Of a stretch of 64,000 nucleotides of DNA, positions 1 through 64,000 are shown in pieces (the stretch's first letter is position 1; each line of letters begins with the position of its first letter). The position numbers and the translations under genes were made by a program. The DNA is from Vicinamibacteria bacterium (GTDB lineage Bacteria > Acidobacteriota > Vicinamibacteria > Marinacidobacterales > Marinacidobacteraceae), in contig OY729431.1 of the NCBI GenBank assembly GCA_963422395.1, forward strand, positions 608,001 through 672,000. The letters run 5' to 3'. The notes below the pieces were generated by a model. It did no database searches. It had not been told where the DNA came from and worked only from the letters and a program-made list of their open reading frames with translations.

Positions 1-1057
1 CGCGGTCTTCCGCCGTCGGCGGGCGGTCCGAAGCCGCGAGGTGCTCCTCTTCAACCAGGAACTCGCCGCGCTGCTGCGCGCCGGGCTGCCGCTCGCCGAA
101 GCGCTCGCCATCATGGTGGAACGCATGGAAAACCGAACGCTGCGGCTTTCGGTCGAGGCGATCCTGGCGGAAGTCCGGGCGGGCGCCCCGATGAGCGCTG
201 CGGTGAAGCGCCATTCGTTCTTCCCCGGCGTGTATTCCGCTTGCCTGCAGGCGGGAGAGACGAGCGGCGATCTCGCCGGGATGCTGTCCCGGTTCACCGA
301 CTCGATGCGGGTGGCGGTGAAGGCGCAGTCCAACCTGACCGCGGCGCTGGTCTATCCGGCGTTCTTGCTGGCGGCGCTGCTCGGCACCGCCGCTTTCCTG
401 CTGCTCGGGGTGGTGCCGAACTTCATCCCCTTCTTCGCCGGCTTCGACCAGGAGCTTCCCGCCCTGACGATGGTCCTGCTCGGCGCCGCCGAGTTCCTGC
501 GGGATCGGTTCTGGTGGGTCGCCGCCGGGCTCGCCGCCTCGGGTGCGGTTTTCGCCGCCTGGTCACGGACGAAGCGCGCCGGACGGCTTCGCGACCGCTG
601 GGTCCTGCGCCTCCCGGCGGTCGGCGAAGTGCTGCGGCTCTACGCGATGTCCCAGTTCAGTCGAGCTCTCGGAACCCTGCTCGCCGGGGGCATGCCGCTC
701 GCGAACGCCATTCCGGTGGCGGCCGGCGGGATCGGCAACCGCCACCTGCGCTCCTCGATCGAACCCACTGCCCGGCAGGTCCGCGAGGGCCGCTCCTTCG
801 TGGACGCGCTGGCCGAGACCGGTGAGATCCCCGGATTCGCGCTCCAGTTGGTCCGGGTGGGGGAAGGCGCCGGTGACCTCGCCCGGATGGTGACTGCGAT
901 CGCCGACTTCAACGACGAGGCCATCGAGAACCGGATGACCGTTCTACTCAGCCTGCTGACTCCGGTCGTCCTCGTCCTGCTGGGCGGTTTCGTGGCGCTC
1001 GTGCTGCTCGCCATCTACCTGCCGCTCTTCAGCCTCGCCTCGGTCCCGCAGTTCTGA
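1..1057 (+). CDS. gspF: Type II secretion/T4P inner-membrane platform protein (GspF/PilC family), 5' end outside window
   Basis: LAALLRAGLPL, GETSGDL, ALVYP and GEGAGDL motifs with 3 TM segments; frame is open back to the window start. Confidence 0.9.
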   Translation, partial: AVFRRRRAVRSREVLLFNQELAALLRAGLPLAEALAIMVERMENRTLRLSVEAILAEVRAGAPMSAAVKRHSFFPGVYSACLQAGETSGDLAGMLSRFTDSMRVAVKAQSNLTAALVYPAFLLAALLGTAAFLLLGVVPNFIPFFAGFDQELPALTMVLLGAAEFLRDRFWWVAAGLAASGAVFAAWSRTKRAGRLRDRWVLRLPAVGEVLRLYAMSQFSRALGTLLAGGMPLANAIPVAAGGIGNRHLRSSIEPTARQVREGRSFVDALAETGEIPGFALQLVRVGEGAGDLARMVTAIADFNDEAIENRMTVLLSLLTPVVLVLLGGFVALVLLAIYLPLFSLASVPQF

Positions 1058-1560
1058 TGCGTTCGAGCCTTTCCCCGAAGCGCCGGCGGGGGCGGGAGGA
1101 AGGTTTCACCCTGATCGAGCTGGTGATCGCCGCGGGGATCCTCGCGGTGCTCGCCCTCGCGATCATCCCGGTGGCGAAGGTGAGTTCGGTGCGGGTGAAG
1201 GAGATCGAGCTGCGCCGGAACCTGCGCACCGTCCGGATGGCGATCGACGCCTACCGGGAAGCCGCCGAGGTGGGCGAGATCGACGGCGATTTCGTCGAGC
1301 CCGACCACGAGAACTACCCGCCCACCCTCGAATCGCTGGTGGAAGGAGTGCCGGGGCCCCGCCGGGAAGACGGGAGGACCCCGGTGGTCCGTTTTCTCCG
1401 ACGCTTACCGCTCGACCCGATCACCGGACGCGCTGACTGGCTGCTGCGTTCCTACCAGGACGACTTGGACACCCTCTCCTGGGGCGGCGAGAATGTGTAC
1501 GACCTGCGCTCCGCCTCTCCGCGGACCGCACTCGACGGAACTCCCTACCGGTCATGGTGA
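1057..1560 (+). CDS. gspG: Pseudopilin, GspG-like
   Basis: Prepilin cleavage motif G|FTLIEL, hydrophobic helix, YPPTLESLV and LPLDPIT. Confidence 0.85.
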   Translation: MRSSLSPKRRRGREEGFTLIELVIAAGILAVLALAIIPVAKVSSVRVKEIELRRNLRTVRMAIDAYREAAEVGEIDGDFVEPDHENYPPTLESLVEGVPGPRREDGRTPVVRFLRRLPLDPITGRADWLLRSYQDDLDTLSWGGENVYDLRSASPRTALDGTPYRSW

Positions 1561-1961
1561 ACCCTGGCCCCCGCGCTCCCGGAGACGCCGGCTTCAGCTT
1601 CATCGAGATGGTGCTGGTGCTGTTGGTGCTGGGAGTGCTCTTCGGGATGGCGGTGCCGCGCTACCAGGCGCAGGTCGTGAAGGCGAAGGAAGCGGTCCTT
1701 TCGCACAACCTCGCGGTGCTGCGCGAGCGGCTCGACCAGTACCGCGCCGACCGCGACGAGTTCCCGAACAGCCTGGCGGAACTGGTCGTCTCCGGGTACC
1801 TCCGGGGAATCCCCGAGGACCCCATGACCCAGTCCATCCTCTGGGAGGAAGTGCGGGACGGCTACGACCCGCTGTTCCCCGATGCCCCGGCGGGGGTGTC
1901 CGATGTGCAGAGCCGCTCGGCGGAGCTGGGCAGCGACGGGCGGCCGTACCGTGAGTGGTGA
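1554..1961 (+). CDS. gspG: Pseudopilin, GspG-like (second)
   Basis: G|FSFIEM motif, FPNSLAELV and YLRGIPEDPMT. Confidence 0.85.
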   Translation: MVNPGPRAPGDAGFSFIEMVLVLLVLGVLFGMAVPRYQAQVVKAKEAVLSHNLAVLRERLDQYRADRDEFPNSLAELVVSGYLRGIPEDPMTQSILWEEVRDGYDPLFPDAPAGVSDVQSRSAELGSDGRPYREW

Positions 1962-2565
1962 GGTGCGCCCCGGCGGGCGCGGAAGCGCCCCCGGCTATGT
2001 GCTCTTCGGGGTGCTCGTCGGGGCGGTGCTCCTTTCCCTCGGGATGATGGCGGCGGTCAGTCTCTGGAGCCGGGTGGTCCAGCGCGAACGCGAAGCCGAG
2101 CTGCTGTTCCGGGGCGAGGCGATCGTCCGCGCCCTCGATCGCTACCAGCAGGATCGGCCGGGAACCCTTCCCGAGACCCTCGACGAGCTCGTGGAAGGGC
2201 GCTACTTGCGGCGTGCCTTTCGCGATCCCATGACCCGCGGCCCGTTCCGCCTGCTCCGCGCCGAAGGCGCCGCGGGGGAAACCGTCGGCGGCCCCCCACC
2301 GAATCCGCGGGAAGACGCCCCCTTCGCCGCCTCTCCCGGGGAAACCGGAGAGCGCAGCGGAGAAGGCGGGAGAGGAGGGGAAGACGAAGAGGGAGAGGAC
2401 GACGGATCGGGCTCCGACTCCGGGGCGTCCCGGGGCATCGTCGGCGTGGTGAGCACCAGCGATGCGCTCAGCTTTCGCACCTACGAAGGCGCCCGTCGCT
2501 ACAGCGAGTGGAGGTTCGAGGTCTCGGCTGCGGCCTCCGCCGGCCGCCGCTCCCGGGAGCGCTGA
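1951..2565 (+). CDS. Minor pseudopilin-like T2SS protein
   Basis: GTG start overlapping the previous stop; G|YVLFG hydrophobic N-terminus, REREAELLFRG, YLRRAFRDPMT; low-complexity acidic insert. Confidence 0.75.
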   Translation: MSGEVRPGGRGSAPGYVLFGVLVGAVLLSLGMMAAVSLWSRVVQREREAELLFRGEAIVRALDRYQQDRPGTLPETLDELVEGRYLRRAFRDPMTRGPFRLLRAEGAAGETVGGPPPNPREDAPFAASPGETGERSGEGGRGGEDEEGEDDGSGSDSGASRGIVGVVSTSDALSFRTYEGARRYSEWRFEVSAAASAGRRSRER

Positions 2566-3607
2566 GACCCGGAACAGAAACATTGCTTCGGCCTTCCGCC
2601 GCGTAGAAGTCGGTTCGGATCGGCGGGTCCGTCCGGTAGCCGATCTGTCCCCGGTGGAAGAGCCGGCTGCCGGCGCCCCCGTTCGGTCCCATCAGGCCCT
2701 CTTTCTCGAGCCTGTCGATCACCACCTGGTGGGCGCCGTTCCAGATGTCCACTGCGACCCAGCGCCGTCCGAGCCGCTCGGCGGCAACCGGCGTCGTGGC
2801 GCACCCGGCGAAGGGGTCCAGGACCAGATCCCCCCGGTTCGAGGAGGCGGCGATGATCCTCTCGTAGAGCGCCAGGGGCTTTTGGGTCGGATACCCGGTT
2901 CGCTCGGGATTCCAACCGGTCACCGTCTTGATGTCGTCCCACCAGTCGGTCAGCGGAGTGCCGCGGTCCAGGTCGATCCGGTTGTGCGGTCCGGAATAGG
3001 TGCTGTGGATTCCGACCGCCTGGGTATTGGCCTTGTACGGTTTGCGCTCGGTGTGGAAGGTGTATTCCCTGGACTTGGTGTACCGCAAGATGATGTCGTG
3101 CTTCCGCGGAAAGTCGTTTCGCGGGACGCCGCCGCCGGAATAGCACCAGACGATCTCGTTGCGGAAATTGCGCCTGCCGAAGATCGAGTCCAGGAGTTGT
3201 TTCAGGTAGTGGGAAGCCGTTGGGTCGCAATGCAGGTAGAGGCTTCCGGTATCTCGAAGCACCCTTCGCATTTCGAGGAGCCGCACCCCGAGGAAACACA
3301 GGAAGGCACCCATATCGTCGCCGTAACTCCCTCGCGCGGCCTGGATGACCCGAAGAACATTCGGCCGATCGTCCTCGATCCGATCCAGCCAGGCCTGGTG
3401 CTCATCGCCGTTCCAGCTCCATCGATCGAGAAAGGAGGCGCCGCGCGCGAGGCTGTCGGGGGCCGCCTGGAAGTTCTTCCCCTTGTTGAAGGGAGGATCG
3501 GTAGCGATGAGATCGACCGTCCTCGAGTTCATCCCTCGAAGCACGGGAAGGTTGTCTGCGTGGTACAGCGTCCTCGACGCGAAGTTCGGTTGGGGTGGGC
3601 AGGACAG
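2468..3607 (-). CDS. Orphan DNA amino-methyltransferase (beta class, N6-A/N4-C)
   Basis: DPPF motif IV precedes YPTQKP and DPFAGCAT motif I; homology extends upstream of the ORF-track start (RTLYHADNLPVL) to a CTG at 3607 with GGAGG 7 nt upstream. Confidence 0.9.
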   Translation of the reverse strand: MSCPPQPNFASRTLYHADNLPVLRGMNSRTVDLIATDPPFNKGKNFQAAPDSLARGASFLDRWSWNGDEHQAWLDRIEDDRPNVLRVIQAARGSYGDDMGAFLCFLGVRLLEMRRVLRDTGSLYLHCDPTASHYLKQLLDSIFGRRNFRNEIVWCYSGGGVPRNDFPRKHDIILRYTKSREYTFHTERKPYKANTQAVGIHSTYSGPHNRIDLDRGTPLTDWWDDIKTVTGWNPERTGYPTQKPLALYERIIAASSNRGDLVLDPFAGCATTPVAAERLGRRWVAVDIWNGAHQVVIDRLEKEGLMGPNGGAGSRLFHRGQIGYRTDPPIRTDFYAAEGRSNVSVPGLSAPGSGGRRRPQPRPRTSTRCSDGRLRRCES

Positions 3608-3664
3608 TGCGAATCCTCCCTCGGTGTGGGTATGGGGTCCGGTGGACGATGCTCTCCCCGGAAG

Positions 3665-6535
3665 TCAGGGTAGATACCTGGCGAGGTATTCCGCGGGGTG
3701 GAGCGCCTCCCGCCCCGCAGCGTCGAAGAGCTGATGCCGGCAAGAGGTTCCCGCCGCGATCACCGCATCTTCCGGCGGCAGCTGCCGCACTGCGGGAAGG
3801 AGCCGCCTCTCTCCCACCGCGAGGGACAGCTCGTAGTGATCGGCGGTATAGCCGAAACTCCCCGCCATGCCGCAGCATCCCGAATCGGCGACGGTGATCT
3901 CGGCGCCGCTGGTCCCGAGCAGCCCGGCGAGCGGCGCGGTCCCGCAAAACGCCTTCTGATGGCAGTGGCCGTGCGCGAGCGCGCGGGAGCCTTCGCCGCG
4001 GCCGCCGAGCAGCCGGGCGAGGGCCTCGCGCTCCCGGGCCAGGAACTCGTCGAACAGGAACGACTGCTCGGCGAGGAGACGAGCCGCCGGGCGGGCGGGC
4101 TCGGGAACGAGCTCGGGGATCTCGTCGCGAAAGCTGAAGAGGCAGGACGGCTCCAGGCCGACGACCGGAGTTCCGGACTCGGCGAAATGCGAGAGAGCCT
4201 CGACGCTTTTCCGGGCTAGACGCCGCGCGCGGCCGAGGAGGCCGCGCGAGATGGCCGGGCGGCCGCAGCACGCCTCCGGAGCGAGCACCACCCGGTAGCC
4301 GAGCCCCCAGAGCACTCGGCAGGCCGCGATCCCGATCTGCGGCTCGAAGTAGTTGGTGAAGGTGTCCGCGAAGAGCGCCACTTCGGCGCGGGGCGCTTCG
4401 GGCGCCGCTCCCGCCCCCTGTTCGCGGAACCAGCGGCGGAACGAACGGCGGGCCAGTGCGGGAAGGCTGCGCCGGCGGTCGAAACCGACCAGCCGCGAGA
4501 GCAGGGCTCCGGTCCAGCCCCGGCGGTCGAGGAAACCGGGAAGCGGCCCCATCCGGCTTCCCCAGCGGGCGAGAACCTCCGGCGCTCCGAAGACGAAGTC
4601 GGCGAGCGGCCGCCGCCGGTTGCGGTAGTAGCGGTGGAGGAAATCCGCCTTGAGTCGTGCCATGTCCACCCCGGAAGGGCATTCGGCCTTGCATGCCTTG
4701 CAGGAGAGGCAGAGATCGAGCGCTCCCTTCACCCGGTCTTCGGACTCCCGGCCGGGCGCGAGCCGCCCGTCGAGAAGGGCGCGCAGCAGATTGGCCCGCC
4801 CCCGCGTGGAGTGCTCCTCCTCGCGGGTCACCATGAACGAAGGGCACATCGTCCCGGCCAGTTCCTTGCGGCAGACCCCCGCCCCGTTGCACAGCTCGAC
4901 CGCGCCGGCGAAGCCGTTCTCGCGCGGATAGGGGAACACCACGGGCAGCTCGGCGGCGCGGTATCCCTCGCCGTAGCGGAGGTTCTCGGTCATCGCCGGA
5001 GCGTCCACCACCTTGCCGGGATTCATGATGCCGGCGGGGTCGAAGGCGGCCTTGAGCCGGCGGAACGCCTCGTACACGCGCGGTCCGAAGGCGCGCTCGT
5101 TGAAGTGGCTGCGGGCGAGGCCGTCGCCGTGCTCGCCGCTCATCGAGCCGCCGAAGTCGAGCACCAGGTCGCAGACCTCCCGCGCGAGCGCGTCCATCTT
5201 GCGGACCTCGGCGGGCTCCTTGAGGTCGATGAGCGGCCGGATGTGGAGGCAGCCGGCGCCCGCGTGAGCGTAGAAACTGCCTTCGGTGTTCCGGCCGGCG
5301 AGGATCTCCTCGAACCGCGCGATGAACTCGGGGAGACGCGCCGGCTCGACGGCGGTGTCCTCCACGAACGCGATGGGTTTCTTGCCCCCGGGGAGGCTCA
5401 GCAGCAGCGGGAGCGCCGCTTTGCGCACCTGCCAGACATTCTGCTGCTCCGCGGGGTCGAGCATCCGCAGCAGGGGCTGGCCGTGTCCGCCGAGGCGGCG
5501 TTCGAGGAGGTCGAGGCGGGAGGCTGCCTCGGCGCGGCTCTGCCCGGCGAACTCGACCAGCAGGAGCGCTCCGGGCTCGCCCTCCACGAAACCGAGCCGG
5601 CGCGAGTACTCGAGCGACTCGCGCGCGAGCGTCAGCACCATCCGGTCCACGAGCTCGACCGCCGTCGGCCCGAGATCGAGCGCCACCACCCCGGCTTCGA
5701 GCGCCGGCAGCAGCCCGTCGAAATGGAGGACGGCGAGGGCGGCCGCGGGAGGCTTGCGGACGAGCTTCACCCGGGCCTCGACGACGGTGGCGAGTGTTCC
5801 TTCGGAGCCCACCACCAAGTGGGCGAGGTTCACTCCCACCGGGTCGAGCAGCACATCGAGGTTGTAGCCGGAGACCCGCCGAGGAATTCGCGGGAAGCGC
5901 GCCGCGATCTCTTCGCTGTATTCGGCGCGCAGCGCCAGCACTTCGCGGAGGATGCGGGCGAGCGGCCCCGCCTCCCGAGCTCTCCGGCGGATGTCGTCCC
6001 AACGCATCCAGGAGAGCCGTTCGAGGCTTCCGTCGGGCAGAACGACGGTGGCGTCCATCACATTGTCCACCGTCTTCCCATAGACGAGCGAGCGAGCTCC
6101 CGCCGAGTTGTTGCCGATCATCCCGCCGAGGTTGGCGCGGTTCGAGGTGGAGGTCTCCGGCCCGAATCGCAGCCCGAGCGGGCCGAGCACCGCGCCGAAG
6201 GCGTCCTGCACGACGCCCGGCTGCACCCGCGCCCACATCTCCTCGCGGTTCACCTCGAGCACGCTCCGAAAATGGGCCGAGAGATCGAGGATCAGCGCTT
6301 CGCCCACTGCCTGTCCGGCGAGCGAGGTGCCCCCGCCCCGCGGCAGCACCGGCGCTCCGGCGGCGGCGCAGGCCCGCACCGCCTCCGCCACATCGGCGGA
6401 GTGGCGGGGAATCACCACCCCGGTGGGTTCGATCTGGTAGATGCTCGCGTCGTTCGAGTAGAGGATCCGGGTGGCGCGGTCGAAGCGGACATCCCCTTCG
6501 AGGCGCTCCCGAAGCTCGCGGGCCAGCTCTCCCAT
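3665..6535 (-). CDS. FAD-linked oxidoreductase with Fe-S/CCG domains (YdiJ/GlcD-GlcF fusion type)
   Basis: PRGGGTSLAGQ, SGEHGDG, CLSCKACKAEC, CCG, HGHCHQ and GCCGMAG motifs. Confidence 0.92.
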   Translation of the reverse strand: MGELARELRERLEGDVRFDRATRILYSNDASIYQIEPTGVVIPRHSADVAEAVRACAAAGAPVLPRGGGTSLAGQAVGEALILDLSAHFRSVLEVNREEMWARVQPGVVQDAFGAVLGPLGLRFGPETSTSNRANLGGMIGNNSAGARSLVYGKTVDNVMDATVVLPDGSLERLSWMRWDDIRRRAREAGPLARILREVLALRAEYSEEIAARFPRIPRRVSGYNLDVLLDPVGVNLAHLVVGSEGTLATVVEARVKLVRKPPAAALAVLHFDGLLPALEAGVVALDLGPTAVELVDRMVLTLARESLEYSRRLGFVEGEPGALLLVEFAGQSRAEAASRLDLLERRLGGHGQPLLRMLDPAEQQNVWQVRKAALPLLLSLPGGKKPIAFVEDTAVEPARLPEFIARFEEILAGRNTEGSFYAHAGAGCLHIRPLIDLKEPAEVRKMDALAREVCDLVLDFGGSMSGEHGDGLARSHFNERAFGPRVYEAFRRLKAAFDPAGIMNPGKVVDAPAMTENLRYGEGYRAAELPVVFPYPRENGFAGAVELCNGAGVCRKELAGTMCPSFMVTREEEHSTRGRANLLRALLDGRLAPGRESEDRVKGALDLCLSCKACKAECPSGVDMARLKADFLHRYYRNRRRPLADFVFGAPEVLARWGSRMGPLPGFLDRRGWTGALLSRLVGFDRRRSLPALARRSFRRWFREQGAGAAPEAPRAEVALFADTFTNYFEPQIGIAACRVLWGLGYRVVLAPEACCGRPAISRGLLGRARRLARKSVEALSHFAESGTPVVGLEPSCLFSFRDEIPELVPEPARPAARLLAEQSFLFDEFLAREREALARLLGGRGEGSRALAHGHCHQKAFCGTAPLAGLLGTSGAEITVADSGCCGMAGSFGYTADHYELSLAVGERRLLPAVRQLPPEDAVIAAGTSCRHQLFDAAGREALHPAEYLARYLP

Positions 6536-6628
6536 GCGGCGGTGAGAATACCCGCGCGCTTTTCCGGGGAGTCCGAGGCGGGAGCGGGTGGTTTCGATTC
6601 CGGCCTGGATCTAGCGGGAGGCTCGGTC

Positions 6629-8524
6629 ATGGCATTCCGGTCTTTCGAATCCTTCGAGGCGTTACGGAAACAGCTGGGTTCGGCCTCCTTCGAAGCGGCG
6701 CCGGAATACGAGATCCTCCGGGTCGCCGCGCGGGTCGAAGCCGACGACGGAGCGGCCGCAGCGAATACCTGCCGCGCCGTGATCCACGATTGGGCGAGGT
6801 CGCGCAGCGGCGGGGAGCTGCCGCCGGCAGCGGAGAATCACGGGAGCTTTTCCTTCTCCGACGGCCTTTGGCGCTGCGAGGGCATTCGGATCGAGAGCGC
6901 GGAGACCGACACCTGGGCGCTCCGCCTACGCCACTCCGACGGCGCCGACGCGGGCCGCGTCTGGATCACCGAAGTCGATGTCGAAGCCCCGGCGGGGAGG
7001 CACCCGGAGTTCCGGCTCCGCGTCCTGCTGGATCGAGATCCGTCCTCGCCCGACTTCGAACCGCGCGTGCCGGAAATCCTGGGAAAGATCGCTTCGCGGT
7101 TGGAACTGCGGCAGTTCGGCGAGCCGATCTGTGCCGATCCCTGGTTCGTCGACTCCCCTGCGGAGGCCGAGCGGCTCTGTCAGATCCTCCTGGCACCGGA
7201 TCGCCGGCGCCCGGTCATCGTCCTCTCGGTACCGGAAGGCGCTCCGGAGCCCTGTCGGCCGCTGCTCGATCCGGTGCTGCTGACTCGTGCCGCGCTGGGG
7301 CTGGCGTCGGTGGTGGTGCTTCCCGCCGCCTTCACCTGGAATCTGACCCGGAATTTCGACAAGCGCCTCGCCGTCTATAACGGTGCGGTCCGCCTCTATC
7401 TGCCCGGTTTCAGCCGAGGCGCCGACGAGCGGAAGCACTGCCTCATCCTGGGGGGCCGACTCGAGTCCTGGGAGGGGGCGATGCGCTGCCGGGCGGAGAT
7501 CCTGCGCCGGGTCGCCGAGCAGAGTCTGCACTCGCAGCCTGCCTGGTCCTTCGAGGAGGTTCGCGAGCTGGCGCGCCAGACGGCCCCCCGCGAGGAGCCC
7601 GCCCCCCCGGCGGCACCCTCCCCGGTGGAACCGCTGGAAGACGATCCGGCATCCCCCGAGGCCGCGGAGCTCGTTCCCGCTTCCGGCCCGCCGGCGGCCC
7701 CGAAGCAGACCGCGGTGGAAGAAGCAGCGGCGCCCGAGCCGCCGTCCCAACGCCCTTCCGGCGCCTTGCGGCGGCTTTGGAAACGGGCCCGCCGGCTGGC
7801 GCGCCTCTTGTCGCGAACCCCCGCCCGCCTGGCCGGAGAGGATTCGGAGCGGGCGAAGAGGGAACGGGAAAACGCCGCCCTTCGTGGGAGGATCGACGAG
7901 CTGGTGCACGCCGTCGAGCGGGCCGAACGGACGCGCCGGGAGTCCGAAGCGGAATCCAGCAAGGAAAAAGAGTTCTACCTTTCCGAATACGAACAGGCCT
8001 TCCGCCGGGCGGAAGCAGCCGAGCGCCAGCGGAGCGCCGTGGAAGAACAGCTCGGCAAACGGGTCCGGCAGCTCACCGACCAGCTGCAGCGGCACGGCCG
8101 CATCCCGCATCCGGAGACCTGGAAGGACATGCGCCAGTGGTGTGAAGAGGCGCTGGGTGGCAGCGTTGCGCTCCAGCCCGGCGCGGTGCAGGGAATCAAG
8201 AAGGCGGAGTTCGACGACCTCTGGCTTGCCGCCGAATGCCTCCTTTGGCTCGCCGGCCCGTATCGCGAATCCCGGATAGCGTCGACAGGCCGCAAGCCGG
8301 ACATCGAGAAGGAGGTGGACTCCCGCCTGAGCGACGGGCCCGCCGGGAAAAGCGTCCAGTTCAAGGACTGGAGCCATGTGCCGCGCCACGAGCGCCGCAA
8401 CATCAGCCGGGGCAACAACCGCGAACGGAAGAACTGTCTGCGGATCTACTACTACTGGGACGAGACTGCCGGGAAGGTGGTGATCGTTTCCATGCCCCAC
8501 CACGCCCATACCCGGGCGTCGTGA
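6629..8524 (+). CDS. Hypothetical multidomain protein (631 aa): globular N-terminus, Pro/Ala linker, coiled coil, possible RelE-like C-terminal domain
   Basis: ATG 6629 after GGGAGG; C-terminal CLRIYYYWDE..KVVIVSMPHH; the ORF-track extension from 4634 is antisense to the oxidoreductase. Confidence 0.7.
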   Translation: MAFRSFESFEALRKQLGSASFEAAPEYEILRVAARVEADDGAAAANTCRAVIHDWARSRSGGELPPAAENHGSFSFSDGLWRCEGIRIESAETDTWALRLRHSDGADAGRVWITEVDVEAPAGRHPEFRLRVLLDRDPSSPDFEPRVPEILGKIASRLELRQFGEPICADPWFVDSPAEAERLCQILLAPDRRRPVIVLSVPEGAPEPCRPLLDPVLLTRAALGLASVVVLPAAFTWNLTRNFDKRLAVYNGAVRLYLPGFSRGADERKHCLILGGRLESWEGAMRCRAEILRRVAEQSLHSQPAWSFEEVRELARQTAPREEPAPPAAPSPVEPLEDDPASPEAAELVPASGPPAAPKQTAVEEAAAPEPPSQRPSGALRRLWKRARRLARLLSRTPARLAGEDSERAKRERENAALRGRIDELVHAVERAERTRRESEAESSKEKEFYLSEYEQAFRRAEAAERQRSAVEEQLGKRVRQLTDQLQRHGRIPHPETWKDMRQWCEEALGGSVALQPGAVQGIKKAEFDDLWLAAECLLWLAGPYRESRIASTGRKPDIEKEVDSRLSDGPAGKSVQFKDWSHVPRHERRNISRGNNRERKNCLRIYYYWDETAGKVVIVSMPHHAHTRAS

Positions 8525-8614
8525 CGACATCGCCCTTTGGCGCGCCCTCCGGGAGAGGCCGGCCAACGCCGGCGATTCGGCCTGCGGAAGGAGAGCTGCC
8601 GGGGGCGCCGCTGT

Positions 8615-9055
8615 TCAGGAGGAGGTGGGCGAGCGGCGGGCCAGCAGGCCGAAGACCGCCGCGACCACGACCAGGAACAGCGGGATGGTGGCGGCGCCGA
8701 GTCCGAAGCTGGTGTCGAGCAGGGGAACGCGCAGCAGGATGACCAGCGCGTTCGCCAGCGTACCGGCCAGCAGCCAGGGGAAGAGCCGGGCTTTGCGCCG
8801 GTAGGGTCCCCAGGCGATTCCGAGCAGCAGGACGCCGTAGGACAGCCCGAAGGCCGCCGCGGTGCCCCGCCGCGCCGAGAGCGCCTTCGCCACCTCTCCA
8901 TCGCCGTTCGCCACCTCCTCGGGGGTGTATCGGCCGGCGATGAGGTCCGCGCTCGGATCCAGGTAGGCGGCGCTCACCGAGCTCAGCGAAAGCGCGACGG
9001 TCGCCGCGCCCAGGAGGGCGAAGAGGACCCAGCTGATGGTGTGGGCGTATTTCAT
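8615..9055 (-). CDS. Small integral membrane protein (~4 TM)
   Basis: ATG 9055 overlaps the amidohydrolase stop; four hydrophobic segments. Confidence 0.7.
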   Translation of the reverse strand: MKYAHTISWVLFALLGAATVALSLSSVSAAYLDPSADLIAGRYTPEEVANGDGEVAKALSARRGTAAAFGLSYGVLLLGIAWGPYRRKARLFPWLLAGTLANALVILLRVPLLDTSFGLGAATIPLFLVVVAAVFGLLARRSPTSS

Positions 9056-10365
9056 GGTTGCTCCGTCTCCTCGGAAGAGGCGCCGATCCAGCCGGTGCTC
9101 AGATTCGCTCGGTCCACGGGTGTACCGCGCAGATACACCGCTTCGATGCGGCGGGTGTTCGTGATGTCTTCCAGCGGGTTCGCTTCGAGGACCACGAAGT
9201 CGGCGCTCTTGCCGGGCTCGACCGTGCCGGTATCGTCCATCCGCAGGAATTCGGCGGCGCTCCCGGTCGCCGCCGCCAGCACCTGGTGCGGAGTCATGCC
9301 CGCCGCCACCATGTCCGCCATCTCGATGTGCGGCCGCCAACCGGCGTTCCCGTCGGTGCCCATCGCGATCTTCATGCCCGCTTCGTGCAGCCGGACCAGG
9401 TTACGCGCCTGGATGCCGAAGGATTCGTGGGCCTCGGGACGATCCCGGTAGCCAGCCTGCAGCTCCTCGAGTTCGCCCGCCGGGACGGTGCCGGCGAGCC
9501 AGGCGAGGTCCTCGTGGACGCCGCGGCTTCCGAGGTTGGGCACCAGGACCACTTCCGGCCGTTCCCGGATCAGCTCCAGGAACTCGTCGTCCACATCCTG
9601 GTCCCGCACGCTGTGGGCGAAGGCGTCCACCCCGGCGCGCAGCAGCCCCTTCGCGTCTTCGAGCGAGAAGATGTGGGCGGTGACCCGCAGTCCGTGCCCG
9701 TGGGCCTCGTCGATGACCGCGCCGTAGAGCTCGGGGGTCAGCTTTTCGTAGCGGCCGCCCCGGTCGTCCACCCAGATCTTGACGAAGTCCACCCCTTGCT
9801 CGGCGAGCTCCCGGACTGCTGCCCGGGCTTCTTCCTCGGTGTCCACCCAGTAGGGGATCTCGGAGCGCCCCGGCTCGGGCCTGGTGATGCCGCGGCCGGC
9901 GGTCAGCGCCCGCGCTGCGCCCGCAACCGGGGCCTCCCGGACTGCAGCTGCGGCCTCGCCGTCGTCGTGGCCGAGGCTCACTGCGACTCCGACGCCGTAG
10001 TAGGCGCGGCGGCGCAGGTCCTCCAGGAGCTCCTCCTGCGGGACCGCGAGGTGGACATGGGTGTCGATCAGCGCCGGGATGACGGTGCGGCCGGTCAGAT
10101 CCACCCGCTCGGCGCCTTCCGGCGGCTCGACCTCGCCGGCGGCGCCCACCAGGACGAAGCGGTCCTCCTCCACGACGAAGACGGCGTTTTCGATCGGACC
10201 GCTCCCGTCGCCGACGAGGAGCCGCGCCCCTTCGAAGACGACGGCATCGGTCGGAGGAGGCGCCTCCGGCGCCGCGCAGGCGGCGAGGAAGAGGAGTGCC
10301 GCGGCGCCGGAAGCGGCGGCGGCGAAGAGGGTGGTCCCCCGGTTCTTTCCGTGGTTTCGGCTCAT
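9052..10365 (-). CDS. Amidohydrolase family lipoprotein
   Basis: Lipobox LAAC; IDTHVH, VKIW, TAH, FAH and GTD metal ligands; GKSADFVVL. Confidence 0.88.
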   Translation of the reverse strand: MSRNHGKNRGTTLFAAAASGAAALLFLAACAAPEAPPPTDAVVFEGARLLVGDGSGPIENAVFVVEEDRFVLVGAAGEVEPPEGAERVDLTGRTVIPALIDTHVHLAVPQEELLEDLRRRAYYGVGVAVSLGHDDGEAAAAVREAPVAGAARALTAGRGITRPEPGRSEIPYWVDTEEEARAAVRELAEQGVDFVKIWVDDRGGRYEKLTPELYGAVIDEAHGHGLRVTAHIFSLEDAKGLLRAGVDAFAHSVRDQDVDDEFLELIRERPEVVLVPNLGSRGVHEDLAWLAGTVPAGELEELQAGYRDRPEAHESFGIQARNLVRLHEAGMKIAMGTDGNAGWRPHIEMADMVAAGMTPHQVLAAATGSAAEFLRMDDTGTVEPGKSADFVVLEANPLEDITNTRRIEAVYLRGTPVDRANLSTGWIGASSEETEQP

Positions 10366-10381
10366 GCTGACTGTCCTCCCC

Positions 10382-12466
10382 CTATCGGGGCTCGCCGAGG
10401 TCGAGGGGCTCGGCATCCACCAGCCGGACCGCCCAGAGCCCCGAGTTGTGATCGGCGAGGAAGATGTTGCCCTTGTGGGGCTGGGGGCCCCAGACCATCG
10501 GTGCGTTCGGAAGGAAGCTCTCTGGATCCTGCGGCCGGAAAACGGCGATTTCACGGCCCTGTCGGTAGAGGTCGCCGCGCAGCTCTCCCGAGATGTCCAC
10601 CACCCGCAGCCCGCCGTTGTAGTACGCGATGTAGAGGATGTCGTCCTCTACCCACAGGTTGTGCGTCCCCGCCTCCGGAACCTGATACCGCGCCACCTCG
10701 CGCGCATCCTCCCAGTCCTCCCACTCGAAGATGTGGATCCAGCCGGCGGCGCGGTCGGGGCTCCCCGGCCCTTCCATCGTCTGGTAGGGGAAGGCCTCGT
10801 CGCCGCCGATCATCAGGAACTTCCCGGTGGACTGGCTTCGATACGGGTACGCCGCGTGGTTCCAGCCGCTCGGATACGGCGTGCTCCCCAAAAGCACCGG
10901 GTTGTTCGGCGCTCCTCCCCGGCCGCCGCCCCCCACATCCACCGCGACCACCCCGTCGCTCCAGTTCGACGAATACGCGATCCCGTCCTCGACCCACACA
11001 TCGTGGATCGAGTGCCCCGGAGTGTCCAGCTCGAAACGCCCCACCCGGTACGGGTTCGCCGGGTCCTCCGCGTTCAGGATGTCGTAGCGCCGTCCCGCCG
11101 ACAGCGCGTAGATGTGGTTCTCGGCGAGGAACACGTTGTGGACCCCGCCGCTGAGCTGGTCGTCGTAGCGCGCCATCACCGTGATCCCGTTCTGCGGGTC
11201 GCTCACATCCAGGATCACCAGGCCGTTCTTCCGGTTCGAAGCCCCCTCCCGGCTGATGACCGCGAATTTCCCGTCCGCCGAAACCTTCACATCGTTCACC
11301 GTCCGCGCATCCACCCGCACCGTGTCGATGAGCGCCATCGCCGAGGGATCCGTCACATCGTAGAAATAGGCGTGGCCGTCGGCGCCCCAGGTGCCGATGA
11401 CGGCGTAGTCGCGCCCGTCGATCCCCTCCCAGACCCACAGGTCCGAGGTGTGGCGGTCGCGGACCGGTGCCTGGCCGAGCACCTCCACATCCTTCCGCAC
11501 CTCGCGCGCCGTCACCGCGACGGTTGCCGAAGCCGACTTCGTGAAGCCGTCGGCGATCACGGTGTAGGTTCCCGAGCGCTCGGCCACGAACGCCCCGTCC
11601 GCACCGATCTGCGAAGTCGCCCCCGGCGCCACGATCCCCTCGGCCGGCGTCCCGAAGGCCGCGAACTGGATCGGATACTCCGGCACCGCCTCCCCCGCAC
11701 CGTCCACCGCCGACGCCTCGAAGAACACCACCTCACCGGTCCGAACCGGACCGGTGAGCCCCCCGCTCAGGGTGATCGAAGCCACCGGGTTCGCCAGCAC
11801 CTCGATCTCCACCTCACCGGCCGCCTCCGCCGCCGAAACCGTCAGCGCCGTCCGCCCCACGCCGGCCAGCGTCAAGACCCCGAGCGCATCCACCCCCGCG
11901 ACCGATGCGTCGGCGCTCCGCCAACCCACTTCCACATCGCTCCGCTTCGCCCCCGAAGTGTCCGTGACCGCAGCCCGCAGCCCGATCTCGGTCCCCTGGT
12001 AGAGCCGGCCCGGCAGGTCCACCACCTCGACCGACGCCACCGGCGGCTTCGGAATCGTCACCGGCACCTCCACCATGACCGCCGGCTCTGCCCGCCGGTC
12101 GTTGTCCTCCGGATCCTTCGGCACCATCGCGACCACGGTGTGCTCTCCCGGTCGATACGCCTCGACCACTCCCGCCGGGTTCACCCCCACCGAGCGCCGC
12201 CGCCGCGAATAGAAGACCACCGTCCGGTCCAGCGCTTCCCCCCGAGCGTCCAGAACCTCCGCCGAAAGAACGAGCGTGTCCCCCACTTCCAGCTCCACCT
12301 CGGACGGAGTGACGATCAACTCCGCCGGCTCGGGCCCCGCCTCCGCCTCGGTGGCTCCCTCCTCCGGCGCCGCCTCCTGGACCGCCGAGGCGAACCCGAA
12401 ACCGGGAAACAGCGCGAACAGCAGCAAGGCAGGGGCTGCCGGACGGAAGCGGTGGGTGCGTCTCAT
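10382..12466 (-). CDS. Secreted Ig-like + LVIVD-repeat beta-propeller protein, paralog 1
   Basis: Signal peptide; Big_2-like WRSADASVAGVD; repeats GLVILDVSDP and GLRVVDIS. Confidence 0.8.
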   Translation of the reverse strand: MRRTHRFRPAAPALLLFALFPGFGFASAVQEAAPEEGATEAEAGPEPAELIVTPSEVELEVGDTLVLSAEVLDARGEALDRTVVFYSRRRRSVGVNPAGVVEAYRPGEHTVVAMVPKDPEDNDRRAEPAVMVEVPVTIPKPPVASVEVVDLPGRLYQGTEIGLRAAVTDTSGAKRSDVEVGWRSADASVAGVDALGVLTLAGVGRTALTVSAAEAAGEVEIEVLANPVASITLSGGLTGPVRTGEVVFFEASAVDGAGEAVPEYPIQFAAFGTPAEGIVAPGATSQIGADGAFVAERSGTYTVIADGFTKSASATVAVTAREVRKDVEVLGQAPVRDRHTSDLWVWEGIDGRDYAVIGTWGADGHAYFYDVTDPSAMALIDTVRVDARTVNDVKVSADGKFAVISREGASNRKNGLVILDVSDPQNGITVMARYDDQLSGGVHNVFLAENHIYALSAGRRYDILNAEDPANPYRVGRFELDTPGHSIHDVWVEDGIAYSSNWSDGVVAVDVGGGGRGGAPNNPVLLGSTPYPSGWNHAAYPYRSQSTGKFLMIGGDEAFPYQTMEGPGSPDRAAGWIHIFEWEDWEDAREVARYQVPEAGTHNLWVEDDILYIAYYNGGLRVVDISGELRGDLYRQGREIAVFRPQDPESFLPNAPMVWGPQPHKGNIFLADHNSGLWAVRLVDAEPLDLGEPR

Positions 12467-12533
12467 GGTGCGAGGTCCTCGGGCCCGGCCCGGCACGAAT
12501 ACCGGGCCGAGAGTATGGGTGGGGTCTTCGGGG

Positions 12534-14635
12534 TTACCGGGGCTCGCCGAGGTCGAGGGGCTCGGCGTCCACCAGCCGGACCGCCCAGAGCCCCGAGTTG
12601 AGGTCGGAGAGGAAGATGTTGCCCTTGTGGGGCTGCGGGCCCCAGACCATCGGTGCGTTCGGGATCCGGCTGTCGGGATGGCGGGGGAGGAAGGACGCGA
12701 TTTCACGGCCCTGTCGGTAGAGGTCGCCGCGCAGCTCTCCCGAGATGTCCACCACCCGCAGCCCGCCGTTGTAGTACGCGATATAGAGGATGTCGTCCTC
12801 CACCCACAGGTTGTGCGTCCCCGCCTCCGGAACCTGATACCGCGCCACCTCGCGCGCATCCTCCCAGTCCTCCCACTCGAAGATGTGGATCCAGCCGGCG
12901 GCGCGGCCCGGAGTGCGTTCCGCTTCCATGGTCTGGTAGGGGAAGGCCTCGTCACCGCCGATCATCAGGACTTCCCGGTGGACTGGCTCCGATACGGGTA
13001 CGCCGCGTGGTTCCAGCCGCTCGGATACGGCGTGCTCCCCAAAAGCACCGGGTTGTTCGGCGCTCCTCCCCGGCCGCCGCCCCCCACATCCACCGCGACC
13101 ACCCCGTCGCTCCAGTTCGACGAATACGCGATCCCGTCCTCGACCCACACATCGTGGATCGAGTGCCCCGGAGTGTCCAGCTCGAAACGGCCCACCCGGT
13201 ACGGGTTCGCCGGATCCTCCGCGTTCAGGATGTCGTAGCGCCGTCCCGCCGACAGCGCGTAGATGTGGTTCTCGGCGAGGAACACGTTGTGGACCCCGCC
13301 GCTGAGCTGGTCGTCGTAGCGCGCCATCACCGTGATCCCGTTCTGCGGGTCGCTCACATCCAGGATCACCAGGCCGTTCTTCCGGTTCGAAGCCCCCTCC
13401 CGGCTGATGACCGCGAACTTCCCGTCCGCCGAAACCTTCACATCGTTCACCGTCCGCGCATCCACCCGAACCGTGTCGATGAGGTGGATGCTGGCCGGAT
13501 CGGTCACATCCCAGAAGTAGGCGTGGCCGTCGGCGCTGTGGGTGCCGGTTACGGCGTAGTCGCGCCCGTCGATCCCCTCCCAGACCCACAGGTCCGAGGT
13601 GCGCCGGTCGAGAACCGCGCCGTGCCCGACGACTTCGACATCCTTCCGCACATTCCTCGCCGTCACCGCGACGGTCGCCGAAGCCGACTTCGTGAAGCCG
13701 TCGGCGATCACGGTGTAGGTTCCCGAGCGCTCGGCCACGAACGCCCCGTCCGCACCGATCTGCGAAGTCGCCCCCGGCGCCACGATCCCCTCGGCCGGCG
13801 TCCCGAAGGCCGCGAACTGGATCGGATACTCCGGCACCGCCTCCCCCGCACCGTCCACCGCCGACGCCTCGAAGAACACCACCTCACCGGTCCGAACCGG
13901 ACCGGTGAGCCCCCCGCTCAGGGTGATCGAAGCCACCGGGTTCGCCAGCACCTCGATCTCCACCTCACCGGCCGCCTCCGCCGCCGAAACCGTCAGCGCC
14001 GTCCGCCCCACGCCGGCCAGCGTCAAGACCCCGAGCGCATCCACCCCCGCGACCGATGCGTCGGCGCTCCGCCAACCCACTTCCACATCGCTCCGCTTCG
14101 CCCCCGAAGTGTCCGTGACCGCAGCCCGCAGCCCGATCTCGGTCCCCTGGTAGAGCCGGCCCGGCAGGTCCACCACCTCGACCGATGCCACCGGCGGCTT
14201 CGGAATCGTCACCGGCACCTCCACCATGACCGCCGGCTCCGCCCGCCGGTCGGTGTCCTCCGGATCCTTCGGCACCATCGCGACCACGGTGTGCTCTCCC
14301 GGTCGATACGCCTCGACCACTCCCGCCGGGTTCACCCCCACCGAGCGCCGCCGCCGCGAATAGAAGACCACCGTCCGGTCCAGCGCCTCCCCCCGAGCGT
14401 CCAGAACCTCCGCCGAAAGAACGAGCGTGTCCCCCACTTCCAGCTCCACCTCGGACGGAGTGACGATCAACTCCGCCGGCAACTCCGCCTCCGCCGTCTC
14501 GGCGGCATCCTCCTCCTGGGCCGCCAGGGCGAACCCGAAACCGGGAAACAGCGCGAACAGCGCTGCAATCGATGCCAAGCGGCCGAGCGCGGTCCGATGC
14601 CGCGCCCGCCGATCGTTCTGCTTCTTCAGGATCAT
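12534..14635 (-). pseudogene. Ig-like + LVIVD protein, paralog 2, with a 1-nt frameshift near 12970 (real or sequencing error)
   Basis: Nearly identical to paralog 1; reads CAGGACTTCCC where paralog 1 has CAGGAACTTCCC; split into ORFs 12965-14635 and 12534-13589. Confidence 0.8.
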
Positions 14636-14671
14636 CCGGTTCCTCCCGATGTCAGGAAGCGGGCGCCTCAG

Positions 14672-15832
14672 TCAGGGCTCCCCCTTCCAGTAGATGATGC
14701 CGCCGGCCTGCTTGCCGACATCCACCTTGCCGACGCGCGCCGCCGCGCCGATGTCATAGACCTCGACGGTGCCCGGCTCGCCGCCGACTCCTTCGAGGGA
14801 CACCAGGGCGTAGCGGTCGTCGTCGGAAACCACCACCCCGTGCGGGACCCGCCGGGTGGTCTCCGGTGCGGCGATCAGCGTGCCGCTCGCGAGGTCCCAG
14901 AACCCGACCTTGCCTCCCGACTTGTAGGTGGCGACGAGCACTGCCCCGTCCGAGGTGATCTCGAGGTTGTAGGGATTTTCGCCGGGGCCGGCGTCGAAGC
15001 GCCGGGACACTCGCCAGTCCTCGAGATCAACTTCGTAGATGGCGCTGTCGCCGTTGCCCGCCACGTACACCTTCCCGGCAGGCGAAGGCTTGGTGGCCCA
15101 GGTCGGCTTCACCACCGCCATCCGCATCCCCTCCATGCCCTCGTGTCCGGCGTGTGCTCCGGGGTCGGTTCCGAGCGGCAGCCGCCGGGCGACCTCGAAG
15201 CGCATGGCATCCACTTCGACCAGCTCGTCGTCCATCATGTTCACCGAGTAGAGGCGGCGTCCGGCGGGATCGAAGCGGGCGCCGTGGGGCATGACCCCGG
15301 TCTCGATGGTCGCCACCTCGATCATCGTTCCGGTCTCGACCACCGAGATGGTGCTCGGCACCATGTCGCCGTGCAGGTTGAAGTTCACGACATAGAGGAG
15401 GCCGGTGCTCGGCGAGATGTCCATCGTCGCCGGGAACATCCCCAGGGTGGCGTCGCCGAGCCACTCGTTGGTGCCGGTCTCGTACTTGTGCACCGAGCCG
15501 AACGGCATCCCGTGCGCGATGGACAAGAACCAGTGGCGGCCGTCGGGGGAGATGATGATCCCGTGCGGCCCCTCGGTTTCGGTGGGAAAGCTGCCCACCG
15601 CGATCTCGTCCACCTCCTCGAAACCGGACGGGCCGAAACGGAGCAGGTGCACGGTGTCGTCCGACTCGGCGCAGACATAGACGAAGTGGTTGCGCCGGGG
15701 CGGCTCCGGACTCTCGGCGGCGCTGGCCGGCGAAGCCGCGGCGAAGCTCCCCCCGAGGAGAAGCGCGGCGGGCAGCAGTGCCGGCAGGGGAGAAAGCCCG
15801 CGGAAGAAGCAGCGGCGAGTCTCCGGGATCAC
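14672..15832 (-). CDS. YncE/YVTN-type beta-propeller secreted protein
   Basis: GTG overlaps the upstream stop (GTGA); signal peptide; PHG-repeat blades (GPHGI, MPHGA, VPHGV). Confidence 0.8.
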   Translation of the reverse strand: MIPETRRCFFRGLSPLPALLPAALLLGGSFAAASPASAAESPEPPRRNHFVYVCAESDDTVHLLRFGPSGFEEVDEIAVGSFPTETEGPHGIIISPDGRHWFLSIAHGMPFGSVHKYETGTNEWLGDATLGMFPATMDISPSTGLLYVVNFNLHGDMVPSTISVVETGTMIEVATIETGVMPHGARFDPAGRRLYSVNMMDDELVEVDAMRFEVARRLPLGTDPGAHAGHEGMEGMRMAVVKPTWATKPSPAGKVYVAGNGDSAIYEVDLEDWRVSRRFDAGPGENPYNLEITSDGAVLVATYKSGGKVGFWDLASGTLIAAPETTRRVPHGVVVSDDDRYALVSLEGVGGEPGTVEVYDIGAAARVGKVDVGKQAGGIIYWKGEP

Positions 15833-17940
15833 TGGGGCTCTCCCATGTTGCGCGGCGTCTCCGGGTCCACCAGTTTCACCGCCCAGAGCCCCGAGTTCCA
15901 GTCGGTGAAGAAGATGTGCTCCTTGAAGGGCTGCGGGCCCCAGACGAAGGGGGCGTTCTTCTTGTAGCCGTCGGGATCGGCGGGCTCGAAGAAGGCGATC
16001 TCCCGCCCCTGCCGGTAGAGGTCGCCGCGCAGGTCGCCCGAGACATCCACCACCCGCAGGCCGCCGTTGTAGTAGCCGACATAGAGGATGTCCTCCTCGA
16101 CCCAGAGGTTGTGGCTGCCGGCCTCCGGCACCTGGTAGCGCGCCACCTCGCGGCCCTCCCCGGCATCGTCCCATTCGGCGATGTGGATCCAGCCGGCGGC
16201 GCGGTCGGGGAGGTCTCCGTCGGGCTCGAAGCCGTACGGGAAGCTTTCGTCGCCGGCGAACACCAGCATCTTGCCGGTGGACTGGCTCCGGTAGGGGAAG
16301 CCGGCGTGGTTCCAGCCGTTCGGGTAGCGGAAGCTGCCGATCATCTTCGGGTCGTTCGGCGCTCCCCCGAGGCCGCCCCCCCCGATGTCCACCGCGACGA
16401 CGCCGTCGGTCCAGTTCGACGACCAGGCGATCCCGTCCTGGACCCAGACATCGTGGATGCCGTGGCCGGGGGTGTCCAGCTCGAAGCGGCCCACCCGGTA
16501 GGGAGCCGCCGGATCCTCGGCGTTCAGGATGTCGTAACGCCGCCCTGCCGAGAGCGCCAGGATGTGTTCGTCGGCGACGAACACATTGTGGACGCCGCCG
16601 CTGAGCTGGTCGTCGTAGCGCGCGAGGATGCGCACCCCGTCGGTGGGGTTCGAGACATCGAGGATCACCAGGCCGTTCTTCCGGTTCGACGCCCCCTCGC
16701 GGCTGATGACCGCGAACTTCCCGTCCGGCGACACTTTGACATCGTTCACCGTGCGCGCATCTACCCGCACCGTGTCCACCAGGTGGATGCTGGCCGGATC
16801 GGTCACATCCCAGAAGTAGGCGTGGCCGTCGGCCCCCCAGGTTCCGGTGATCGCGTAGTCGCGGCCGTCGAGCCCCTCCCAGACCCACAGGTCCGAGGTG
16901 TGGCGGTCGCGCACCGGACCGCGGCCCACGATCTCCCAGTCCTTTCTCAGGTTGCGCGGAGTGGCGCGGATGGTGCGCCGCGCGGTGAGACCGCCCCCCG
17001 ACACCACCACCGTGTGCAGCCCGGCGCGCTCGGCGACGAAAGCGCCGTCCGGCTCCACGAAGGCGGCGGCACCCGGCGCTACCAGTTCGTCGGGAGTCCG
17101 GGTGAAAACCCCGAACTGCAGCGGGTATTCGGGGACTTCGTCACCGTCCCCGTCGAGCGCCCGGGCCTCGAACCAGACCACATCGCCGGTGCGCACCTCT
17201 TCCCGGTCGGCGCCGAGTTCGAGCCGAACCGCCGGGTTCGGAACCACGGTGACGGCGGCCTCGCCGCGCGCCGATTCGGCGCTCGCGCTGATGGTGGCGG
17301 CGCCCTCGCCGTGGAGTGTCAGCATTCCGTGCTCGCTCACCGCCGCTACCGCCGGATCACTCGAAGCCCAGGTGAAGTCGGGCCGCCGCTCGGCCCCCGA
17401 GGCGTCTTCGGCGAGAGCGTCGAGCGGCAGGGAGGTCCCGGCGTAGAGGCTCCCCGGCAGCGCGGCGATTTCGATACGCTCGATGGGCGGCCAGGGCACG
17501 CTCACCGGGATCTCCACCATCAGTGCCGCCTCGGCGCGCCGGTCCAGTACGCCCGCTTCCCGCGGCACCATCGCCACCAGGGTGTGCTCTCCGGGGCGGT
17601 ACGCCTCGACGAGGCCCGCCGGGTTCACCCCGACCTGGCGGCGGGCGCGGGAGAAGAAGACGACGCCTCGATCCAGCTCGTTGCCGTCTTCGCCGCGGAC
17701 GACCGCGGTGAGCTGGGCGGTCTTCCCCACTTCGAGGGTGAGCTCGGGCGGGTCCACCAGGAGTTCGGCGGGCAGGAGCTCGGCGGGGTCCGCTTCGCCG
17801 GCTTCCTGCGCACCCGCGGCCGCGGCGAAGAAAGACGCCGCAGCGATCGGCGGGACGAGACTCCCGGCGGCGGCCGCCGCCCGGAAGAACCAGAAGCGCC
17901 GGCCACGCCAGCCGGCGGAAGATCGAAGCGTGTGCGGCAT
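15829..17940 (-). CDS. Secreted Ig-like + LVIVD-repeat protein, paralog 3 (more diverged)
   Basis: Same architecture as paralogs 1 and 2; ATG 17940 (alternative TTG 17988). Confidence 0.8.
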   Translation of the reverse strand: MPHTLRSSAGWRGRRFWFFRAAAAAGSLVPPIAAASFFAAAAGAQEAGEADPAELLPAELLVDPPELTLEVGKTAQLTAVVRGEDGNELDRGVVFFSRARRQVGVNPAGLVEAYRPGEHTLVAMVPREAGVLDRRAEAALMVEIPVSVPWPPIERIEIAALPGSLYAGTSLPLDALAEDASGAERRPDFTWASSDPAVAAVSEHGMLTLHGEGAATISASAESARGEAAVTVVPNPAVRLELGADREEVRTGDVVWFEARALDGDGDEVPEYPLQFGVFTRTPDELVAPGAAAFVEPDGAFVAERAGLHTVVVSGGGLTARRTIRATPRNLRKDWEIVGRGPVRDRHTSDLWVWEGLDGRDYAITGTWGADGHAYFWDVTDPASIHLVDTVRVDARTVNDVKVSPDGKFAVISREGASNRKNGLVILDVSNPTDGVRILARYDDQLSGGVHNVFVADEHILALSAGRRYDILNAEDPAAPYRVGRFELDTPGHGIHDVWVQDGIAWSSNWTDGVVAVDIGGGGLGGAPNDPKMIGSFRYPNGWNHAGFPYRSQSTGKMLVFAGDESFPYGFEPDGDLPDRAAGWIHIAEWDDAGEGREVARYQVPEAGSHNLWVEEDILYVGYYNGGLRVVDVSGDLRGDLYRQGREIAFFEPADPDGYKKNAPFVWGPQPFKEHIFFTDWNSGLWAVKLVDPETPRNMGEPQ

Positions 17941-18123
17941 GACTCTTTTCGAACCCTCCTGCTGCTCCCCCCTGCGGGGAACCGGCAATTGTAATCGGGT
18001 GAGGCAGCGCTCCGGGAAACCCCGGCCGGATCGGACCGGATCGGGCCGTCCGGTCCGGCAGCGATCCGCATCGGGGGTCCGCCTCGGGAACCGGCCTCCG
18101 CCGACTCCCGGCGGCGGCGCGCC

Positions 18124-19002
18124 TCAGCCGCCCCGATACTTCCCGTCGGGGAGGACGGTCGGGATCCGGTAGCGCGGGTCGGTGAGGAGTTCGAACACCG
18201 CGGGGTCGCCCGACATCAACAGCCCGCGGGTGTGGAGGCGCCACTCCCGGCCGATTTCCGGTGCGCGGTTCTCCTGCGCGCCGAGCAGCGAGGTCAGCGC
18301 CCAGTACAAGTACTCGACGAGCATGCACTCGTAATCGCAAGTCGTATCGTCGTAGGTGAACCAGGCTCCTTCCGGCCAGGAATCCGGCACCCGCTCGAAC
18401 CGACCGCCGCGCGCCCGGTCCATCGCTTCGGCCAGCCGGCTCTCCCGGGAGATCCCGAACGCTTCCGGCCAGACCCGGGCGTAGCCGACGAAGGTGATCA
18501 GGTGGAGCACCTCCTCGATCGCGGCGTCGAAGGGGCCGGTCCGGCCGTTCTCGTGCCATTCGGGGCGGGTCTCGTCGTTTCCGAGATCCTGGCCCACCGC
18601 GGCCAGCGATTCCGGCAGCCGCAGCAGGTCGCTCTGCCGGCTCCACATCGCGAGGAAAGCATCGGCCTCCCGCATCGCTTCCACCACTTCCGGCTGGTCC
18701 GGCTCGCCGTCCTCGTCGTTGTCGAGGTACCGGGCCATCAACCGGGCCGCGTGGAGCAGCTTCCGGTCCTCCACCTGCTCGAAAGCGAGAATGGGAATGC
18801 CGAAGACCTCCACCTGGCGGTGGAAGGCCGCGAGTCCGGGGTCGGCAACGGCGGTGATCCGGAAATTCGGGTCGTCGCCGGGCGAGATCGCCGCGGCTCC
18901 CGCAGCCCCCGCAACGGGTTTCGGCACCGCGGACCCGCCAGCGCCGCCGCTGCCGCAGGAGAGCGCCGCCGCCGAGACGGCAGCGGCAGCTGCCAGAAAC
19001 AT
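18124..19002 (-). CDS. Hypothetical lipoprotein with zincin-like EEVLH motif
   Basis: Lipobox-like ALSC; AIEEVLHLIT with downstream VEYLYW. Confidence 0.6.
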   Translation of the reverse strand: MFLAAAAAVSAAALSCGSGGAGGSAVPKPVAGAAGAAAISPGDDPNFRITAVADPGLAAFHRQVEVFGIPILAFEQVEDRKLLHAARLMARYLDNDEDGEPDQPEVVEAMREADAFLAMWSRQSDLLRLPESLAAVGQDLGNDETRPEWHENGRTGPFDAAIEEVLHLITFVGYARVWPEAFGISRESRLAEAMDRARGGRFERVPDSWPEGAWFTYDDTTCDYECMLVEYLYWALTSLLGAQENRAPEIGREWRLHTRGLLMSGDPAVFELLTDPRYRIPTVLPDGKYRGG

Positions 19003-19210
19003 CGTTCGGCATTCCGTCAATGGACGGGACCTCCTCCGGGAGATGTTCCCACGGGAGGGCGGCGGGGGGCCGTTCGCCCTGACCGCAGCCTCGCTATTCC
19101 CACTTCCGCGGCTTTCCACCGGCTGCCCGCCGTCCCGGCGCAACGCTTCCGTATCGAAGTTACGGGGCATCACCGAGCAACTGGCAGGTATTTCTGAATA
19201 CACCGATGTA

Positions 19211-19265
19211 TTACCGGCAAACTTGCCGGTAAAAATTGTCATAACCATAAGTCTCTGTCTATACT
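19211..19265 (+). promoter_or_regulatory. Sigma70-like BREX promoter with an upstream palindromic operator candidate
   Basis: TTACCGGCAA-AC-TTGCCGGTAA (19211-19232), TTGTCA (19236-19241), 18-nt spacer, TATACT (19260-19265), in an AT-rich patch. Confidence 0.65.
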
Positions 19266-19275
19266 GTTCGCTCTC

Positions 19276-20109
19276 GTGCCTGTCCTCGCTGCTCCGCCGA
19301 CCGCGTGGACCACCTCCGCTGCCTGGGAAGACCGGACGGAAGCCAGGTCCAGGCACCGGGCGGAGCGCGCCGGATTCCGCTTCGGAGCCGTCGGTGCGCA
19401 CAGCAGCCGCACGATCATGCTGGCCGAACTGAGCGAAATCCTCGCCGCCCTCCCCGAGGACGCCTCCGCCGCCGCCTATACCGAAGCGGTGCTCGCCGAG
19501 AACGCGCTCGGAAAGCCGACCGCAGCCTCCCGAAACCACTCGCACCAGCACCTCCGCGAGCTCTACGGCTGCGACCCGCGGCTCCCCATCTTCCGCGTGC
19601 TGCGGCGTTTGTGGGCGGTGGACGAACCCGGACGGCCGCTGCTCGCCCTGCTCGCCGCGCTCGCCCGCGACCCGGTGCTGCGCGCCACTGCGCCGGCGGT
19701 CCTGCCGCTTCCGGTCGGCGCCGAACTCGGCCGGACCTCCTTTCTCGAAGTGATCCGCGCCGGGACCGGCGACCGGTTCAACGAAGCGGTGCTCGACAAG
19801 GTGGCTCGCAACGCCGCCAGCTCCTGGTCGCAGTCGGGCCACCTCGCGGGACGGATGCGCAAGCTCCGCCGCCGGATCGAGCCGACCCCGGGCGCGCTCG
19901 CGCTCGCGGTCTGGCTGGGGGCGCAGGAGGGGATCGGGGGTGCGGCGCTGCTCGACTCCCGCTGGGCACGGGTGCTGGACCGGACCTCCCGCGAGCTCGT
20001 CGAAGTCGCGTTCCAGGCGCAGCGGCACGGCCTGCTCGAGGTCCGGCGCGGGGGCGGGGTCTTCGCGATCGAAGCGGGCGGGCTCGATTTTCGGGGCGAT
20101 TCTCGATGA
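19276..20109 (+). CDS. brxA: BREX BrxA-like DNA-binding protein (start uncertain)
   Basis: First gene of the operon; RTIMLAEL, N.LGKPT, LRELYG and SSWSQSGHL typical of the gene preceding DUF1788 in BREX loci; mostly a positional call. Confidence 0.65.
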   Translation: MPVLAAPPTAWTTSAAWEDRTEARSRHRAERAGFRFGAVGAHSSRTIMLAELSEILAALPEDASAAAYTEAVLAENALGKPTAASRNHSHQHLRELYGCDPRLPIFRVLRRLWAVDEPGRPLLALLAALARDPVLRATAPAVLPLPVGAELGRTSFLEVIRAGTGDRFNEAVLDKVARNAASSWSQSGHLAGRMRKLRRRIEPTPGALALAVWLGAQEGIGGAALLDSRWARVLDRTSRELVEVAFQAQRHGLLEVRRGGGVFAIEAGGLDFRGDSR

Positions 20110-20657
20110 GGAACCGGCTCGAAGAGCTCGCCCGGCGCTACCGGCGCCATGTCCTCGCTCCCTGGCAGCCCGCACTCGCCGGTGCCCAGCGGGTCGTCTT
20201 CGTGGTGTACCCGGAAGAGCTGGAGCGGGCGCTGCGGGTGCGCCTCGGTGAGTTCCAGCACCTCACCGAAGCTGCCGGGCACGGCTTTCGCCGGACCGAC
20301 TGCACCCGCTGGTTCGCCGAGTGGCTGGCTGACGACGAGTACCGCGAGGAGTGGTTCGAGAGCCCGGACCTGCTCGCCTCGAAGCTGGAAGAGGAATTTC
20401 CCGACTACGCCGCCGCCAGGCTCGGCGACGCGCTTCGAGAGGCCGACGAGCAGAGCGTGACGGCCCTCACCGGAGTGGCGTCCCTCTACGGATTCCTGCG
20501 CGTCTCCAACCTGATCCGCAGAGTCGAACCCGAGATCCGCGGCCGGCTGGTGGTCTTCTTCCCCGGCGCGAAGGACGGGACGAACTATCGGCTGCTCGAC
20601 GCCCGCGACGGCTGGAACTACCTGGCGCAGGCGATCACCCTGCACGACGAGGCCTGA
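20106..20657 (+). CDS. brxB: BREX BrxB (DUF1788)
   Basis: ATGA overlap; GVASLYGF, GRLVVFFPG, NYRLLDARDGWNYLA. Confidence 0.85.
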   Translation: MRNRLEELARRYRRHVLAPWQPALAGAQRVVFVVYPEELERALRVRLGEFQHLTEAAGHGFRRTDCTRWFAEWLADDEYREEWFESPDLLASKLEEEFPDYAAARLGDALREADEQSVTALTGVASLYGFLRVSNLIRRVEPEIRGRLVVFFPGAKDGTNYRLLDARDGWNYLAQAITLHDEA

Positions 20658-20683
20658 ACGAAGCCTGAAGACGAGAGCTGACC

Positions 20684-23600
20684 GTGCCGAAGATCCGCGA
20701 ACTCCTCGAACGCGACCCCAGGACCACCGCGCTCGCCAACCGGGGGCAGGCGCGCCTCGGCGAGGCCGGCGCCGGAGAGCGCGGCGACGAACTCCGCGCC
20801 GAGCTGGAGAGCTTCGTCTGCAGCGGGCGTTTCGCCGAGGGCCTCCAGCGAATCCTGGATCGGTTCCTCGCCGCGCTCGACAGTCCGCGGCAGGAGGCGG
20901 TGTGGGTCAGCGGCTTCTTCGGCAGCGGGAAGTCGCATCTGCTGAAGATGCTCGTCCACCTCTGGAAGAACACGCAGTTCGAAGACGGGGCGACCGCCCG
21001 AGCTCTGGTCCCCGGGGGCCTGCCGGCAGACATCCGCGCCGCGTTCACCGAACTGGACACGCGGGCGCGCCGTACCGGAACCCCGCTCGCCGCGGCGAGC
21101 GGAACCCTGCTCGGCGAGACGGAACGGGTCCGCGCCGCGGTGCTGGCGATCGTGCTCCGAGCTTGCGGCCTCCCGACCGGGGTGCAGCAGGCGCGGTTCT
21201 GTTTCTGGCTGCGAGAGCAGGGGCACCTCGCCCCGGTGCGCGCCGCGGTCGAGGCCTCGGGAAAGCCTTGGCATCGGGAGCTGAACAGCTTCCTGGTGAG
21301 CCCGAAGATCGCCGAGGCGCTCCTCGAAGCGCGGCCCGATCTCGCTGACGGGCCGAAGGAGCTCCGGCCGCTGCTCGCCAGCCAGTTCCCGCCCCTCAGC
21401 GGCGATCTGACGACCGACGAGTTCGTGGACCTCGCCTGGAAGGCACTGTCGGGCGGCGGCCCGCCGGAAGACGGCGCCCAGCCGAAGGCGGAAATGCGGA
21501 CGAAGGCGGAAATGCGGCCGGCGGCGGAAATGCGGACCAAGGCGAAAACGCTGCCGCTGACGGTCCTGGTGCTGGACGAAGCCCAGCAGTACATCGGCGA
21601 GTCCGGAAACCGCTCGGCGGTCTTCACCGAAGTCGCCGAGGCGATCCAGACGCAGTTCGCCAGCCGCGTCGCCCTCGTCGCCTCCGGCCAATCCGCACTC
21701 TCCCAGACCCCCGCGCTGCAAAAGCTCCGCGACCGGTTCCGCAACCAGATCGAACTGACCGACGCCGATGTCGAAGAGGTGACCCGCAAGGTGGTGCTCC
21801 ACAAGAAGGCGAGCGCCGCTGCTTCGATCGAAGCGATGTTCGCCGCGCACGAGGGCGAGGTCTCCCGCCACCTGCGGGACACCAAGATCGGAGCGCGCGC
21901 CGAAGATCGCCGCACGCGGGTAGACGACTACCCCTTGCTCGGCGTCCGCCGGCGTTTTTGGGAGGCGTGTCTGCGGGCGGTGGACAGCGGGGGAGTCCAC
22001 AGCCAGTTGCGCTCGCAGCTGCGGATCCTCCACGACGCGCTCTCCGCCCTCGCCGACCGGGAGCTGGGTGCGCTGATTCCGGCGAGCGATCTCTTCCACG
22101 CTCTCGCGCCGGGCTTGCTGGGTTCGGGGGTCCTGCTGAACGAGATCCACACCCGGATCGGCAAGTTGGCAGATCAGGGATCGGAAGTCGGGACCGAGGA
22201 GGGGCGGCTGCGCCGCGACCTCGCCGCGCTCGTCTTCCTGATCGGAAAGCTGCCGCGCGAAACGGCGGTGGACCTCGGCGTGCGGGCCGACCCCCCGACG
22301 CTCGCCGAGCTGCTGCTCGCCGACCTCGCCGCCGACTCCGGCCCCTTCCGGAAGCGGGTCGAGGGCGCCCTGTCCGCGCTGGCCGGCGAACGGGAACGGG
22401 TGCTGATGCGGGTGGGCGGCGAATACCGCCTGCAGACCACCGAAGGCGCTGCCTGGGACAGCGAGTTCCAGCGACAGACGACGGCGGTCCGGAACGACGA
22501 GGCGGCCATCGGCGCCGAGCGCGACCGGTTGTTCGGCGCCGCGCTGCAAGAAACGGTCGCTGCGATCAGACTGCGGCACGGCGCCGCGAAAGAACGCCGG
22601 CCGCTTCGCCTCCACCGCGGCGCCGAGCCTCCGCCGCCGGGCGCCGAGGGAGTGACCGTCTGGCTCGGCGATGGCTGGATGGGTTCGGAGCGGGAGTTCG
22701 AGGAGCAGGCGCGGGCCGCCGGGACCGACGATCCGACGCTCCATGTCCACCTTCCGAAACGGGATGGGGACGCGCTGCGCGACCGCATCGTGGCGGCGCT
22801 TTCGGCGCGGCGGGTTCTCGATCACCGCGGTACCCCGCAATCCCCCGAGGGACGCGAAGCGCGCGCCGGCATGGAAAGCCGCCGGTCCGAAGCGGAGAAC
22901 GGGCGCGACGGCATCGTCCGCGGCCTGCTGCGGGAGGCGAGGGTGCTGCAGGGCGGCGGGAACGAGATCTCCGTCGGGGCCGGCGGTCTCGCGGAACACA
23001 TCGAGAAGGGCGCCCGGGCATCGCTCGACCGCCTCTATCCGCGCTTCGCGGAGGGCGACGGCGCCGCCTGGAGCGCGGCGGTGAAGCGCGCCCGCGAGCA
23101 GTCCGAGCGTCCCTTCGCACCGCTCGGTTGGGAGCAGGATGCCGCCGACCACCCGGTGGCGAAGGAAGTCATGAGAACGGTCGGGGCCGGGGAGCGCGGC
23201 AACCGAGTCCAGAAGGCGCTCCGGGTGCCGCCGTTCGGCTGGCCGCAGGACGCGGTGGACGCCGCCCTGATCGCTCTCCACGCCGCCGGACGGCTGCAAG
23301 CCGCCCGGAACGGACAGCCGGTCGCCGCCGGCCGCCTCGATCAGGCGGGGATCAAGACGACCGTCTTCCGTCCGGAGCAGGTGGTCCTCGCCGCGGCCGA
23401 GCGGATCGCGCTCCGCGGACTGTTCCAGCGAGCCGGCATCTCCGTCCCCTCGGGCGAAGAGGAACGGGGCGCGCGGGAGTTCCTCGCGGCGCTCCGGGCT
23501 CTCGCGGCGCGGGCGGGGGGCTCCCCGCCGCTCCCGCCCGTACCGGATTCGTCTCCGCCGGTTTCGGCACTCCTCGAGGATCTAGGACAGCGGACCGGAA

Positions 23601-24355
23601 ACGACCAGCTGCGGGCGATACATCGGCACCAGAAGGAACTCGAGCCGCTCCCCGAGGCCTGGAAGGCGCTCGCCGGGCGAGCCGAACCGCGCCAGCTCGC
23701 CTGGAAGCAGGTGCAGGAGCTCTGCCGGTATGCGGAGGACATACACCCCGAGCGCCGGTCGGTCGTGGAGGAGACCGCTCTGGAACTCGAGGCGGTCCGG
23801 GGCCGGCGGTCGCTGCTCGCGGAAACCGACCCGCTCGCACCGCTGATAGCGAAGCTGGCCGCCGCGCTGCGCACCGAACTGACGGCGCTCCACCGCGCCT
23901 TCGACGACGCGGTCCGAGAAGCGGACGAACGGCTGGCAGCCGACCCGCACTGGACCGGGCTCGACCCGGAGGAGCGGAGGAAGATCCGGCGGGCACACCA
24001 TCTGTTCCCCCCGCCGCCGCTCGAAATCCCGACGGACGAGGACCTGCTGCGAACGCTCGGCGAACGGCGGCTCTCCGCCTGGCGGGCGGAAGCCGATGCG
24101 GTGGGTCCGCGGCTCGAGCGCGCCCTCGCCGAAGCGGCGGAAAAACCTGCCGCGGCCGAAAAACATGCCGCAGCGGGGAATGTCACCGCGCCCCGAACCC
24201 CGGAGCCAGACGACCCCGAAGCCCTCGAGACGGCCGCCGCGGTCCCCCTCCGCCGCACCACCCTGGCCGACGAAGCGGCGGTCCGGGCCTGGCTGCGGGA
24301 AACCGAGACCGCGCTTCTCGAAGGAGTCCGCAAGGGCCCGGTTCGAGTGGAATAG
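20684..24355 (+). CDS. brxC: BREX P-loop ATPase BrxC
   Basis: Walker A WVSGFFGSGKSH, Walker B VLDEAQQYI, PPFGWPQDAV; 1223 aa. Confidence 0.92.
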   Translation: MPKIRELLERDPRTTALANRGQARLGEAGAGERGDELRAELESFVCSGRFAEGLQRILDRFLAALDSPRQEAVWVSGFFGSGKSHLLKMLVHLWKNTQFEDGATARALVPGGLPADIRAAFTELDTRARRTGTPLAAASGTLLGETERVRAAVLAIVLRACGLPTGVQQARFCFWLREQGHLAPVRAAVEASGKPWHRELNSFLVSPKIAEALLEARPDLADGPKELRPLLASQFPPLSGDLTTDEFVDLAWKALSGGGPPEDGAQPKAEMRTKAEMRPAAEMRTKAKTLPLTVLVLDEAQQYIGESGNRSAVFTEVAEAIQTQFASRVALVASGQSALSQTPALQKLRDRFRNQIELTDADVEEVTRKVVLHKKASAAASIEAMFAAHEGEVSRHLRDTKIGARAEDRRTRVDDYPLLGVRRRFWEACLRAVDSGGVHSQLRSQLRILHDALSALADRELGALIPASDLFHALAPGLLGSGVLLNEIHTRIGKLADQGSEVGTEEGRLRRDLAALVFLIGKLPRETAVDLGVRADPPTLAELLLADLAADSGPFRKRVEGALSALAGERERVLMRVGGEYRLQTTEGAAWDSEFQRQTTAVRNDEAAIGAERDRLFGAALQETVAAIRLRHGAAKERRPLRLHRGAEPPPPGAEGVTVWLGDGWMGSEREFEEQARAAGTDDPTLHVHLPKRDGDALRDRIVAALSARRVLDHRGTPQSPEGREARAGMESRRSEAENGRDGIVRGLLREARVLQGGGNEISVGAGGLAEHIEKGARASLDRLYPRFAEGDGAAWSAAVKRAREQSERPFAPLGWEQDAADHPVAKEVMRTVGAGERGNRVQKALRVPPFGWPQDAVDAALIALHAAGRLQAARNGQPVAAGRLDQAGIKTTVFRPEQVVLAAAERIALRGLFQRAGISVPSGEEERGAREFLAALRALAARAGGSPPLPPVPDSSPPVSALLEDLGQRTGNDQLRAIHRHQKELEPLPEAWKALAGRAEPRQLAWKQVQELCRYAEDIHPERRSVVEETALELEAVRGRRSLLAETDPLAPLIAKLAAALRTELTALHRAFDDAVREADERLAADPHWTGLDPEERRKIRRAHHLFPPPPLEIPTDEDLLRTLGERRLSAWRAEADAVGPRLERALAEAAEKPAAAEKHAAAGNVTAPRTPEPDDPEALETAAAVPLRRTTLADEAAVRAWLRETETALLEGVRKGPVRVE
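21485..21547 (+). repeat. In-frame 18-bp tandem repeat (~3.5 copies) inside brxC
   Basis: AAGGCGGAAATGCGGACG units encoding KAEMRT/KAEMRP/AAEMRT/KAK. Confidence 0.9.
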
Positions 24356-24373
24356 CCGGAAAGGAACGACACC

Positions 24374-24516
24374 ATGAAAACCTCCGACCCAAACCGGTCG
24401 TGGCCATCGAGCCGCGGGGCAGCGAACGGACTTCGCAGGTCGTGAAGAATGCTGCGGACCGGATCGTGAAGTGGAACACCGACAGCATCGTGCAAGCGAT
24501 CCGGGAGCTCGCATGA
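24374..24516 (+). pseudogene. Internally deleted TIR-like (DUF1863/ThsB-type) gene remnant
   Basis: RBS plus ATG AAA ACC (MKT) joined out of frame to KPVVAIEPRGSERTSQVVKNAADRIVKWNTDSIVQAIRELA*, recognisable as a DUF1863 C-terminus; stop overlaps the next ATG. Confidence 0.7.
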
Positions 24517-24998
24517 CGAGCGAGCCCGAGCAGCGAGAGCGCGAGTCGCAAGAGCCCGAACGACGCGAGTTGTTCGCGATCTACCAGCTCCACGCCGATC
24601 TCGCCGACCGGGTGAGCCAGCGGCGGGAGGGCGCGAACCGGCTGTTCGTGAGTCTCCTGACCGGTCTGCTGGTCTTCGGTGCCGTGTTCCTCCGGTTCGG
24701 GACCGGGGATCTGGAAGCGAATGCAGTGATGGCCTGCTTCGGCATCGTGGGAGCTCTGCTCTCCATCGCCTGGTTCGCCGTCATCCGCTCTTACCGCCAG
24801 CTGAACACCGGCAAGTTCCAGGCGCTCCAGGAACTCGAGGGGAAGCTCGCCTACCCGTTCTTCCGGCGCGAATGGGAGCTGCTCGGCGAAGGCCGGGATC
24901 GGAGCAGGTATTGGAAACTCACGGTGGCGGAGACGCTGCTGCCGATCGTCTTCGGACTGCTCTTCCTCGGAATTCTCCTGTTCATAATCCTCCGGTGA
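24513..24998 (+). CDS. Small membrane effector-like protein (RipA/Rip1- or SLATT-like)
   Basis: ADRVSQRR..ANRLF, TM hairpin, W...IRSYRQLNTGKF...ELE, REW and C-terminal TM. Confidence 0.7.
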   Translation: MTSEPEQRERESQEPERRELFAIYQLHADLADRVSQRREGANRLFVSLLTGLLVFGAVFLRFGTGDLEANAVMACFGIVGALLSIAWFAVIRSYRQLNTGKFQALQELEGKLAYPFFRREWELLGEGRDRSRYWKLTVAETLLPIVFGLLFLGILLFIILR

Positions 24999-25021
24999 TA
25001 AGCAGAAGGAGACCCCTGAAG

Positions 25022-25330
25022 ATGTCCGCGAATTTCGAGACCGATCTGCTCCGTCCGGTGGCGGTCGCGCCGCGCGAGGGTTTTCGCATCTGGTTGCGTT
25101 ACGCCGACGGCGTGGAGGGCGAAGTGGATCTTTCCCACCTCGCCGGGAAAGGCGTTTTCGCCGCCTGGCTCGACCGGACCTTCTTCGAACGGGTCCACCT
25201 CGGCGGCGGATCGGCCATCGCCTGGAGCGATGAAATCGACCTGTGCGCGGATGCACTCTATCTCCGGCTCACCGGGAAACGGCCCCGAGAGATATGGCCC
25301 GGACTGAAGGAACCCGTTCGGAATGCCTGA
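25022..25330 (+). CDS. DUF2442 family protein (putative antitoxin)
   Basis: IWLRYADGVEGEVDL, GVF, IAWSDEIDLCADALY. Confidence 0.85.
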   Translation: MSANFETDLLRPVAVAPREGFRIWLRYADGVEGEVDLSHLAGKGVFAAWLDRTFFERVHLGGGSAIAWSDEIDLCADALYLRLTGKRPREIWPGLKEPVRNA

Positions 25331-25587
25331 AATAAGCCGCTTCTACGGCATCGTGATCCAGATCTTTTGGGACGATCACGGCCCACCGCATTTCCACGCG
25401 AAATACGCTGATTCCGAGGCGCTGTTCGAAATCGAGGACATCTCGATGCTTCAGGGGGGACCTCCCCCGACGCGCCCGTGAGTTGGTCATAGTCTGGGCC
25501 ACGCAACATCGGAGTGCGTTGCAAGAGGCTGGGTGGGCACGGGCGCAACGCCATGAGGCGCCGGGAAAGATCGAGCCGCTCGACTGA
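25323..25587 (+). pseudogene. DUF4160 family protein with a +1 frameshift in a G6 run (~25454-25459)
   Basis: MPEISRFYGIVI..DHGPPHFHA; removing one G gives GDLPRRARELV..W..H...PGKIEPLD*. Confidence 0.8.
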
Positions 25588-28500
25588 GTGTCGGGACGGC
25601 GGGGAAGGGACACGATCGTGGGTCGCGCGCTGGATCGGGAGCTGCGCCAGCAACTGGCGAAGGCGGTCCGTTCGGCGCGGAGGACCGCCGAGGCGGGAGC
25701 GCGGGCGGCACTCTCGGCGCTTTCGGTCGAAAGGGCGAAGGCCGATCCGTTCCTCTCCGCCGAAGAAAGACAGCTCCGGCGGCAGCTGCGGGCGCACGGG
25801 CGGCAACTCGGCGACCGGCAGCGAATCGGCAAGGCTGGCGAGGAGCAGGAGATCACCCGCCTGGCGCACGAGGTGGCCTACGAGCACTGGCACCGGATGC
25901 TGTTCGCCTGCTTCCTCGCCGAGAACCAGCTGCTGATCGAACCGGAATCCGGGGTCGCAGTGTCCCTCGACGAGTGCCGGGAGCTGGCGCGGGAGGGCGG
26001 CGAGAATTCCGGGAGCCCCTGGGCGCTCGCCGGGCGGTTCGCCGAAGCGATGCTGCCGCGCATCTTCCGCCCCGGCGATCCCTCGCTCGCGGTGCGGCTT
26101 CCCCCGGAGACCCGGCAGGCGCTCGAGGAGACGCTCGCCGAGCTGCCGGCGGCGGTCTTCCGCGCCGACGACGCGCTCGGCTGGACCTACCAGTTCTGGC
26201 AGGTCGACCGGAAGGACGAGGTGAACCGCAGCGGGAAGAAGATCGGGGCCGACGAGCTGCCGGCGGTCACCCAGCTCTTCACCGAGCCCTACCTGGTGCG
26301 CTTCCTCTTCCACAACACCGTCGGCGCCTGGCGGGCGGGGAAGATCCTCGAAGCGCGGCCCGAGCTCGCGGCGGGCGCCGAGAGCGAGGCCGAGCTCCGC
26401 CGCGCGGTCCGGATCGAGGCGGGAGGCGGCTACGACTTCGAGTACCTGCGCTTCGTCCGCGAGCCGTCCGCGGGCGATAACGGGGGCGAAGACGGGGGCG
26501 TCGGGCGCTGGCGGCCCGCCGCCGGGTCGTTCGGCGAGTGGCCGAGCTCCGCCGCCGAGCTGCGGGTGCTCGATCCCTGCTGCGGCAGCGGGCACTTCCT
26601 GGTCGAGGGCCTCCAGCTGTTCGTCCGGCTGCGGATGGAGGAGGAGGGGCTCGCGCCCGAAGAGGCGATCGGCGCGGTGCTGCGCGAAAACCTCCACGGA
26701 CTGGAGCTCGATCCGCGCTGCGCCCAGCTCGCCGCCTTCGCGGCGGCGTTCGCGGCTTGGAAGCTGGCCGGTAAGTTGGCCGGGAAATCTGCCGGGCGGG
26801 GGATCGAGCTGCCGCCGTTCCGGATCGCCTGCTCGGGGCTCGCCCCGAACGCGACGAAGGCGGAGTGGCTGGCGGTCGCCGAAAAAGCGTCGGCAGCGGC
26901 CGGTTCCGCAACCCGGAAAGACTCCTCCGAGAGACGGGAAATCCTCACCTCGGAGGCGCTCCGGCAGACTCTCGGGGCGCTCCACGACCTCTTCGTCCAG
27001 GGACCGACACTCGGTTCGCTCCTCGATCCGCGCGCCGCCGGCGAGAGCATGTTCGCGGCGCGGTTCGAGGCCGTGCGGCCGCTCCTCGACGCGGTGCTCG
27101 CCGAGAAGGAAGTGGACCCCGAGCGGCGGGAGCGGGCGGCGGCCGCCGCCGGGATGGCGGAAGCGGCCAATCTGCTCACCGCCCGCTACTCGCTGGTGAT
27201 CACGAATGTGCCCTACTTGTCGCGGGGGAAGCAGGACGGCGCGCTCCGCGCTTTCGCCGACGAGCGCCTTTCAGCGGCGAAGGGAGACCTGGCGACGATG
27301 TTCCTCGTCCGCTCGTTCGGCTGGCTCGGCGAAAGCGGGACCGCGGCGGTCGTCTCCCCGCAGAATTGGCTGTTCCTGAAGAGCTACCGGAAACTCCGCG
27401 AGAACCTGCTGACCGACCGGCGCTGGCGGATGGTGGCGCGCCTCGGCGCACATGCCTTCGAAGATTCCGGAGCCTTCACCGCGTTGGTCATCGTCTCCGC
27501 CGATAAAACCCGGGGGGGGGGGGGGGGGGGAGAGAGACTGTCGTTATGGATGTGTCCGCCCCACCGGGCCAGACTCCGATCCTGGCCCCGGAGAAGGCCC
27601 GCCTGCTCCCCAGCTGCCGCATCCATTCGGTGCGGCAAGCCGATCAGCTCAGAAATCCGAACTCTGTCGTCAGCATGGCAGTGTCCAACGAATCAGGACT
27701 ATTGGAATTACACGCATCCGGCCTGGCCGGCATGCTGACCGGTGACACCCCTAGATTCCTCAGCATGTTCTGGGAGTTCGCCGACATCTCGGAGTACTGG
27801 GCGTTCCTGCAATCGACCGTCGGTGAATCCATTCCGTTCGGGGGGCGTTCTGCCCTGGTCCAGTTCGATGGTCCGAATCGGCAGGATGAGCGTCCCTCTC
27901 CCTATGAACGCCTGCACGATTGCTACCGAAGAGGGAACAAGGCTTGGGGAAAGGAGGGCGTATCCGTTAGTTCGATGGGCGATCTCCCCGTCACGCTCTA
28001 CACCGGAGAACGATTCGATCCCAATGTTGGGTTAGTTCTGCCGAAGAATCCCGAGACGCTGCCGGCGGTGTGGTGTTTCTGCGCCTCGCCGGAATACGCC
28101 TGCCTAGTCCGCGAGGTAGACCAGAAACTCAATGTGACGAACGCGACCCTCGTCCAGGTCCCCTTCGATCTGGACCGCTGGAAGCGGGTCGCCGCCGAGC
28201 GCTACCCGAACGGCCTCCCGGAGCCCTATTCCGACGACCCCACCCAGTGGGTCTTCCACGGCCACCCCTGCGGCAGCGTCGTCTGGGACGAGGAGACGAA
28301 GCGGCTCGCCGAAGGTCCCCTCCGCACCGACGAGGCGGTGCTGCAGGTCGCAGCGGCGCGGCTCCTCGGCTACCGCTGGCCTGCGGAACACGACCCGGCG
28401 ATGCGCCTCGCCGAGGAGCAGCGCGCCTGGGTTTCCCGCTGTTCCGACCTCCACGAGTTCGCCGCCGCCGACGGGATCGTCTGCCTCCCCGCCGTGCGGG

Positions 28501-29336
28501 GCGAGCCCCGCGCCGAAGAAAGGCTCCGCGCACTCCTCGCCGCCGCCTACGGCGCAGCGTGGTCCTCGACGACCGAACAGCGCCTGCTGCGCGAGGCGGG
28601 GAGAGACGGCAAACCCGCGGCGAGCCTCGACGCTTGGCTCGAAAAGCACTTCTTCGAAGAGCACTGCCGCCTCTTCCACCACCGCCCCTTCGTCTGGCAC
28701 CTCTGGGACGGCCTCCCGGACGGCTTCTCGGCACTCGTCGCCTACCACCGGCTGGCAGGCCCGGACGGCGAGGGCCGAAGAACGCTCGAAGCGCTGACCC
28801 ACAGCTATCTCGGCGACTGGATCGACCGCCAGCGGGGAGAACTCCGCGAGGAGAGACCCGGTGCCGAAGGCCGGCTCACCGCCGCCCTCGAACTCAAGAC
28901 CCAGCTGGAGCGCATCCTGGAAGGGGAACCGCCGCTCGACCTCTTCGTCCGCTGGAAGCCGCTCCATCGCCAGCCGCTCGGCTGGGACCCGGACCTCGAC
29001 GACGGCGTCCGGCTGAACCTCCGCCCCTTCCTCCGGGCGGAGCTCCGCAAGGGCGGCCGGAGGGGGGCCGGCCTCCTCCGTTGGAAACCGGAACTCCACT
29101 GGAACAAGGACCGCGGCAAGGAACCCCGCACCCTCCGCGCGAAGCGCAGAGGCGAAGCGGGCGAGGAGATCCGCCCCCGCGCCGACTTCCCCTGGTTCTG
29201 GTCCTGCCCCGGAGACGGGAGCGAATCCGAACGCACCGACTTCTTCCCCGGCGGCCCCGCTTTCGACAGCCATCGCTGGAACGACCTCCACTATACGAAC
29301 GCCGTGAAACGCGCCGCCCGCGCCCGCCGCGAGTGA
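25588..29336 (+). CDS. pglX: BREX PglX-like N6-adenine methyltransferase, out of frame at a G19 tract
   Basis: TQLFTEPY, DPCCGSGHFL (motif I), NVPY (motif IV); C-terminal RPFVWHLWDG and GWDPDLDDGVRLN in the second frame (to 29336). Confidence 0.88.
27512..27530 (+). repeat. Poly-G homopolymer (G19) in pglX
   Basis: 19 consecutive G directly visible; the frame shift maps here. Confidence 0.95.
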
Positions 29337-29394
29337 GCGAGCTCCGAGTGACTGTTCCTCTCCCGTCACCGCCCGACCCTTCGACGCCTGGAGC

Positions 29395-29425
29395 GGACCG
29401 CCGATCAGCGGTCCATCTCTCTCTC
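29395..29425 (+). terminator. Possible weak intrinsic terminator or hairpin after pglX
   Basis: GGACCGC-cgatca-GCGGTCC followed by a pyrimidine-rich run. Confidence 0.3.
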
Positions 29426-29472
29426 GCGTCCTTTTCCTGTCCTGCGCACTTCCAAGCCATGACTTCCCCAGC

Positions 29473-29847
29473 ATGACCTTCTTCCGAAACCCGTCAGAAA
29501 TCTGGCAGCGCGAAGTGCCCGGCGCGCGCTGGTTCAAGACCGATCTCCATGTGCACACGATCGATGACCACGCCGGCAGCAGAGCGAAGGTTCCAACGGA
29601 ACTCTCCGGGATATCCGACCCCGAGGAAATGCTGCAGCGATATGCACGCCTCCTGGCGACCCACAACGCCAATATCGTGGTCAACGGCGATGCGGACATG
29701 GTGATCCTGCTGGAGGCTGACGCCGATCACGGAACCGTTGCTTGCGCAGGGGCCATCGAGATGCCCGAAGTGCGTGACGCTATCGTGCGAACGGTGGATG
29801 GCGGCAGGGCCGCCTTTCCGTTGCGCCGGACGAAGTACGGGTTCTGA
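29473..29847 (+). pseudogene. In-frame internal-deletion remnant of a PHP-ATPase (Ppl/TrlF-like)
   Basis: N-terminal GARWFKTDLHVHT (PHP start) fused directly to ATHNANIVVNGDAD...DGGRAAF..R..KY (ATPase end); both ends match the gene at 32399-35212. Confidence 0.85.
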
Positions 29848-29855
29848 GGCGCGTC

Positions 29856-31067
29856 ATGGAGTGGCTCGAAGTCATGAATCACATCGAGGCCGGCGAGAGC
29901 CGTACGGTTGAATTCAAGGAAGGATTCGATACCGGCAAGATCGGACCAGCGGCCTGCGCCTTCGCGAATACCGACGGAGGCGTCGTGATCTGCGGCGTCA
30001 ACGACGCCGGCGCCATCGTCGGCGTGGAGCGCGATCCCGACTCGGTGCACGAGCGGCTGACCGCCTTCCTGGGAAACGGATTCAACTATCCCATGACCGC
30101 TGCCTGTGGCCGTTATCAGGATCCGCAAGGCTGGGTCCACTGGGTTCAGGTACCGAAACAACGGAATCCCGAACCGATGCGATTCCGGGATGTCGCCTGG
30201 GTGCGTCGAGAGCGAAGCAGCGTCCGACCCTCTCCGAGCGAATTGGAGGGACTGAACAATCTGTTCGGATATGTGATGACCGAAGATCAGATCGTGTCCA
30301 GCGCAACCACTGAGGATATCGATGAGAGCTGTTTTCGGAATCACCTCGAACGGCAACGGTTTTCGAAGCGCAGGACGCGCCGACCGAATATCCTGGACGA
30401 CTATCGGAATTTCGATGTAGTGCGGGATCTCGAGAGAAGGCCGACACCGACCCTGTACGGCTTGCTGGCGTTCGGAACGAATCCACAACGGTTTCCGAAC
30501 ATGCGCCATCTACTGGTGCGAAACACCGCCTACGCGGGGATTGGCCGCGCAGCGGGGGTATCCCTGGCCATGGACGCCCGGGGGCGGCTCGCCGAACAGG
30601 TGGAAGGGAGTCTTCACTGGGCGCAGAGCCTGGGGCGGCAGGAATCCTATGGGACGGCGAGGCGGTCGGATCGGTTCGTATTGCCGATCCCCGCGCTGCG
30701 CGAGGCGATCGTGAACGCCGTCATCCACCGCGACTATGCGATCACCGGGACGCCGATCACGGTGGATGTGTTTCGGGATCGAGTCGAGATCGCCAGCCCG
30801 GGAACGCTTCCCAACGGAATGACGCTTTCGAGGCTACGACGCGGCGGCAACATCCGAACCAGAAACGAAACGATGGCGCATTACGCCATCGTGGAGGGAC
30901 TCATGGAATCGCGGGGAATGGGCTGGCCGGTGATCGAGGACGCGATGCACGAGTTCAATGGCACGGATCCCCGGATCGAGGAAGATCGCGAGGGCGCCTG
31001 GGTCCGGATAACTCTGGTTCTAGAACCAGGGAATACCGATGCGGCACATCCGCCCGATGCCGGCTGA
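29856..31067 (+). CDS. Schlafen/AlbA_2 + HATPase_c_4 protein, paralog 1
   Basis: GESRTVEFKE, AFANTDGG..ICGV, REAIVNAVIHRDY, SPG, RN. Confidence 0.88.
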   Translation: MEWLEVMNHIEAGESRTVEFKEGFDTGKIGPAACAFANTDGGVVICGVNDAGAIVGVERDPDSVHERLTAFLGNGFNYPMTAACGRYQDPQGWVHWVQVPKQRNPEPMRFRDVAWVRRERSSVRPSPSELEGLNNLFGYVMTEDQIVSSATTEDIDESCFRNHLERQRFSKRRTRRPNILDDYRNFDVVRDLERRPTPTLYGLLAFGTNPQRFPNMRHLLVRNTAYAGIGRAAGVSLAMDARGRLAEQVEGSLHWAQSLGRQESYGTARRSDRFVLPIPALREAIVNAVIHRDYAITGTPITVDVFRDRVEIASPGTLPNGMTLSRLRRGGNIRTRNETMAHYAIVEGLMESRGMGWPVIEDAMHEFNGTDPRIEEDREGAWVRITLVLEPGNTDAAHPPDAG

Positions 31068-31193
31068 AGGCGCGTCGCTGCGCCACATCGAGGCGATCAG
31101 TGGCAGGCCCGACGGAAACTCGACCCTTCCTGTGGGCGGAACTGCAGGAAAGGCAGCGATCGAGGATGCCAGCGGGGCGAGGAAAGTGACCTG

Positions 31194-32402
31194 ATGGACT
31201 GGAGCGAAGTGGAACGCCGCATCGCCGCCGGCGAGGACGAGCGCACCGAGTACAAGCGCGATGTATCCGATCTGCGAGCCGTGGGCCGGGCGCTTTGCGC
31301 CTTCGCCAACGGCGACGGAGGTCTGCTGATACTCGGGGTCGATGATTCCGGCGCGGTGGTCGGCACGCCCCAGGATCCCGAGAAGGTGCAAGAACGGCTG
31401 ACCGCTTTCCTCCACAGTGGGCTCGGCAAACCGGTTACCGCCCGCTGCGGGCGCCGGCGGACCGAAGGCGGGTGGGTTCACTGGATCGAAGTCCATCGCC
31501 ATCAGCGGGGCTACGAACCGTTTTCCCACGATGGACGGTTCTGGGTCCGGCGGGGCCGGGCGACGGCGGCGCCCTCCCCAGCGGAACTCCAGGAGCTGCT
31601 GAACGCCTTCGGTCTCGTTCTCACCGAACGGCAGATCGTCCCCTCGGCATCTGTCGAAGACCTCGACTTCAGCGCGGTGCGCTCCTTCCTGAGGGCGCAG
31701 GGGCTCGATACCGACGAGCCGCCGCAGCCGGCGCGCGAGGACGATCTGCTGAACGCCAGCATCGCCGATACGCTGGACGGCACCCTCCGGCCGACGCTCT
31801 ACGGACTCATGGTGTTCGGACGAGACCCGCAGGCATACCCCCACACTCCGAGCCTCTTCGTCCAGTGCGCGGCCTACGGCGGGGCGGACCAGGCCGCCGA
31901 AGTTCTGAGCGCCGGAGAGGGGAAAGGAAGACTGGAGGATCAGGTGAACCGCGCGATGGGCTGGTTCCGCAGCCTGGGCCGCAAGGAGGTGTACGAAGGG
32001 ATCTACCGGCGCGACATCGCACCGGTGCCGGAAGACGCCCTCCGCGAAGCGCTGGTCAACGCAGTGATCCACCGCGACTACGCGATCACCGGCTCGCCGG
32101 TATCGATCGAGGCGTTCGACGACCGCATCGTGGTCACCAGCCCCGGCGCGCTGCCGAACCACATGACGGTCGGGCAGGCGCGCGCCGGCGGCGCCCCCCG
32201 GTCGAGGAACGAGATGATGGCGAACGCCATGGTGGTCCGCGGGCTCATGGAGCGGCGGGGGCGCGGCTGGCTGCGGATGCGCCACTCCATGAAGCGCTTC
32301 AACGGGAGCGAGCCGGACCTCGAAAACGACGCGCAGAGCCGCTTCGTCCGGGTCACCTTCCGCCTGGGGCCGAAGCCGAAGCCGGCGGCGGCAGACCGAT
32401 GA
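31194..32402 (+). CDS. Schlafen/AlbA_2 + HATPase_c_4 protein, paralog 2
   Basis: GEDERTEYKR, AFANGDGG, REALVNAVIHRDY, SPG. Confidence 0.88.
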   Translation: MDWSEVERRIAAGEDERTEYKRDVSDLRAVGRALCAFANGDGGLLILGVDDSGAVVGTPQDPEKVQERLTAFLHSGLGKPVTARCGRRRTEGGWVHWIEVHRHQRGYEPFSHDGRFWVRRGRATAAPSPAELQELLNAFGLVLTERQIVPSASVEDLDFSAVRSFLRAQGLDTDEPPQPAREDDLLNASIADTLDGTLRPTLYGLMVFGRDPQAYPHTPSLFVQCAAYGGADQAAEVLSAGEGKGRLEDQVNRAMGWFRSLGRKEVYEGIYRRDIAPVPEDALREALVNAVIHRDYAITGSPVSIEAFDDRIVVTSPGALPNHMTVGQARAGGAPRSRNEMMANAMVVRGLMERRGRGWLRMRHSMKRFNGSEPDLENDAQSRFVRVTFRLGPKPKPAAADR

Positions 32403-35212
32403 GTGGCGCCGCCGGCTTCCCGCCCGGCGCCCGCTGGCGGCGCTTCGACTTCCACACGCATACCCCGGCTTCGATGGACTACGGGAGAGGCCCGAACCAC
32501 GAATCTCTCAAGAAACGCTCACCGCGCGAATGGCTGCTCGACTTCATGCGTGCCGAGATGGACTGCGTGGCGATCACCGATCACGACACCGGCGAGTGGA
32601 TCGACCGACTCAAGAAGGCATACGACCGTCTCGAAGAGGAACGACCGACGGATTTTCGCCCGCTCGTTCTCTTCCCGGGCGTCGAGATCACCGTGAACGG
32701 GGGCATCCACCTGCTGGCGATCCTGGATCCGTCGAAGGGCCGATCCGACATCGATGCGCTGCTCGGCGCAGTCGGCTTCCCCGGGGGCAAGCAAGGCACC
32801 TCCGATGGGTGCACTTCACAGTCTGTCCAGGAAGTTGCGCAGACCATCCGGAAGCGAGGCGGCCTCGCGATTCCTGCACATGCAGATTCCGAGAAGGGCA
32901 TCTTCGAGAGACTGGATGGAGAGACCCTGAGGTCGCTGTTGACCGAAGATCAGCTGTCCGCGCTGGAAGTCGCGGATCCGGAGTTCGACGAACCCGAGAT
33001 CTACCGACAGAGCGGTGTGAAGCTGGCGAGAGTCCTCGGTTCCGACTGCCACCACCCCTCGGGGTCTGCCGGCCAGGGTTTCCCCGGCAGCCGCTTCACT
33101 TGGGTGAAGATGGGGAAACCGTCCCTCGACGGGCTGCGGCTTGCGCTACTGGACGGCGCGCCGCTCTCCATCCTCCGAAGCGACGCCCCGATCGTCGATG
33201 GAGCCGACGATCCGAACGCGGAGCCCGGCCTGTGGATCGAAAGCGTCGAGGTCGCCGAGGCGCGCTACCTGGGTCGCGGCACGCCGGCACACGCCGCGTT
33301 CAGCCCCTGGCTCTCCGCCATCATCGGCGGCCGGGGGACCGGGAAATCCACGCTCGTCGAAATGGTGCGGCTAGCAATGCGCCGGCAGAACGAGCTCCCC
33401 GGAAGGCTGGGTGAGGAATTCCAGGAGTTCGCCGCCCCTGCCGAATCGAGGCATGGGCGGCGAGCGCTGACCGATTCCACCGAAGCCATCGTCTCGATCC
33501 GCAAGAACGGAGTGCAGTTTCGCGTGCGGTGGCGTACGGATGGCGGGGGAGCGGTCATCGAAGAGAGGACTCCCGACGGGGAGTGGAAAACGAGTCCCGG
33601 AGAGGTGGCCAGCCGGTTCCCCGTCCGAATCCTGAGTCAGAAACAGGTGTTCGCGCTCGCCAACGATCCGGACGCCTTGCTGCGCCTGGTGGATGACGCC
33701 GATCCGGTGAACCGGCGAGAGCGGGCCGCACGACGGGAAAAGGCGGAGGCCGAGTTTCTGAGTTTGCGCAGCCAGGCGCGCGCGATCGACGCCCGAATCA
33801 CCGAGCGAGAGCGAATCGAGGGTGACCTCGCGGATGTGCGGCGCCAGATCTCGGTCTTCGACGAGGGGGGACACCGGGACCTGTTGGTTCGCTACCAACG
33901 CTTCACCCGGCAGAAGCAGATTCTGACGGATCGGAATCGCGAGTTGAAAGCGAATGCCGCAGCGCTTCTCAAGCTCTCGCCCGAGATGGAGCCAGCTGAT
34001 GTTCGCGCGGACGATTTCGATCTCCGGGAAAAATCCTTCGGCAGACGAGCTCTGGACCTTCTGGAGGCGGCGGCCGGCCGGCAACGAAGAATTGCAGAGA
34101 ATCTTCGTGAACACGGGAGAGCTCTCGACGATTTCCGAAAGGAATGGATCGAGGAAGTCGCTGCTTCCAAGTGGAGTCAGGAATATGAGGCGGTGTGCGC
34201 TGCCTACCGGGAACTCATGGCCAGATTGGCCGAGGAAGGCGTCTCCGATCCTGGCAACTACGGCGCCCTGCTGCAGCGACGCGAATTGCTTCAGAGAATG
34301 TTGACAGAAATCGATTCCCTCGCGAAAAGAAAACAGAAGCTGGAGGCAGACGCCGATCGTTTTCTCGAAGAAGTGGAAACCGAGCGGAGAGCTTCGTCCA
34401 AAGCACGGATCCATTTCCTCCAATCGGTTTTGGGAGACAATCCGCACATTCGACTCGAGGTAGTGCCGTTCGGCTCGAACGCCCTCGCCGCCGAGCGCCG
34501 GTTTCGGAAGGCTATCGGCCGCGAGGATGGCGGGTTGGCGCCCGCAATCCTGAGCGAAGACGGCGAGACCGGAGAACTGGCCGAGCTCTTCCGAGACCTG
34601 TCGGATCACCAGGACGAGAGGCACCAGGAACTGGAAGGCCGCATTCGGAAAATCAAGAAACGCTTTGCCGAAGCCGGAAAAAAACCTGGGCCTTCGGGGA
34701 GACAGTGGTTGTGGAATCACCTCCGGCAGCTTTCGCCGGAACAGCGAGACCGCTTCCTCCTGTGGTGGCCGGAAGACGGTCTCGAAGTGCGCTACCGGAG
34801 GACGACGACGGGTAAGTTCGTTCCTCTCGAGCAGGGGTCTCCGGGACAGAAGTCGGCGGCCATCCTCGCACTCCTGCTTTCCTACGGCGACGAGCCGATT
34901 CTCCTGGATCAGCCGGAAGACGATCTCGACAACCATCTGATCCATGACCTCATCGTTCAGCGGATTCGGCAGAACAAGCGGAAGCGTCAGGTCATCATCG
35001 CCACGCACAACTCGAACATCGTCGTCAACGGAGACGCCGAAATGGTGATCTCCATGGATCATCTAGGCGGGCAGTGCGTCGTCGCCCCAGACGGAACCGG
35101 GTGTCTTCAGGACACGGGGGTGCGCGCCGAGGTCTGCCGGGTGATGGAAGGCGGTCGGAGAGCCTTCGAAAACCGATACCGCCGCCTGCGGGAGGAGTTC
35201 GACGATGCGTAG
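32399..35212 (+). CDS. PHP phosphoesterase + SMC/ABC-type ATPase (TrlF family, Ppl-like defence protein), 937 aa
   Basis: DFHTHT, AITDH, PAH and GSDCH PHP ligands; GGRGTGKST, coiled coil, SPGQ, LLDQPEDDLD, ATHN. Confidence 0.9.
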   Translation: MSGAAGFPPGARWRRFDFHTHTPASMDYGRGPNHESLKKRSPREWLLDFMRAEMDCVAITDHDTGEWIDRLKKAYDRLEEERPTDFRPLVLFPGVEITVNGGIHLLAILDPSKGRSDIDALLGAVGFPGGKQGTSDGCTSQSVQEVAQTIRKRGGLAIPAHADSEKGIFERLDGETLRSLLTEDQLSALEVADPEFDEPEIYRQSGVKLARVLGSDCHHPSGSAGQGFPGSRFTWVKMGKPSLDGLRLALLDGAPLSILRSDAPIVDGADDPNAEPGLWIESVEVAEARYLGRGTPAHAAFSPWLSAIIGGRGTGKSTLVEMVRLAMRRQNELPGRLGEEFQEFAAPAESRHGRRALTDSTEAIVSIRKNGVQFRVRWRTDGGGAVIEERTPDGEWKTSPGEVASRFPVRILSQKQVFALANDPDALLRLVDDADPVNRRERAARREKAEAEFLSLRSQARAIDARITERERIEGDLADVRRQISVFDEGGHRDLLVRYQRFTRQKQILTDRNRELKANAAALLKLSPEMEPADVRADDFDLREKSFGRRALDLLEAAAGRQRRIAENLREHGRALDDFRKEWIEEVAASKWSQEYEAVCAAYRELMARLAEEGVSDPGNYGALLQRRELLQRMLTEIDSLAKRKQKLEADADRFLEEVETERRASSKARIHFLQSVLGDNPHIRLEVVPFGSNALAAERRFRKAIGREDGGLAPAILSEDGETGELAELFRDLSDHQDERHQELEGRIRKIKKRFAEAGKKPGPSGRQWLWNHLRQLSPEQRDRFLLWWPEDGLEVRYRRTTTGKFVPLEQGSPGQKSAAILALLLSYGDEPILLDQPEDDLDNHLIHDLIVQRIRQNKRKRQVIIATHNSNIVVNGDAEMVISMDHLGGQCVVAPDGTGCLQDTGVRAEVCRVMEGGRRAFENRYRRLREEFDDA

Positions 35213-36482
35213 TGCGACAGAACGGCTGCTGCGCGAAATCCGGCTCGGAGAAGACAGCTTTCTCGAGCTCAAGGAAGTCTTCTTCTCTGGTGAGAAAGTC
35301 AAGGCACCGACGCGAAAGGCTCTGGCCGACGAGCTGTCGGCCTTCGCCAACAGTCGAGGCGGCGTTCTCATTCTCGGGATCCACGACCGCAGCCGTGAAG
35401 TGGTCGGGATTCCGGAGAGCCGCCTCGACGCCGTGGTAACCCAGGTCCGCGAGGCGGCCCGGGATCTGGTGATCCCTCCGCTGGATGTCGTCGTCGAACG
35501 GATGGAAGTCCCGGATACCGGGGGTGGAGTGCAGTGCATCGTTCGTGTGTCGGTGGGTCGAAGTCTGTTCGTGCATCGGAGCCCCGGCGGCTATCTGAAA
35601 CGGGTGGCGGACGAAAAGCGGGAAATCACGCCCGACGCGCTTCGCCGGTTGTTCCAGCAACGCAGCCATGTCGGAGTGACCCGTTTCGATGGCGAAATCG
35701 TGGCGGCGGCCTCTTTCTCCGATCTGGATCCGGAACGGGTCCGGCGCTTTCGGACCGAAGCTACCGATGACGACGAGGAAACCCTCGCCTCCAAGCTGGG
35801 AATGACGCGAGAGGATGAGACCGGTGTGCGCCGCCCTACCGTGGGAGGCCTGCTGCTCGGATCGCGATCCGCAGAGCGATGGATGCCGAACACATTCGTT
35901 CAGGCGGTGGCGTATCGGGGCCGCTTCGTCGGCGACGGATCGGGGAACGAGAACTATCAGCTGGATTTCCGGGACATTCGCGGGCCGCTCGATGTCCAGG
36001 TCGCCGATGCGTGCCGGTTCGTGGCGCGGAACCAGCGGGTCGCAGCGGAGAAGACCATCGGACGCCGAGACATCCCGCAGTACCACCTCGGAGCCGTCTT
36101 CGAGGCCATGGTGAACGCCGTGGCGCATCGCGATTATTCGGTGTACGGATCGAAGATCCGGCTGCGCATGTTTTCCGACCGTCTCGAACTGTTCTCGCCG
36201 GGGGAGATGCCGAACACCATGACCGTGGATGCTCTTCCTTACAAGCAGATCAGCAGGAACGAAACGATCACCAGTCTGCTCGCGCGGTGCCCCGTGCCGA
36301 AGGGGATTCCCGGCCTGACCACTCCTCGAAAGACCCTGATGGATCGGCGAGGCGAAGGCGTGGGGTTGATCCTCCGGGAAAGCGAGGAGCACTCGGGACG
36401 CCGACCGGTGTACGAACTCCTGGACGGAACCGAATTGCGGCTGACGATCTACGGAGCAGACGGGAAACGAGGCACGGCGTGA
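35205..36482 (+). CDS. Schlafen/AlbA_2 + HATPase_c_4 protein, paralog 3
   Basis: GEDSFLELKE, AFANSRGG, EAMVNAVAHRDY, SPG, SRN. Confidence 0.88.
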   Translation: MRSATERLLREIRLGEDSFLELKEVFFSGEKVKAPTRKALADELSAFANSRGGVLILGIHDRSREVVGIPESRLDAVVTQVREAARDLVIPPLDVVVERMEVPDTGGGVQCIVRVSVGRSLFVHRSPGGYLKRVADEKREITPDALRRLFQQRSHVGVTRFDGEIVAAASFSDLDPERVRRFRTEATDDDEETLASKLGMTREDETGVRRPTVGGLLLGSRSAERWMPNTFVQAVAYRGRFVGDGSGNENYQLDFRDIRGPLDVQVADACRFVARNQRVAAEKTIGRRDIPQYHLGAVFEAMVNAVAHRDYSVYGSKIRLRMFSDRLELFSPGEMPNTMTVDALPYKQISRNETITSLLARCPVPKGIPGLTTPRKTLMDRRGEGVGLILRESEEHSGRRPVYELLDGTELRLTIYGADGKRGTA

Positions 36483-36733
36483 TCCCCCGTCCAGGTGGAT
36501 TCTCCGATTCCGACCCTCCGCTGCCTGAAGAGACAGGAGCGGCTTCACCGAAAAAGCGCTGGATGTTCACGGAATCCGAGTTGCTCGCACACTACGGCCT
36601 GGCGCAGCGGGGTCCCCACGATTGGCGGCTCACGAACGCGGCGCTTCTGCTGTTCGGCCGACGGTCCGGATTCCGATGGCAGCCGCGGGCTGGAATCCGC
36701 ATGTTTCGCGCCGACGAGCGCCACGAACCATGA
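36479..36733 (+). pseudogene. Short remnant, possibly of a fourth AlbA/HATPase-type gene
   Basis: LLAHYGL...LTNAALLLFG resembles the PTLYGLLAFG-type mid-region of the paralogs; coupled by GTGA/ATGA overlaps on both sides. Confidence 0.45.
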
Positions 36734-39111
36734 ATCTGTTGCCGCAGCAGCCGCGCGAGACCCTGCTCGACCTGCTGGTCGAGAGCGTCCGCAAGCGGGG
36801 CGTCCCGGCAGGCGGGGAGGCGCCGCCGGCTGCTGTGCTCTGGTCCGATCCGGAGCGCGAATGGGAGCCGCTCCTCGCGCTGCTCCGGGAGCGCCTTCCC
36901 GAGCTTCGGATTCTCGGGGAGTACCGACCCGGGCGGCGCACCGGCCCGGCGATCTGGCTGCGGTGCGAAGTGGACGGCGGCTCTGACGAAGCCGGCGGCG
37001 CTGACGGGGCCGGCGAGTCAGGCGCCGAGCGCGAACGAATCCCCATCCTCTACCTGCCGAGGGTGAGCCGGCAGGACCTCCGCGCCGGCGAAGAGTGTCC
37101 GGACCGCCTGAAACCGCTCGTCGAGCTGCTCCACCGCGGGGCGGTCTGGCGCCACTCCAACGGGAGAGACTGGACGGTGGCCGGCTTCTTCCGTTCTTCG
37201 GCAGGCGGGGGGCTGGACCTCGCCGAGGATCGCCGCACCGCGAAGGCGCTCCGCGGGGCGCTCGACGAGGCGGTGATGACTCCGCTCGCGCAGCTGCGAG
37301 GCCGACGGCTCGAAGCCGACGACTTCCACCGGCTGCAGGTCGAGGATCTAGCTCGGGATCTGCTCCGCTGGCTCGGCGACCCGGACGGAACGCGGGACCG
37401 GCTCGGCGACCGCTGGAACGCTTTCTGCAGCCGGTGCCGGAAGGAGCTGGATTTCGACCCCGAGAGCGGCGGCGGCGGCGCGGATGTCCAAGCCGGACAG
37501 CAGCTCGGTCAGGCGGCAGGCAGCTGGGCGGCGGTGTGGGAGCGGTTCGCCGAAGCGCCGGACGCATTCCCCGGGATCGAGGCGGTGCTGCGCCGAAGCC
37601 AGCCCGCCAGCCGGCTTTTCCTCGGGGACCCGGCGCGCTGGCCGAACGAGAACGACCGCATCGAGGCGGCACTTCGAGAAGCGCTCACCGAGCTGCCCCG
37701 TCTGACGCAACCGAAGGCATGCGACCGGGTGGTGCAGCTCGCTCGGGAGCACGGAAAGCGGCGGGAGTGGGTCTGGGCGCGCCTCGGAAGATCGCCGCTC
37801 GCGCTCGCGCTCGGACCGCTCGGGCGCCTCGCCGGGGCGGCGAAGCCGCCGCTCGGCGGCGAAGGCCCCGAAGAAGCGGCAGCGGCCTACCTGGAGCGCG
37901 GCTGGCAGGCCGACGCCGCGGCGTGGGAGGCGCTGGCGGCGGTCGGCGCCGCCGACGAAACGGTCGTGGCGCCGGCCGTCCGCCAGCTGCTCGAACCCTG
38001 GCTCGACGGCTCGGCGCGCGCCTTCCAGGAAGCCGTCCGGTGCCGACCGCTTCCCGACGCCGGCGAGCAGCCGGTCGTCGAGGCCGACGAGGATGGCTGC
38101 CTCTTCTTCGTGGACGGGCTGCGCTACGACCTCGGCCGGCGGCTCGCCGAGCGGCTGGAAGGACGCGGGCTCCGGGCCGAGGTGAGGCCCCGCTGGGCGG
38201 CGCTTCCCACGGTGACCGCCACCGCGAAGCCGGCGGTGACGCCGATTGCCCCCGACATCGCGGGGGAGACTCTTGGCGAAGACTTCGCCCCTCAGTTCGT
38301 CGAAACCGGACGGCCGGTGGAGGCGAGGGGCCTGCGTGCTGCCCTCGGGGAGAGGGGGTACCAGATCCTCGGGGCGGGCGGCTTCGATGCGCCGCGTTCG
38401 GCGGCGTCTCGCGGCTGGATCGAGACCGGGGAGATCGACGAGACCGGACATCACGAGCAGGGCGGTCTGCCCCGGCAGCTCCCGCAAATCCTCGACCGCC
38501 TCGCCGAGCGGATCGCCGGTCTGTTGGAGAGGGGTTGGCGCGCGGTGCGCGTCGTCACCGACCACGGCTGGCTATGGCTCCCGGGCGGACTCCCGCGGGT
38601 GGATCTCCCGAAACACCTCACCGCGACCCGCTGGGCGCGCTGTGCCGTCCTCGCCGGGGCGGGAAGTCCCGAAGAAGTTCCGCGCTGGCCGTGGAGCTGG
38701 AACCGCGGGGAATGGTTCGCCGCCGCGCCGGGCATCGCCTGCTTCAACAAGTCGGACGCCTTCGCCCACGGCGGCCTCAGCATCCAGGAATGCCTGACCC
38801 CGGACCTCCTCGTCACGCGTTCCGGCGAAGCAGCGGCCCCTCCCACCACCATCGAATCCATCGCCTGGCGCTGGTTCCGCTGCAGCCTCGTGGCCGCCGG
38901 CGGGGCCGGCAGACGGACCGCCGACCTCCGCCTCGGAGGCCCCGCGGGCGAGTCCGTCGCCGCGGAACCGAAGCCGGTGGAAGCGGATGGTGCCGCCAGC
39001 CTCCTGCTCGCCGGCGACGAGCACGAAGCGGCGGCGCTTTCGCTGGTGGTTCTCGATGAGAACGGGAAAATTCTCGCCGCCCGCGAAACCCGCGTGGGAG
39101 AGGACTCGTGA
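36730..39111 (+). CDS. pglZ: BREX phosphatase/nuclease PglZ (type B-like)
   Basis: RTGPAIWLRC, FFVDGLRYD, LPTVTAT, VVTDHG, HGGLSIQEC. Confidence 0.92.
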   Translation: MNLLPQQPRETLLDLLVESVRKRGVPAGGEAPPAAVLWSDPEREWEPLLALLRERLPELRILGEYRPGRRTGPAIWLRCEVDGGSDEAGGADGAGESGAERERIPILYLPRVSRQDLRAGEECPDRLKPLVELLHRGAVWRHSNGRDWTVAGFFRSSAGGGLDLAEDRRTAKALRGALDEAVMTPLAQLRGRRLEADDFHRLQVEDLARDLLRWLGDPDGTRDRLGDRWNAFCSRCRKELDFDPESGGGGADVQAGQQLGQAAGSWAAVWERFAEAPDAFPGIEAVLRRSQPASRLFLGDPARWPNENDRIEAALREALTELPRLTQPKACDRVVQLAREHGKRREWVWARLGRSPLALALGPLGRLAGAAKPPLGGEGPEEAAAAYLERGWQADAAAWEALAAVGAADETVVAPAVRQLLEPWLDGSARAFQEAVRCRPLPDAGEQPVVEADEDGCLFFVDGLRYDLGRRLAERLEGRGLRAEVRPRWAALPTVTATAKPAVTPIAPDIAGETLGEDFAPQFVETGRPVEARGLRAALGERGYQILGAGGFDAPRSAASRGWIETGEIDETGHHEQGGLPRQLPQILDRLAERIAGLLERGWRAVRVVTDHGWLWLPGGLPRVDLPKHLTATRWARCAVLAGAGSPEEVPRWPWSWNRGEWFAAAPGIACFNKSDAFAHGGLSIQECLTPDLLVTRSGEAAAPPTTIESIAWRWFRCSLVAAGGAGRRTADLRLGGPAGESVAAEPKPVEADGAASLLLAGDEHEAAALSLVVLDENGKILAARETRVGEDS

Positions 39112-41195
39112 ACGAAACGGCTGGCCGATCGGCGAGCAAGTCCGCAAACGGCCTGGATCGGCTGGACCGGATCGGCGCCGAGGCGTTTCCCGGGTACCTG
39201 GTGCGGAAGGATCTGGTGCGGCGCTACTCGCGGCAGTTTCCGGTGCCCACCTATGTCGTCGAGTTCCTGCTCGGTCGCTTCTGCGCGAGCACCGACGAAA
39301 CCGAGATCCGGGAGGGTCTCGAAATCGTCGAGGGCCAGCTTCGCGGCCGCACCGTCCGGGCATCCGACCGGGAGCGGTTCCGGTCCGAAGCCCGCGAAAA
39401 GGGGTCCGTCCGGCTGATCGACCTGGTGCGCGCGCGGCTCGACGCCCGGCGCGACTGCTACCTGATCGAGCTCCCGAGCCTCGGCGAGCGGCAGGTCGGC
39501 ATCGAGGCGAAGACCGTGCTGGAGAACCAGCGGATGCTCACCGACGGCTTCTACGCCGAAGTGACGCTTCGCTACGACCCGCTCGCGGCGCCGGAATCCC
39601 GCGGCGAACCCTTCCGGGTGGAGGCGCTGCGTCCGATCCAGATGTCGGATCCCGAGGTGCTGCGGCGGCTGGCCGAAGGCCGGCGGGCGTTTTCGACCGC
39701 CGAGTGGCGCGACTTCCTGATCCGCTCCGTCGGGCTGGAACCGGACGCGCTCGACGAACGGGCGAAACGGGTTGCGCTGCTGCGGATGGCGCCCTTCGTC
39801 GAGCGGAATTTCAACCTCGTGGAACTCGGCCCCCGGGGTACCGGCAAGAGCCACCTCTACCAGCAGATCTCCCCGTACTCGCACCTGATCTCCGGGGGGA
39901 AGGCCACCGTCGCCAAGATGTTCGTGAACATGGCGAATGGCCAGCGCGGCCTCGTCTGCCGATACGATGTCGTCTGCTTCGACGAAGTCGCCGGCATCTC
40001 CTTCGACCAGAAGGACGGCGCGAACATCATGAAGGGGTACATGGCGTCGGGGGAGTTCAGCCGCGGCAAGGAGAGCATCCGTGCCGACGGCGGGATCGTG
40101 ATGGTCGGGAACTTCGATCGGGATCTCGAACGCCAGCAGCGGGTCGGCCATCTGCTGAGCGCGCTGCCGAAGGAAATGCGGAACGACACTGCTTTCCACG
40201 ACCGGATCCACGCCTATGTGCCGGGATGGGACTTCCCGAAACTGAACCCGGACGAACACTTCACCGACCGGTTCGGGCTCGTCACCGACTTCCTGAGCGA
40301 ATGCTGGACGCGGATGCGGGAGACGCCGCGGATATCGGCGCTCCAGGGCCGCGCGTACTGGGGAGGGGCGCTGAGCGGGCGCGATCAGGAGGCGGTGAAC
40401 AAGACCTGCTCGGCGCTGGTCAAACTCCTGTTCCCCGATCCGAAGATGGAAATTCCGGACGAGGATCTGGAATGGATCCTCCGGGTCGCGCTGGAATCCC
40501 GGCGCCGCGTCAAGGAACAGCAGAAGCGCTGCCTCAAGAGCGAGTTCCGCAACACCCACTTCTCCTTCACGCTCGGGGCCGACGGGATCGAGCAGTTCGT
40601 CGGCACCCCGGAATTGCGGAGCGGCGACGCCCTCGAGGGCGACCCGCTCCCGCCGGGACAAGTCTGGTCGGTGGGTCCGGGAACGGGCGAGACCGGCCCC
40701 GGCCTCTACCGGATCGAGGCGGCGGTGGGTCCCGGCAGCAGCGCCCGGATCCTGAACCACCCGGTACCGCCCGCCTTCCGGGAGAGCGTTCGGGTCGGCG
40801 AGCAGAACCTCTACGCCCAGGCGAAAGCTCTGGTTGGTGACCGCGACCCGCGGGGGCACGAGTACCAGCTCCAGTTACGCCCGTACGACGCCGACCGTTC
40901 CGGCGCCGGACTCGGGCTGCCGGTGCTGGTGGCGCTGGTGGGCAGCCTGCTGGAGCGCAGCGTCCGCGGCGGGACGATCGTGGTGGGAAGCCTGAACCTC
41001 GGCGGCTCGGTCGAGGGGCTGCTGCGCCCCGTAGAGATCGCGGAACTCGCGGTCGAACGGCAGGCCGCCGTCCTCCTGATGCCGGTGTCCGCCCGCCGGG
41101 ATCTGAGCGATCTCCCCGACGACCTCTGGACCCGCATCAACATCGAGTTCTATGCAGACCCCGCCGCCGCGGTGTTCAAGGCGCTCCTCGACTGA
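39108..41195 (+). CDS. brxL: BREX Lon-related AAA+ protein BrxL
   Basis: VPTYVVEFLLG, ELGPRGTGKS, CFDEV, AFHDRIH; degenerate Lon-like C-terminal domain. Confidence 0.93.
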   Translation: MNETAGRSASKSANGLDRLDRIGAEAFPGYLVRKDLVRRYSRQFPVPTYVVEFLLGRFCASTDETEIREGLEIVEGQLRGRTVRASDRERFRSEAREKGSVRLIDLVRARLDARRDCYLIELPSLGERQVGIEAKTVLENQRMLTDGFYAEVTLRYDPLAAPESRGEPFRVEALRPIQMSDPEVLRRLAEGRRAFSTAEWRDFLIRSVGLEPDALDERAKRVALLRMAPFVERNFNLVELGPRGTGKSHLYQQISPYSHLISGGKATVAKMFVNMANGQRGLVCRYDVVCFDEVAGISFDQKDGANIMKGYMASGEFSRGKESIRADGGIVMVGNFDRDLERQQRVGHLLSALPKEMRNDTAFHDRIHAYVPGWDFPKLNPDEHFTDRFGLVTDFLSECWTRMRETPRISALQGRAYWGGALSGRDQEAVNKTCSALVKLLFPDPKMEIPDEDLEWILRVALESRRRVKEQQKRCLKSEFRNTHFSFTLGADGIEQFVGTPELRSGDALEGDPLPPGQVWSVGPGTGETGPGLYRIEAAVGPGSSARILNHPVPPAFRESVRVGEQNLYAQAKALVGDRDPRGHEYQLQLRPYDADRSGAGLGLPVLVALVGSLLERSVRGGTIVVGSLNLGGSVEGLLRPVEIAELAVERQAAVLLMPVSARRDLSDLPDDLWTRINIEFYADPAAAVFKALLD

Positions 41196-41286
41196 CCGCA
41201 GCGGCTGGAATGCCCAGGCAACGCCCCGGATCCCACCGCACCGACCCCGCCAGGGCAACCGAGTGCATCTTCGTCAGAGGAGCGGC

Positions 41287-42741
41287 ATGGACTACCACTG
41301 GACTCCGATAGAAGATTACGAAGCACCCGATGCGCTGGCCCACCGCGAGCTGCGTTCGCTCGCTCGGGTGTGGCGCGACCAGCGCGAACGGCTGAGCTCA
41401 CGGCAGGCGTACCGCGATTTAGAGCAGCGACTGAAGCGCGAGTGGGCGATCGAAACGGGCCTGATCGAGCGTCTCTACACCCTGGACCGCGGCATAACCC
41501 AACTCCTCATCGAGCACGGCATCCAGGCGGCGGTGATCCCGCACGGGAGGGTCGCGAATCCAGAAGCCACCGTTGCGATGATCGAGGATCATCGAGAGGC
41601 CGTCGAGGAGGTGTTCCGGTTCGTGAAGGACGAGCGGGCCTTGTCCACGAGCTACATCGAGGAATTGCACGCCCTGATGACGCGGCATCAGCAATCGGTA
41701 GGAGGGATCGACTCTCTCGGACGAGCGACGGAGGTCCCCCTCCTTCGTGGGGATTACAAGCGCTGGCCGAACAACCCGAAACGGTTCGATGGTTCGGTGC
41801 ATGAATACTGTCCCCCCGAGCATGTCTCTTCCGAGATGGACCGGTTGCTCGATATGCACCAAGCCCACGATGCGACGGCGCCCGAAGTGGAAGCCGCCTG
41901 GCTGCACCATCGGTTCACGCAGATCCATCCCTTCCAGGATGGCAACGGACGCGTCGTCCGCGCCCTCGCGACGCTCGTATTCGTGAAAGCGGGTTGGTTT
42001 CCGCTCGTGGTCAGGGATCGCGACCGGAAGCGCTACCTCGAGGCTCTGGAACACGCCGATTCCGGAAACCTGAAGACACTCGTGGATTACTTCGCCCGTT
42101 TACAGAAGGGCGAATTCGTCCGGGCACTCAGCATCGCCGAAGATGTCGTGAAGGCGCACCGCGTCAGCGAGGCGATCCGATCCGTACGGAATCGGTTGCG
42201 GGCTCGCCGGGATGCGCTCGCCGAGGAATGGAAGAAGGCGCAATCCATCGCTGCCGCGATGCGAGATCTCGCCCAGGAACGCCTCGACGAAGTCGCGAAA
42301 GACCTCCAGCAGGAGATGTCCGATGTGCTCGAGCACGGCGAGTACTTCGCCGACGGTGCCGACGACCGCAGCGAACGGAGTCATTTCTACCGGTACCAGA
42401 TCGTCCGAACCGCCAAACAACTGGATTACTTCGCCGGCACGAACACCTACCGTTCCTGGGCGCGTCTGGTGATGAAAAACGCCAACCAGACAGAACTCCT
42501 GATCGCGTTCCACGGAATGGGGCGCGAATTCCAGGGGGTTCTCGCGTGCTCGGCGACCTGGTTCCAGCGCGTGGAGACGGCGAAAATCGAAAGCGAGATC
42601 GGCCCCGTTACGGCTGTCACCGACGAGGTGTTTCAGATCAACTACCAGGAGCCTCTCGATGAAGTGCGGACGAGGTTCGTCGAGTGGCTGGAGCACGCCA
42701 TCGTTCGCGGCCTGAAACTGTGGCAGGAGACCTCCCTGTGA
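41287..42741 (+). CDS. Fic family protein with C-terminal extension
   Basis: Canonical HPFQDGNGRVVR motif; AIETGLIE inhibitory-helix-like motif. Confidence 0.9.
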   Translation: MDYHWTPIEDYEAPDALAHRELRSLARVWRDQRERLSSRQAYRDLEQRLKREWAIETGLIERLYTLDRGITQLLIEHGIQAAVIPHGRVANPEATVAMIEDHREAVEEVFRFVKDERALSTSYIEELHALMTRHQQSVGGIDSLGRATEVPLLRGDYKRWPNNPKRFDGSVHEYCPPEHVSSEMDRLLDMHQAHDATAPEVEAAWLHHRFTQIHPFQDGNGRVVRALATLVFVKAGWFPLVVRDRDRKRYLEALEHADSGNLKTLVDYFARLQKGEFVRALSIAEDVVKAHRVSEAIRSVRNRLRARRDALAEEWKKAQSIAAAMRDLAQERLDEVAKDLQQEMSDVLEHGEYFADGADDRSERSHFYRYQIVRTAKQLDYFAGTNTYRSWARLVMKNANQTELLIAFHGMGREFQGVLACSATWFQRVETAKIESEIGPVTAVTDEVFQINYQEPLDEVRTRFVEWLEHAIVRGLKLWQETSL

Positions 42742-42761
42742 ACGAGGTCTGCGGCGAGCCC

Positions 42762-43801
42762 TTCAGGTCCGCGAGTACCTGTGAAACGAAATCTGCGGCA
42801 GTCGTTTCGCCGGCCAGCGCAGCCACCTTCCTCTGGCTTCCCTTTCCGCCGAATCGCAGAAGCGTCGTCAGCTCGATCTGCCCGTAACAGGCTGATGGAA
42901 AGATCCAGACAACGCGCCCGGATCCATCGTTATGCCGTAGAAGACGCCGCCCGACCCGGGAGCGAGGACATCGAATCCTCGGCCGATCCGAATTCCAACG
43001 CTTGTGCATCCATCGGCGAAATCACTCTTATCAGCAGAGCAAGGATCCGGTTTCCCACCGCAACACTGAAGAGCCAGGTGATAAGCGGGATTACCAGCGT
43101 GGCGACCACGACCGGAGAACGGAGCACGAGATAGCTGGCCAACAGCCGATGCATTCGTTCCCGGCAGGAAATGAGCCATTCCCGGTCATCCGGCTGAAGA
43201 TCGGCGAGCGCATGATTCCACTGAGAATCGAAGTCACGGTCGCGCACTCTCCAATCGTCGCGACGAGAAGCGATGAGCATCAGCATGACCTGGAGCAGTT
43301 GCAACTGATCGGCCCAACGCACGAAGCCATTCATCGTGCTGCGCAACATTCCATAGGCAGGATGATCGAAAGAGATCGCAGCACCGGATGCCGCACGGTC
43401 GAACAATTCATCCCGCAATGCGAAGATCTCCTGCCGGAAGGAATCCACTGCACACCCGCGAAAGCGGCCCAGCAGCAGCAAGATCCCCGACAGCGAGATC
43501 GTCGTGATGATGGCCGTTGCCGTTTCCATGTTCGCTCCTCCTCGATACCCGGTCTCAAGCAGGCGAATCGCCGCGCGGAGTCAGGCCGCTCGAAGTCCGT
43601 TTCGGGTCTCGTTGGCGCTCCAGATTCTGGAGGCGTGATGAAAGCCGTTCCACCGTCGTCTTGCGAACCCGCCGTTCCCAGGTGCCGTAGCCGAACCCAC
43701 AGGCGGCAACCAGCCACGCGGCAGCAGTAGAGACATTCAGGTCCGCGAGTACCTGTAATCCGAAATCGGCGGCAGTCGTTTCGCCGGCCATCGCAGCCAC
43801 C
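42762..43801. repeat. Imperfect 66-bp direct repeat (42762-42827 and 43736-43801); the left copy is a remnant paralog of the 43555-43947 gene
   Basis: Encodes VAALAGETTAADFVSQVLADL versus VAAMAGETTAADFGLQVLADL. Confidence 0.85.
42930..43529 (-). CDS. Hypothetical membrane protein
   Basis: GAGGAGGAG RBS; N- and C-terminal hydrophobic segments; lower GC. Confidence 0.7.
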   Translation of the reverse strand: METATAIITTISLSGILLLLGRFRGCAVDSFRQEIFALRDELFDRAASGAAISFDHPAYGMLRSTMNGFVRWADQLQLLQVMLMLIASRRDDWRVRDRDFDSQWNHALADLQPDDREWLISCRERMHRLLASYLVLRSPVVVATLVIPLITWLFSVAVGNRILALLIRVISPMDAQALEFGSAEDSMSSLPGRAASSTA

Positions 43802-43947
43802 GATCTATACAGGTACGAAGCGATCCAGACCCACGCACCCATCCGTAACGCCGTAGTCACGATGGAGACGACCGCCTGGATCCATCCGGCTCGCCGCAGC
43901 GCCCGATTCTCGGCCCGCAGCTCAGCTGCCGTCTTCTTCCGTGTCAT
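43555..43947 (-). CDS. Hypothetical 2-TM protein
   Basis: Two hydrophobic helices, C-terminal DPKRTSSGLT..G. Confidence 0.7.
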   Translation of the reverse strand: MTRKKTAAELRAENRALRRAGWIQAVVSIVTTALRMGAWVWIASYLYRSVAAMAGETTAADFGLQVLADLNVSTAAAWLVAACGFGYGTWERRVRKTTVERLSSRLQNLERQRDPKRTSSGLTPRGDSPA

Positions 43948-43968
43948 TCTCTCACGGTAGCGGATCGG

Positions 43969-45645
43969 TCAGATCTTACCTCCTTCCAGGATCCGGGAGC
44001 GCTCGGCGAGGGTGATGGCGCGGGCCGCTTCGAGGGAGACGACTTCGAGGCGGACGCTGGTTCCGGGGAGGGCCTGGGCGAGGCGGGCGAGGTCGGGAGT
44101 GACGACGCTGCCGATCTTGGGGTAGCCGCCGGTCGTGCCCTGGTCGGCGCCCATCACGATCGGTCGGCCCGCCGGGGGGACCTGGATCGCGCCTCGGGGG
44201 TTCGCGTCGGAAACGATCTCCTGGCGGCCCCTGCGGTGGGTGAGGGTCGGGCCGTCGAGCCGGATGCCCATGCGGTTCGAGTCGTTCGAGACCGAGAAGC
44301 GCTGCTCGCCGAGCGTGCGGAGGCATTCTCCGGTGAAGCAGTCCTGCTGCGGGCCGAGGCTCAGGCGCAGCCGGAGGGTTCCGGTCTCGGGCGGGCGGCG
44401 GGCCTCCGGCAGGTAGCGGTTTTCGCGGGCCGCGGCGGGAACTTCGCCGGTGGAGAGTCGATCTCCGGCGCGGAGCGCGCGGCCTTCGAAGCCGCCGAAC
44501 CCCGCGATCAGGTAGGTGGCGCGGGAGCCGAGAACTGCGGGGACCCGAATCCCGCCGGCGACCGCGAGGTAGGTGCGCATCCCGGAGGGAGGCCCGGCGA
44601 AACGGAGCACACTGCCCGCGGCGGCCAGGAAGGACATGCCCAGCGGGATGGGCCAGGCGCTCTTCCCGGGGGGATGGAGCACCGCGCGGTGGTCGGCCCC
44701 GCCGAGGGCGGCGAGCCGCGGCTGCAGAAAGCGGAGCACCGGACCGACCAGGCTGCATTCGAGCCCGGCGGCGCCGTCCGGGTTGCCGACCGCGCGGTTC
44801 GCGAACGCGAGCGACGCCGGGTCCGCCGCTCCCGACCAGGGGACTCCGTAGCGCTGGTAGCCGGGGCGGCCCAGGTCCTGGACCGTGGTCAGGAGCCCGC
44901 CCCGCTCCACCTCGAAGGCTGCCTCCAATGCTGCCGGGCGGTCCGGAGGCGAGACCGCCGGCGCCGCGGGCCGCGGCGCTTCCGGCAATTCGGAGACCGG
45001 AAGGAACCGCACCCGGTCGCCGGGCCGGCAGCGGCTCGGCGGATCGCGCTCCCGGTCGAAGAGCAGCGAGGGATCCATGCGTCCGATCAGATGCCAGCCG
45101 CCGGGCGTCACCCAGGGGTACACCCCGGTCTGCGCCCGCGCCAGAGCGACCGAACCCGCCGGCACCCGCACCCGGGGAATCGGGCGGCGGGGGATGTCGA
45201 GGCGGGGATCGGCCATCCCGAGGTAGGGGAAGCCCGGAGTGAAGCCGATGAGGAACACCCGGTAATCGCGTTCCGCATGGAGGCGGATCAGCTCCGCTGC
45301 CGAAACGCCGGCCTGCGCCGCGACCTCCGGCAGGTCCTCGCCGTCATAGACGCAGGGGAACTCGATCCGGCGCGGAGGGGCTTCCCGCTCACCGCGGACC
45401 CGGCGGGCGAGGTCGAGCGTGTGGGCGCGGATCGCTTCGGGGTCGGCGGCGGGATCGTGGCAGACCAGCACCGAGCGGAAAGTGGGGATCGCCTCCTCGA
45501 AGCCATCGAACGGTTCGCGCTCGAGCCGGGCGGCGAGGCCGGCGGCCCGCGCATTCAGCTCGGGGGAGATCCTGTTGCCGAACTCGACAGCGAAGGCGGC
45601 TTCCCCCGCGTTCAGGATCCGCGCCTCGTCCAAAACCTCATCCAA
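43969..45645 (-). CDS. pxpBC: 5-oxoprolinase subunits B+C fusion (start approximate)
   Basis: GFTPGFPYLG, TPGGWHLIG, TTVQDLGR, SNRMGIRL, TTGGYPKI. Confidence 0.9.
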   Translation of the reverse strand: MDEVLDEARILNAGEAAFAVEFGNRISPELNARAAGLAARLEREPFDGFEEAIPTFRSVLVCHDPAADPEAIRAHTLDLARRVRGEREAPPRRIEFPCVYDGEDLPEVAAQAGVSAAELIRLHAERDYRVFLIGFTPGFPYLGMADPRLDIPRRPIPRVRVPAGSVALARAQTGVYPWVTPGGWHLIGRMDPSLLFDRERDPPSRCRPGDRVRFLPVSELPEAPRPAAPAVSPPDRPAALEAAFEVERGGLLTTVQDLGRPGYQRYGVPWSGAADPASLAFANRAVGNPDGAAGLECSLVGPVLRFLQPRLAALGGADHRAVLHPPGKSAWPIPLGMSFLAAAGSVLRFAGPPSGMRTYLAVAGGIRVPAVLGSRATYLIAGFGGFEGRALRAGDRLSTGEVPAAARENRYLPEARRPPETGTLRLRLSLGPQQDCFTGECLRTLGEQRFSVSNDSNRMGIRLDGPTLTHRRGRQEIVSDANPRGAIQVPPAGRPIVMGADQGTTGGYPKIGSVVTPDLARLAQALPGTSVRLEVVSLEAARAITLAERSRILEGGKI

Positions 45646-45725
45646 GCCTCGACGGGATGGAGCGCCGGACTCGGGGGAGGGACGGGCGCGTCCGCTCTCG
45701 GTGGCCGTACTCCGGGTCCGGTGCT

Positions 45726-46481
45726 CTAACCGAGCGGACGGACCGCGACGCCCGCCGCTTCGAGCCGCTCCCGCACGGTGCGGGCGTTTTCGAGCGCCGC
45801 CGGGTTGTCCCCGTGGAGGCAGAGCGTCTCGGCAGCCACCGGAACCTCGGTCCCGTCGTGGGCGAGGACCGCACCCTGGGCGATCGCCAGCGCCTGGGCC
45901 GCCGCCCGCTCGGGGTCTCCGATCACCGAACCGGGGATCCGGCGCGACTGGAGGGTACCGTCGGGGTCGTACACCCGGTCGGCGAACGCCTCGCCGGCGA
46001 AGCGGAGGCCCTCGGCCTCGGCGGCCGCCCGCATGACGCCCGAGGTGGCGAGCCCGACGAAGACGAGGTTTCGGTCGGCGCGGGCCACCGCGCGGGCGAG
46101 CGCGGCCGAGAGCTCGGGATCGGCGACGGCCTGGTTGTAGAGCGCCCCGTGCGGCTTCACATGGACCATCCGGCCGTTGCGGGAGCGGACGAAACCGGCG
46201 AGCGCACCGACCTGGTAGAGCACATCGGCCTCCACTTCTTCGGCGGGCGCCTGGATCGGCCGGCGGCCGAAGCCGCGCAGGTCGTGGTGGCCGGGATGCG
46301 CGCCGATCGCCACCCCGCGGCCCAGGGCGAGCTCCACGGTCCGGTCCATGATGACCGGATCGCCGGCGTGGAAGCCGCAGGCGACATTCGCCGAGGTGAC
46401 GATCCCGAGGATCTCCTCGTCGCACCCGAGGTCGTAGTTGCCGAAGCTTTCGCCCATGTCGCAGTTGAGGTCGATCCGCAT
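45726..46481 (-). CDS. pxpA: 5-oxoprolinase subunit A (LamB/YcsF)
   Basis: IDLNCDMGE, ANVACGFHAGD, HVKPHGALYN, CLHGD. Confidence 0.95.
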   Translation of the reverse strand: MRIDLNCDMGESFGNYDLGCDEEILGIVTSANVACGFHAGDPVIMDRTVELALGRGVAIGAHPGHHDLRGFGRRPIQAPAEEVEADVLYQVGALAGFVRSRNGRMVHVKPHGALYNQAVADPELSAALARAVARADRNLVFVGLATSGVMRAAAEAEGLRFAGEAFADRVYDPDGTLQSRRIPGSVIGDPERAAAQALAIAQGAVLAHDGTEVPVAAETLCLHGDNPAALENARTVRERLEAAGVAVRPLG

Positions 46482-46488
46482 GGAGGCG

Positions 46489-46524
46489 ATTCTAAAGAAC
46501 GGAGGGCGTCCGGCAGGGTAGAAT
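46489..46524. promoter_or_regulatory. Back-to-back leaderless promoters for pxpA and thx
   Basis: TAGAAT-N7-ATG on both strands (46489-46494 minus; 46519-46524 plus); no SD sequence. Confidence 0.7.
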
Positions 46525-46531
46525 CGCGCTC

Positions 46532-46621
46532 ATGGGCAAAGGCGACCGGCGAACGAAGCGCGGCAAGATCTTCCAGGGGACGACCGGGAAGCGGCGGCTG
46601 AAGCGGCGCTCGAAGAAGTAG
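46532..46621 (+). CDS. thx: 30S ribosomal protein Thx (bTHX), 29 aa
   Basis: Translates to MGKGDRRTKRGKIFQGTTGKRRLKRRSKK*, matching the MGKGD..T.RGKI..GT.GK signature; absent from the ORF track. Confidence 0.92.
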   Translation: MGKGDRRTKRGKIFQGTTGKRRLKRRSKK

Positions 46622-46647
46622 CGAAGACCGCCGGCGCGAAGCCGCCC

Positions 46648-47646
46648 TTGCAGTCAGGACTGCAGTCGGCTTCCGTGCCGCCGGTCTCTTCACCTCCGGG
46701 TTCTCGAATCCCGGGCTCCAAAATCCCGGGTTCTCGAATCCCGGACGGCGGGTTTCTCAGGTACCTGCGGGCGAAGGCGCCGGTGGATGCGCGGGCGATC
46801 CACCCCGGGGTCCGGAAAGCGGTCCGGGGGGCGCTCGGGAGTTTCCCGGCTGGCACACCGCTCCGGGCGCTCGAAGTCGGGGGCGGAGCGGGCGGGGCGT
46901 TTCGACGCTGGACCGAGCTTCTCGCGCCGCACTCGCGGGCGGAACTCACGGTCACCGACCGCGACCCGGCACTGTTGGATGCCTACCGGCAGGAAGCGCT
47001 CCGCTGGGCGGGAGAGCGCGGCTCCCGGCGGGGAGAGCTGCTGCGCATCGAAGACCACGGCCGCATCCTCGAAGTGCGCTTTCTGCGGGTTTCGGCGCCC
47101 GAAGGGTTCCTCGCCTTCCCCGAAGGCTCGTTCGCGCTGCTGGCCGCCCAGTCGTTTTGGGATCTCCTGCCCCCGGGAACGGCGCTTCCGCTCGCTGGGC
47201 GCCTGCTCGCTCCGGGGGGCGTCTTCTACGCAGCGCTGACTTTTTCCGGGAGCACCCGCTTCGATCCGCCGCTCGGAGTCGTGGATCGGCGCATCCTGGA
47301 CCGCTACCACGCCAGCATGGAGGGGGCGCGCGGCGGCGACTCCCGCGCCGGCGAGCGGCTCATCGAACAGGTCCGCGCCCCCGGATCCGGCTTTTGCGAG
47401 CTGGCGTCGGGCCGCTCCGACTGGCGGGTCGTTCCCGATCCCGCCTTCGAGGGCGGCTATCCGGGCGACGAGCGGTTCTTCCTCGAAACGCTGCTCGGCT
47501 TCATCGAGAAGGAACTCCGAGCCGCGCCGGAGATCTCCGAATCGGAGCGAAGCGGCTGGCTCGCCGCCCGCCGGCGGCAGCTCGCGAAAGGCCGTCTTTC
47601 CTTCAGCGCCCGTCAGCACGACCTCGCCGCGCGGCGGGACCCGTGA
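46648..47646 (+). CDS. Class I SAM-dependent methyltransferase (start uncertain)
   Basis: YLRAKAPVD, LEVGGGAG, LAPGG, SDW; N-terminal low-complexity repeats. Confidence 0.75.
   Translation: MQSGLQSASVPPVSSPPGSRIPGSKIPGSRIPDGGFLRYLRAKAPVDARAIHPGVRKAVRGALGSFPAGTPLRALEVGGGAGGAFRRWTELLAPHSRAELTVTDRDPALLDAYRQEALRWAGERGSRRGELLRIEDHGRILEVRFLRVSAPEGFLAFPEGSFALLAAQSFWDLLPPGTALPLAGRLLAPGGVFYAALTFSGSTRFDPPLGVVDRRILDRYHASMEGARGGDSRAGERLIEQVRAPGSGFCELASGRSDWRVVPDPAFEGGYPGDERFFLETLLGFIEKELRAAPEISESERSGWLAARRRQLAKGRLSFSARQHDLAARRDP
46696..46744 (+). repeat. 15-bp tandem repeat x3
   Basis: CCGGGTTCTCGAATC / CCGGGCTCCAAAATC / CCGGGTTCTCGAATC. Confidence 0.85.
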
Positions 47647-48589
47647 ATCAGTCGGCGGCAGTCCGGTCCCGGACCAGACGGTCAACTTCTACCCGGAGCC
47701 GGCCCGTTATCCGGTCGTAGGAGAAGGCTCCCACCGTCTCCAGACCGCGCTTCAGGTTCACGAACGCCGCAGAACCGGCCGAGCGAGCGGTCCGCCGGAC
47801 CCCCTCACTCCTCCGACGCTGCCACCGCCACCACTACCAGAGCGACAAAAGCGGCCGCACCCATCAAGGCCCCGTTCGTTTTTCTCGACTTGGCAGTCCG
47901 TTCATAAGAATCGGCGAAGCAGTAGCGGATCCCTTCATCCTCATATTGCATCACCGATGTTGCGGGAGCAGAGGAGTCCACGAAGAGAGAAACGGCGACG
48001 CCCACGAGACCGGTCAACGCTCCGACGGCAATCCATCCGGCTCGTCCCTGTCGTTCCTCCGCCTCGGCTTTCCCGGCAGCGGCGGCCGCCGCGCAAGCAT
48101 CGCCTGCTTGCCCGAACACAAGCAGCGATGCCTCACGCCCACCGAACGCGGCCGAACCCAGAAAATCACGAGAAGCGGGAGCAGCTTCGGGCGGCGGAGA
48201 TGGGGCGGCAAACGCCAGTCCCGGAAATGCCAGCAAGAAAGAGAGAACGACCGCTATCGCGGAAGGGAACATGGCAATCCTTTGGGCCCGGGGAAAAGCG
48301 GACAGAAGGAACTCTAAAATGCGGCCCGCCGCGTGGCGTTCATGGCGACTTCCCGGACCGCCAACGACCGGAGAGTCGGTCCGGGCCGCCAACTGCGGAA
48401 GGGCGGCTCGCCTTCGCAGCCCGTCAGCACGACCTCGCCGCGCGGCTGACGAACCGCGGCGACGAGGAACTACCGGGAACTATCGGGCCGCGACGAGCCG
48501 ATCCACCTCGGTCTTCAGCCGACCGAGTATCTCGTCGTAGGGGAACGCCCCCAGCGCCTCCGGACCGCGCTTCAGGTTCACGAACGCCG
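47575..48589. repeat. Diverged ~195-bp direct duplication of the methyltransferase/ispG convergent junction, flanking an inserted gene
   Basis: Identical blocks 47608-47635 = 48419-48446 (28 bp) and 47743-47769 = 48563-48589 (27 bp). Confidence 0.85.
47805..48272 (-). CDS. Hypothetical exported/membrane protein (signal peptide + 2 TM)
   Basis: MFPSAIAVVLSFLLAFPGLAFA signal; lower GC than its flanks. Confidence 0.6.
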   Translation of the reverse strand: MFPSAIAVVLSFLLAFPGLAFAAPSPPPEAAPASRDFLGSAAFGGREASLLVFGQAGDACAAAAAAGKAEAEERQGRAGWIAVGALTGLVGVAVSLFVDSSAPATSVMQYEDEGIRYCFADSYERTAKSRKTNGALMGAAAFVALVVVAVAASEE

Positions 48590-49607
48590 GGCCGCACCAG
48601 AGTCCGAGATCGGCGTCGTCGGTCTCGCCGGGGCCGTTCACCCGGCAACCCATCACCGCGATGGTGATGGCATGGCGCTCCGCGTAGCGAGTGATCTCCC
48701 GCACTTCCGCGGCCAGCTCGACGAACTTCTCGTTCTCGACCCGTGAGCAGGAGGGGCAGGAGATGATGTTCAGCCGGTCCTTCGGGAACTCGGGCACCGA
48801 GCGGAAGCGGCCGGCGGCGATGTCCCCCAGGATCTGGCGGCCCGCGGCGACTTCCTCCGGTTTGCGGGTGTTCGGCAGGGTGAGCGAAACCCGCACGGTG
48901 TCCCCGATGCCGCGGGCGATGAGCTGCTCGAAGGCGATGCGGGTCTTGATGATGCCTTCGGGGGGCATCCCGGCCTCGGTGACGCCGAGATGGAGCGGCA
49001 CATCGGGGCGCTCGGCGGCGAAGCGGCGGTTCCCCTCGACGACCTGTGCCGGGTCGGAATCCTTGAGCGACACGACGAAGCGGGTGAACCCCAGCGAGTC
49101 CAGCAGCTCGCAGTGCTCGGCGGCGGAGGCGGCCATCGCGCCTACCGGATCGTCGTGGAAGCGATCCTGATGGGCGGGATCCATCGAGCCGCAGTTCACT
49201 CCGATGCGGAGAGCGCAATCGTGCTCCCCGGCGACCTCGGCGAGATAGCGCACCTTGTCGGCCACCGGCCGCGAGGTCTCGTGGTGCCAGAGGTGGCCGG
49301 GGTTGTAGCGGATCTTGTCCACCTGCGGGGCGACCGCCTCGGCGAGCCGGTAGCTCTCCTGCAAGTCCACCGCGAGGTTCGCGCTCGTGCGCTGGCGGAT
49401 CTCGGCGAGCGCCTCCGCATCCTTCCGGCTGTCCACCGCGATCCGCACGATTCCGGCGCCAGCCTTCCGGAGGGCCTCCGCCTGAGCGGCGGTCGCCTCC
49501 ACATCCTGGGTGGGGGTCGCGCACATGCTCTGCACCGCGATGGGCTCCCCGCCGCCGAGGACCACATCGCCCACCGGGACCCGGCGGGTGGGATTGCGTT
49601 CGATCAC
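48480..49607 (-). CDS. ispG: 4-hydroxy-3-methylbut-2-enyl diphosphate synthase
   Basis: [40 protein letters not shown]. Confidence 0.96.
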
Positions 49608-49700
49608 CGGGGGAATGCTACGCGGAGCGGCCCGCGCCGAGGGCCGCCGGCACTCCCGGCCGCTCGACTTCCCGAGGAACGACCTGGTGAGTTCGCACCG

Positions 49701-51005
49701 TCAGCCGCCGCGGGCGAGCCGGATGCCGGAGGCCTGCCAGCGGGCTTCGGGGCGCAGGAAGTTGCGGCAGGTCGCGCGGAAGCCGCCGGCCGGAGTGAGG
49801 CAGGAGCCGCCGCGCAGCACCATCCGGCCGAACAGGAACCGTCCGTCCGGTGCCGCGGCGGCCGCCGCGGGCGAGCGGAGAACCGAGCGGAAGCCGGGGT
49901 AGGGGAGACCGGCGCTGGCGGTCCACTCCCAGAGGTCGCCGAAGAGTTGGGCGGGGCTGGCTGCTCTACCCCCGATCGGACCGCCCTCCGCGGGGCTGGG
50001 ATGGAGCAGCCCGCTTTCCAGGAACGCTCCCCGGACGGGGCGGCCGGCCGCGGCCGCCTCCCATTCGAATTCGGTCGGCAGGCGGCTCTCCCGCCAACGG
50101 GCGAAGGCGTCCGCTTCGAAGAAGCTCACATGGCTCACCGGGGATTCGGGGGCGAGCGGGGCGAGCCCGCCGAGAGTGAACTCCTCGAAGCCGCCGCCCG
50201 CGCGTTTCCAGTAGAGCGGCGCTTCCCAGCCGTGCCGCCGCCGCGCCTCCCAGCCGTCGGCGAGCCACAGCGACGCCTCCCGGTAGCCCCCCTCCTCGAC
50301 GAATTCGAGGTATTCCCGGTTCGTCACCAGCCGGGAGGCGAGCTGGAACGGCGGGAGCAGCCGCGAGTGCCGGGGGGTCTCGCCCGCGAAGGCGAAGCTT
50401 CCTCCCCCATGACCGAAGGCGAGTTCGCCCCCGGCGAAGGAGACGAACCGCAGCGGCGGAGTCGGCGCCGGCGGCCCGAAAACGCCGGCGTCTCCGGAGG
50501 GGCGGTAGGCGGGCTGCCGCGGGTTCTTCCAGAAGAGGTGCTTCAGGTCGGCCAGCAGGAACTCCTGGTGCCGCTGCTCGTGGTGGATCCCGAGAAGCGC
50601 CGCGGCGGCTGTTTCCGCCGAGATCCCGGCCTCGAACGACGAGAGCACCGCCTCGTCCACCCGGCGCCGGTATCCGCCGACTTCGGCCGCCGTCGGCCGG
50701 GTGAGGAGACCCCGTTCCCGGCGGGGATGGCGGCGGCCGCCGCCGTTCGCCGCGCCCGCGCCGAAGAGCTCGCCGTAATCCGAAGCCGCCGGGGCGTAGC
50801 CGGTTCCGGCCTTCGTGAGGACGAAGGCCTCGAAGAACCACGAGGTGTGGGCGAGGTGCCATTTCACCGGGCTCGCCTCCGGCAGGGACTGCGCCGTCTG
50901 ATCCTCGCCGGTGAGCGGCGCGGCGAGTTCGTCCGTCTGCCGCCGGACGCGGAGAAAGGCGTCCCGAAGCGCTTCCGGCGTCATCGGGGGGTCTTCCGGC
51001 GTCAT
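49701..51005 (-). CDS. egtB: EgtB-like sulfoxide synthase (DinB + FGE-sulfatase domains), atypical active site
   Basis: SPVKWHLAHTSWFFE, HHEQRHQE, RLPTEFEWE, LRGGS, RNF..P..RWQ.SGIRLA. Confidence 0.8.
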   Translation of the reverse strand: MTPEDPPMTPEALRDAFLRVRRQTDELAAPLTGEDQTAQSLPEASPVKWHLAHTSWFFEAFVLTKAGTGYAPAASDYGELFGAGAANGGGRRHPRRERGLLTRPTAAEVGGYRRRVDEAVLSSFEAGISAETAAAALLGIHHEQRHQEFLLADLKHLFWKNPRQPAYRPSGDAGVFGPPAPTPPLRFVSFAGGELAFGHGGGSFAFAGETPRHSRLLPPFQLASRLVTNREYLEFVEEGGYREASLWLADGWEARRRHGWEAPLYWKRAGGGFEEFTLGGLAPLAPESPVSHVSFFEADAFARWRESRLPTEFEWEAAAAGRPVRGAFLESGLLHPSPAEGGPIGGRAASPAQLFGDLWEWTASAGLPYPGFRSVLRSPAAAAAAPDGRFLFGRMVLRGGSCLTPAGGFRATCRNFLRPEARWQASGIRLARGG

Positions 51006-51078
51006 CGCGCTCCCGGCGCTCCCGGCGCTCCTGGGCGGCCCTCCCGGCATCCGCTGCCGGCCTCCGGTCGCCCGCGGG

Positions 51079-52314
51079 TCATTCCGGCGCCGGTTCGACC
51101 GGTCCTGCCGACGCGATCCGAACGCCGTCGGCCACCCGCTCGCCCGGATAGACGAGGACCTGGTCGCCCGCTTCGAGCCCGGCGAGGACCTGCGCTTCGC
51201 GCTGGTTGCGCTCTCCGATCTCGATCGTCCGCTCGCGCGCCGCGCCGTCCTCGACGCGGAACACCGCCCACTGCTCGCCCCGACGGAAGAGCGCTCCCAC
51301 CGGGACCTTCAGCTGCGCTTCGCGTTCCCAGACCACGACCCGGGCCTCCACCCGATACCCGTCGCCGAGACCGGGGCGCGTCGCGGCCGATTCGACGAGC
51401 TCGAGGACGACGAGCACCCGCTGTTCCTCGACACCGAGCGCGGAGATCTTGGTGAAGCCGGAGGGTTCGACGCGGAGCACGCGGGCGCCGAGCGGGCGGT
51501 CGCCGCCCCAGCGTTCGATGAGCGCCGGCTGACCGGCGCGGATCCGCACCGCGTCGGTCGAGAGATAGTCGGCGACGACTTCGAGTTCCTCCGGGTCCCC
51601 GACTTCGATCAGCGCCTCCCCCGCCGGCACCACGGATTCGCTCTCGCGCAGCCGGCGGAGCACCACCCCGTCCACCGGCGAGAAGATCCGGATCACCGCC
51701 GCCCCGCCCGCTTCCGATCCGGCGCGCCGCGCGTCGAAACGGAGCAGTCGGGCGCGGGCCGCGGTCAGGATGCCGCGCTGGTTGCGCACCGAGAATTCCG
51801 CCGCTTCGAGCGCTTCCTGGCGGATGTTCCGCTCCCGCTGTGCGGTTTCGAGCCGCTCTTCGGCGATCACTCCGGCTTCGAGCAGCCGCCGGAGCCGGTC
51901 GAGCGTGGATTCGGCCTGGGCGCGCTCTACCACCGCCTGCTGGTAGAGCGCCTCGGTCCGGCCGAGCCCGGCTGCCGCGGCTTCGACTTCGGCTTCGGTC
52001 TCGGCTCGGCGGCGCTGGTCGAGGAGCATCGGGGCGGCGGGCTGGAACGACGCCAGCACGCTTTCGTCGGCGAGCACCGGGTCTCCCGGTTCGAGCTCGA
52101 TGCGCAGGACGCGGCCTGCTACCGGGGCGGAGATCAGGAAGCGGTCGCGGACCCGGGTCTCGCCTTCTTCGTCGAGCGTCACCGTGAGCGTGCCGCGAAC
52201 CACCGGCGCGAGCTCCACCGCAACCGGGCGCGGCCGGGAGGCGAGGGCGATCAGGGCGGCGGCCGCGGCGCCCCCCGCGGCCCAGAGGACGAGTCGCCGT
52301 CTGTTCTTCATCAC
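51079..52314 (-). CDS. Efflux periplasmic adaptor subunit (HlyD/MacA-like)
   Basis: N-terminal TM, SAPVAG and SPVDGVV lipoyl halves, TKISALGVEEQRV. Confidence 0.9.
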   Translation of the reverse strand: MMKNRRRLVLWAAGGAAAAALIALASRPRPVAVELAPVVRGTLTVTLDEEGETRVRDRFLISAPVAGRVLRIELEPGDPVLADESVLASFQPAAPMLLDQRRRAETEAEVEAAAAGLGRTEALYQQAVVERAQAESTLDRLRRLLEAGVIAEERLETAQRERNIRQEALEAAEFSVRNQRGILTAARARLLRFDARRAGSEAGGAAVIRIFSPVDGVVLRRLRESESVVPAGEALIEVGDPEELEVVADYLSTDAVRIRAGQPALIERWGGDRPLGARVLRVEPSGFTKISALGVEEQRVLVVLELVESAATRPGLGDGYRVEARVVVWEREAQLKVPVGALFRRGEQWAVFRVEDGAARERTIEIGERNQREAQVLAGLEAGDQVLVYPGERVADGVRIASAGPVEPAPE

Positions 52315-52351
52315 GGGAAATCCTCCAGTCCGGCTTCTGCTCGGGAAGGGA

Positions 52352-54718
52352 TCACTCCCGGGTCTTCAGGACCGCGACCAGGTCCAGCCGATTCAATTTA
52401 CGGCGAACCACCAGCGCGGAGAGCGCCATGGCGGCCGCCACCGTCCCGGCGGCGGCGGCGAAGGTGCTCCCCTCGGCCGCCGCCGGCATCCGGAACAACT
52501 CGGTCTCGTACGCGCGCAGCATCGCGGCGAGCATCGAATAGCCCAGTGCGAGCCCGGCGGGGATGGCGGCGAGGGTCAGGATTCCCAGCTCGCCGAAGAG
52601 CACGGCGCCGATTTCGGCGCGGGTGAAGCCGATGACCCGCATACTGGCGAGTTCGCGGCTGCGCTCGGAGAGGGAGATGCGGGCGGTGTTGTAGATCACC
52701 CCGAAGGCGATCACGATGGCGAAGAAGAGGTTGACCGCCATGGTGTTGTCCATGTTCTCGGCGACGAAGGTCTCGAAGTTCTCGAGCATGGCGCGTCGAA
52801 GCGCCACTCCCGCCACCGCCGGCATCGCCTTGAGGTCCCGGTAGACCGCGTCCTCGGCGAGCGGATCGATCCGCAGGACCGCCCCGCTCATGGTCCCGGC
52901 GCCGCGGGCGAACCGTGCGAGGGCTTCGGGCTCCAGGTAGGCGGAAACGCCCATCAGGTCGTCCACCAGGCCGCTCACCACCATGTCCCGCTCGGGCCGC
53001 GCGCCGACGAGCGCCGCCACCCGCACCGTTGCCCCCGGCTGGACCGCGAGCCCCTCGGCCAGCTTGCGCGAGAGCAGCAACCCGGGCCGGTCGGGCCGGA
53101 GAGGTTGGTGGTCGGCGCCCAGCACCCGCTGCAGGCGGGCCTCCGGCGTAAGGGCCTGGATGCCCACTCGCCGGTCCCGGTTCCCGTTCTGGAGCCGGAC
53201 GGGGACGGTGTTCGCCGCCTCGACCTCGAGGATCCCCGGCAGCGAGGCGAGCTCGTGTTCCGCTGCCCGCCCTTCCGGCTCGACGAAGCGCACAGTGAGG
53301 TCCTGGCGCTGGACCACCTCGAACTGCAGCTCCATGAGCTCCTCGAAGGAATCCATGCTGGCGCCGGCCATCACCATGATGGCGGCGGAGAACGAGATGC
53401 CCACCACCGACATCGCGGCGCGCAGCGGGCGGCGGGAGATGTTTCTCGCGATCATGCGTGCCGGCGGCGAGAGAAAGCGGCCCAGGCCGAGCCGCTCGCA
53501 GAGCGAGACCCGGTAGGTCTCGGGAGCCGCGGGGCGCATGGCTTCGGCAGGCGGCAGCCGAGCGACGCTGCGGACCGCGGAGACGGCGCCGAGCACCGCT
53601 GCGCCGCCGCAGGCGAGAGCCGCGGCGAGGATGTTCCCCCAGCTCGCCTGGTACGAGAGCTCGGGAAAGCGGAAGTACTCCAGATAGAGCCCGAGCATCG
53701 CGTTGCTCAGCAACATCCCGCCGGAGATTCCCAGCGCGCCGCCGAACGCCGAGACCAAGAGAGCCCACTGGACATAGTGCAGCCCGAGGCGCAGGTTCGA
53801 GTAGCCGACCGCTTTGAGTACCGCGATCTGTTCGCGCTGCACCGAGACGGTGCGCCGCAGCACCACATGCAGCAGGAAGACCGCGATGCCCAGGAAGATC
53901 GTCGGCACCACGAGTGCCATGCCGCGCAGCCCCAGCAGCTCGTTTTCGAGGTACCAGTTCGAGACCTGCTGGCTGCGGGGGACCGCGCCGAGACCGCCGT
54001 AGGGCTCGAGGAGGCGGTCCAGCTCGGCGATCGCCGGGCGAGCCTCGGCGCCGTCCTCGAGCGACAGCGACACATCGTTGAAGCCGCCCTCCATGTCGAA
54101 GGCGGCCGCCAGGTGCTTCCTCGTGAGCCAGAAGATGCCGAAGCGCTTCGGATCGGGAAAGAGGCCGCCGCCGGCGATGGCGTACACGTACTCCGGAGAG
54201 AGCACGATCCCCACGATTTCGAGTTCCTGCCGCCGGCCGTTGATGACCGCCGCCACCTCGCTGCCGAGGTCCAGCCCGTGGGCCTCGGCGAAGCGCTCGT
54301 TGACCAGCGCTTCTTCGGCGCGCCGCGGATCGAGCCAGCGCCCCCGGCGGAGCGCCGTCTCGTTGAGGACCGGACGGCCGCTGTCGGGCATCGAGATCAG
54401 GCGGCCGTTCACCGGCTCAGCGGTGCCGGGAACATCGAGGGTGACCGCGACCGAAACCCGGGTGGCTGCCCGGTCCACTCCCGGCAGTTCCTCCAGGGCG
54501 CCGGCGAGCCCGTTCGGGGCGCGCTTCGCGCTCGCGAAGACATCCCCGAACCGGTAGCGGGCGTAGTACCGGTCGCGGGTGGTTTCGAGCGACTCGAAGC
54601 AGCCGAGCGACGCCGTGAGGAGCGCGACCCCGGAGGCGACGACCGCCGCGATGGCGAGCGCCAGCGAACGGACCCGCCACAGGTCGCGCAGCAGTTTGCG
54701 GTCGAGAGCGCGGATCAT
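52352..54718 (-). CDS. ABC transporter permease (MacB/FtsX-like, duplicated domains)
   Basis: [14 protein letters not shown] and [14 protein letters not shown]. Confidence 0.9.
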
Positions 54719-54734
54719 CGAGGGAAGGCCGCTC

Positions 54735-55466
54735 TCACCAGCGGATCGTCGCGGCGCCGCTCCGGGTGTCGTTCCATCGTTCCTGGGAGATCCGCCCGTC
54801 GGCGAGCGAGATCACCCGGTCGGCGATGGCGGCGATGGCGGCGTTGTGGGTGATGATCGCGGTGGTGGCGCGGTACTCGAGGTTCACCCGGCAGATCGCT
54901 TCGAGGACCTGGATTCCGGTGCCGATGTCGAGGGCGCCGGTGGGTTCGTCGCAGAGCAGCAGGTCGGGCCGTTTCACGATGGCGCGCGCGACCGCTACCC
55001 GCTGCTGCTCGCCGCCCGACAGCTGCGAGGGAAAGTGGTCCGCGCGCCGAGAGAGCCCCACGATGTCGAGGGCCTCCGCGGCGGGGAGCGGATCTTCCGC
55101 GATCTCGGTCACCAGTTCCACATTCTCCCGGGCGGTGAGCGAGGGAATCAGGTTGTAGAACTGGAACACGAATCCCACCCGGCGCCGCCGGTACTCGGTC
55201 AGACTCTTCTCGTCGGCGCGGGTCAGGTCCCGATCCCGGTAGTGCACCTGCCCGGAAGTCGGGACATCCAGCCCGCCGAGGATGTTCAGCAGGGTGGACT
55301 TGCCGCTCCCCGAAGGGCCGAGCAGGACGGTGAATCCGCCCTCGGCGAAGTCGAGGCTGATCCCGCGGAGCGCCCGCACCTCGACCTCCCCCATCCGATA
55401 GACCTTCGTCACCTCCCGCAAGGAGACCGCCGGCGACCCGTTCGCCGCGCCGCCGCTGCTCTTCAT
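54735..55466 (-). CDS. ABC transporter ATP-binding protein (LolD/MacB type)
   Basis: [26 protein letters not shown]. Confidence 0.93.
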
Positions 55467-55676
55467 GGCCTGATCCTGCTTCGAGCCTCGGCGTCCGTCG
55501 GGGCCGTCCCGGCGCCCATTCTCGCCCATCCGCCCGAGGGAACGCGAAGGCCCGCACCGCGCCGAGGCGGATAGACTGACGCCGAGGGGTGGTTTCGGGG
55601 CAAGGGCCGCGTGCCGGTCTTCGCGTTCGGCTCCTGTCCTTTCTGCCCGCAAGGCGTGGTCCGCCGAAGGAGATCG

Positions 55677-55806
55677 GACGAGAAGGTTTGCTGCGAGGTC
55701 AACGGGGAGCCGCAAACCGTGGGTCGCAAGACAACGGTGGAGGAGGTCCTGAAGAATGCGGGCGCTGCCGCCTCGATCGAGGTCGAGGAGCTCGATAATT
55801 TTACGA
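55677..55806 (+). pseudogene. Ubiquitin-like (multi-ubiquitin-type) gene remnant
   Basis: [28 protein letters not shown] resembles a beta-grasp N-half; directly upstream of an E1-like ORF. Confidence 0.5.
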
Positions 55807-55809
55807 AGG

Positions 55810-56787
55810 GTGCACCGATCGCAGCAGCGGACGGTCTCCACTTGGGGCGAAGCGTCGCAGGAAGCTCTCGCCAGCCTGCGAGTCGGCGTGGTGGGCGTCG
55901 GCAGCGTGGGCTCGCTAGTCGCCGAGACGCTCGCTCGGATAGGAGTCCGCCGGATCGCGCTCTTCGATGCTGACCGGGTGGAGACCGGAACTGCGGCGCG
56001 GTGGACTGGACCGCCTGACCGCCTGCTCCACGCGAGCGAGCGCGATGTGGGCCGCCGCAAGATCCTGGTAGCGGCGGCGCGGCTGCGGCAGAGCGCCACC
56101 GCCGCGGACTTTCGGGTGGAAACGCACTGCGGCCGCATCGAGGAGCGGAGTTCCTACCTCGCCGCGCTCGATTGCGATCTGCTCTTCGCCGCCGTGGACC
56201 GACCGCTCCCGAAGGACCTGGTGAACCACCTCGCCTATGCCCACTGCATCCCGGTGATCTTCGGCGGCATCTACGCGGCCGCGAAAGCGGACGGCACGCT
56301 GGGGCAAGCGTCCTGGAGCGTGTCCGCCGCGAGCCCCGGCCAGCGCTGTCTCCGCTGCGACGGCCAATACACCACCTCGGAGGTGGTCATGGAGCGCGAC
56401 GGCTCGCTCGACGATCCGACCTATGTGCGTAACCCGGCTGGTGAAGCGCCGCTGTCCGCCGGGCAGAATGTCTTTCCATTCGCCGCCAATCTCGCGAGCC
56501 TCATGACGCTCGAGCTGGTCCGCATGGTCGCCGACAGGGACTGGTGGCCGAAGATCGGCGGAAAACTGGGATTCCACCTGATTCCGCGCCAGCTCACCTG
56601 GGCGTCCGCCCGCTGCCTCGATCGCTGCGCGGTCCGCCCGAAGACGGCCCTCGGCGACGCCGCGCCCTATCCGATGCTTCGGGAGATGCCGCGGCGCCCC
56701 GCACGCCTCGTCGCGCTGGAGGATCGCGCCCTCCGAGCGAGGAACTTCCTGCGCCGCATCGTCGGTGCGAAGAGGACGACCCGATGA
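55810..56787 (+). CDS. ThiF/E1-like adenylyltransferase, probably N-terminally truncated
   Basis: [31 protein letters not shown]; no convincing start or RBS. Confidence 0.8.
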
Positions 56788-57759
56788 TCCACCCCCGGAG
56801 CCTCACCCTGGAGAATGTACGCGGCTTCGCCGGCCAACAGACCGGCCAGGTCCGCCGGGTGACGCTCCTCGTCGGCGAAAACGGCGCCGGCAAGTCCACT
56901 TTCCTGGGCTGTTACCAGGCGTTCGCGCGGCTTGGTTCCTTCGCCGCGCTGGACGACCGGAACTACTTCGACGACCCGCCCTTCCGGATGGGTCCGTTCT
57001 CCACGATCGCCGGTGGTGAGGCCCGTCGGTTCGCGATCGAGGGCGGCTTTCACGATGGCTGCCATGAAAGCCTCCGTCTCGAATACCGAGCGGGGTATCC
57101 CGAGCCCGGCCCCTATCCGGAGGAAGGCTCGCTCGCTGTTCGGTTGCCGGGCGCGGCCGAACCGTTCCGGGTCATGCGGCTCGGGCACGGCGGTGATCCG
57201 GATCGGTGGAGAGTGGAGGGGCCCGGCTTTCGGTTCGACCTGGACTCGGCCGACATCTCTTACCGGCAGTTCAGCAGCTGGATCTCGCGGTCGGTCCGCC
57301 ACGGGCTTCTGCCTTTCCTCGGCAATCCCAGCTCGTTTCGCAGATGTCGGCTACGGAGTGCATGCCGTCCTGCCCCTGCTCGCCGCGATGTGCCGCGCTG
57401 GCGATGCTGCGGCCTTCCTGCTGCAAGAGCCCGAACTGCACCTCCATCCGGCGGCGCAGGCGGATCTCGCCACGCTCATGGCGAAGGGGAAGCAGCATTT
57501 CCTGATCGAAACCCACAGCGAGCACTTCGTGGATCGGTTCCGCATCGAAGCGATGCGCGGCGGCATGGACCCCGAGGACTTGCAGATCCTCTACTTCGAG
57601 AAGGCGGCGGACGGAACGGGCTCGAAGATCCACGACATCGGCGTCGACGGAAACGGCAATCTGAGCGGCGCCCCGCGCGGCTACCGGAGGTTCTTCCTGG
57701 AAGAGGCGGATCGACTTTTCTTCGCCAGGCCCGGAGATTCTCGACCAGGAGAGTCGTGA
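56784..57759 (+). pseudogene. ABC-type (AAA_21-like) ATPase 1, internal deletion/frameshift near 57340
   Basis: LENVRGF and LVGENGAGKST, then in another frame DVGYG, QEPELHLHP and IETHS. Confidence 0.8.
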
Positions 57760-58075
57760 TGTGCGTGCGAACGATCGTGGATACCAACCTGCTCGCGGAA
57801 GTGACGGGGCGGGACCCATCGGGTTCTTTCGGGAACCTGCACCGATGGATCGTTCGCGGCGACGGACGGATCCTGTACACCGACGAAGCGGGATTTCGGC
57901 AGGAGATGGACCGGGCGGGAGAGAGCTGGCGGCAGCTTCTGTTCCGGTACCGCCAGAATGCCCGTATGGAGCTGGCCGATGCCTCCGAGGTAGAGGATGC
58001 GAAACAGAAACTCGATTCGATCTCCCGAAAATCCGGGGAAAACGACCTTCCCCTGCTCGCCTTGGCCGAGGCGGC
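57759..58075 (+). pseudogene. PIN-domain protein 1, C-terminally truncated and fused to ATPase 2
   Basis: IVDTN...E...NDLPLLALA; ATG overlaps the ATPase 1 stop. Confidence 0.7.
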
Positions 58076-58784
58076 AGTGGAACAGGGCGTCATGTCCGGC
58101 ACGCTCGCTGGGGCGCCGGTCCGATCCCGCCCGAGACGGACCTACGACGCGGCCCCCGGGCTACGGACCGCGGAAGGCGAAAGCGTTCCGCAGCGCCTCG
58201 CCGATCTGAGCGCCGGGAGCGATGCGGAATGGAAGGAACTCCGGAAGAAACTCGTGCGGTTCGGCGAGGCTTCCGGTCTCTTCGACGAGGTCGAGGTCCG
58301 GCGTCTGGGTGGGAACGACAGTGATCCGTTTCAGATTCGGGTCCGAAAGTTCGGCGGCACGCTCAAGGGGCCGTGGCGCAACCTGAAGGATGTCGGCTAC
58401 GGAGTCAGCCAGGCGTTACCGATCCTGGTGGAGATCATGAACGGGAATCCATCGCGGGTGTTCCTGTTGCAGCAGCCTGAAGTACATCTGCATCCGCAGG
58501 CTCAGGCTGCGCTCGGATCCCTGTTTCTCGAGGCGGCCGCCGAGGGGCGGCAGCTCTTGGTGGAAACCCACAGCGACCCTTTGCTCGATCGCATCCGGAT
58601 GGACATCCGCGACCGCAAGACGACGCTTCGGGCCGAGGATGTGAGTCTCCTCTACTTCGAGCGCGAAGGCCTGGGAGTCCGCATCCATTCCCTCGGTTTC
58701 GACGAGCAAGGCAATGTCCGCGGCGCCCCGGACAGCTATCGCAGCTTCTTCCTCCGGGAAACGGAGCGACGGTTGGAGCTGTGA
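58076..58784 (+). pseudogene. C-terminal half of ABC-type ATPase 2
   Basis: PVRSRPRRTY, DVGYGVSQ, QQPEVHLHPQAQ, VETHSD; Walker A absent. Confidence 0.8.
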
Positions 58785-58787
58785 TCC

Positions 58788-58916
58788 ATGTGCGCAGTCC
58801 TCGATGCCAACATCGCCGGGGAACTCTTCGATCTCGAACGGAAACCGATTGCCGATCGCTTCTTCACCTGGATGACGGGCCGGGGCCGCGCCGATCTCTG
58901 CTTCGACTGCGGCTGA
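58788..58916 (+). pseudogene. PIN-domain protein 2 remnant (42 aa)
   Basis: MCAVLDANIAGELF parallels PIN 1's MCVRTIVDTNLLAEV. Confidence 0.6.
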
Positions 58917-58989
58917 TCCGAGGTGGCGCCGGCTTGCTCGGTCGGCGCTCCTCGGCGGTCGGGATATCCGGGGAGGAGCGGGTGCCGAC

Positions 58990-60195
58990 TCAGGACATGA
59001 GCCCTCGGCTTCGCCAGTCGTTCGATAGGAAGCGAGTCATGAAGTCATCGAAGAGCGGGACGGTGAACGCCGTATCCCCGTGATTGGGACTCCACACCAT
59101 TCCCTTGGCGATCAACTTGCTCCGGATCGGTGCGGCAGCGGTCACGGGTCTGCCCAGTGTTTTCGCGATGTCGCCCGACCGATGCGGTCCGGCGCCCAGT
59201 TCGGCCATGGCCCGGAGATACCGCCACTCGGAAGGCGTGAGCTGATCCACGCGAACCCGAAAGAATCCCTCGTCGAGGGCGGTCCTCGCTGCCGAAGAGG
59301 CGCTTTCCACATCCTCGAGACCGATGGGCGGCGCTTCGGCGGCGTTCCAGGCCTGTTTCCCCCATTCCTGCAAGAAGAATGGATAGCCCTTCGTTTCTTC
59401 GAAAATTCTGCAGAACGCATTCTCGGAGATGTTCGCTCCCTGATCCAGCACCGGCTTTTCGATGGCGCGCCGCGCTGCCTCTCGATCCAATGGTCCGATG
59501 AAGGGGAAGTCGAACAACCGCTCCGCATAGGATTTCGCCCGCCCGGTGCGGGCCCGCAGCGTGGGCAGTCCAGCGCCCACCATCGTGACCGGCTTCTCCT
59601 GCTGCGCAGTACGGTGGAGAGCGGTGATGAGGGCCGCGAGTTCGCCTTCTTCCACATACTGCAGTTCGTCGAGAAACAGAACGAGCGCGGTGCCCGCTTT
59701 TTGCGCCGCCTCTGCGGCAGCGAGCAGAAGCGCGGTCAGATCCTGTTCGAGATCGCCGTTGTCCGCGAGTCCCGGTTCCGGAGCGAGGTCGGGGTCGAGG
59801 CTGATCTGGATGTCTCCGTACTGCACTTTCAGTGCGCGCACGAAACCCGCCAAAGCCCGAAACGCTCGACGCGTCTGGTGCGAGAGCCCGTTCTTGGAGA
59901 GTTGCAGCAGAACTCCACGGAGCTGAGGCGTCAGCATGGCGGGCAGGGAGCGGTTCTCCGCCGCCTCGACATAGAGCGTCCGGAGTCCGGCAGCCTGGGC
60001 TTCCTTCTCCATCCGAACGAGCAATACGGTCTTCCCGACCCCCCGTAAACCGACCAGGAGCACGCTCTTGGCTGAACGGGCGATCCGGATCCTTTGCAAA
60101 GCGACCCGGACCCTTTCCCGCAGTTCGTCCCGTCCGGCCAATTCCGGAGGCGGGGTTCCTGCCCCCGGCGCGAAGGGATTGGAGATCGGATCCAT
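58990..60195 (-). CDS. AAA ATPase (AAA_16-like) with probable C-terminal winged helix
   Basis: NPFAPGAGTPP.LAGR, GLRGVGKT, FLDELQ, GYPFFLQ, R.KLI.KG. Confidence 0.88.
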   Translation of the reverse strand: MDPISNPFAPGAGTPPPELAGRDELRERVRVALQRIRIARSAKSVLLVGLRGVGKTVLLVRMEKEAQAAGLRTLYVEAAENRSLPAMLTPQLRGVLLQLSKNGLSHQTRRAFRALAGFVRALKVQYGDIQISLDPDLAPEPGLADNGDLEQDLTALLLAAAEAAQKAGTALVLFLDELQYVEEGELAALITALHRTAQQEKPVTMVGAGLPTLRARTGRAKSYAERLFDFPFIGPLDREAARRAIEKPVLDQGANISENAFCRIFEETKGYPFFLQEWGKQAWNAAEAPPIGLEDVESASSAARTALDEGFFRVRVDQLTPSEWRYLRAMAELGAGPHRSGDIAKTLGRPVTAAAPIRSKLIAKGMVWSPNHGDTAFTVPLFDDFMTRFLSNDWRSRGLMS

Positions 60196-60221
60196 GGATC
60201 GGCCTGCTTCTCTCTTGGAGA

Positions 60222-60276
60222 TATAGCGACCTTAGCGAGATTATCTCATCTTGGTAATCTCGCTAAGATCGCTATA
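60222..60276. promoter_or_regulatory. 22-bp inverted repeat (1 mismatch, 11-nt spacer) upstream of the AAA ATPase
   Basis: TATAGCGACCTTAGCGAGATTA-N11-TAATCTCGCTAAGATCGCTATA. Confidence 0.75.
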
Positions 60277-60325
60277 GATCGAACAGGTGCGCCGCTGTGA
60301 GGAGCTGGTCGGCGCTCCCCGGCGG

Positions 60326-63300
60326 TCAGGAGGCCGGGATCGGTTCGTCCGACGGGGCGGGAGCGGCAGACGCTCGGGCAGAGCTCTGCCGCCAGAGGCG
60401 GCGCGCCCGGACGGCGAGGTCGTCGAGCAGGGTGTAGAAGAAGGGGAGGATCACCAGGGTGAGGACGGTGGACGCCGCCAAGCCGCCGATGACCGTGCGG
60501 GCGAGGGGGAAGTAGTAGAGCCCGTCGAGCCCGGTCCTCCCGATCCCCATCGGCACCAGGGCGAGCATGGTGGCGCCGGCGGTCATCAGGATCGGCCGCA
60601 GCCGGTCGCGGCCGCCGGTGAGCAGCGCCTGAGTGCGCTCCATGCCCTCTCGGCGCAGCCGGTTCACATGGTCGATCAGCACGATGCCGTTCTTCACCAC
60701 GATCCCCATCAGGATGAGCATCCCGATCTGGGCCATCAGGTTGAAGGGGCTGTTCGTCGCGAGCAGCAGCCAGGCGGCGCCCCACAGCGCGTAGGGGATC
60801 GAGATGAGGATGGCGAGCGGGTGGATGAGCGACTCGAACTGCGCCGCCATCACGATGTAGATGAGGAGAAGGGCGAGCAAGTAGTTCACCGCCATGCTCT
60901 GGAGGTCGGTGTCCTGCTGCTCGATCCGGTCGCCGAAGGACCAGGCATACCCCGGGGGCAGGGCCATGGCGTCCATCTCGGTCTCGATCTGCTCGCGCGC
61001 CGCCTCCCAATCCTCCCCCTCGTAGGCGGCCTCGAGGGCGGCGACCGCCTTGCGGTCCACCCGCCGGATCGCCCGGCTTCGCTCGACGATCTCGAAATCG
61101 GCGAGGTCTCCGAGCGGGGCCGGCGCGCCGGAAGCGGAGATCAGGGTGAAGTTCCGCAGATCGTCCACTCGCGAGACATCCTTCCGCGACATCGCGAGCC
61201 GCACCTCGGCTTCCCGCTCCTCGGTCTGGAAGCGGCGGAGCGGGCGGCCGCCGAGACTGAACCCGAAGATCTCCGAAAGGTCTCGCGGGGTGATGCCGAG
61301 CCGGGCCGCTGCTTCCGGCCGGGGGCGGACGATGACTTCCTTTCGCGGTGTCTGCTCCCGGTTGCGAAGTTCGGCGACCCCCTCGACTCCGGCCAGGCGA
61401 TGCTCCGCCTCGACGAGCAGATCGGCGAGCCGCTCGGAATCCTCGCCGTAGAGCCGAACCCGGAAGAACATGCTCTCGCCGCCGGTCTCCTGATCGTCGT
61501 CTCCACCGAACACGATCCGCGCACCGGGCAGGGTCGGCAGCGTCTCGCGGACGGTTTCGCGGAGCTCCTTCCCCTCGGCGTCGGAGATGTGCCGTTCGCC
61601 GAAGGAGATCACCGTCTGCGCCTCGTTCTCGGCGAAGTAGCTGTACACCGACTCGATCCCGAGCGGCTCGCGGAGCGAGGCGAGGGCGCGCTCGACGGAC
61701 AGCACCGCGCGCTCGGAGTCCTCCCGGTAGTGGAAATCGGAGAACTCGTAGGCGAGGAAGACCCGGTTCCGGTTGAACCCCGAGAACACCGCGGTCTGGA
61801 GCCCGAGGAAGAACGGGGCGATCGCGGAGATCAGGAACACCGCTGCGATCCCTGCGGTGAGGAAGCGGCGGCGGAGGGTGAAGCGCAGGACACGCTCGTA
61901 GAACGCGCCGAGCCGCTCGGTCCAGCGGGGTGCGACGGACGGCTTGCGGGCGAGCAGGCGCGAACTCATCAGCGGGATCAGGGTGAGCGAGAGGAACAGC
62001 GAACAGAAGATCGTCAGCGAGATCGCCAGGCCGATCTCCCCGAGCCAGATCGAGAGGGCATTCTTCGAGCCCACCACGGTCGGCAGGAACACCACCGCGG
62101 TGGTGATCGTCGAGGCGATCACCGCTCCCGACACTGCCTGCGCGCCGCTGATCGCCGCGATCTTCGCCGGGAGGCCCCGGCCGTGCTCCCGGACGATGGA
62201 CTCGAGAACGACGATCGCGTCGTCCACCAGCAGACCGATCCCGAGCATGATCCCCATCATCGAGAGGACATTCAGCGACTTGCCCGCGAAGTAGAGGACG
62301 GTCGCGGTGGCGATGATGGACATCGGGATCGTCAGGCTGACGATCGAGGTGGTATCCATCCGCCGCAGGAAGAGGAAGAGGACGAACACCGCGAGCAGCG
62401 CGCCGAGGAAGCCTTCGGTGCGGATCCCGGCGAGGCCCGAGGTGATCTGCGCCGCCTGGTCTTCCCAGACGAACAGGTGGATGCCGGCGAGTGCCGGGTC
62501 GGCGGCGATCTCGTTCTCGATCAACTCGCCCACCGCAGTGGCCACTTCCACGGTGTTCGCTTCCGCGCTCTTGAACACCGTCAGCCCGATGGCGGCCTCG
62601 TCGTTCAGGCGCCGGCCGTAGGGGATGGGCGGCTCCCGGTAGGTCACCTCAGCGACATCCGAGATCGATAGCCCCCGGTCGTCGAGCGGCAGGCTGCCGA
62701 TCTCGTCGATCGTGGAGAGCGCGCCGAAGCCTCGAACCGGAGTCACCTGATCCTCCGCCCGGATCCGCCCGAGCGACACATTGCGGTTCATCGCGGAAAC
62801 GCGCTCGAAGACCTCGGAGATATCCACCCGGTGGGCGGTCAGCCGGTCGAGGCGCAGGTCGATCCGCACCTCGCGCGGCTCGACCCCGTTCAGCTCGACC
62901 CGGGCCACTCCCGGAATCCGCCGGATGGGGTCGGCGATGCGGCGCTCGAGGCGGTCGTAGTTCGCCGAGAGGTCCATCCCGGGCGCGGAGATGCGCGCCT
63001 CGACGATCGGGATCTGCGTCGTGGAGAAGGTGTCCACCTGGATCTTCCGCACATCGGGGGGAAGCTGCGGGCGGGCGTCCTCCACGGCTTCGAAGACCTT
63101 GGCGCGCGCCACATCCACCGTCTCCCCCCAGGTGAACTGCAGCTGGAGTTGGGCGCTGTCGGCGGTGGCGGTCGAGTAGATGCGCCGGGCGCCGGGAATC
63201 GTGGCGAGCGCCTCTTCGAGCGGCCGGACGATCTCTCGCTCGATCTGCCGCGGGCTCGCGTTCTCGTAGGGCACGGTGACGAAGACTCCGGGGAAGTCCA

Positions 63301-63418
63301 CATCGGGCAGGAAGGCCAGTGGAATCCGCGGGAACGAGATGCCGCCGAGCACCAGCAGGCTGAGGAGCAGCATCGCGGTGGTGACCGGGCGGTTCACCGA
63401 GAGGCGGGGGAGACTCAT
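60326..63418 (-). CDS. RND efflux permease (AcrB family)
   Basis: SVNRPV, GLLVDDAIVV, GIVVKNGIV, RLRPILMT. Confidence 0.95.
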   Translation of the reverse strand: MSLPRLSVNRPVTTAMLLLSLLVLGGISFPRIPLAFLPDVDFPGVFVTVPYENASPRQIEREIVRPLEEALATIPGARRIYSTATADSAQLQLQFTWGETVDVARAKVFEAVEDARPQLPPDVRKIQVDTFSTTQIPIVEARISAPGMDLSANYDRLERRIADPIRRIPGVARVELNGVEPREVRIDLRLDRLTAHRVDISEVFERVSAMNRNVSLGRIRAEDQVTPVRGFGALSTIDEIGSLPLDDRGLSISDVAEVTYREPPIPYGRRLNDEAAIGLTVFKSAEANTVEVATAVGELIENEIAADPALAGIHLFVWEDQAAQITSGLAGIRTEGFLGALLAVFVLFLFLRRMDTTSIVSLTIPMSIIATATVLYFAGKSLNVLSMMGIMLGIGLLVDDAIVVLESIVREHGRGLPAKIAAISGAQAVSGAVIASTITTAVVFLPTVVGSKNALSIWLGEIGLAISLTIFCSLFLSLTLIPLMSSRLLARKPSVAPRWTERLGAFYERVLRFTLRRRFLTAGIAAVFLISAIAPFFLGLQTAVFSGFNRNRVFLAYEFSDFHYREDSERAVLSVERALASLREPLGIESVYSYFAENEAQTVISFGERHISDAEGKELRETVRETLPTLPGARIVFGGDDDQETGGESMFFRVRLYGEDSERLADLLVEAEHRLAGVEGVAELRNREQTPRKEVIVRPRPEAAARLGITPRDLSEIFGFSLGGRPLRRFQTEEREAEVRLAMSRKDVSRVDDLRNFTLISASGAPAPLGDLADFEIVERSRAIRRVDRKAVAALEAAYEGEDWEAAREQIETEMDAMALPPGYAWSFGDRIEQQDTDLQSMAVNYLLALLLIYIVMAAQFESLIHPLAILISIPYALWGAAWLLLATNSPFNLMAQIGMLILMGIVVKNGIVLIDHVNRLRREGMERTQALLTGGRDRLRPILMTAGATMLALVPMGIGRTGLDGLYYFPLARTVIGGLAASTVLTLVILPFFYTLLDDLAVRARRLWRQSSARASAAPAPSDEPIPAS

Positions 63419-64000
63419 GCGGCGAATCGTTTGCGGTCGAACACCGAATAGGCGGTCGGGATGACGATCAGGGTCAGCGCGGTCGAGACCAGGAGCCCGC
63501 CGATCACGGTGATCGCCATCGGTCCCCGGATCTCCGCCCCTTCTCCCAGCCCGATCGCCATCGGGGTCAGTCCGAGGATGGTGGTGAGGGTGGTCATCAG
63601 GATCGGTCGCAATCGAATCCGGCCGGCGGCGACGATCGCCTCCGCCTTCTCCATCCCCTCGGCGCGCAGCCGGTTGATGCAGTCCACCAGCACGATGGCG
63701 TTCTTCACCACGATGCCGGCGAGCATGACCACCCCGATCAGCACGATCACGCTCAGGGTGGAGCCGGAGAGCAGCAGCGCCCACACCACCCCGATCGCTC
63801 CGAGCGGGATCGTGAACAGGATGAGGAAGGGGTGCAGCAGCGACTCGAACTGGCTGGCCATCACGAAGTACACCAGGAAGATGGCCAGGCCGATGGCGAG
63901 GGCGAGGCTGGCGAAGGAACGCTCCATCTCCTCGCGCTGCCCGCCGAAGCGGGTTTCGACGCCGGAGTCGAGGCCGAGCCCGGCGACGCGGGTTCCGATC
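63415..64000 (-). CDS. Second RND efflux permease, 5' part outside window
   Basis: SQFESLLHP, GIVVKNAIV, RLRPILMT, GGL. Confidence 0.93.
   Translation of the reverse strand, partial: IGTRVAGLGLDSGVETRFGGQREEMERSFASLALAIGLAIFLVYFVMASQFESLLHPFLILFTIPLGAIGVVWALLLSGSTLSVIVLIGVVMLAGIVVKNAIVLVDCINRLRAEGMEKAEAIVAAGRIRLRPILMTTLTTILGLTPMAIGLGEGAEIRGPMAITVIGGLLVSTALTLIVIPTAYSVFDRKRFAA

Follow-up and report, generated by a model that had tools for sequence, protein, structure and literature searches.

Tandem trlF-trlG cassettes, a probable two-gene defence unit, in the pglX-pglZ interval of a type 1 BREX operon

Among the closest described relatives of the locus reported here is the "temperature restriction locus" (TRL) of Photorhabdus laumondii, which consists of trlR, trlF and trlG (Hapeshi et al. 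2020, PMC7554251). According to the available part of that report, TrlG possesses an AlbA_2 domain (residues 14-128) and a HATPase_c_4 domain (298-365), transcription of the TRL goes up on a temperature up-shift, and loss-of-function changes in trlG permit growth at 36 °C, which implies that TrlG arrests growth. The temperature-tolerant mutations listed there include none in trlF, the larger gene; thus, the arrest by TrlG may be independent of TrlF. The same available text reads the TRL as temperature control and contains no mention of phage. Ppl is described in the accessible part of a review (PMC12904381) as a self-sufficient, NTP-inhibited 3'-5' exonuclease and single-gene defence. Among prokaryotic Schlafen proteins, the pSlfn-histidine-kinase architecture is the commonest (34% of 5,930; PMC13056530, as far as available); at most two such genes were tried alone in E. 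coli and gave no protection against the phages used. Two supplementary neighbour tables of the same source (files 6 and 11) list "Gao_Ppl__PplA" 76 times each, and "Ppl" is absent from its main text as available. For SLFN-pAgo, ATP-driven oligomerisation is reported to activate tRNA cleavage. Fusions of a Schlafen RNase with a minimal histidine kinase, described with a C-terminal wHTH, were reported from at least 1017 taxa in close linkage with BREX core loci, under the name of backup suicidal effectors (PMC12839542, available part).

The window, i.e., the whole stretch of 64,000 nucleotides that was analysed, contains a type 1 BREX operon with brxB, brxC, pglX, pglZ and brxL all co-oriented, as recognized by Pfam, PADLOC and NCBIfam (Table 1). 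The true start of brxB is internal to its ORF, and no brxA gene was located for this operon. A sequence-only reading had placed a PHP-ATPase remnant, two AlbA genes, an intact PHP-ATPase gene and a third AlbA gene, in this order, between pglX and pglZ, and this arrangement was borne out by Pfam and NCBIfam. The insert is probably best explained as two tandem TRL (trlF-trlG) cassettes, the TRL being a mobile two-gene cassette of defence islands, with a Ppl-like TrlF and a Schlafen-GHKL TrlG, which would serve as an abortive second layer. Cassette B (32399-36482) is intact; in cassette A (29473-32402) TrlF is short of about 794 codons and two TrlG paralogues are kept.

Table 1. Features of the BREX operon and its insert (positions in the window)
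Feature	Position	Strand	Evidence
brxB	C-terminal part (residues 355-435) of ORF 19305..20657	+	Pfam BrxB 5.6e-08
brxC, BREX P-loop protein	20684..24355	+	NCBIfam BREX_BrxC 625.5 bits (cut-off 400); PADLOC BrxC 1165 bits
Small 8xMP-family membrane protein gene, between brxC and pglX	24471..24998	+	Pfam 8xMP 4.8e-32
pglX methyltransferase, two frames	25588..29336	+	PADLOC PDLC02528, 746.6 + 698 bits
G19 homopolymer at pglX frame junction	27512..27530	+	sequence and script
TrlF-A remnant, 124-aa ORF	29473..29847	+	NCBIfam TrlF positions 880-944, 94.4 bits; BLASTP to TrlF of G349 and G170
TrlG-A1, Schlafen/AlbA_2 + GHKL-like HATPase_c_4, 403 aa	29856..31067	+	Pfam
TrlG-A2, SLFN_AlbA_2 + HATPase_c_4, 402 aa	31194..32402	+	Pfam
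TrlF-B, intact, 937 aa	32399..35212	+	NCBIfam TrlF 588.8 bits; conserved motifs; AlphaFold2 model pLDDT 86.3
TrlG-B, SLFN_AlbA_2 + HATPase_c_4, 425 aa	35205..36482	+	Pfam; model pLDDT 87.2; Schlafen and histidine-kinase folds
82-codon open tail, ATGA overlap with pglZ	36485..36733	+	weak BLASTP match to TrlG-B residues 171-228, E 0.037
pglZ, BREX-1 type B	36730..39111	+	NCBIfam BREX_PglZ_1_B 798.1 bits (cut-off 400); start read from sequence
brxL, Lon-like protein	39108..41195	+	Pfam BrxL_ATPase 5.1e-125; PADLOC BrxL 904 bits
Fic-domain protein after brxL (SoFic / PDC-S04-like)	41152..42741	+	Pfam Fic 3.1e-17; PADLOC PDC-S04 1.2e-22, SoFic 7.9e-22

The pglX reading frame is not intact: ORF 25588-27738 corresponds to positions 3-568 of the PADLOC PglX profile and ORF 27546-29336 to positions 600-1121, the halves being one base out of frame and meeting at the G19 tract. 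This tract is the sole homopolymer of at least 10 bases in the window, and public contigs end at it. The split would allow a phase-variable switch-off of BREX; as an alternative to a real frameshift, it may be a homopolymer-length error in the assembly. An extension of pglX as far as the remnant was considered and rejected, since the profile match runs to position 1121 of 1125 and pglX ends at 29336.

The first remnant proved to be genuine. In BLASTP its residues 1-61 align with the same positions of TrlF from genome G349 (61% identity) and its residues 60-124 with positions 856-920 of that protein (77%); the matches to both ends point to the loss of about 794 internal codons, by which the first ~61 and the last ~65 codons of a PHP-ATPase were fused in frame. 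The remnant was found too in contigs of three other runs. TrlF-B belongs to the family TrlF_fam_ATP (NCBIfam NF045780, cut-off 350 bits), which it matches over profile positions 2-943 of 944, and comprises a PHP domain (1-260), an ABC-type ATPase head (278-433 and 794-937) and a coiled coil (439-678). In an alignment of 17 TrlF sequences H19, H21, H62, E96, H104, H161, D216 and H218 were invariant, as were G310-S317, S814/G816/Q817, D837-D844 and H870; the former we take to be the metal-binding His and acidic residues of the PHP domain, the latter presumably represent Walker A (G310-S317), signature (S814/G816/Q817), Walker B and H-loop, and the PHP metal-site and ATPase motifs are all present in TrlF-B. 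On sequence grounds TrlF is Ppl-like and joins a PHP phosphoesterase to a coiled-coil NTPase of the ABC/SMC type.

The three TrlG paralogues have their AlbA_2 and HATPase_c_4 domains at residues 14-124 and 298-383 (TrlG-A1), 14-124 and 300-388 (TrlG-A2), and 16-141 and 315-415 (TrlG-B). Identity is 47% between TrlG-A1 and TrlG-A2 and 28% between TrlG-A1 and TrlG-B. TrlG-A2 is the counterpart of the gene which follows TrlF-A-type genes (70% identity in G170, 61% in G349). TrlG-B, whose start overlaps the stop of TrlF-B by 8 nt, is 41-64% identical to the gene directly downstream of TrlF in 11 of 11 loci, and would appear to be the cognate partner of TrlF-B. The E-x4-E-x-K motif noticed earlier in all three AlbA domains (E14, E19 and K21 of TrlG-A1) is indeed kept throughout: E16, E21, K23 and N49 were invariant among 34 aligned TrlG sequences, D61 was present in at least 90%, and the motif aligns with that of Schlafen 8 and SLFN14. 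Foldseek searches with the TrlG-B model retrieved SLFN5/11/13/14 (E ~1e-5 to 1e-6) as well as histidine kinases and PDK (~4e-4), and all three paralogues matched the PADLOC pAgo model over its SLFN-GHKL part. TrlG therefore conforms to the prokaryotic Schlafen nucleases, with Ex4(E/D)xK in a Schlafen-fold domain, and is predicted to combine such a nuclease with an ATP-binding domain of the GHKL (histidine-kinase-like) type. Database names such as "predicted HTH transcriptional regulator", and the wHTH of the BREX-linked Schlafen-kinase proteins (PMC12839542), could suggest that TrlG is chiefly a DNA-binding regulator of BREX or TrlF expression and not a nuclease. This is highly improbable, since both TrlG clades keep the E-x4-E-x-K motif and the D after it with little or no variation, no HTH family was detected by Pfam in the three window proteins, and the Photorhabdus loss-of-function phenotype is a release from growth arrest (PMC7554251, available part).

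All genes of the insert are on the forward strand, and the start/stop chaining which had been claimed holds at 32399/32402, 35205/35212 and 36730/36733 (82-codon tail and pglZ); within BREX a further overlap occurs at 39108/39111. A second remnant, claimed before pglZ, is less certain: ORF 35879-36733 mostly overlaps TrlG-B in another frame, and its free part, the last 82 codons (36485-36733), shows a weak resemblance to the central part of an AlbA-HATPase protein (E 0.037 in a comparison with five proteins). It might represent a piece of yet another AlbA-HATPase gene and is at most a putative remnant. No terminator signal above background was detected. Co-transcription of the insert with BREX, which could be argued solely from this and from the overlaps, is not supported.

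The adjacency of PHP-ATPase and AlbA_2-HATPase genes held up as a real pair in a neighbourhood survey. An AlbA-HATPase gene lay directly 3' of TrlF, co-oriented, in 11 of 11 close relatives (11 lineages, genome contigs); among 400 other genomes of the phylum it was the next downstream gene for 17 of 28 evaluable TrlF-family genes, and in a second sample, of the class around G401, for 9 of 10, one of these being the same gene as L010. A search of 400 genomes gave no Ppl above the curated cut-off. HATPase_c_4 matches numbered about 203 in the 400 genomes of the phylum sample (212 listed in all, minus 9 in G000), mostly apart from TrlF (about 203 versus 17 pairs); for genomes of a few thousand genes, far fewer than one pair would be expected from random placement by a rough estimate. 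The pairing is beyond chance, strongly enriched and widely distributed. Annotated records with the pair include Yersinia ruckeri pYR3, a Burkholderia thailandensis plasmid and the E. coli IncC plasmid pNDM102337. Additional AlbA copies are present in L049 and L065 as well.

TrlG is not required by TrlF, which was solitary in 11 of the 28 cases of the phylum sample, in 1 of 10 of the other sample, and on the two plasmids whose gene neighbourhoods were inspected, a conjugative one of Enterobacterales and one of Azospirillum. Together with the single-gene status of Ppl (PMC12904381), the abundance of pSlfn-histidine-kinase genes and the location of most HATPase_c_4 genes elsewhere, this would fit two independent single-gene defences which share a hot spot, TrlF acting alone like Ppl and TrlG alone like other Schlafens, their adjacency due to common carriage. 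We consider this unlikely: a loose hot-spot link would give varied order, strand and spacing, whereas the two genes keep one order and orientation, with a stop/start overlap that is 4-22 nt long in most pairs. Moreover, no two of the three TrlF clades share a TrlG type, and BREX, type I R-M and plasmid backbones have received the two genes together as a unit. Identities of TrlF and TrlG to the window proteins correlate with r = 0.74 (n = 15, a descriptive value only).

The location between pglX and pglZ likewise recurs: the order pglX-TRL-pglZ was found in unrelated lineages (L004, L014, L047, L049, L055 and L066), and the TRL adjoins pglZ in 4 of 9 other BREX loci with type B PglZ in the phylum sample. 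In L051 two tandem cassettes lie between a PglX-like gene and brxL, no pglZ having been identified there, and on pNDM102337 the order is hsdR-TrlF-TrlG-hsdS. Type I and type II R-M, HKD/PLD nuclease and recombinase genes are further neighbours of TRL. This context, overwhelmingly one of defence, and the defence-validated relatives of both protein families make it improbable that TRL is a stress- or temperature-responsive growth control or a toxin-antitoxin-like addiction module, in which TrlG would be the toxin and TrlF a modulator, stabilizing the carrier island. Such a module would agree with the carriage on plasmids and mobile islands and with the sole recorded phenotype, a temperature restriction through TrlG with transcription rising on up-shift (PMC7554251, available part); yet arrest at high temperature is also how auto-activation of an abortive effector would be expected to look.

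From the genes, motifs, folds, conserved pairing and recurrent nesting that were observed directly we infer the biochemical activities, any contact between TrlF and TrlG, and an anti-phage role of the pair. TrlF could sense infection through free 3' DNA ends and/or a drop in NTP, as Ppl is said to do, and its PHP domain would degrade DNA. TrlG, presumably coupled translationally to TrlF, might upon activation assemble by means of its GHKL domain and, active as a Schlafen nuclease, would then cut tRNA and so bring about growth arrest. From its place within operons of BREX or type I R-M, the cassette could be inherited and expressed with the host system, and TRL may add a second layer of an abortive kind for cases in which modification-based defence fails or is phase-OFF. 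The clean division into sensor ATPase and RNase effector, as originally proposed, is doubtful, since TrlF has a complete PHP site, Ppl is self-sufficient and 11 of 28 TrlF genes have no AlbA gene next to them. Protection by a PHP-ATPase independent of AlbA, which would speak against a two-component module, applies to Ppl and not to TrlF having a partner. Cassette A, with two intact TrlG and no working TrlF, is not easily reconciled with an obligatory restraining role for TrlF. A stronger version is put forward tentatively: TRL would be an obligate two-protein anti-phage system, in which TrlF licenses or releases a Schlafen-GHKL tRNase, and an "insurance" cassette repeatedly inserted in modification systems (pglX/pglZ of BREX, hsdR/hsdS of type I R-M), firing when these are blocked by anti-restriction proteins or are phase-OFF. 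If true, this would explain why the commonest Schlafen class gave no protection when tested alone.

Should TrlF and TrlG act together, the PADLOC-type label "Ppl" overlooks half of a two-gene system, there would be a candidate partner for the pSlfn-histidine-kinase class as well as a trigger open to testing, and the temperature restriction of Photorhabdus would be auto-immunity of a defence cassette. The overlap-chained nesting in BREX and type I R-M provides a natural set of loci for the coupling of modification-based and abortive defences, and widespread Enterobacterales IncC plasmids carry the same cassette, which opens it to experiment in E. coli.

The insert cannot be called undescribed, as had been suggested, because its pair is the trlF-trlG operon of Photorhabdus (PMC7554251) and Schlafen-kinase genes linked to BREX have been reported (PMC12839542). 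The literature already covers Ppl as single-gene defence, the role of bacterial Schlafens as effectors of defence, and the presence of Schlafen-histidine-kinase genes within BREX; TrlF and TrlG as one two-gene defence cassette, recurrent nesting of TRL inside BREX and type I R-M operons, and its tandem expansion were not found in the searchable literature. The components are all known; the unit itself is not known to have been described as one.

With Ppl (Gao_Ppl / PplA) TrlF-B shares the end-to-end architecture (NCBIfam Ppl_antiphage NF042955, positions 1-882 of 882 at 563.3 bits; PADLOC Ppl 476 bits) and intact PHP and NTPase motifs; it differs in scoring below the curated cut-off of 1000 bits, so that it is no equivalog, and in having a dedicated downstream partner. 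pSlfn1 (pSlfn-His_Kinase_A) and SLFN-GHKL-pAgo share with TrlG the Ex4(E/D)xK motif, the Schlafen fold and a fused GHKL/histidine-kinase-like domain, but are treated as single-gene systems with a fused sensor, whereas the candidate sensor or co-effector of TRL is a separate upstream gene. The BREX backup effectors (PMC12839542) are likewise nuclease modules within the BREX core operon; the available main text of that paper pairs their Schlafen gene with no ATPase and contains neither "PHP" nor "Ppl". PARIS is one of these embedded effectors, and in it, too, an ABC ATPase (AriA) is partnered with a tRNA-cutting effector (AriB). However, TrlF has its own PHP nuclease and matches AriA only weakly and in the C-terminal half, in the ATPase (PADLOC, E 2e-12, residues 626-874), and the partner at the locus is a Schlafen-GHKL protein (Pfam, PADLOC) and not a Toprim DUF4435 protein, no AriB-like gene being present there. 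The Photorhabdus TRL is a close counterpart: it has the same PHP-type "histidinol phosphatase" ATPase followed by an AlbA_2 and HATPase_c_4 protein, and the window agrees with it in the order trlF, then trlG, in the N-terminal AlbA_2 domain and in a HATPase_c_4 domain near residue 300. NCBIfam names the family of the window's ATPase after Photorhabdus TrlF, and the TRL copy on pYR3, cited in PMC7554251, was retrieved with window TrlG at 29% identity; the window TrlG types are only distant relatives of enterobacterial TrlG. The Photorhabdus operon includes trlR (79 aa), which is lacking directly upstream of the window cassettes, where TrlF-B is preceded by TrlG-A2 with overlapping codons and the remnant by 136 nt and then pglX; the cassette of the window differs further in being nested in BREX and doubled, with one copy degenerate.

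TrlF, a Ppl-like PHP-ATPase, and TrlG, an AlbA_2 (Schlafen) protein with an HATPase_c_4 domain, form a conserved, translationally coupled pair (TRL) in which both proteins keep their active-site motifs and which is repeatedly nested in modification-based defence operons. When close relatives were scanned with the intact TrlF-B as query, using one genome per species, an AlbA-HATPase ORF was found directly downstream and on the same strand at 11 of 11 loci from 11 lineages, one of them cut by a contig end. These neighbours showed identities of 41–64% to TrlG-B and of 23–33% to TrlG-A1 and TrlG-A2; thus, TrlG-B is the cognate partner of TrlF-B. A sample of 400 other genomes of the phylum yielded 28 TrlF-family genes with readable downstream sequence, after four fragmentary or weak loci (L039–L042) and one contig-end fragment (genome G071) had been dropped; the next gene was an AlbA-HATPase ORF in 17 of them and not in 11, one of the latter belonging to the unpublished genome G152. 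The same genomes contained about 203 HATPase_c_4 matches (212 listed less 9 in the window's own genome), and by a rough estimate far less than one such adjacency would be expected by chance. In a second sample, 400 genomes around G401, nine of ten TrlF-like genes were paired, one of the nine being the same gene as at locus L010. The adjacency which the sequence-only reading had taken for a functional module is thus a real pairing.

Stop and start codons overlapped in most pairs. The identities of TrlF and TrlG to the window proteins were correlated (r = 0.74, n = 15), a value which is descriptive, since the relatives are not independent. In a quick maximum-likelihood tree calculated from 45 TrlF proteins, with several long branches and unsure deep placements, three paired clades could be seen, and every one had a TrlG type of its own; TrlF genes without a partner occupied two deep clades and were scattered elsewhere. 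The TrlF genes with the highest NCBIfam scores (613–661 bits; loci L044, L046 and L048) made up a deep solitary clade. At L044 (genome G021, 11530–12774) the ORF next to TrlF encodes 415 aa without a Pfam family, possibly an unrelated partner.

The window spans 608001–672000 of contig C1 in a genome of 2.9 Mb and about 70% G+C. A type 1 BREX island of co-oriented genes lies at about 19.3 to 42.7 kb of the window, and the five genes claimed from the sequence between pglX and pglZ are present as described (see table).

Genes of the BREX island and of the TRL insert (positions in the window)
Feature	Position	Remarks
brxB	inside ORF 19305-20657	
brxC	20684-24355	
8xMP membrane-protein gene (small)	24471-24998	175 aa
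pglX	25588-29336	two frames
TrlF-A remnant	29473-29847	cassette A
TrlG-A1	29856-31067	cassette A; AlbA_2+HATPase_c_4, 403 residues
TrlG-A2	31194-32402	cassette A; AlbA_2+HATPase_c_4, 402 residues
TrlF-B	32399-35212	cassette B; 937 residues
TrlG-B	35205-36482	cassette B; AlbA_2+HATPase_c_4, 425 residues
pglZ type B	36730-39111	
brxL	39108-41195	
Fic-domain gene	41152-42741	529 aa

The two frames of pglX join at a G19 tract (27512–27530), which is followed by (AG)3 and is the sole homopolymer of at least 10 bases in the 64-kb window. The tract looks like a phase-variation switch, with the BREX methylase OFF in the assembly, the alternative being an error of homopolymer length in the assembly; public contigs of the sequencing runs X1, X4 and X6 are interrupted there. 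Between 24300 and 43000, no promoter-like sites were detected, and 11 terminator-like sites were obtained against 12.2 expected, a scan which carries little information at 70% G+C. The ORFs 28070–29476 and 35879–36733 were rejected as genes, since they had no family matches and overlapped better-supported frames. The 82 free codons 5' of pglZ (36485–36733) showed a weak likeness to the middle part of an AlbA-HATPase (E 0.037). The protein encoded between brxC and pglX belongs to the 8xMP (octameric membrane protein) family and is a second non-core component of this BREX operon. The Fic-domain protein encoded directly 3' of brxL matched PADLOC PDC-S04 and SoFic, and its residues 116–168 show a weak likeness to DDE transposases (Pfam E 2.1e-4). 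Six of the 9 HATPase_c_4 matches in the genome lie outside the BREX/TRL locus; two of these six, at 32328 and 2904694, scored identically and may represent a repeated element.

TrlF-B, whose start codon overlaps the stop codon of the gene before it (ATGA), scored 588.8 bits in the NCBIfam TrlF family (cut-off 350), 563.3 bits against the Ppl cut-off of 1000, and 475.9 bits with the PADLOC Ppl model. The TrlF-A remnant consists of residues 1–61 of a TrlF (61% identity to that of genome G349), joined in frame to residues 856–920 (77%); two TrlF ends fused in this manner mean that about 794 codons have been deleted internally. The parent belonged to another TrlF clade than the intact TrlF-B. Among public contigs from two studies, one of run X1 spans the remnant and most of TrlG-A1 with 0 differences, and contigs of runs X4 and X6 lead from the end of pglX through the remnant and TrlG-A1 into TrlG-A2, the X6 contig differing from the window at about 1–4% of bases. 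From the remnant onward, a compensated pair at 32511/32515 was the only indel event among those listed; two further indels were counted without listed positions. Since these contigs carry the remnant stretch, the deletion is real and older than the split of these strains. Some contigs of X1 and X4 also contained joints, 29331 to 35189 (5857 bases skipped) and 30736 to 32152 (1415 skipped), with shorter sides of 21–22 letters. Joints with sides of 21–30 letters were discounted as likely repeat artefacts between paralogues; these two are probably assembly-graph links between paralogous stretches, the alternative being a rare deletion variant.

The nearest relatives of the remnant were the TrlF proteins of genomes G170 and G349. 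The genes 3' of these showed 70% and 61% identity, respectively, to TrlG-A2 and 46–48% to TrlG-A1, so that there are two cassettes in the window: A, with the remnant, TrlG-A1 and TrlG-A2, and B, with TrlF-B and TrlG-B. As a type, cassette A is known from two intact examples only. Additional TrlG copies were seen in more than one genome: in G170 a first AlbA gene is followed by a second. Genome G073, a member of the window genome's class, shows a layout which is akin to that of the window, expanded differently: its locus L049 (8685–14841) contains pglX, then TrlF, two tandem genes of TrlG-B type, a C-terminal TrlG-A2-like piece (82% identity over 247 aa) and pglZ. A metagenome scan with TrlG-A2 produced one locus, L083, which is degenerate and lies on a 5.8-kb contig without TrlF. 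Its TrlG-A2-like sequence (1373–2257, 68% identity) is a decayed copy without residues 23–118, that is, most of the Schlafen domain.

The location between pglX and pglZ, pointed out from the sequence, recurs: the order pglX-TRL-pglZ was found at L004 (an uncultured deltaproteobacterium), L014 (Myxococcales), L047, L049, L055 and L066. At L051, with no pglZ assigned, two tandem cassettes are flanked by a PglX-like gene and brxL, and at L079 pglZ starts immediately 3' of TrlG. At L058 (genome G381, 3663–13397), a gene for an AlbA_2-HATPase_c_4-Fic_C protein is followed in turn by those for a large N6_N4 methylase, for TrlF and for a protein with a PglZ domain; this is apparently another type of PglZ-containing system which has the accessory genes in common with BREX. 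Of the 400 other phylum genomes, only nine had PglZ type B, and in four of these (G073, G136, G260, G349) TRL adjoins pglZ; in the tree, BREX-embedded cassettes were spread over all three paired clades. The nesting has a parallel in type I restriction-modification: on the E. coli IncC plasmid pNDM102337 (L086, NC_019045.2, 3371–7158), a member of a widespread plasmid family, the order is hsdR-TrlF-TrlG-hsdS-AAA-hsdM, all chained by overlaps. Solitary TrlF genes were found between hsdS and hsdR in genome G387, beside a type II restriction-modification system on a conjugative plasmid of Enterobacterales, and in Azospirillum. Relatives of TrlF were present in 473 plasmid records and those of TrlG-B in 54, including Yersinia ruckeri pYR3 and a Burkholderia thailandensis plasmid (TrlG, 56% identity).

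The AlphaFold2 model of TrlG-B (mean pLDDT 87.2) was compared with known structures by Foldseek. Its N-terminal domain matched the Schlafen cores of SLFN5, 11, 13 and 14 (E about 1e-5 to 1e-6) and the SAMD9 tRNase, its C-terminal half pyruvate dehydrogenase kinases and histidine kinases, and the whole chain Corynebacterium diphtheriae DIP2311 (3lmm, E 2.8e-20). A profile built from 34 TrlG sequences placed E-x4-E-x-K and the G-V-x-D after it on the corresponding motifs of Schlafen 8 and SLFN14; E16, E21 and K23 were invariant, as were E300, N304 and H308–Y311 of the GHKL-like N-box, and D61 was present in at least 90%. The TrlF-B model (pLDDT 86.3) comprises a PHP domain (1–260), an ABC-type head interrupted by a long coiled-coil segment (439–678), and an extra domain (684–790). 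The PHP histidines and ATPase motifs were invariant in 17 sequences, and a PDB sequence search with TrlF gave a marginal SMC match only. Complex prediction with TrlF 1–433, TrlF 794–937 and TrlG 1–420, an input shortened by the coiled coil for reasons of size, scored 0.00 against a mark of 0.32, a value which speaks neither for nor against a complex.

TrlF may act like Ppl, as a sensor of DNA ends or NTP levels with its own exonuclease; Ppl itself is described in a review (PMC12904381) as responsive to 3'-OH ends and as inhibited by NTP binding at both its PHP and its NTPase domain. TrlG could be an ATP-switched Schlafen tRNase which would arrest growth, and the two proteins jointly would then provide a second, abortive layer. 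In a SLFN-pAgo preprint, ATP binding to the GHKL domain leads to oligomerisation and active tRNA cleavage by the Schlafen domain. The operon trlR-trlF-trlG was named in Photorhabdus laumondii by Hapeshi et al. 2020 (PMC7554251), where cells became able to grow at 36 °C through a point mutation, a stop codon or an IS insertion in trlG; the mutations listed there include none in trlF. A requirement of TrlF for activation of TrlG is disfavoured by this lack of trlF mutants among those listed. An obligatory restraint of TrlG by TrlF is likewise disfavoured, because two intact TrlG genes stand beside the dead TrlF-A, unless TrlF-B serves both in trans.

Membership in PARIS was rejected for want of a Toprim partner, and true Ppl (NF042955, >1000 bits) was absent from the 400 genomes around G401. 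The word "phage" does not occur in PMC7554251. In a study of prokaryotic Schlafens (PMC13056530), seven systems were cloned and tested, and only the DUF262 fusion and the Ig-like fusion were protective; "Gao_Ppl__PplA" occurs 76 times in each of two supplementary neighbour tables and neither "Ppl" nor "PHP" in the main text. A BREX survey (PMC12839542) describes fusions of Schlafen RNases with a minimal histidine kinase and wHTH, which it terms backup suicidal effectors and whose genes it finds in close linkage to BREX or related core loci of at least 1017 taxa; "PHP" and "Ppl" are likewise missing from its main text. Word searches returned no paper on TrlF and TrlG as a defence system, although Krishnan et al. 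2020 (NAR 48:10045, on ABC ATPases and conflict systems) or the supplements of PMC12839542 may describe PHP-ABC/Schlafen operons. The sequence-only reading of an undescribed system holds therefore in part: the name of the pair, its components and the Schlafen-in-BREX theme are known, but within the literature searched there is no report of the two genes as one defence cassette, of the way in which it is nested or of its expansion in tandem.
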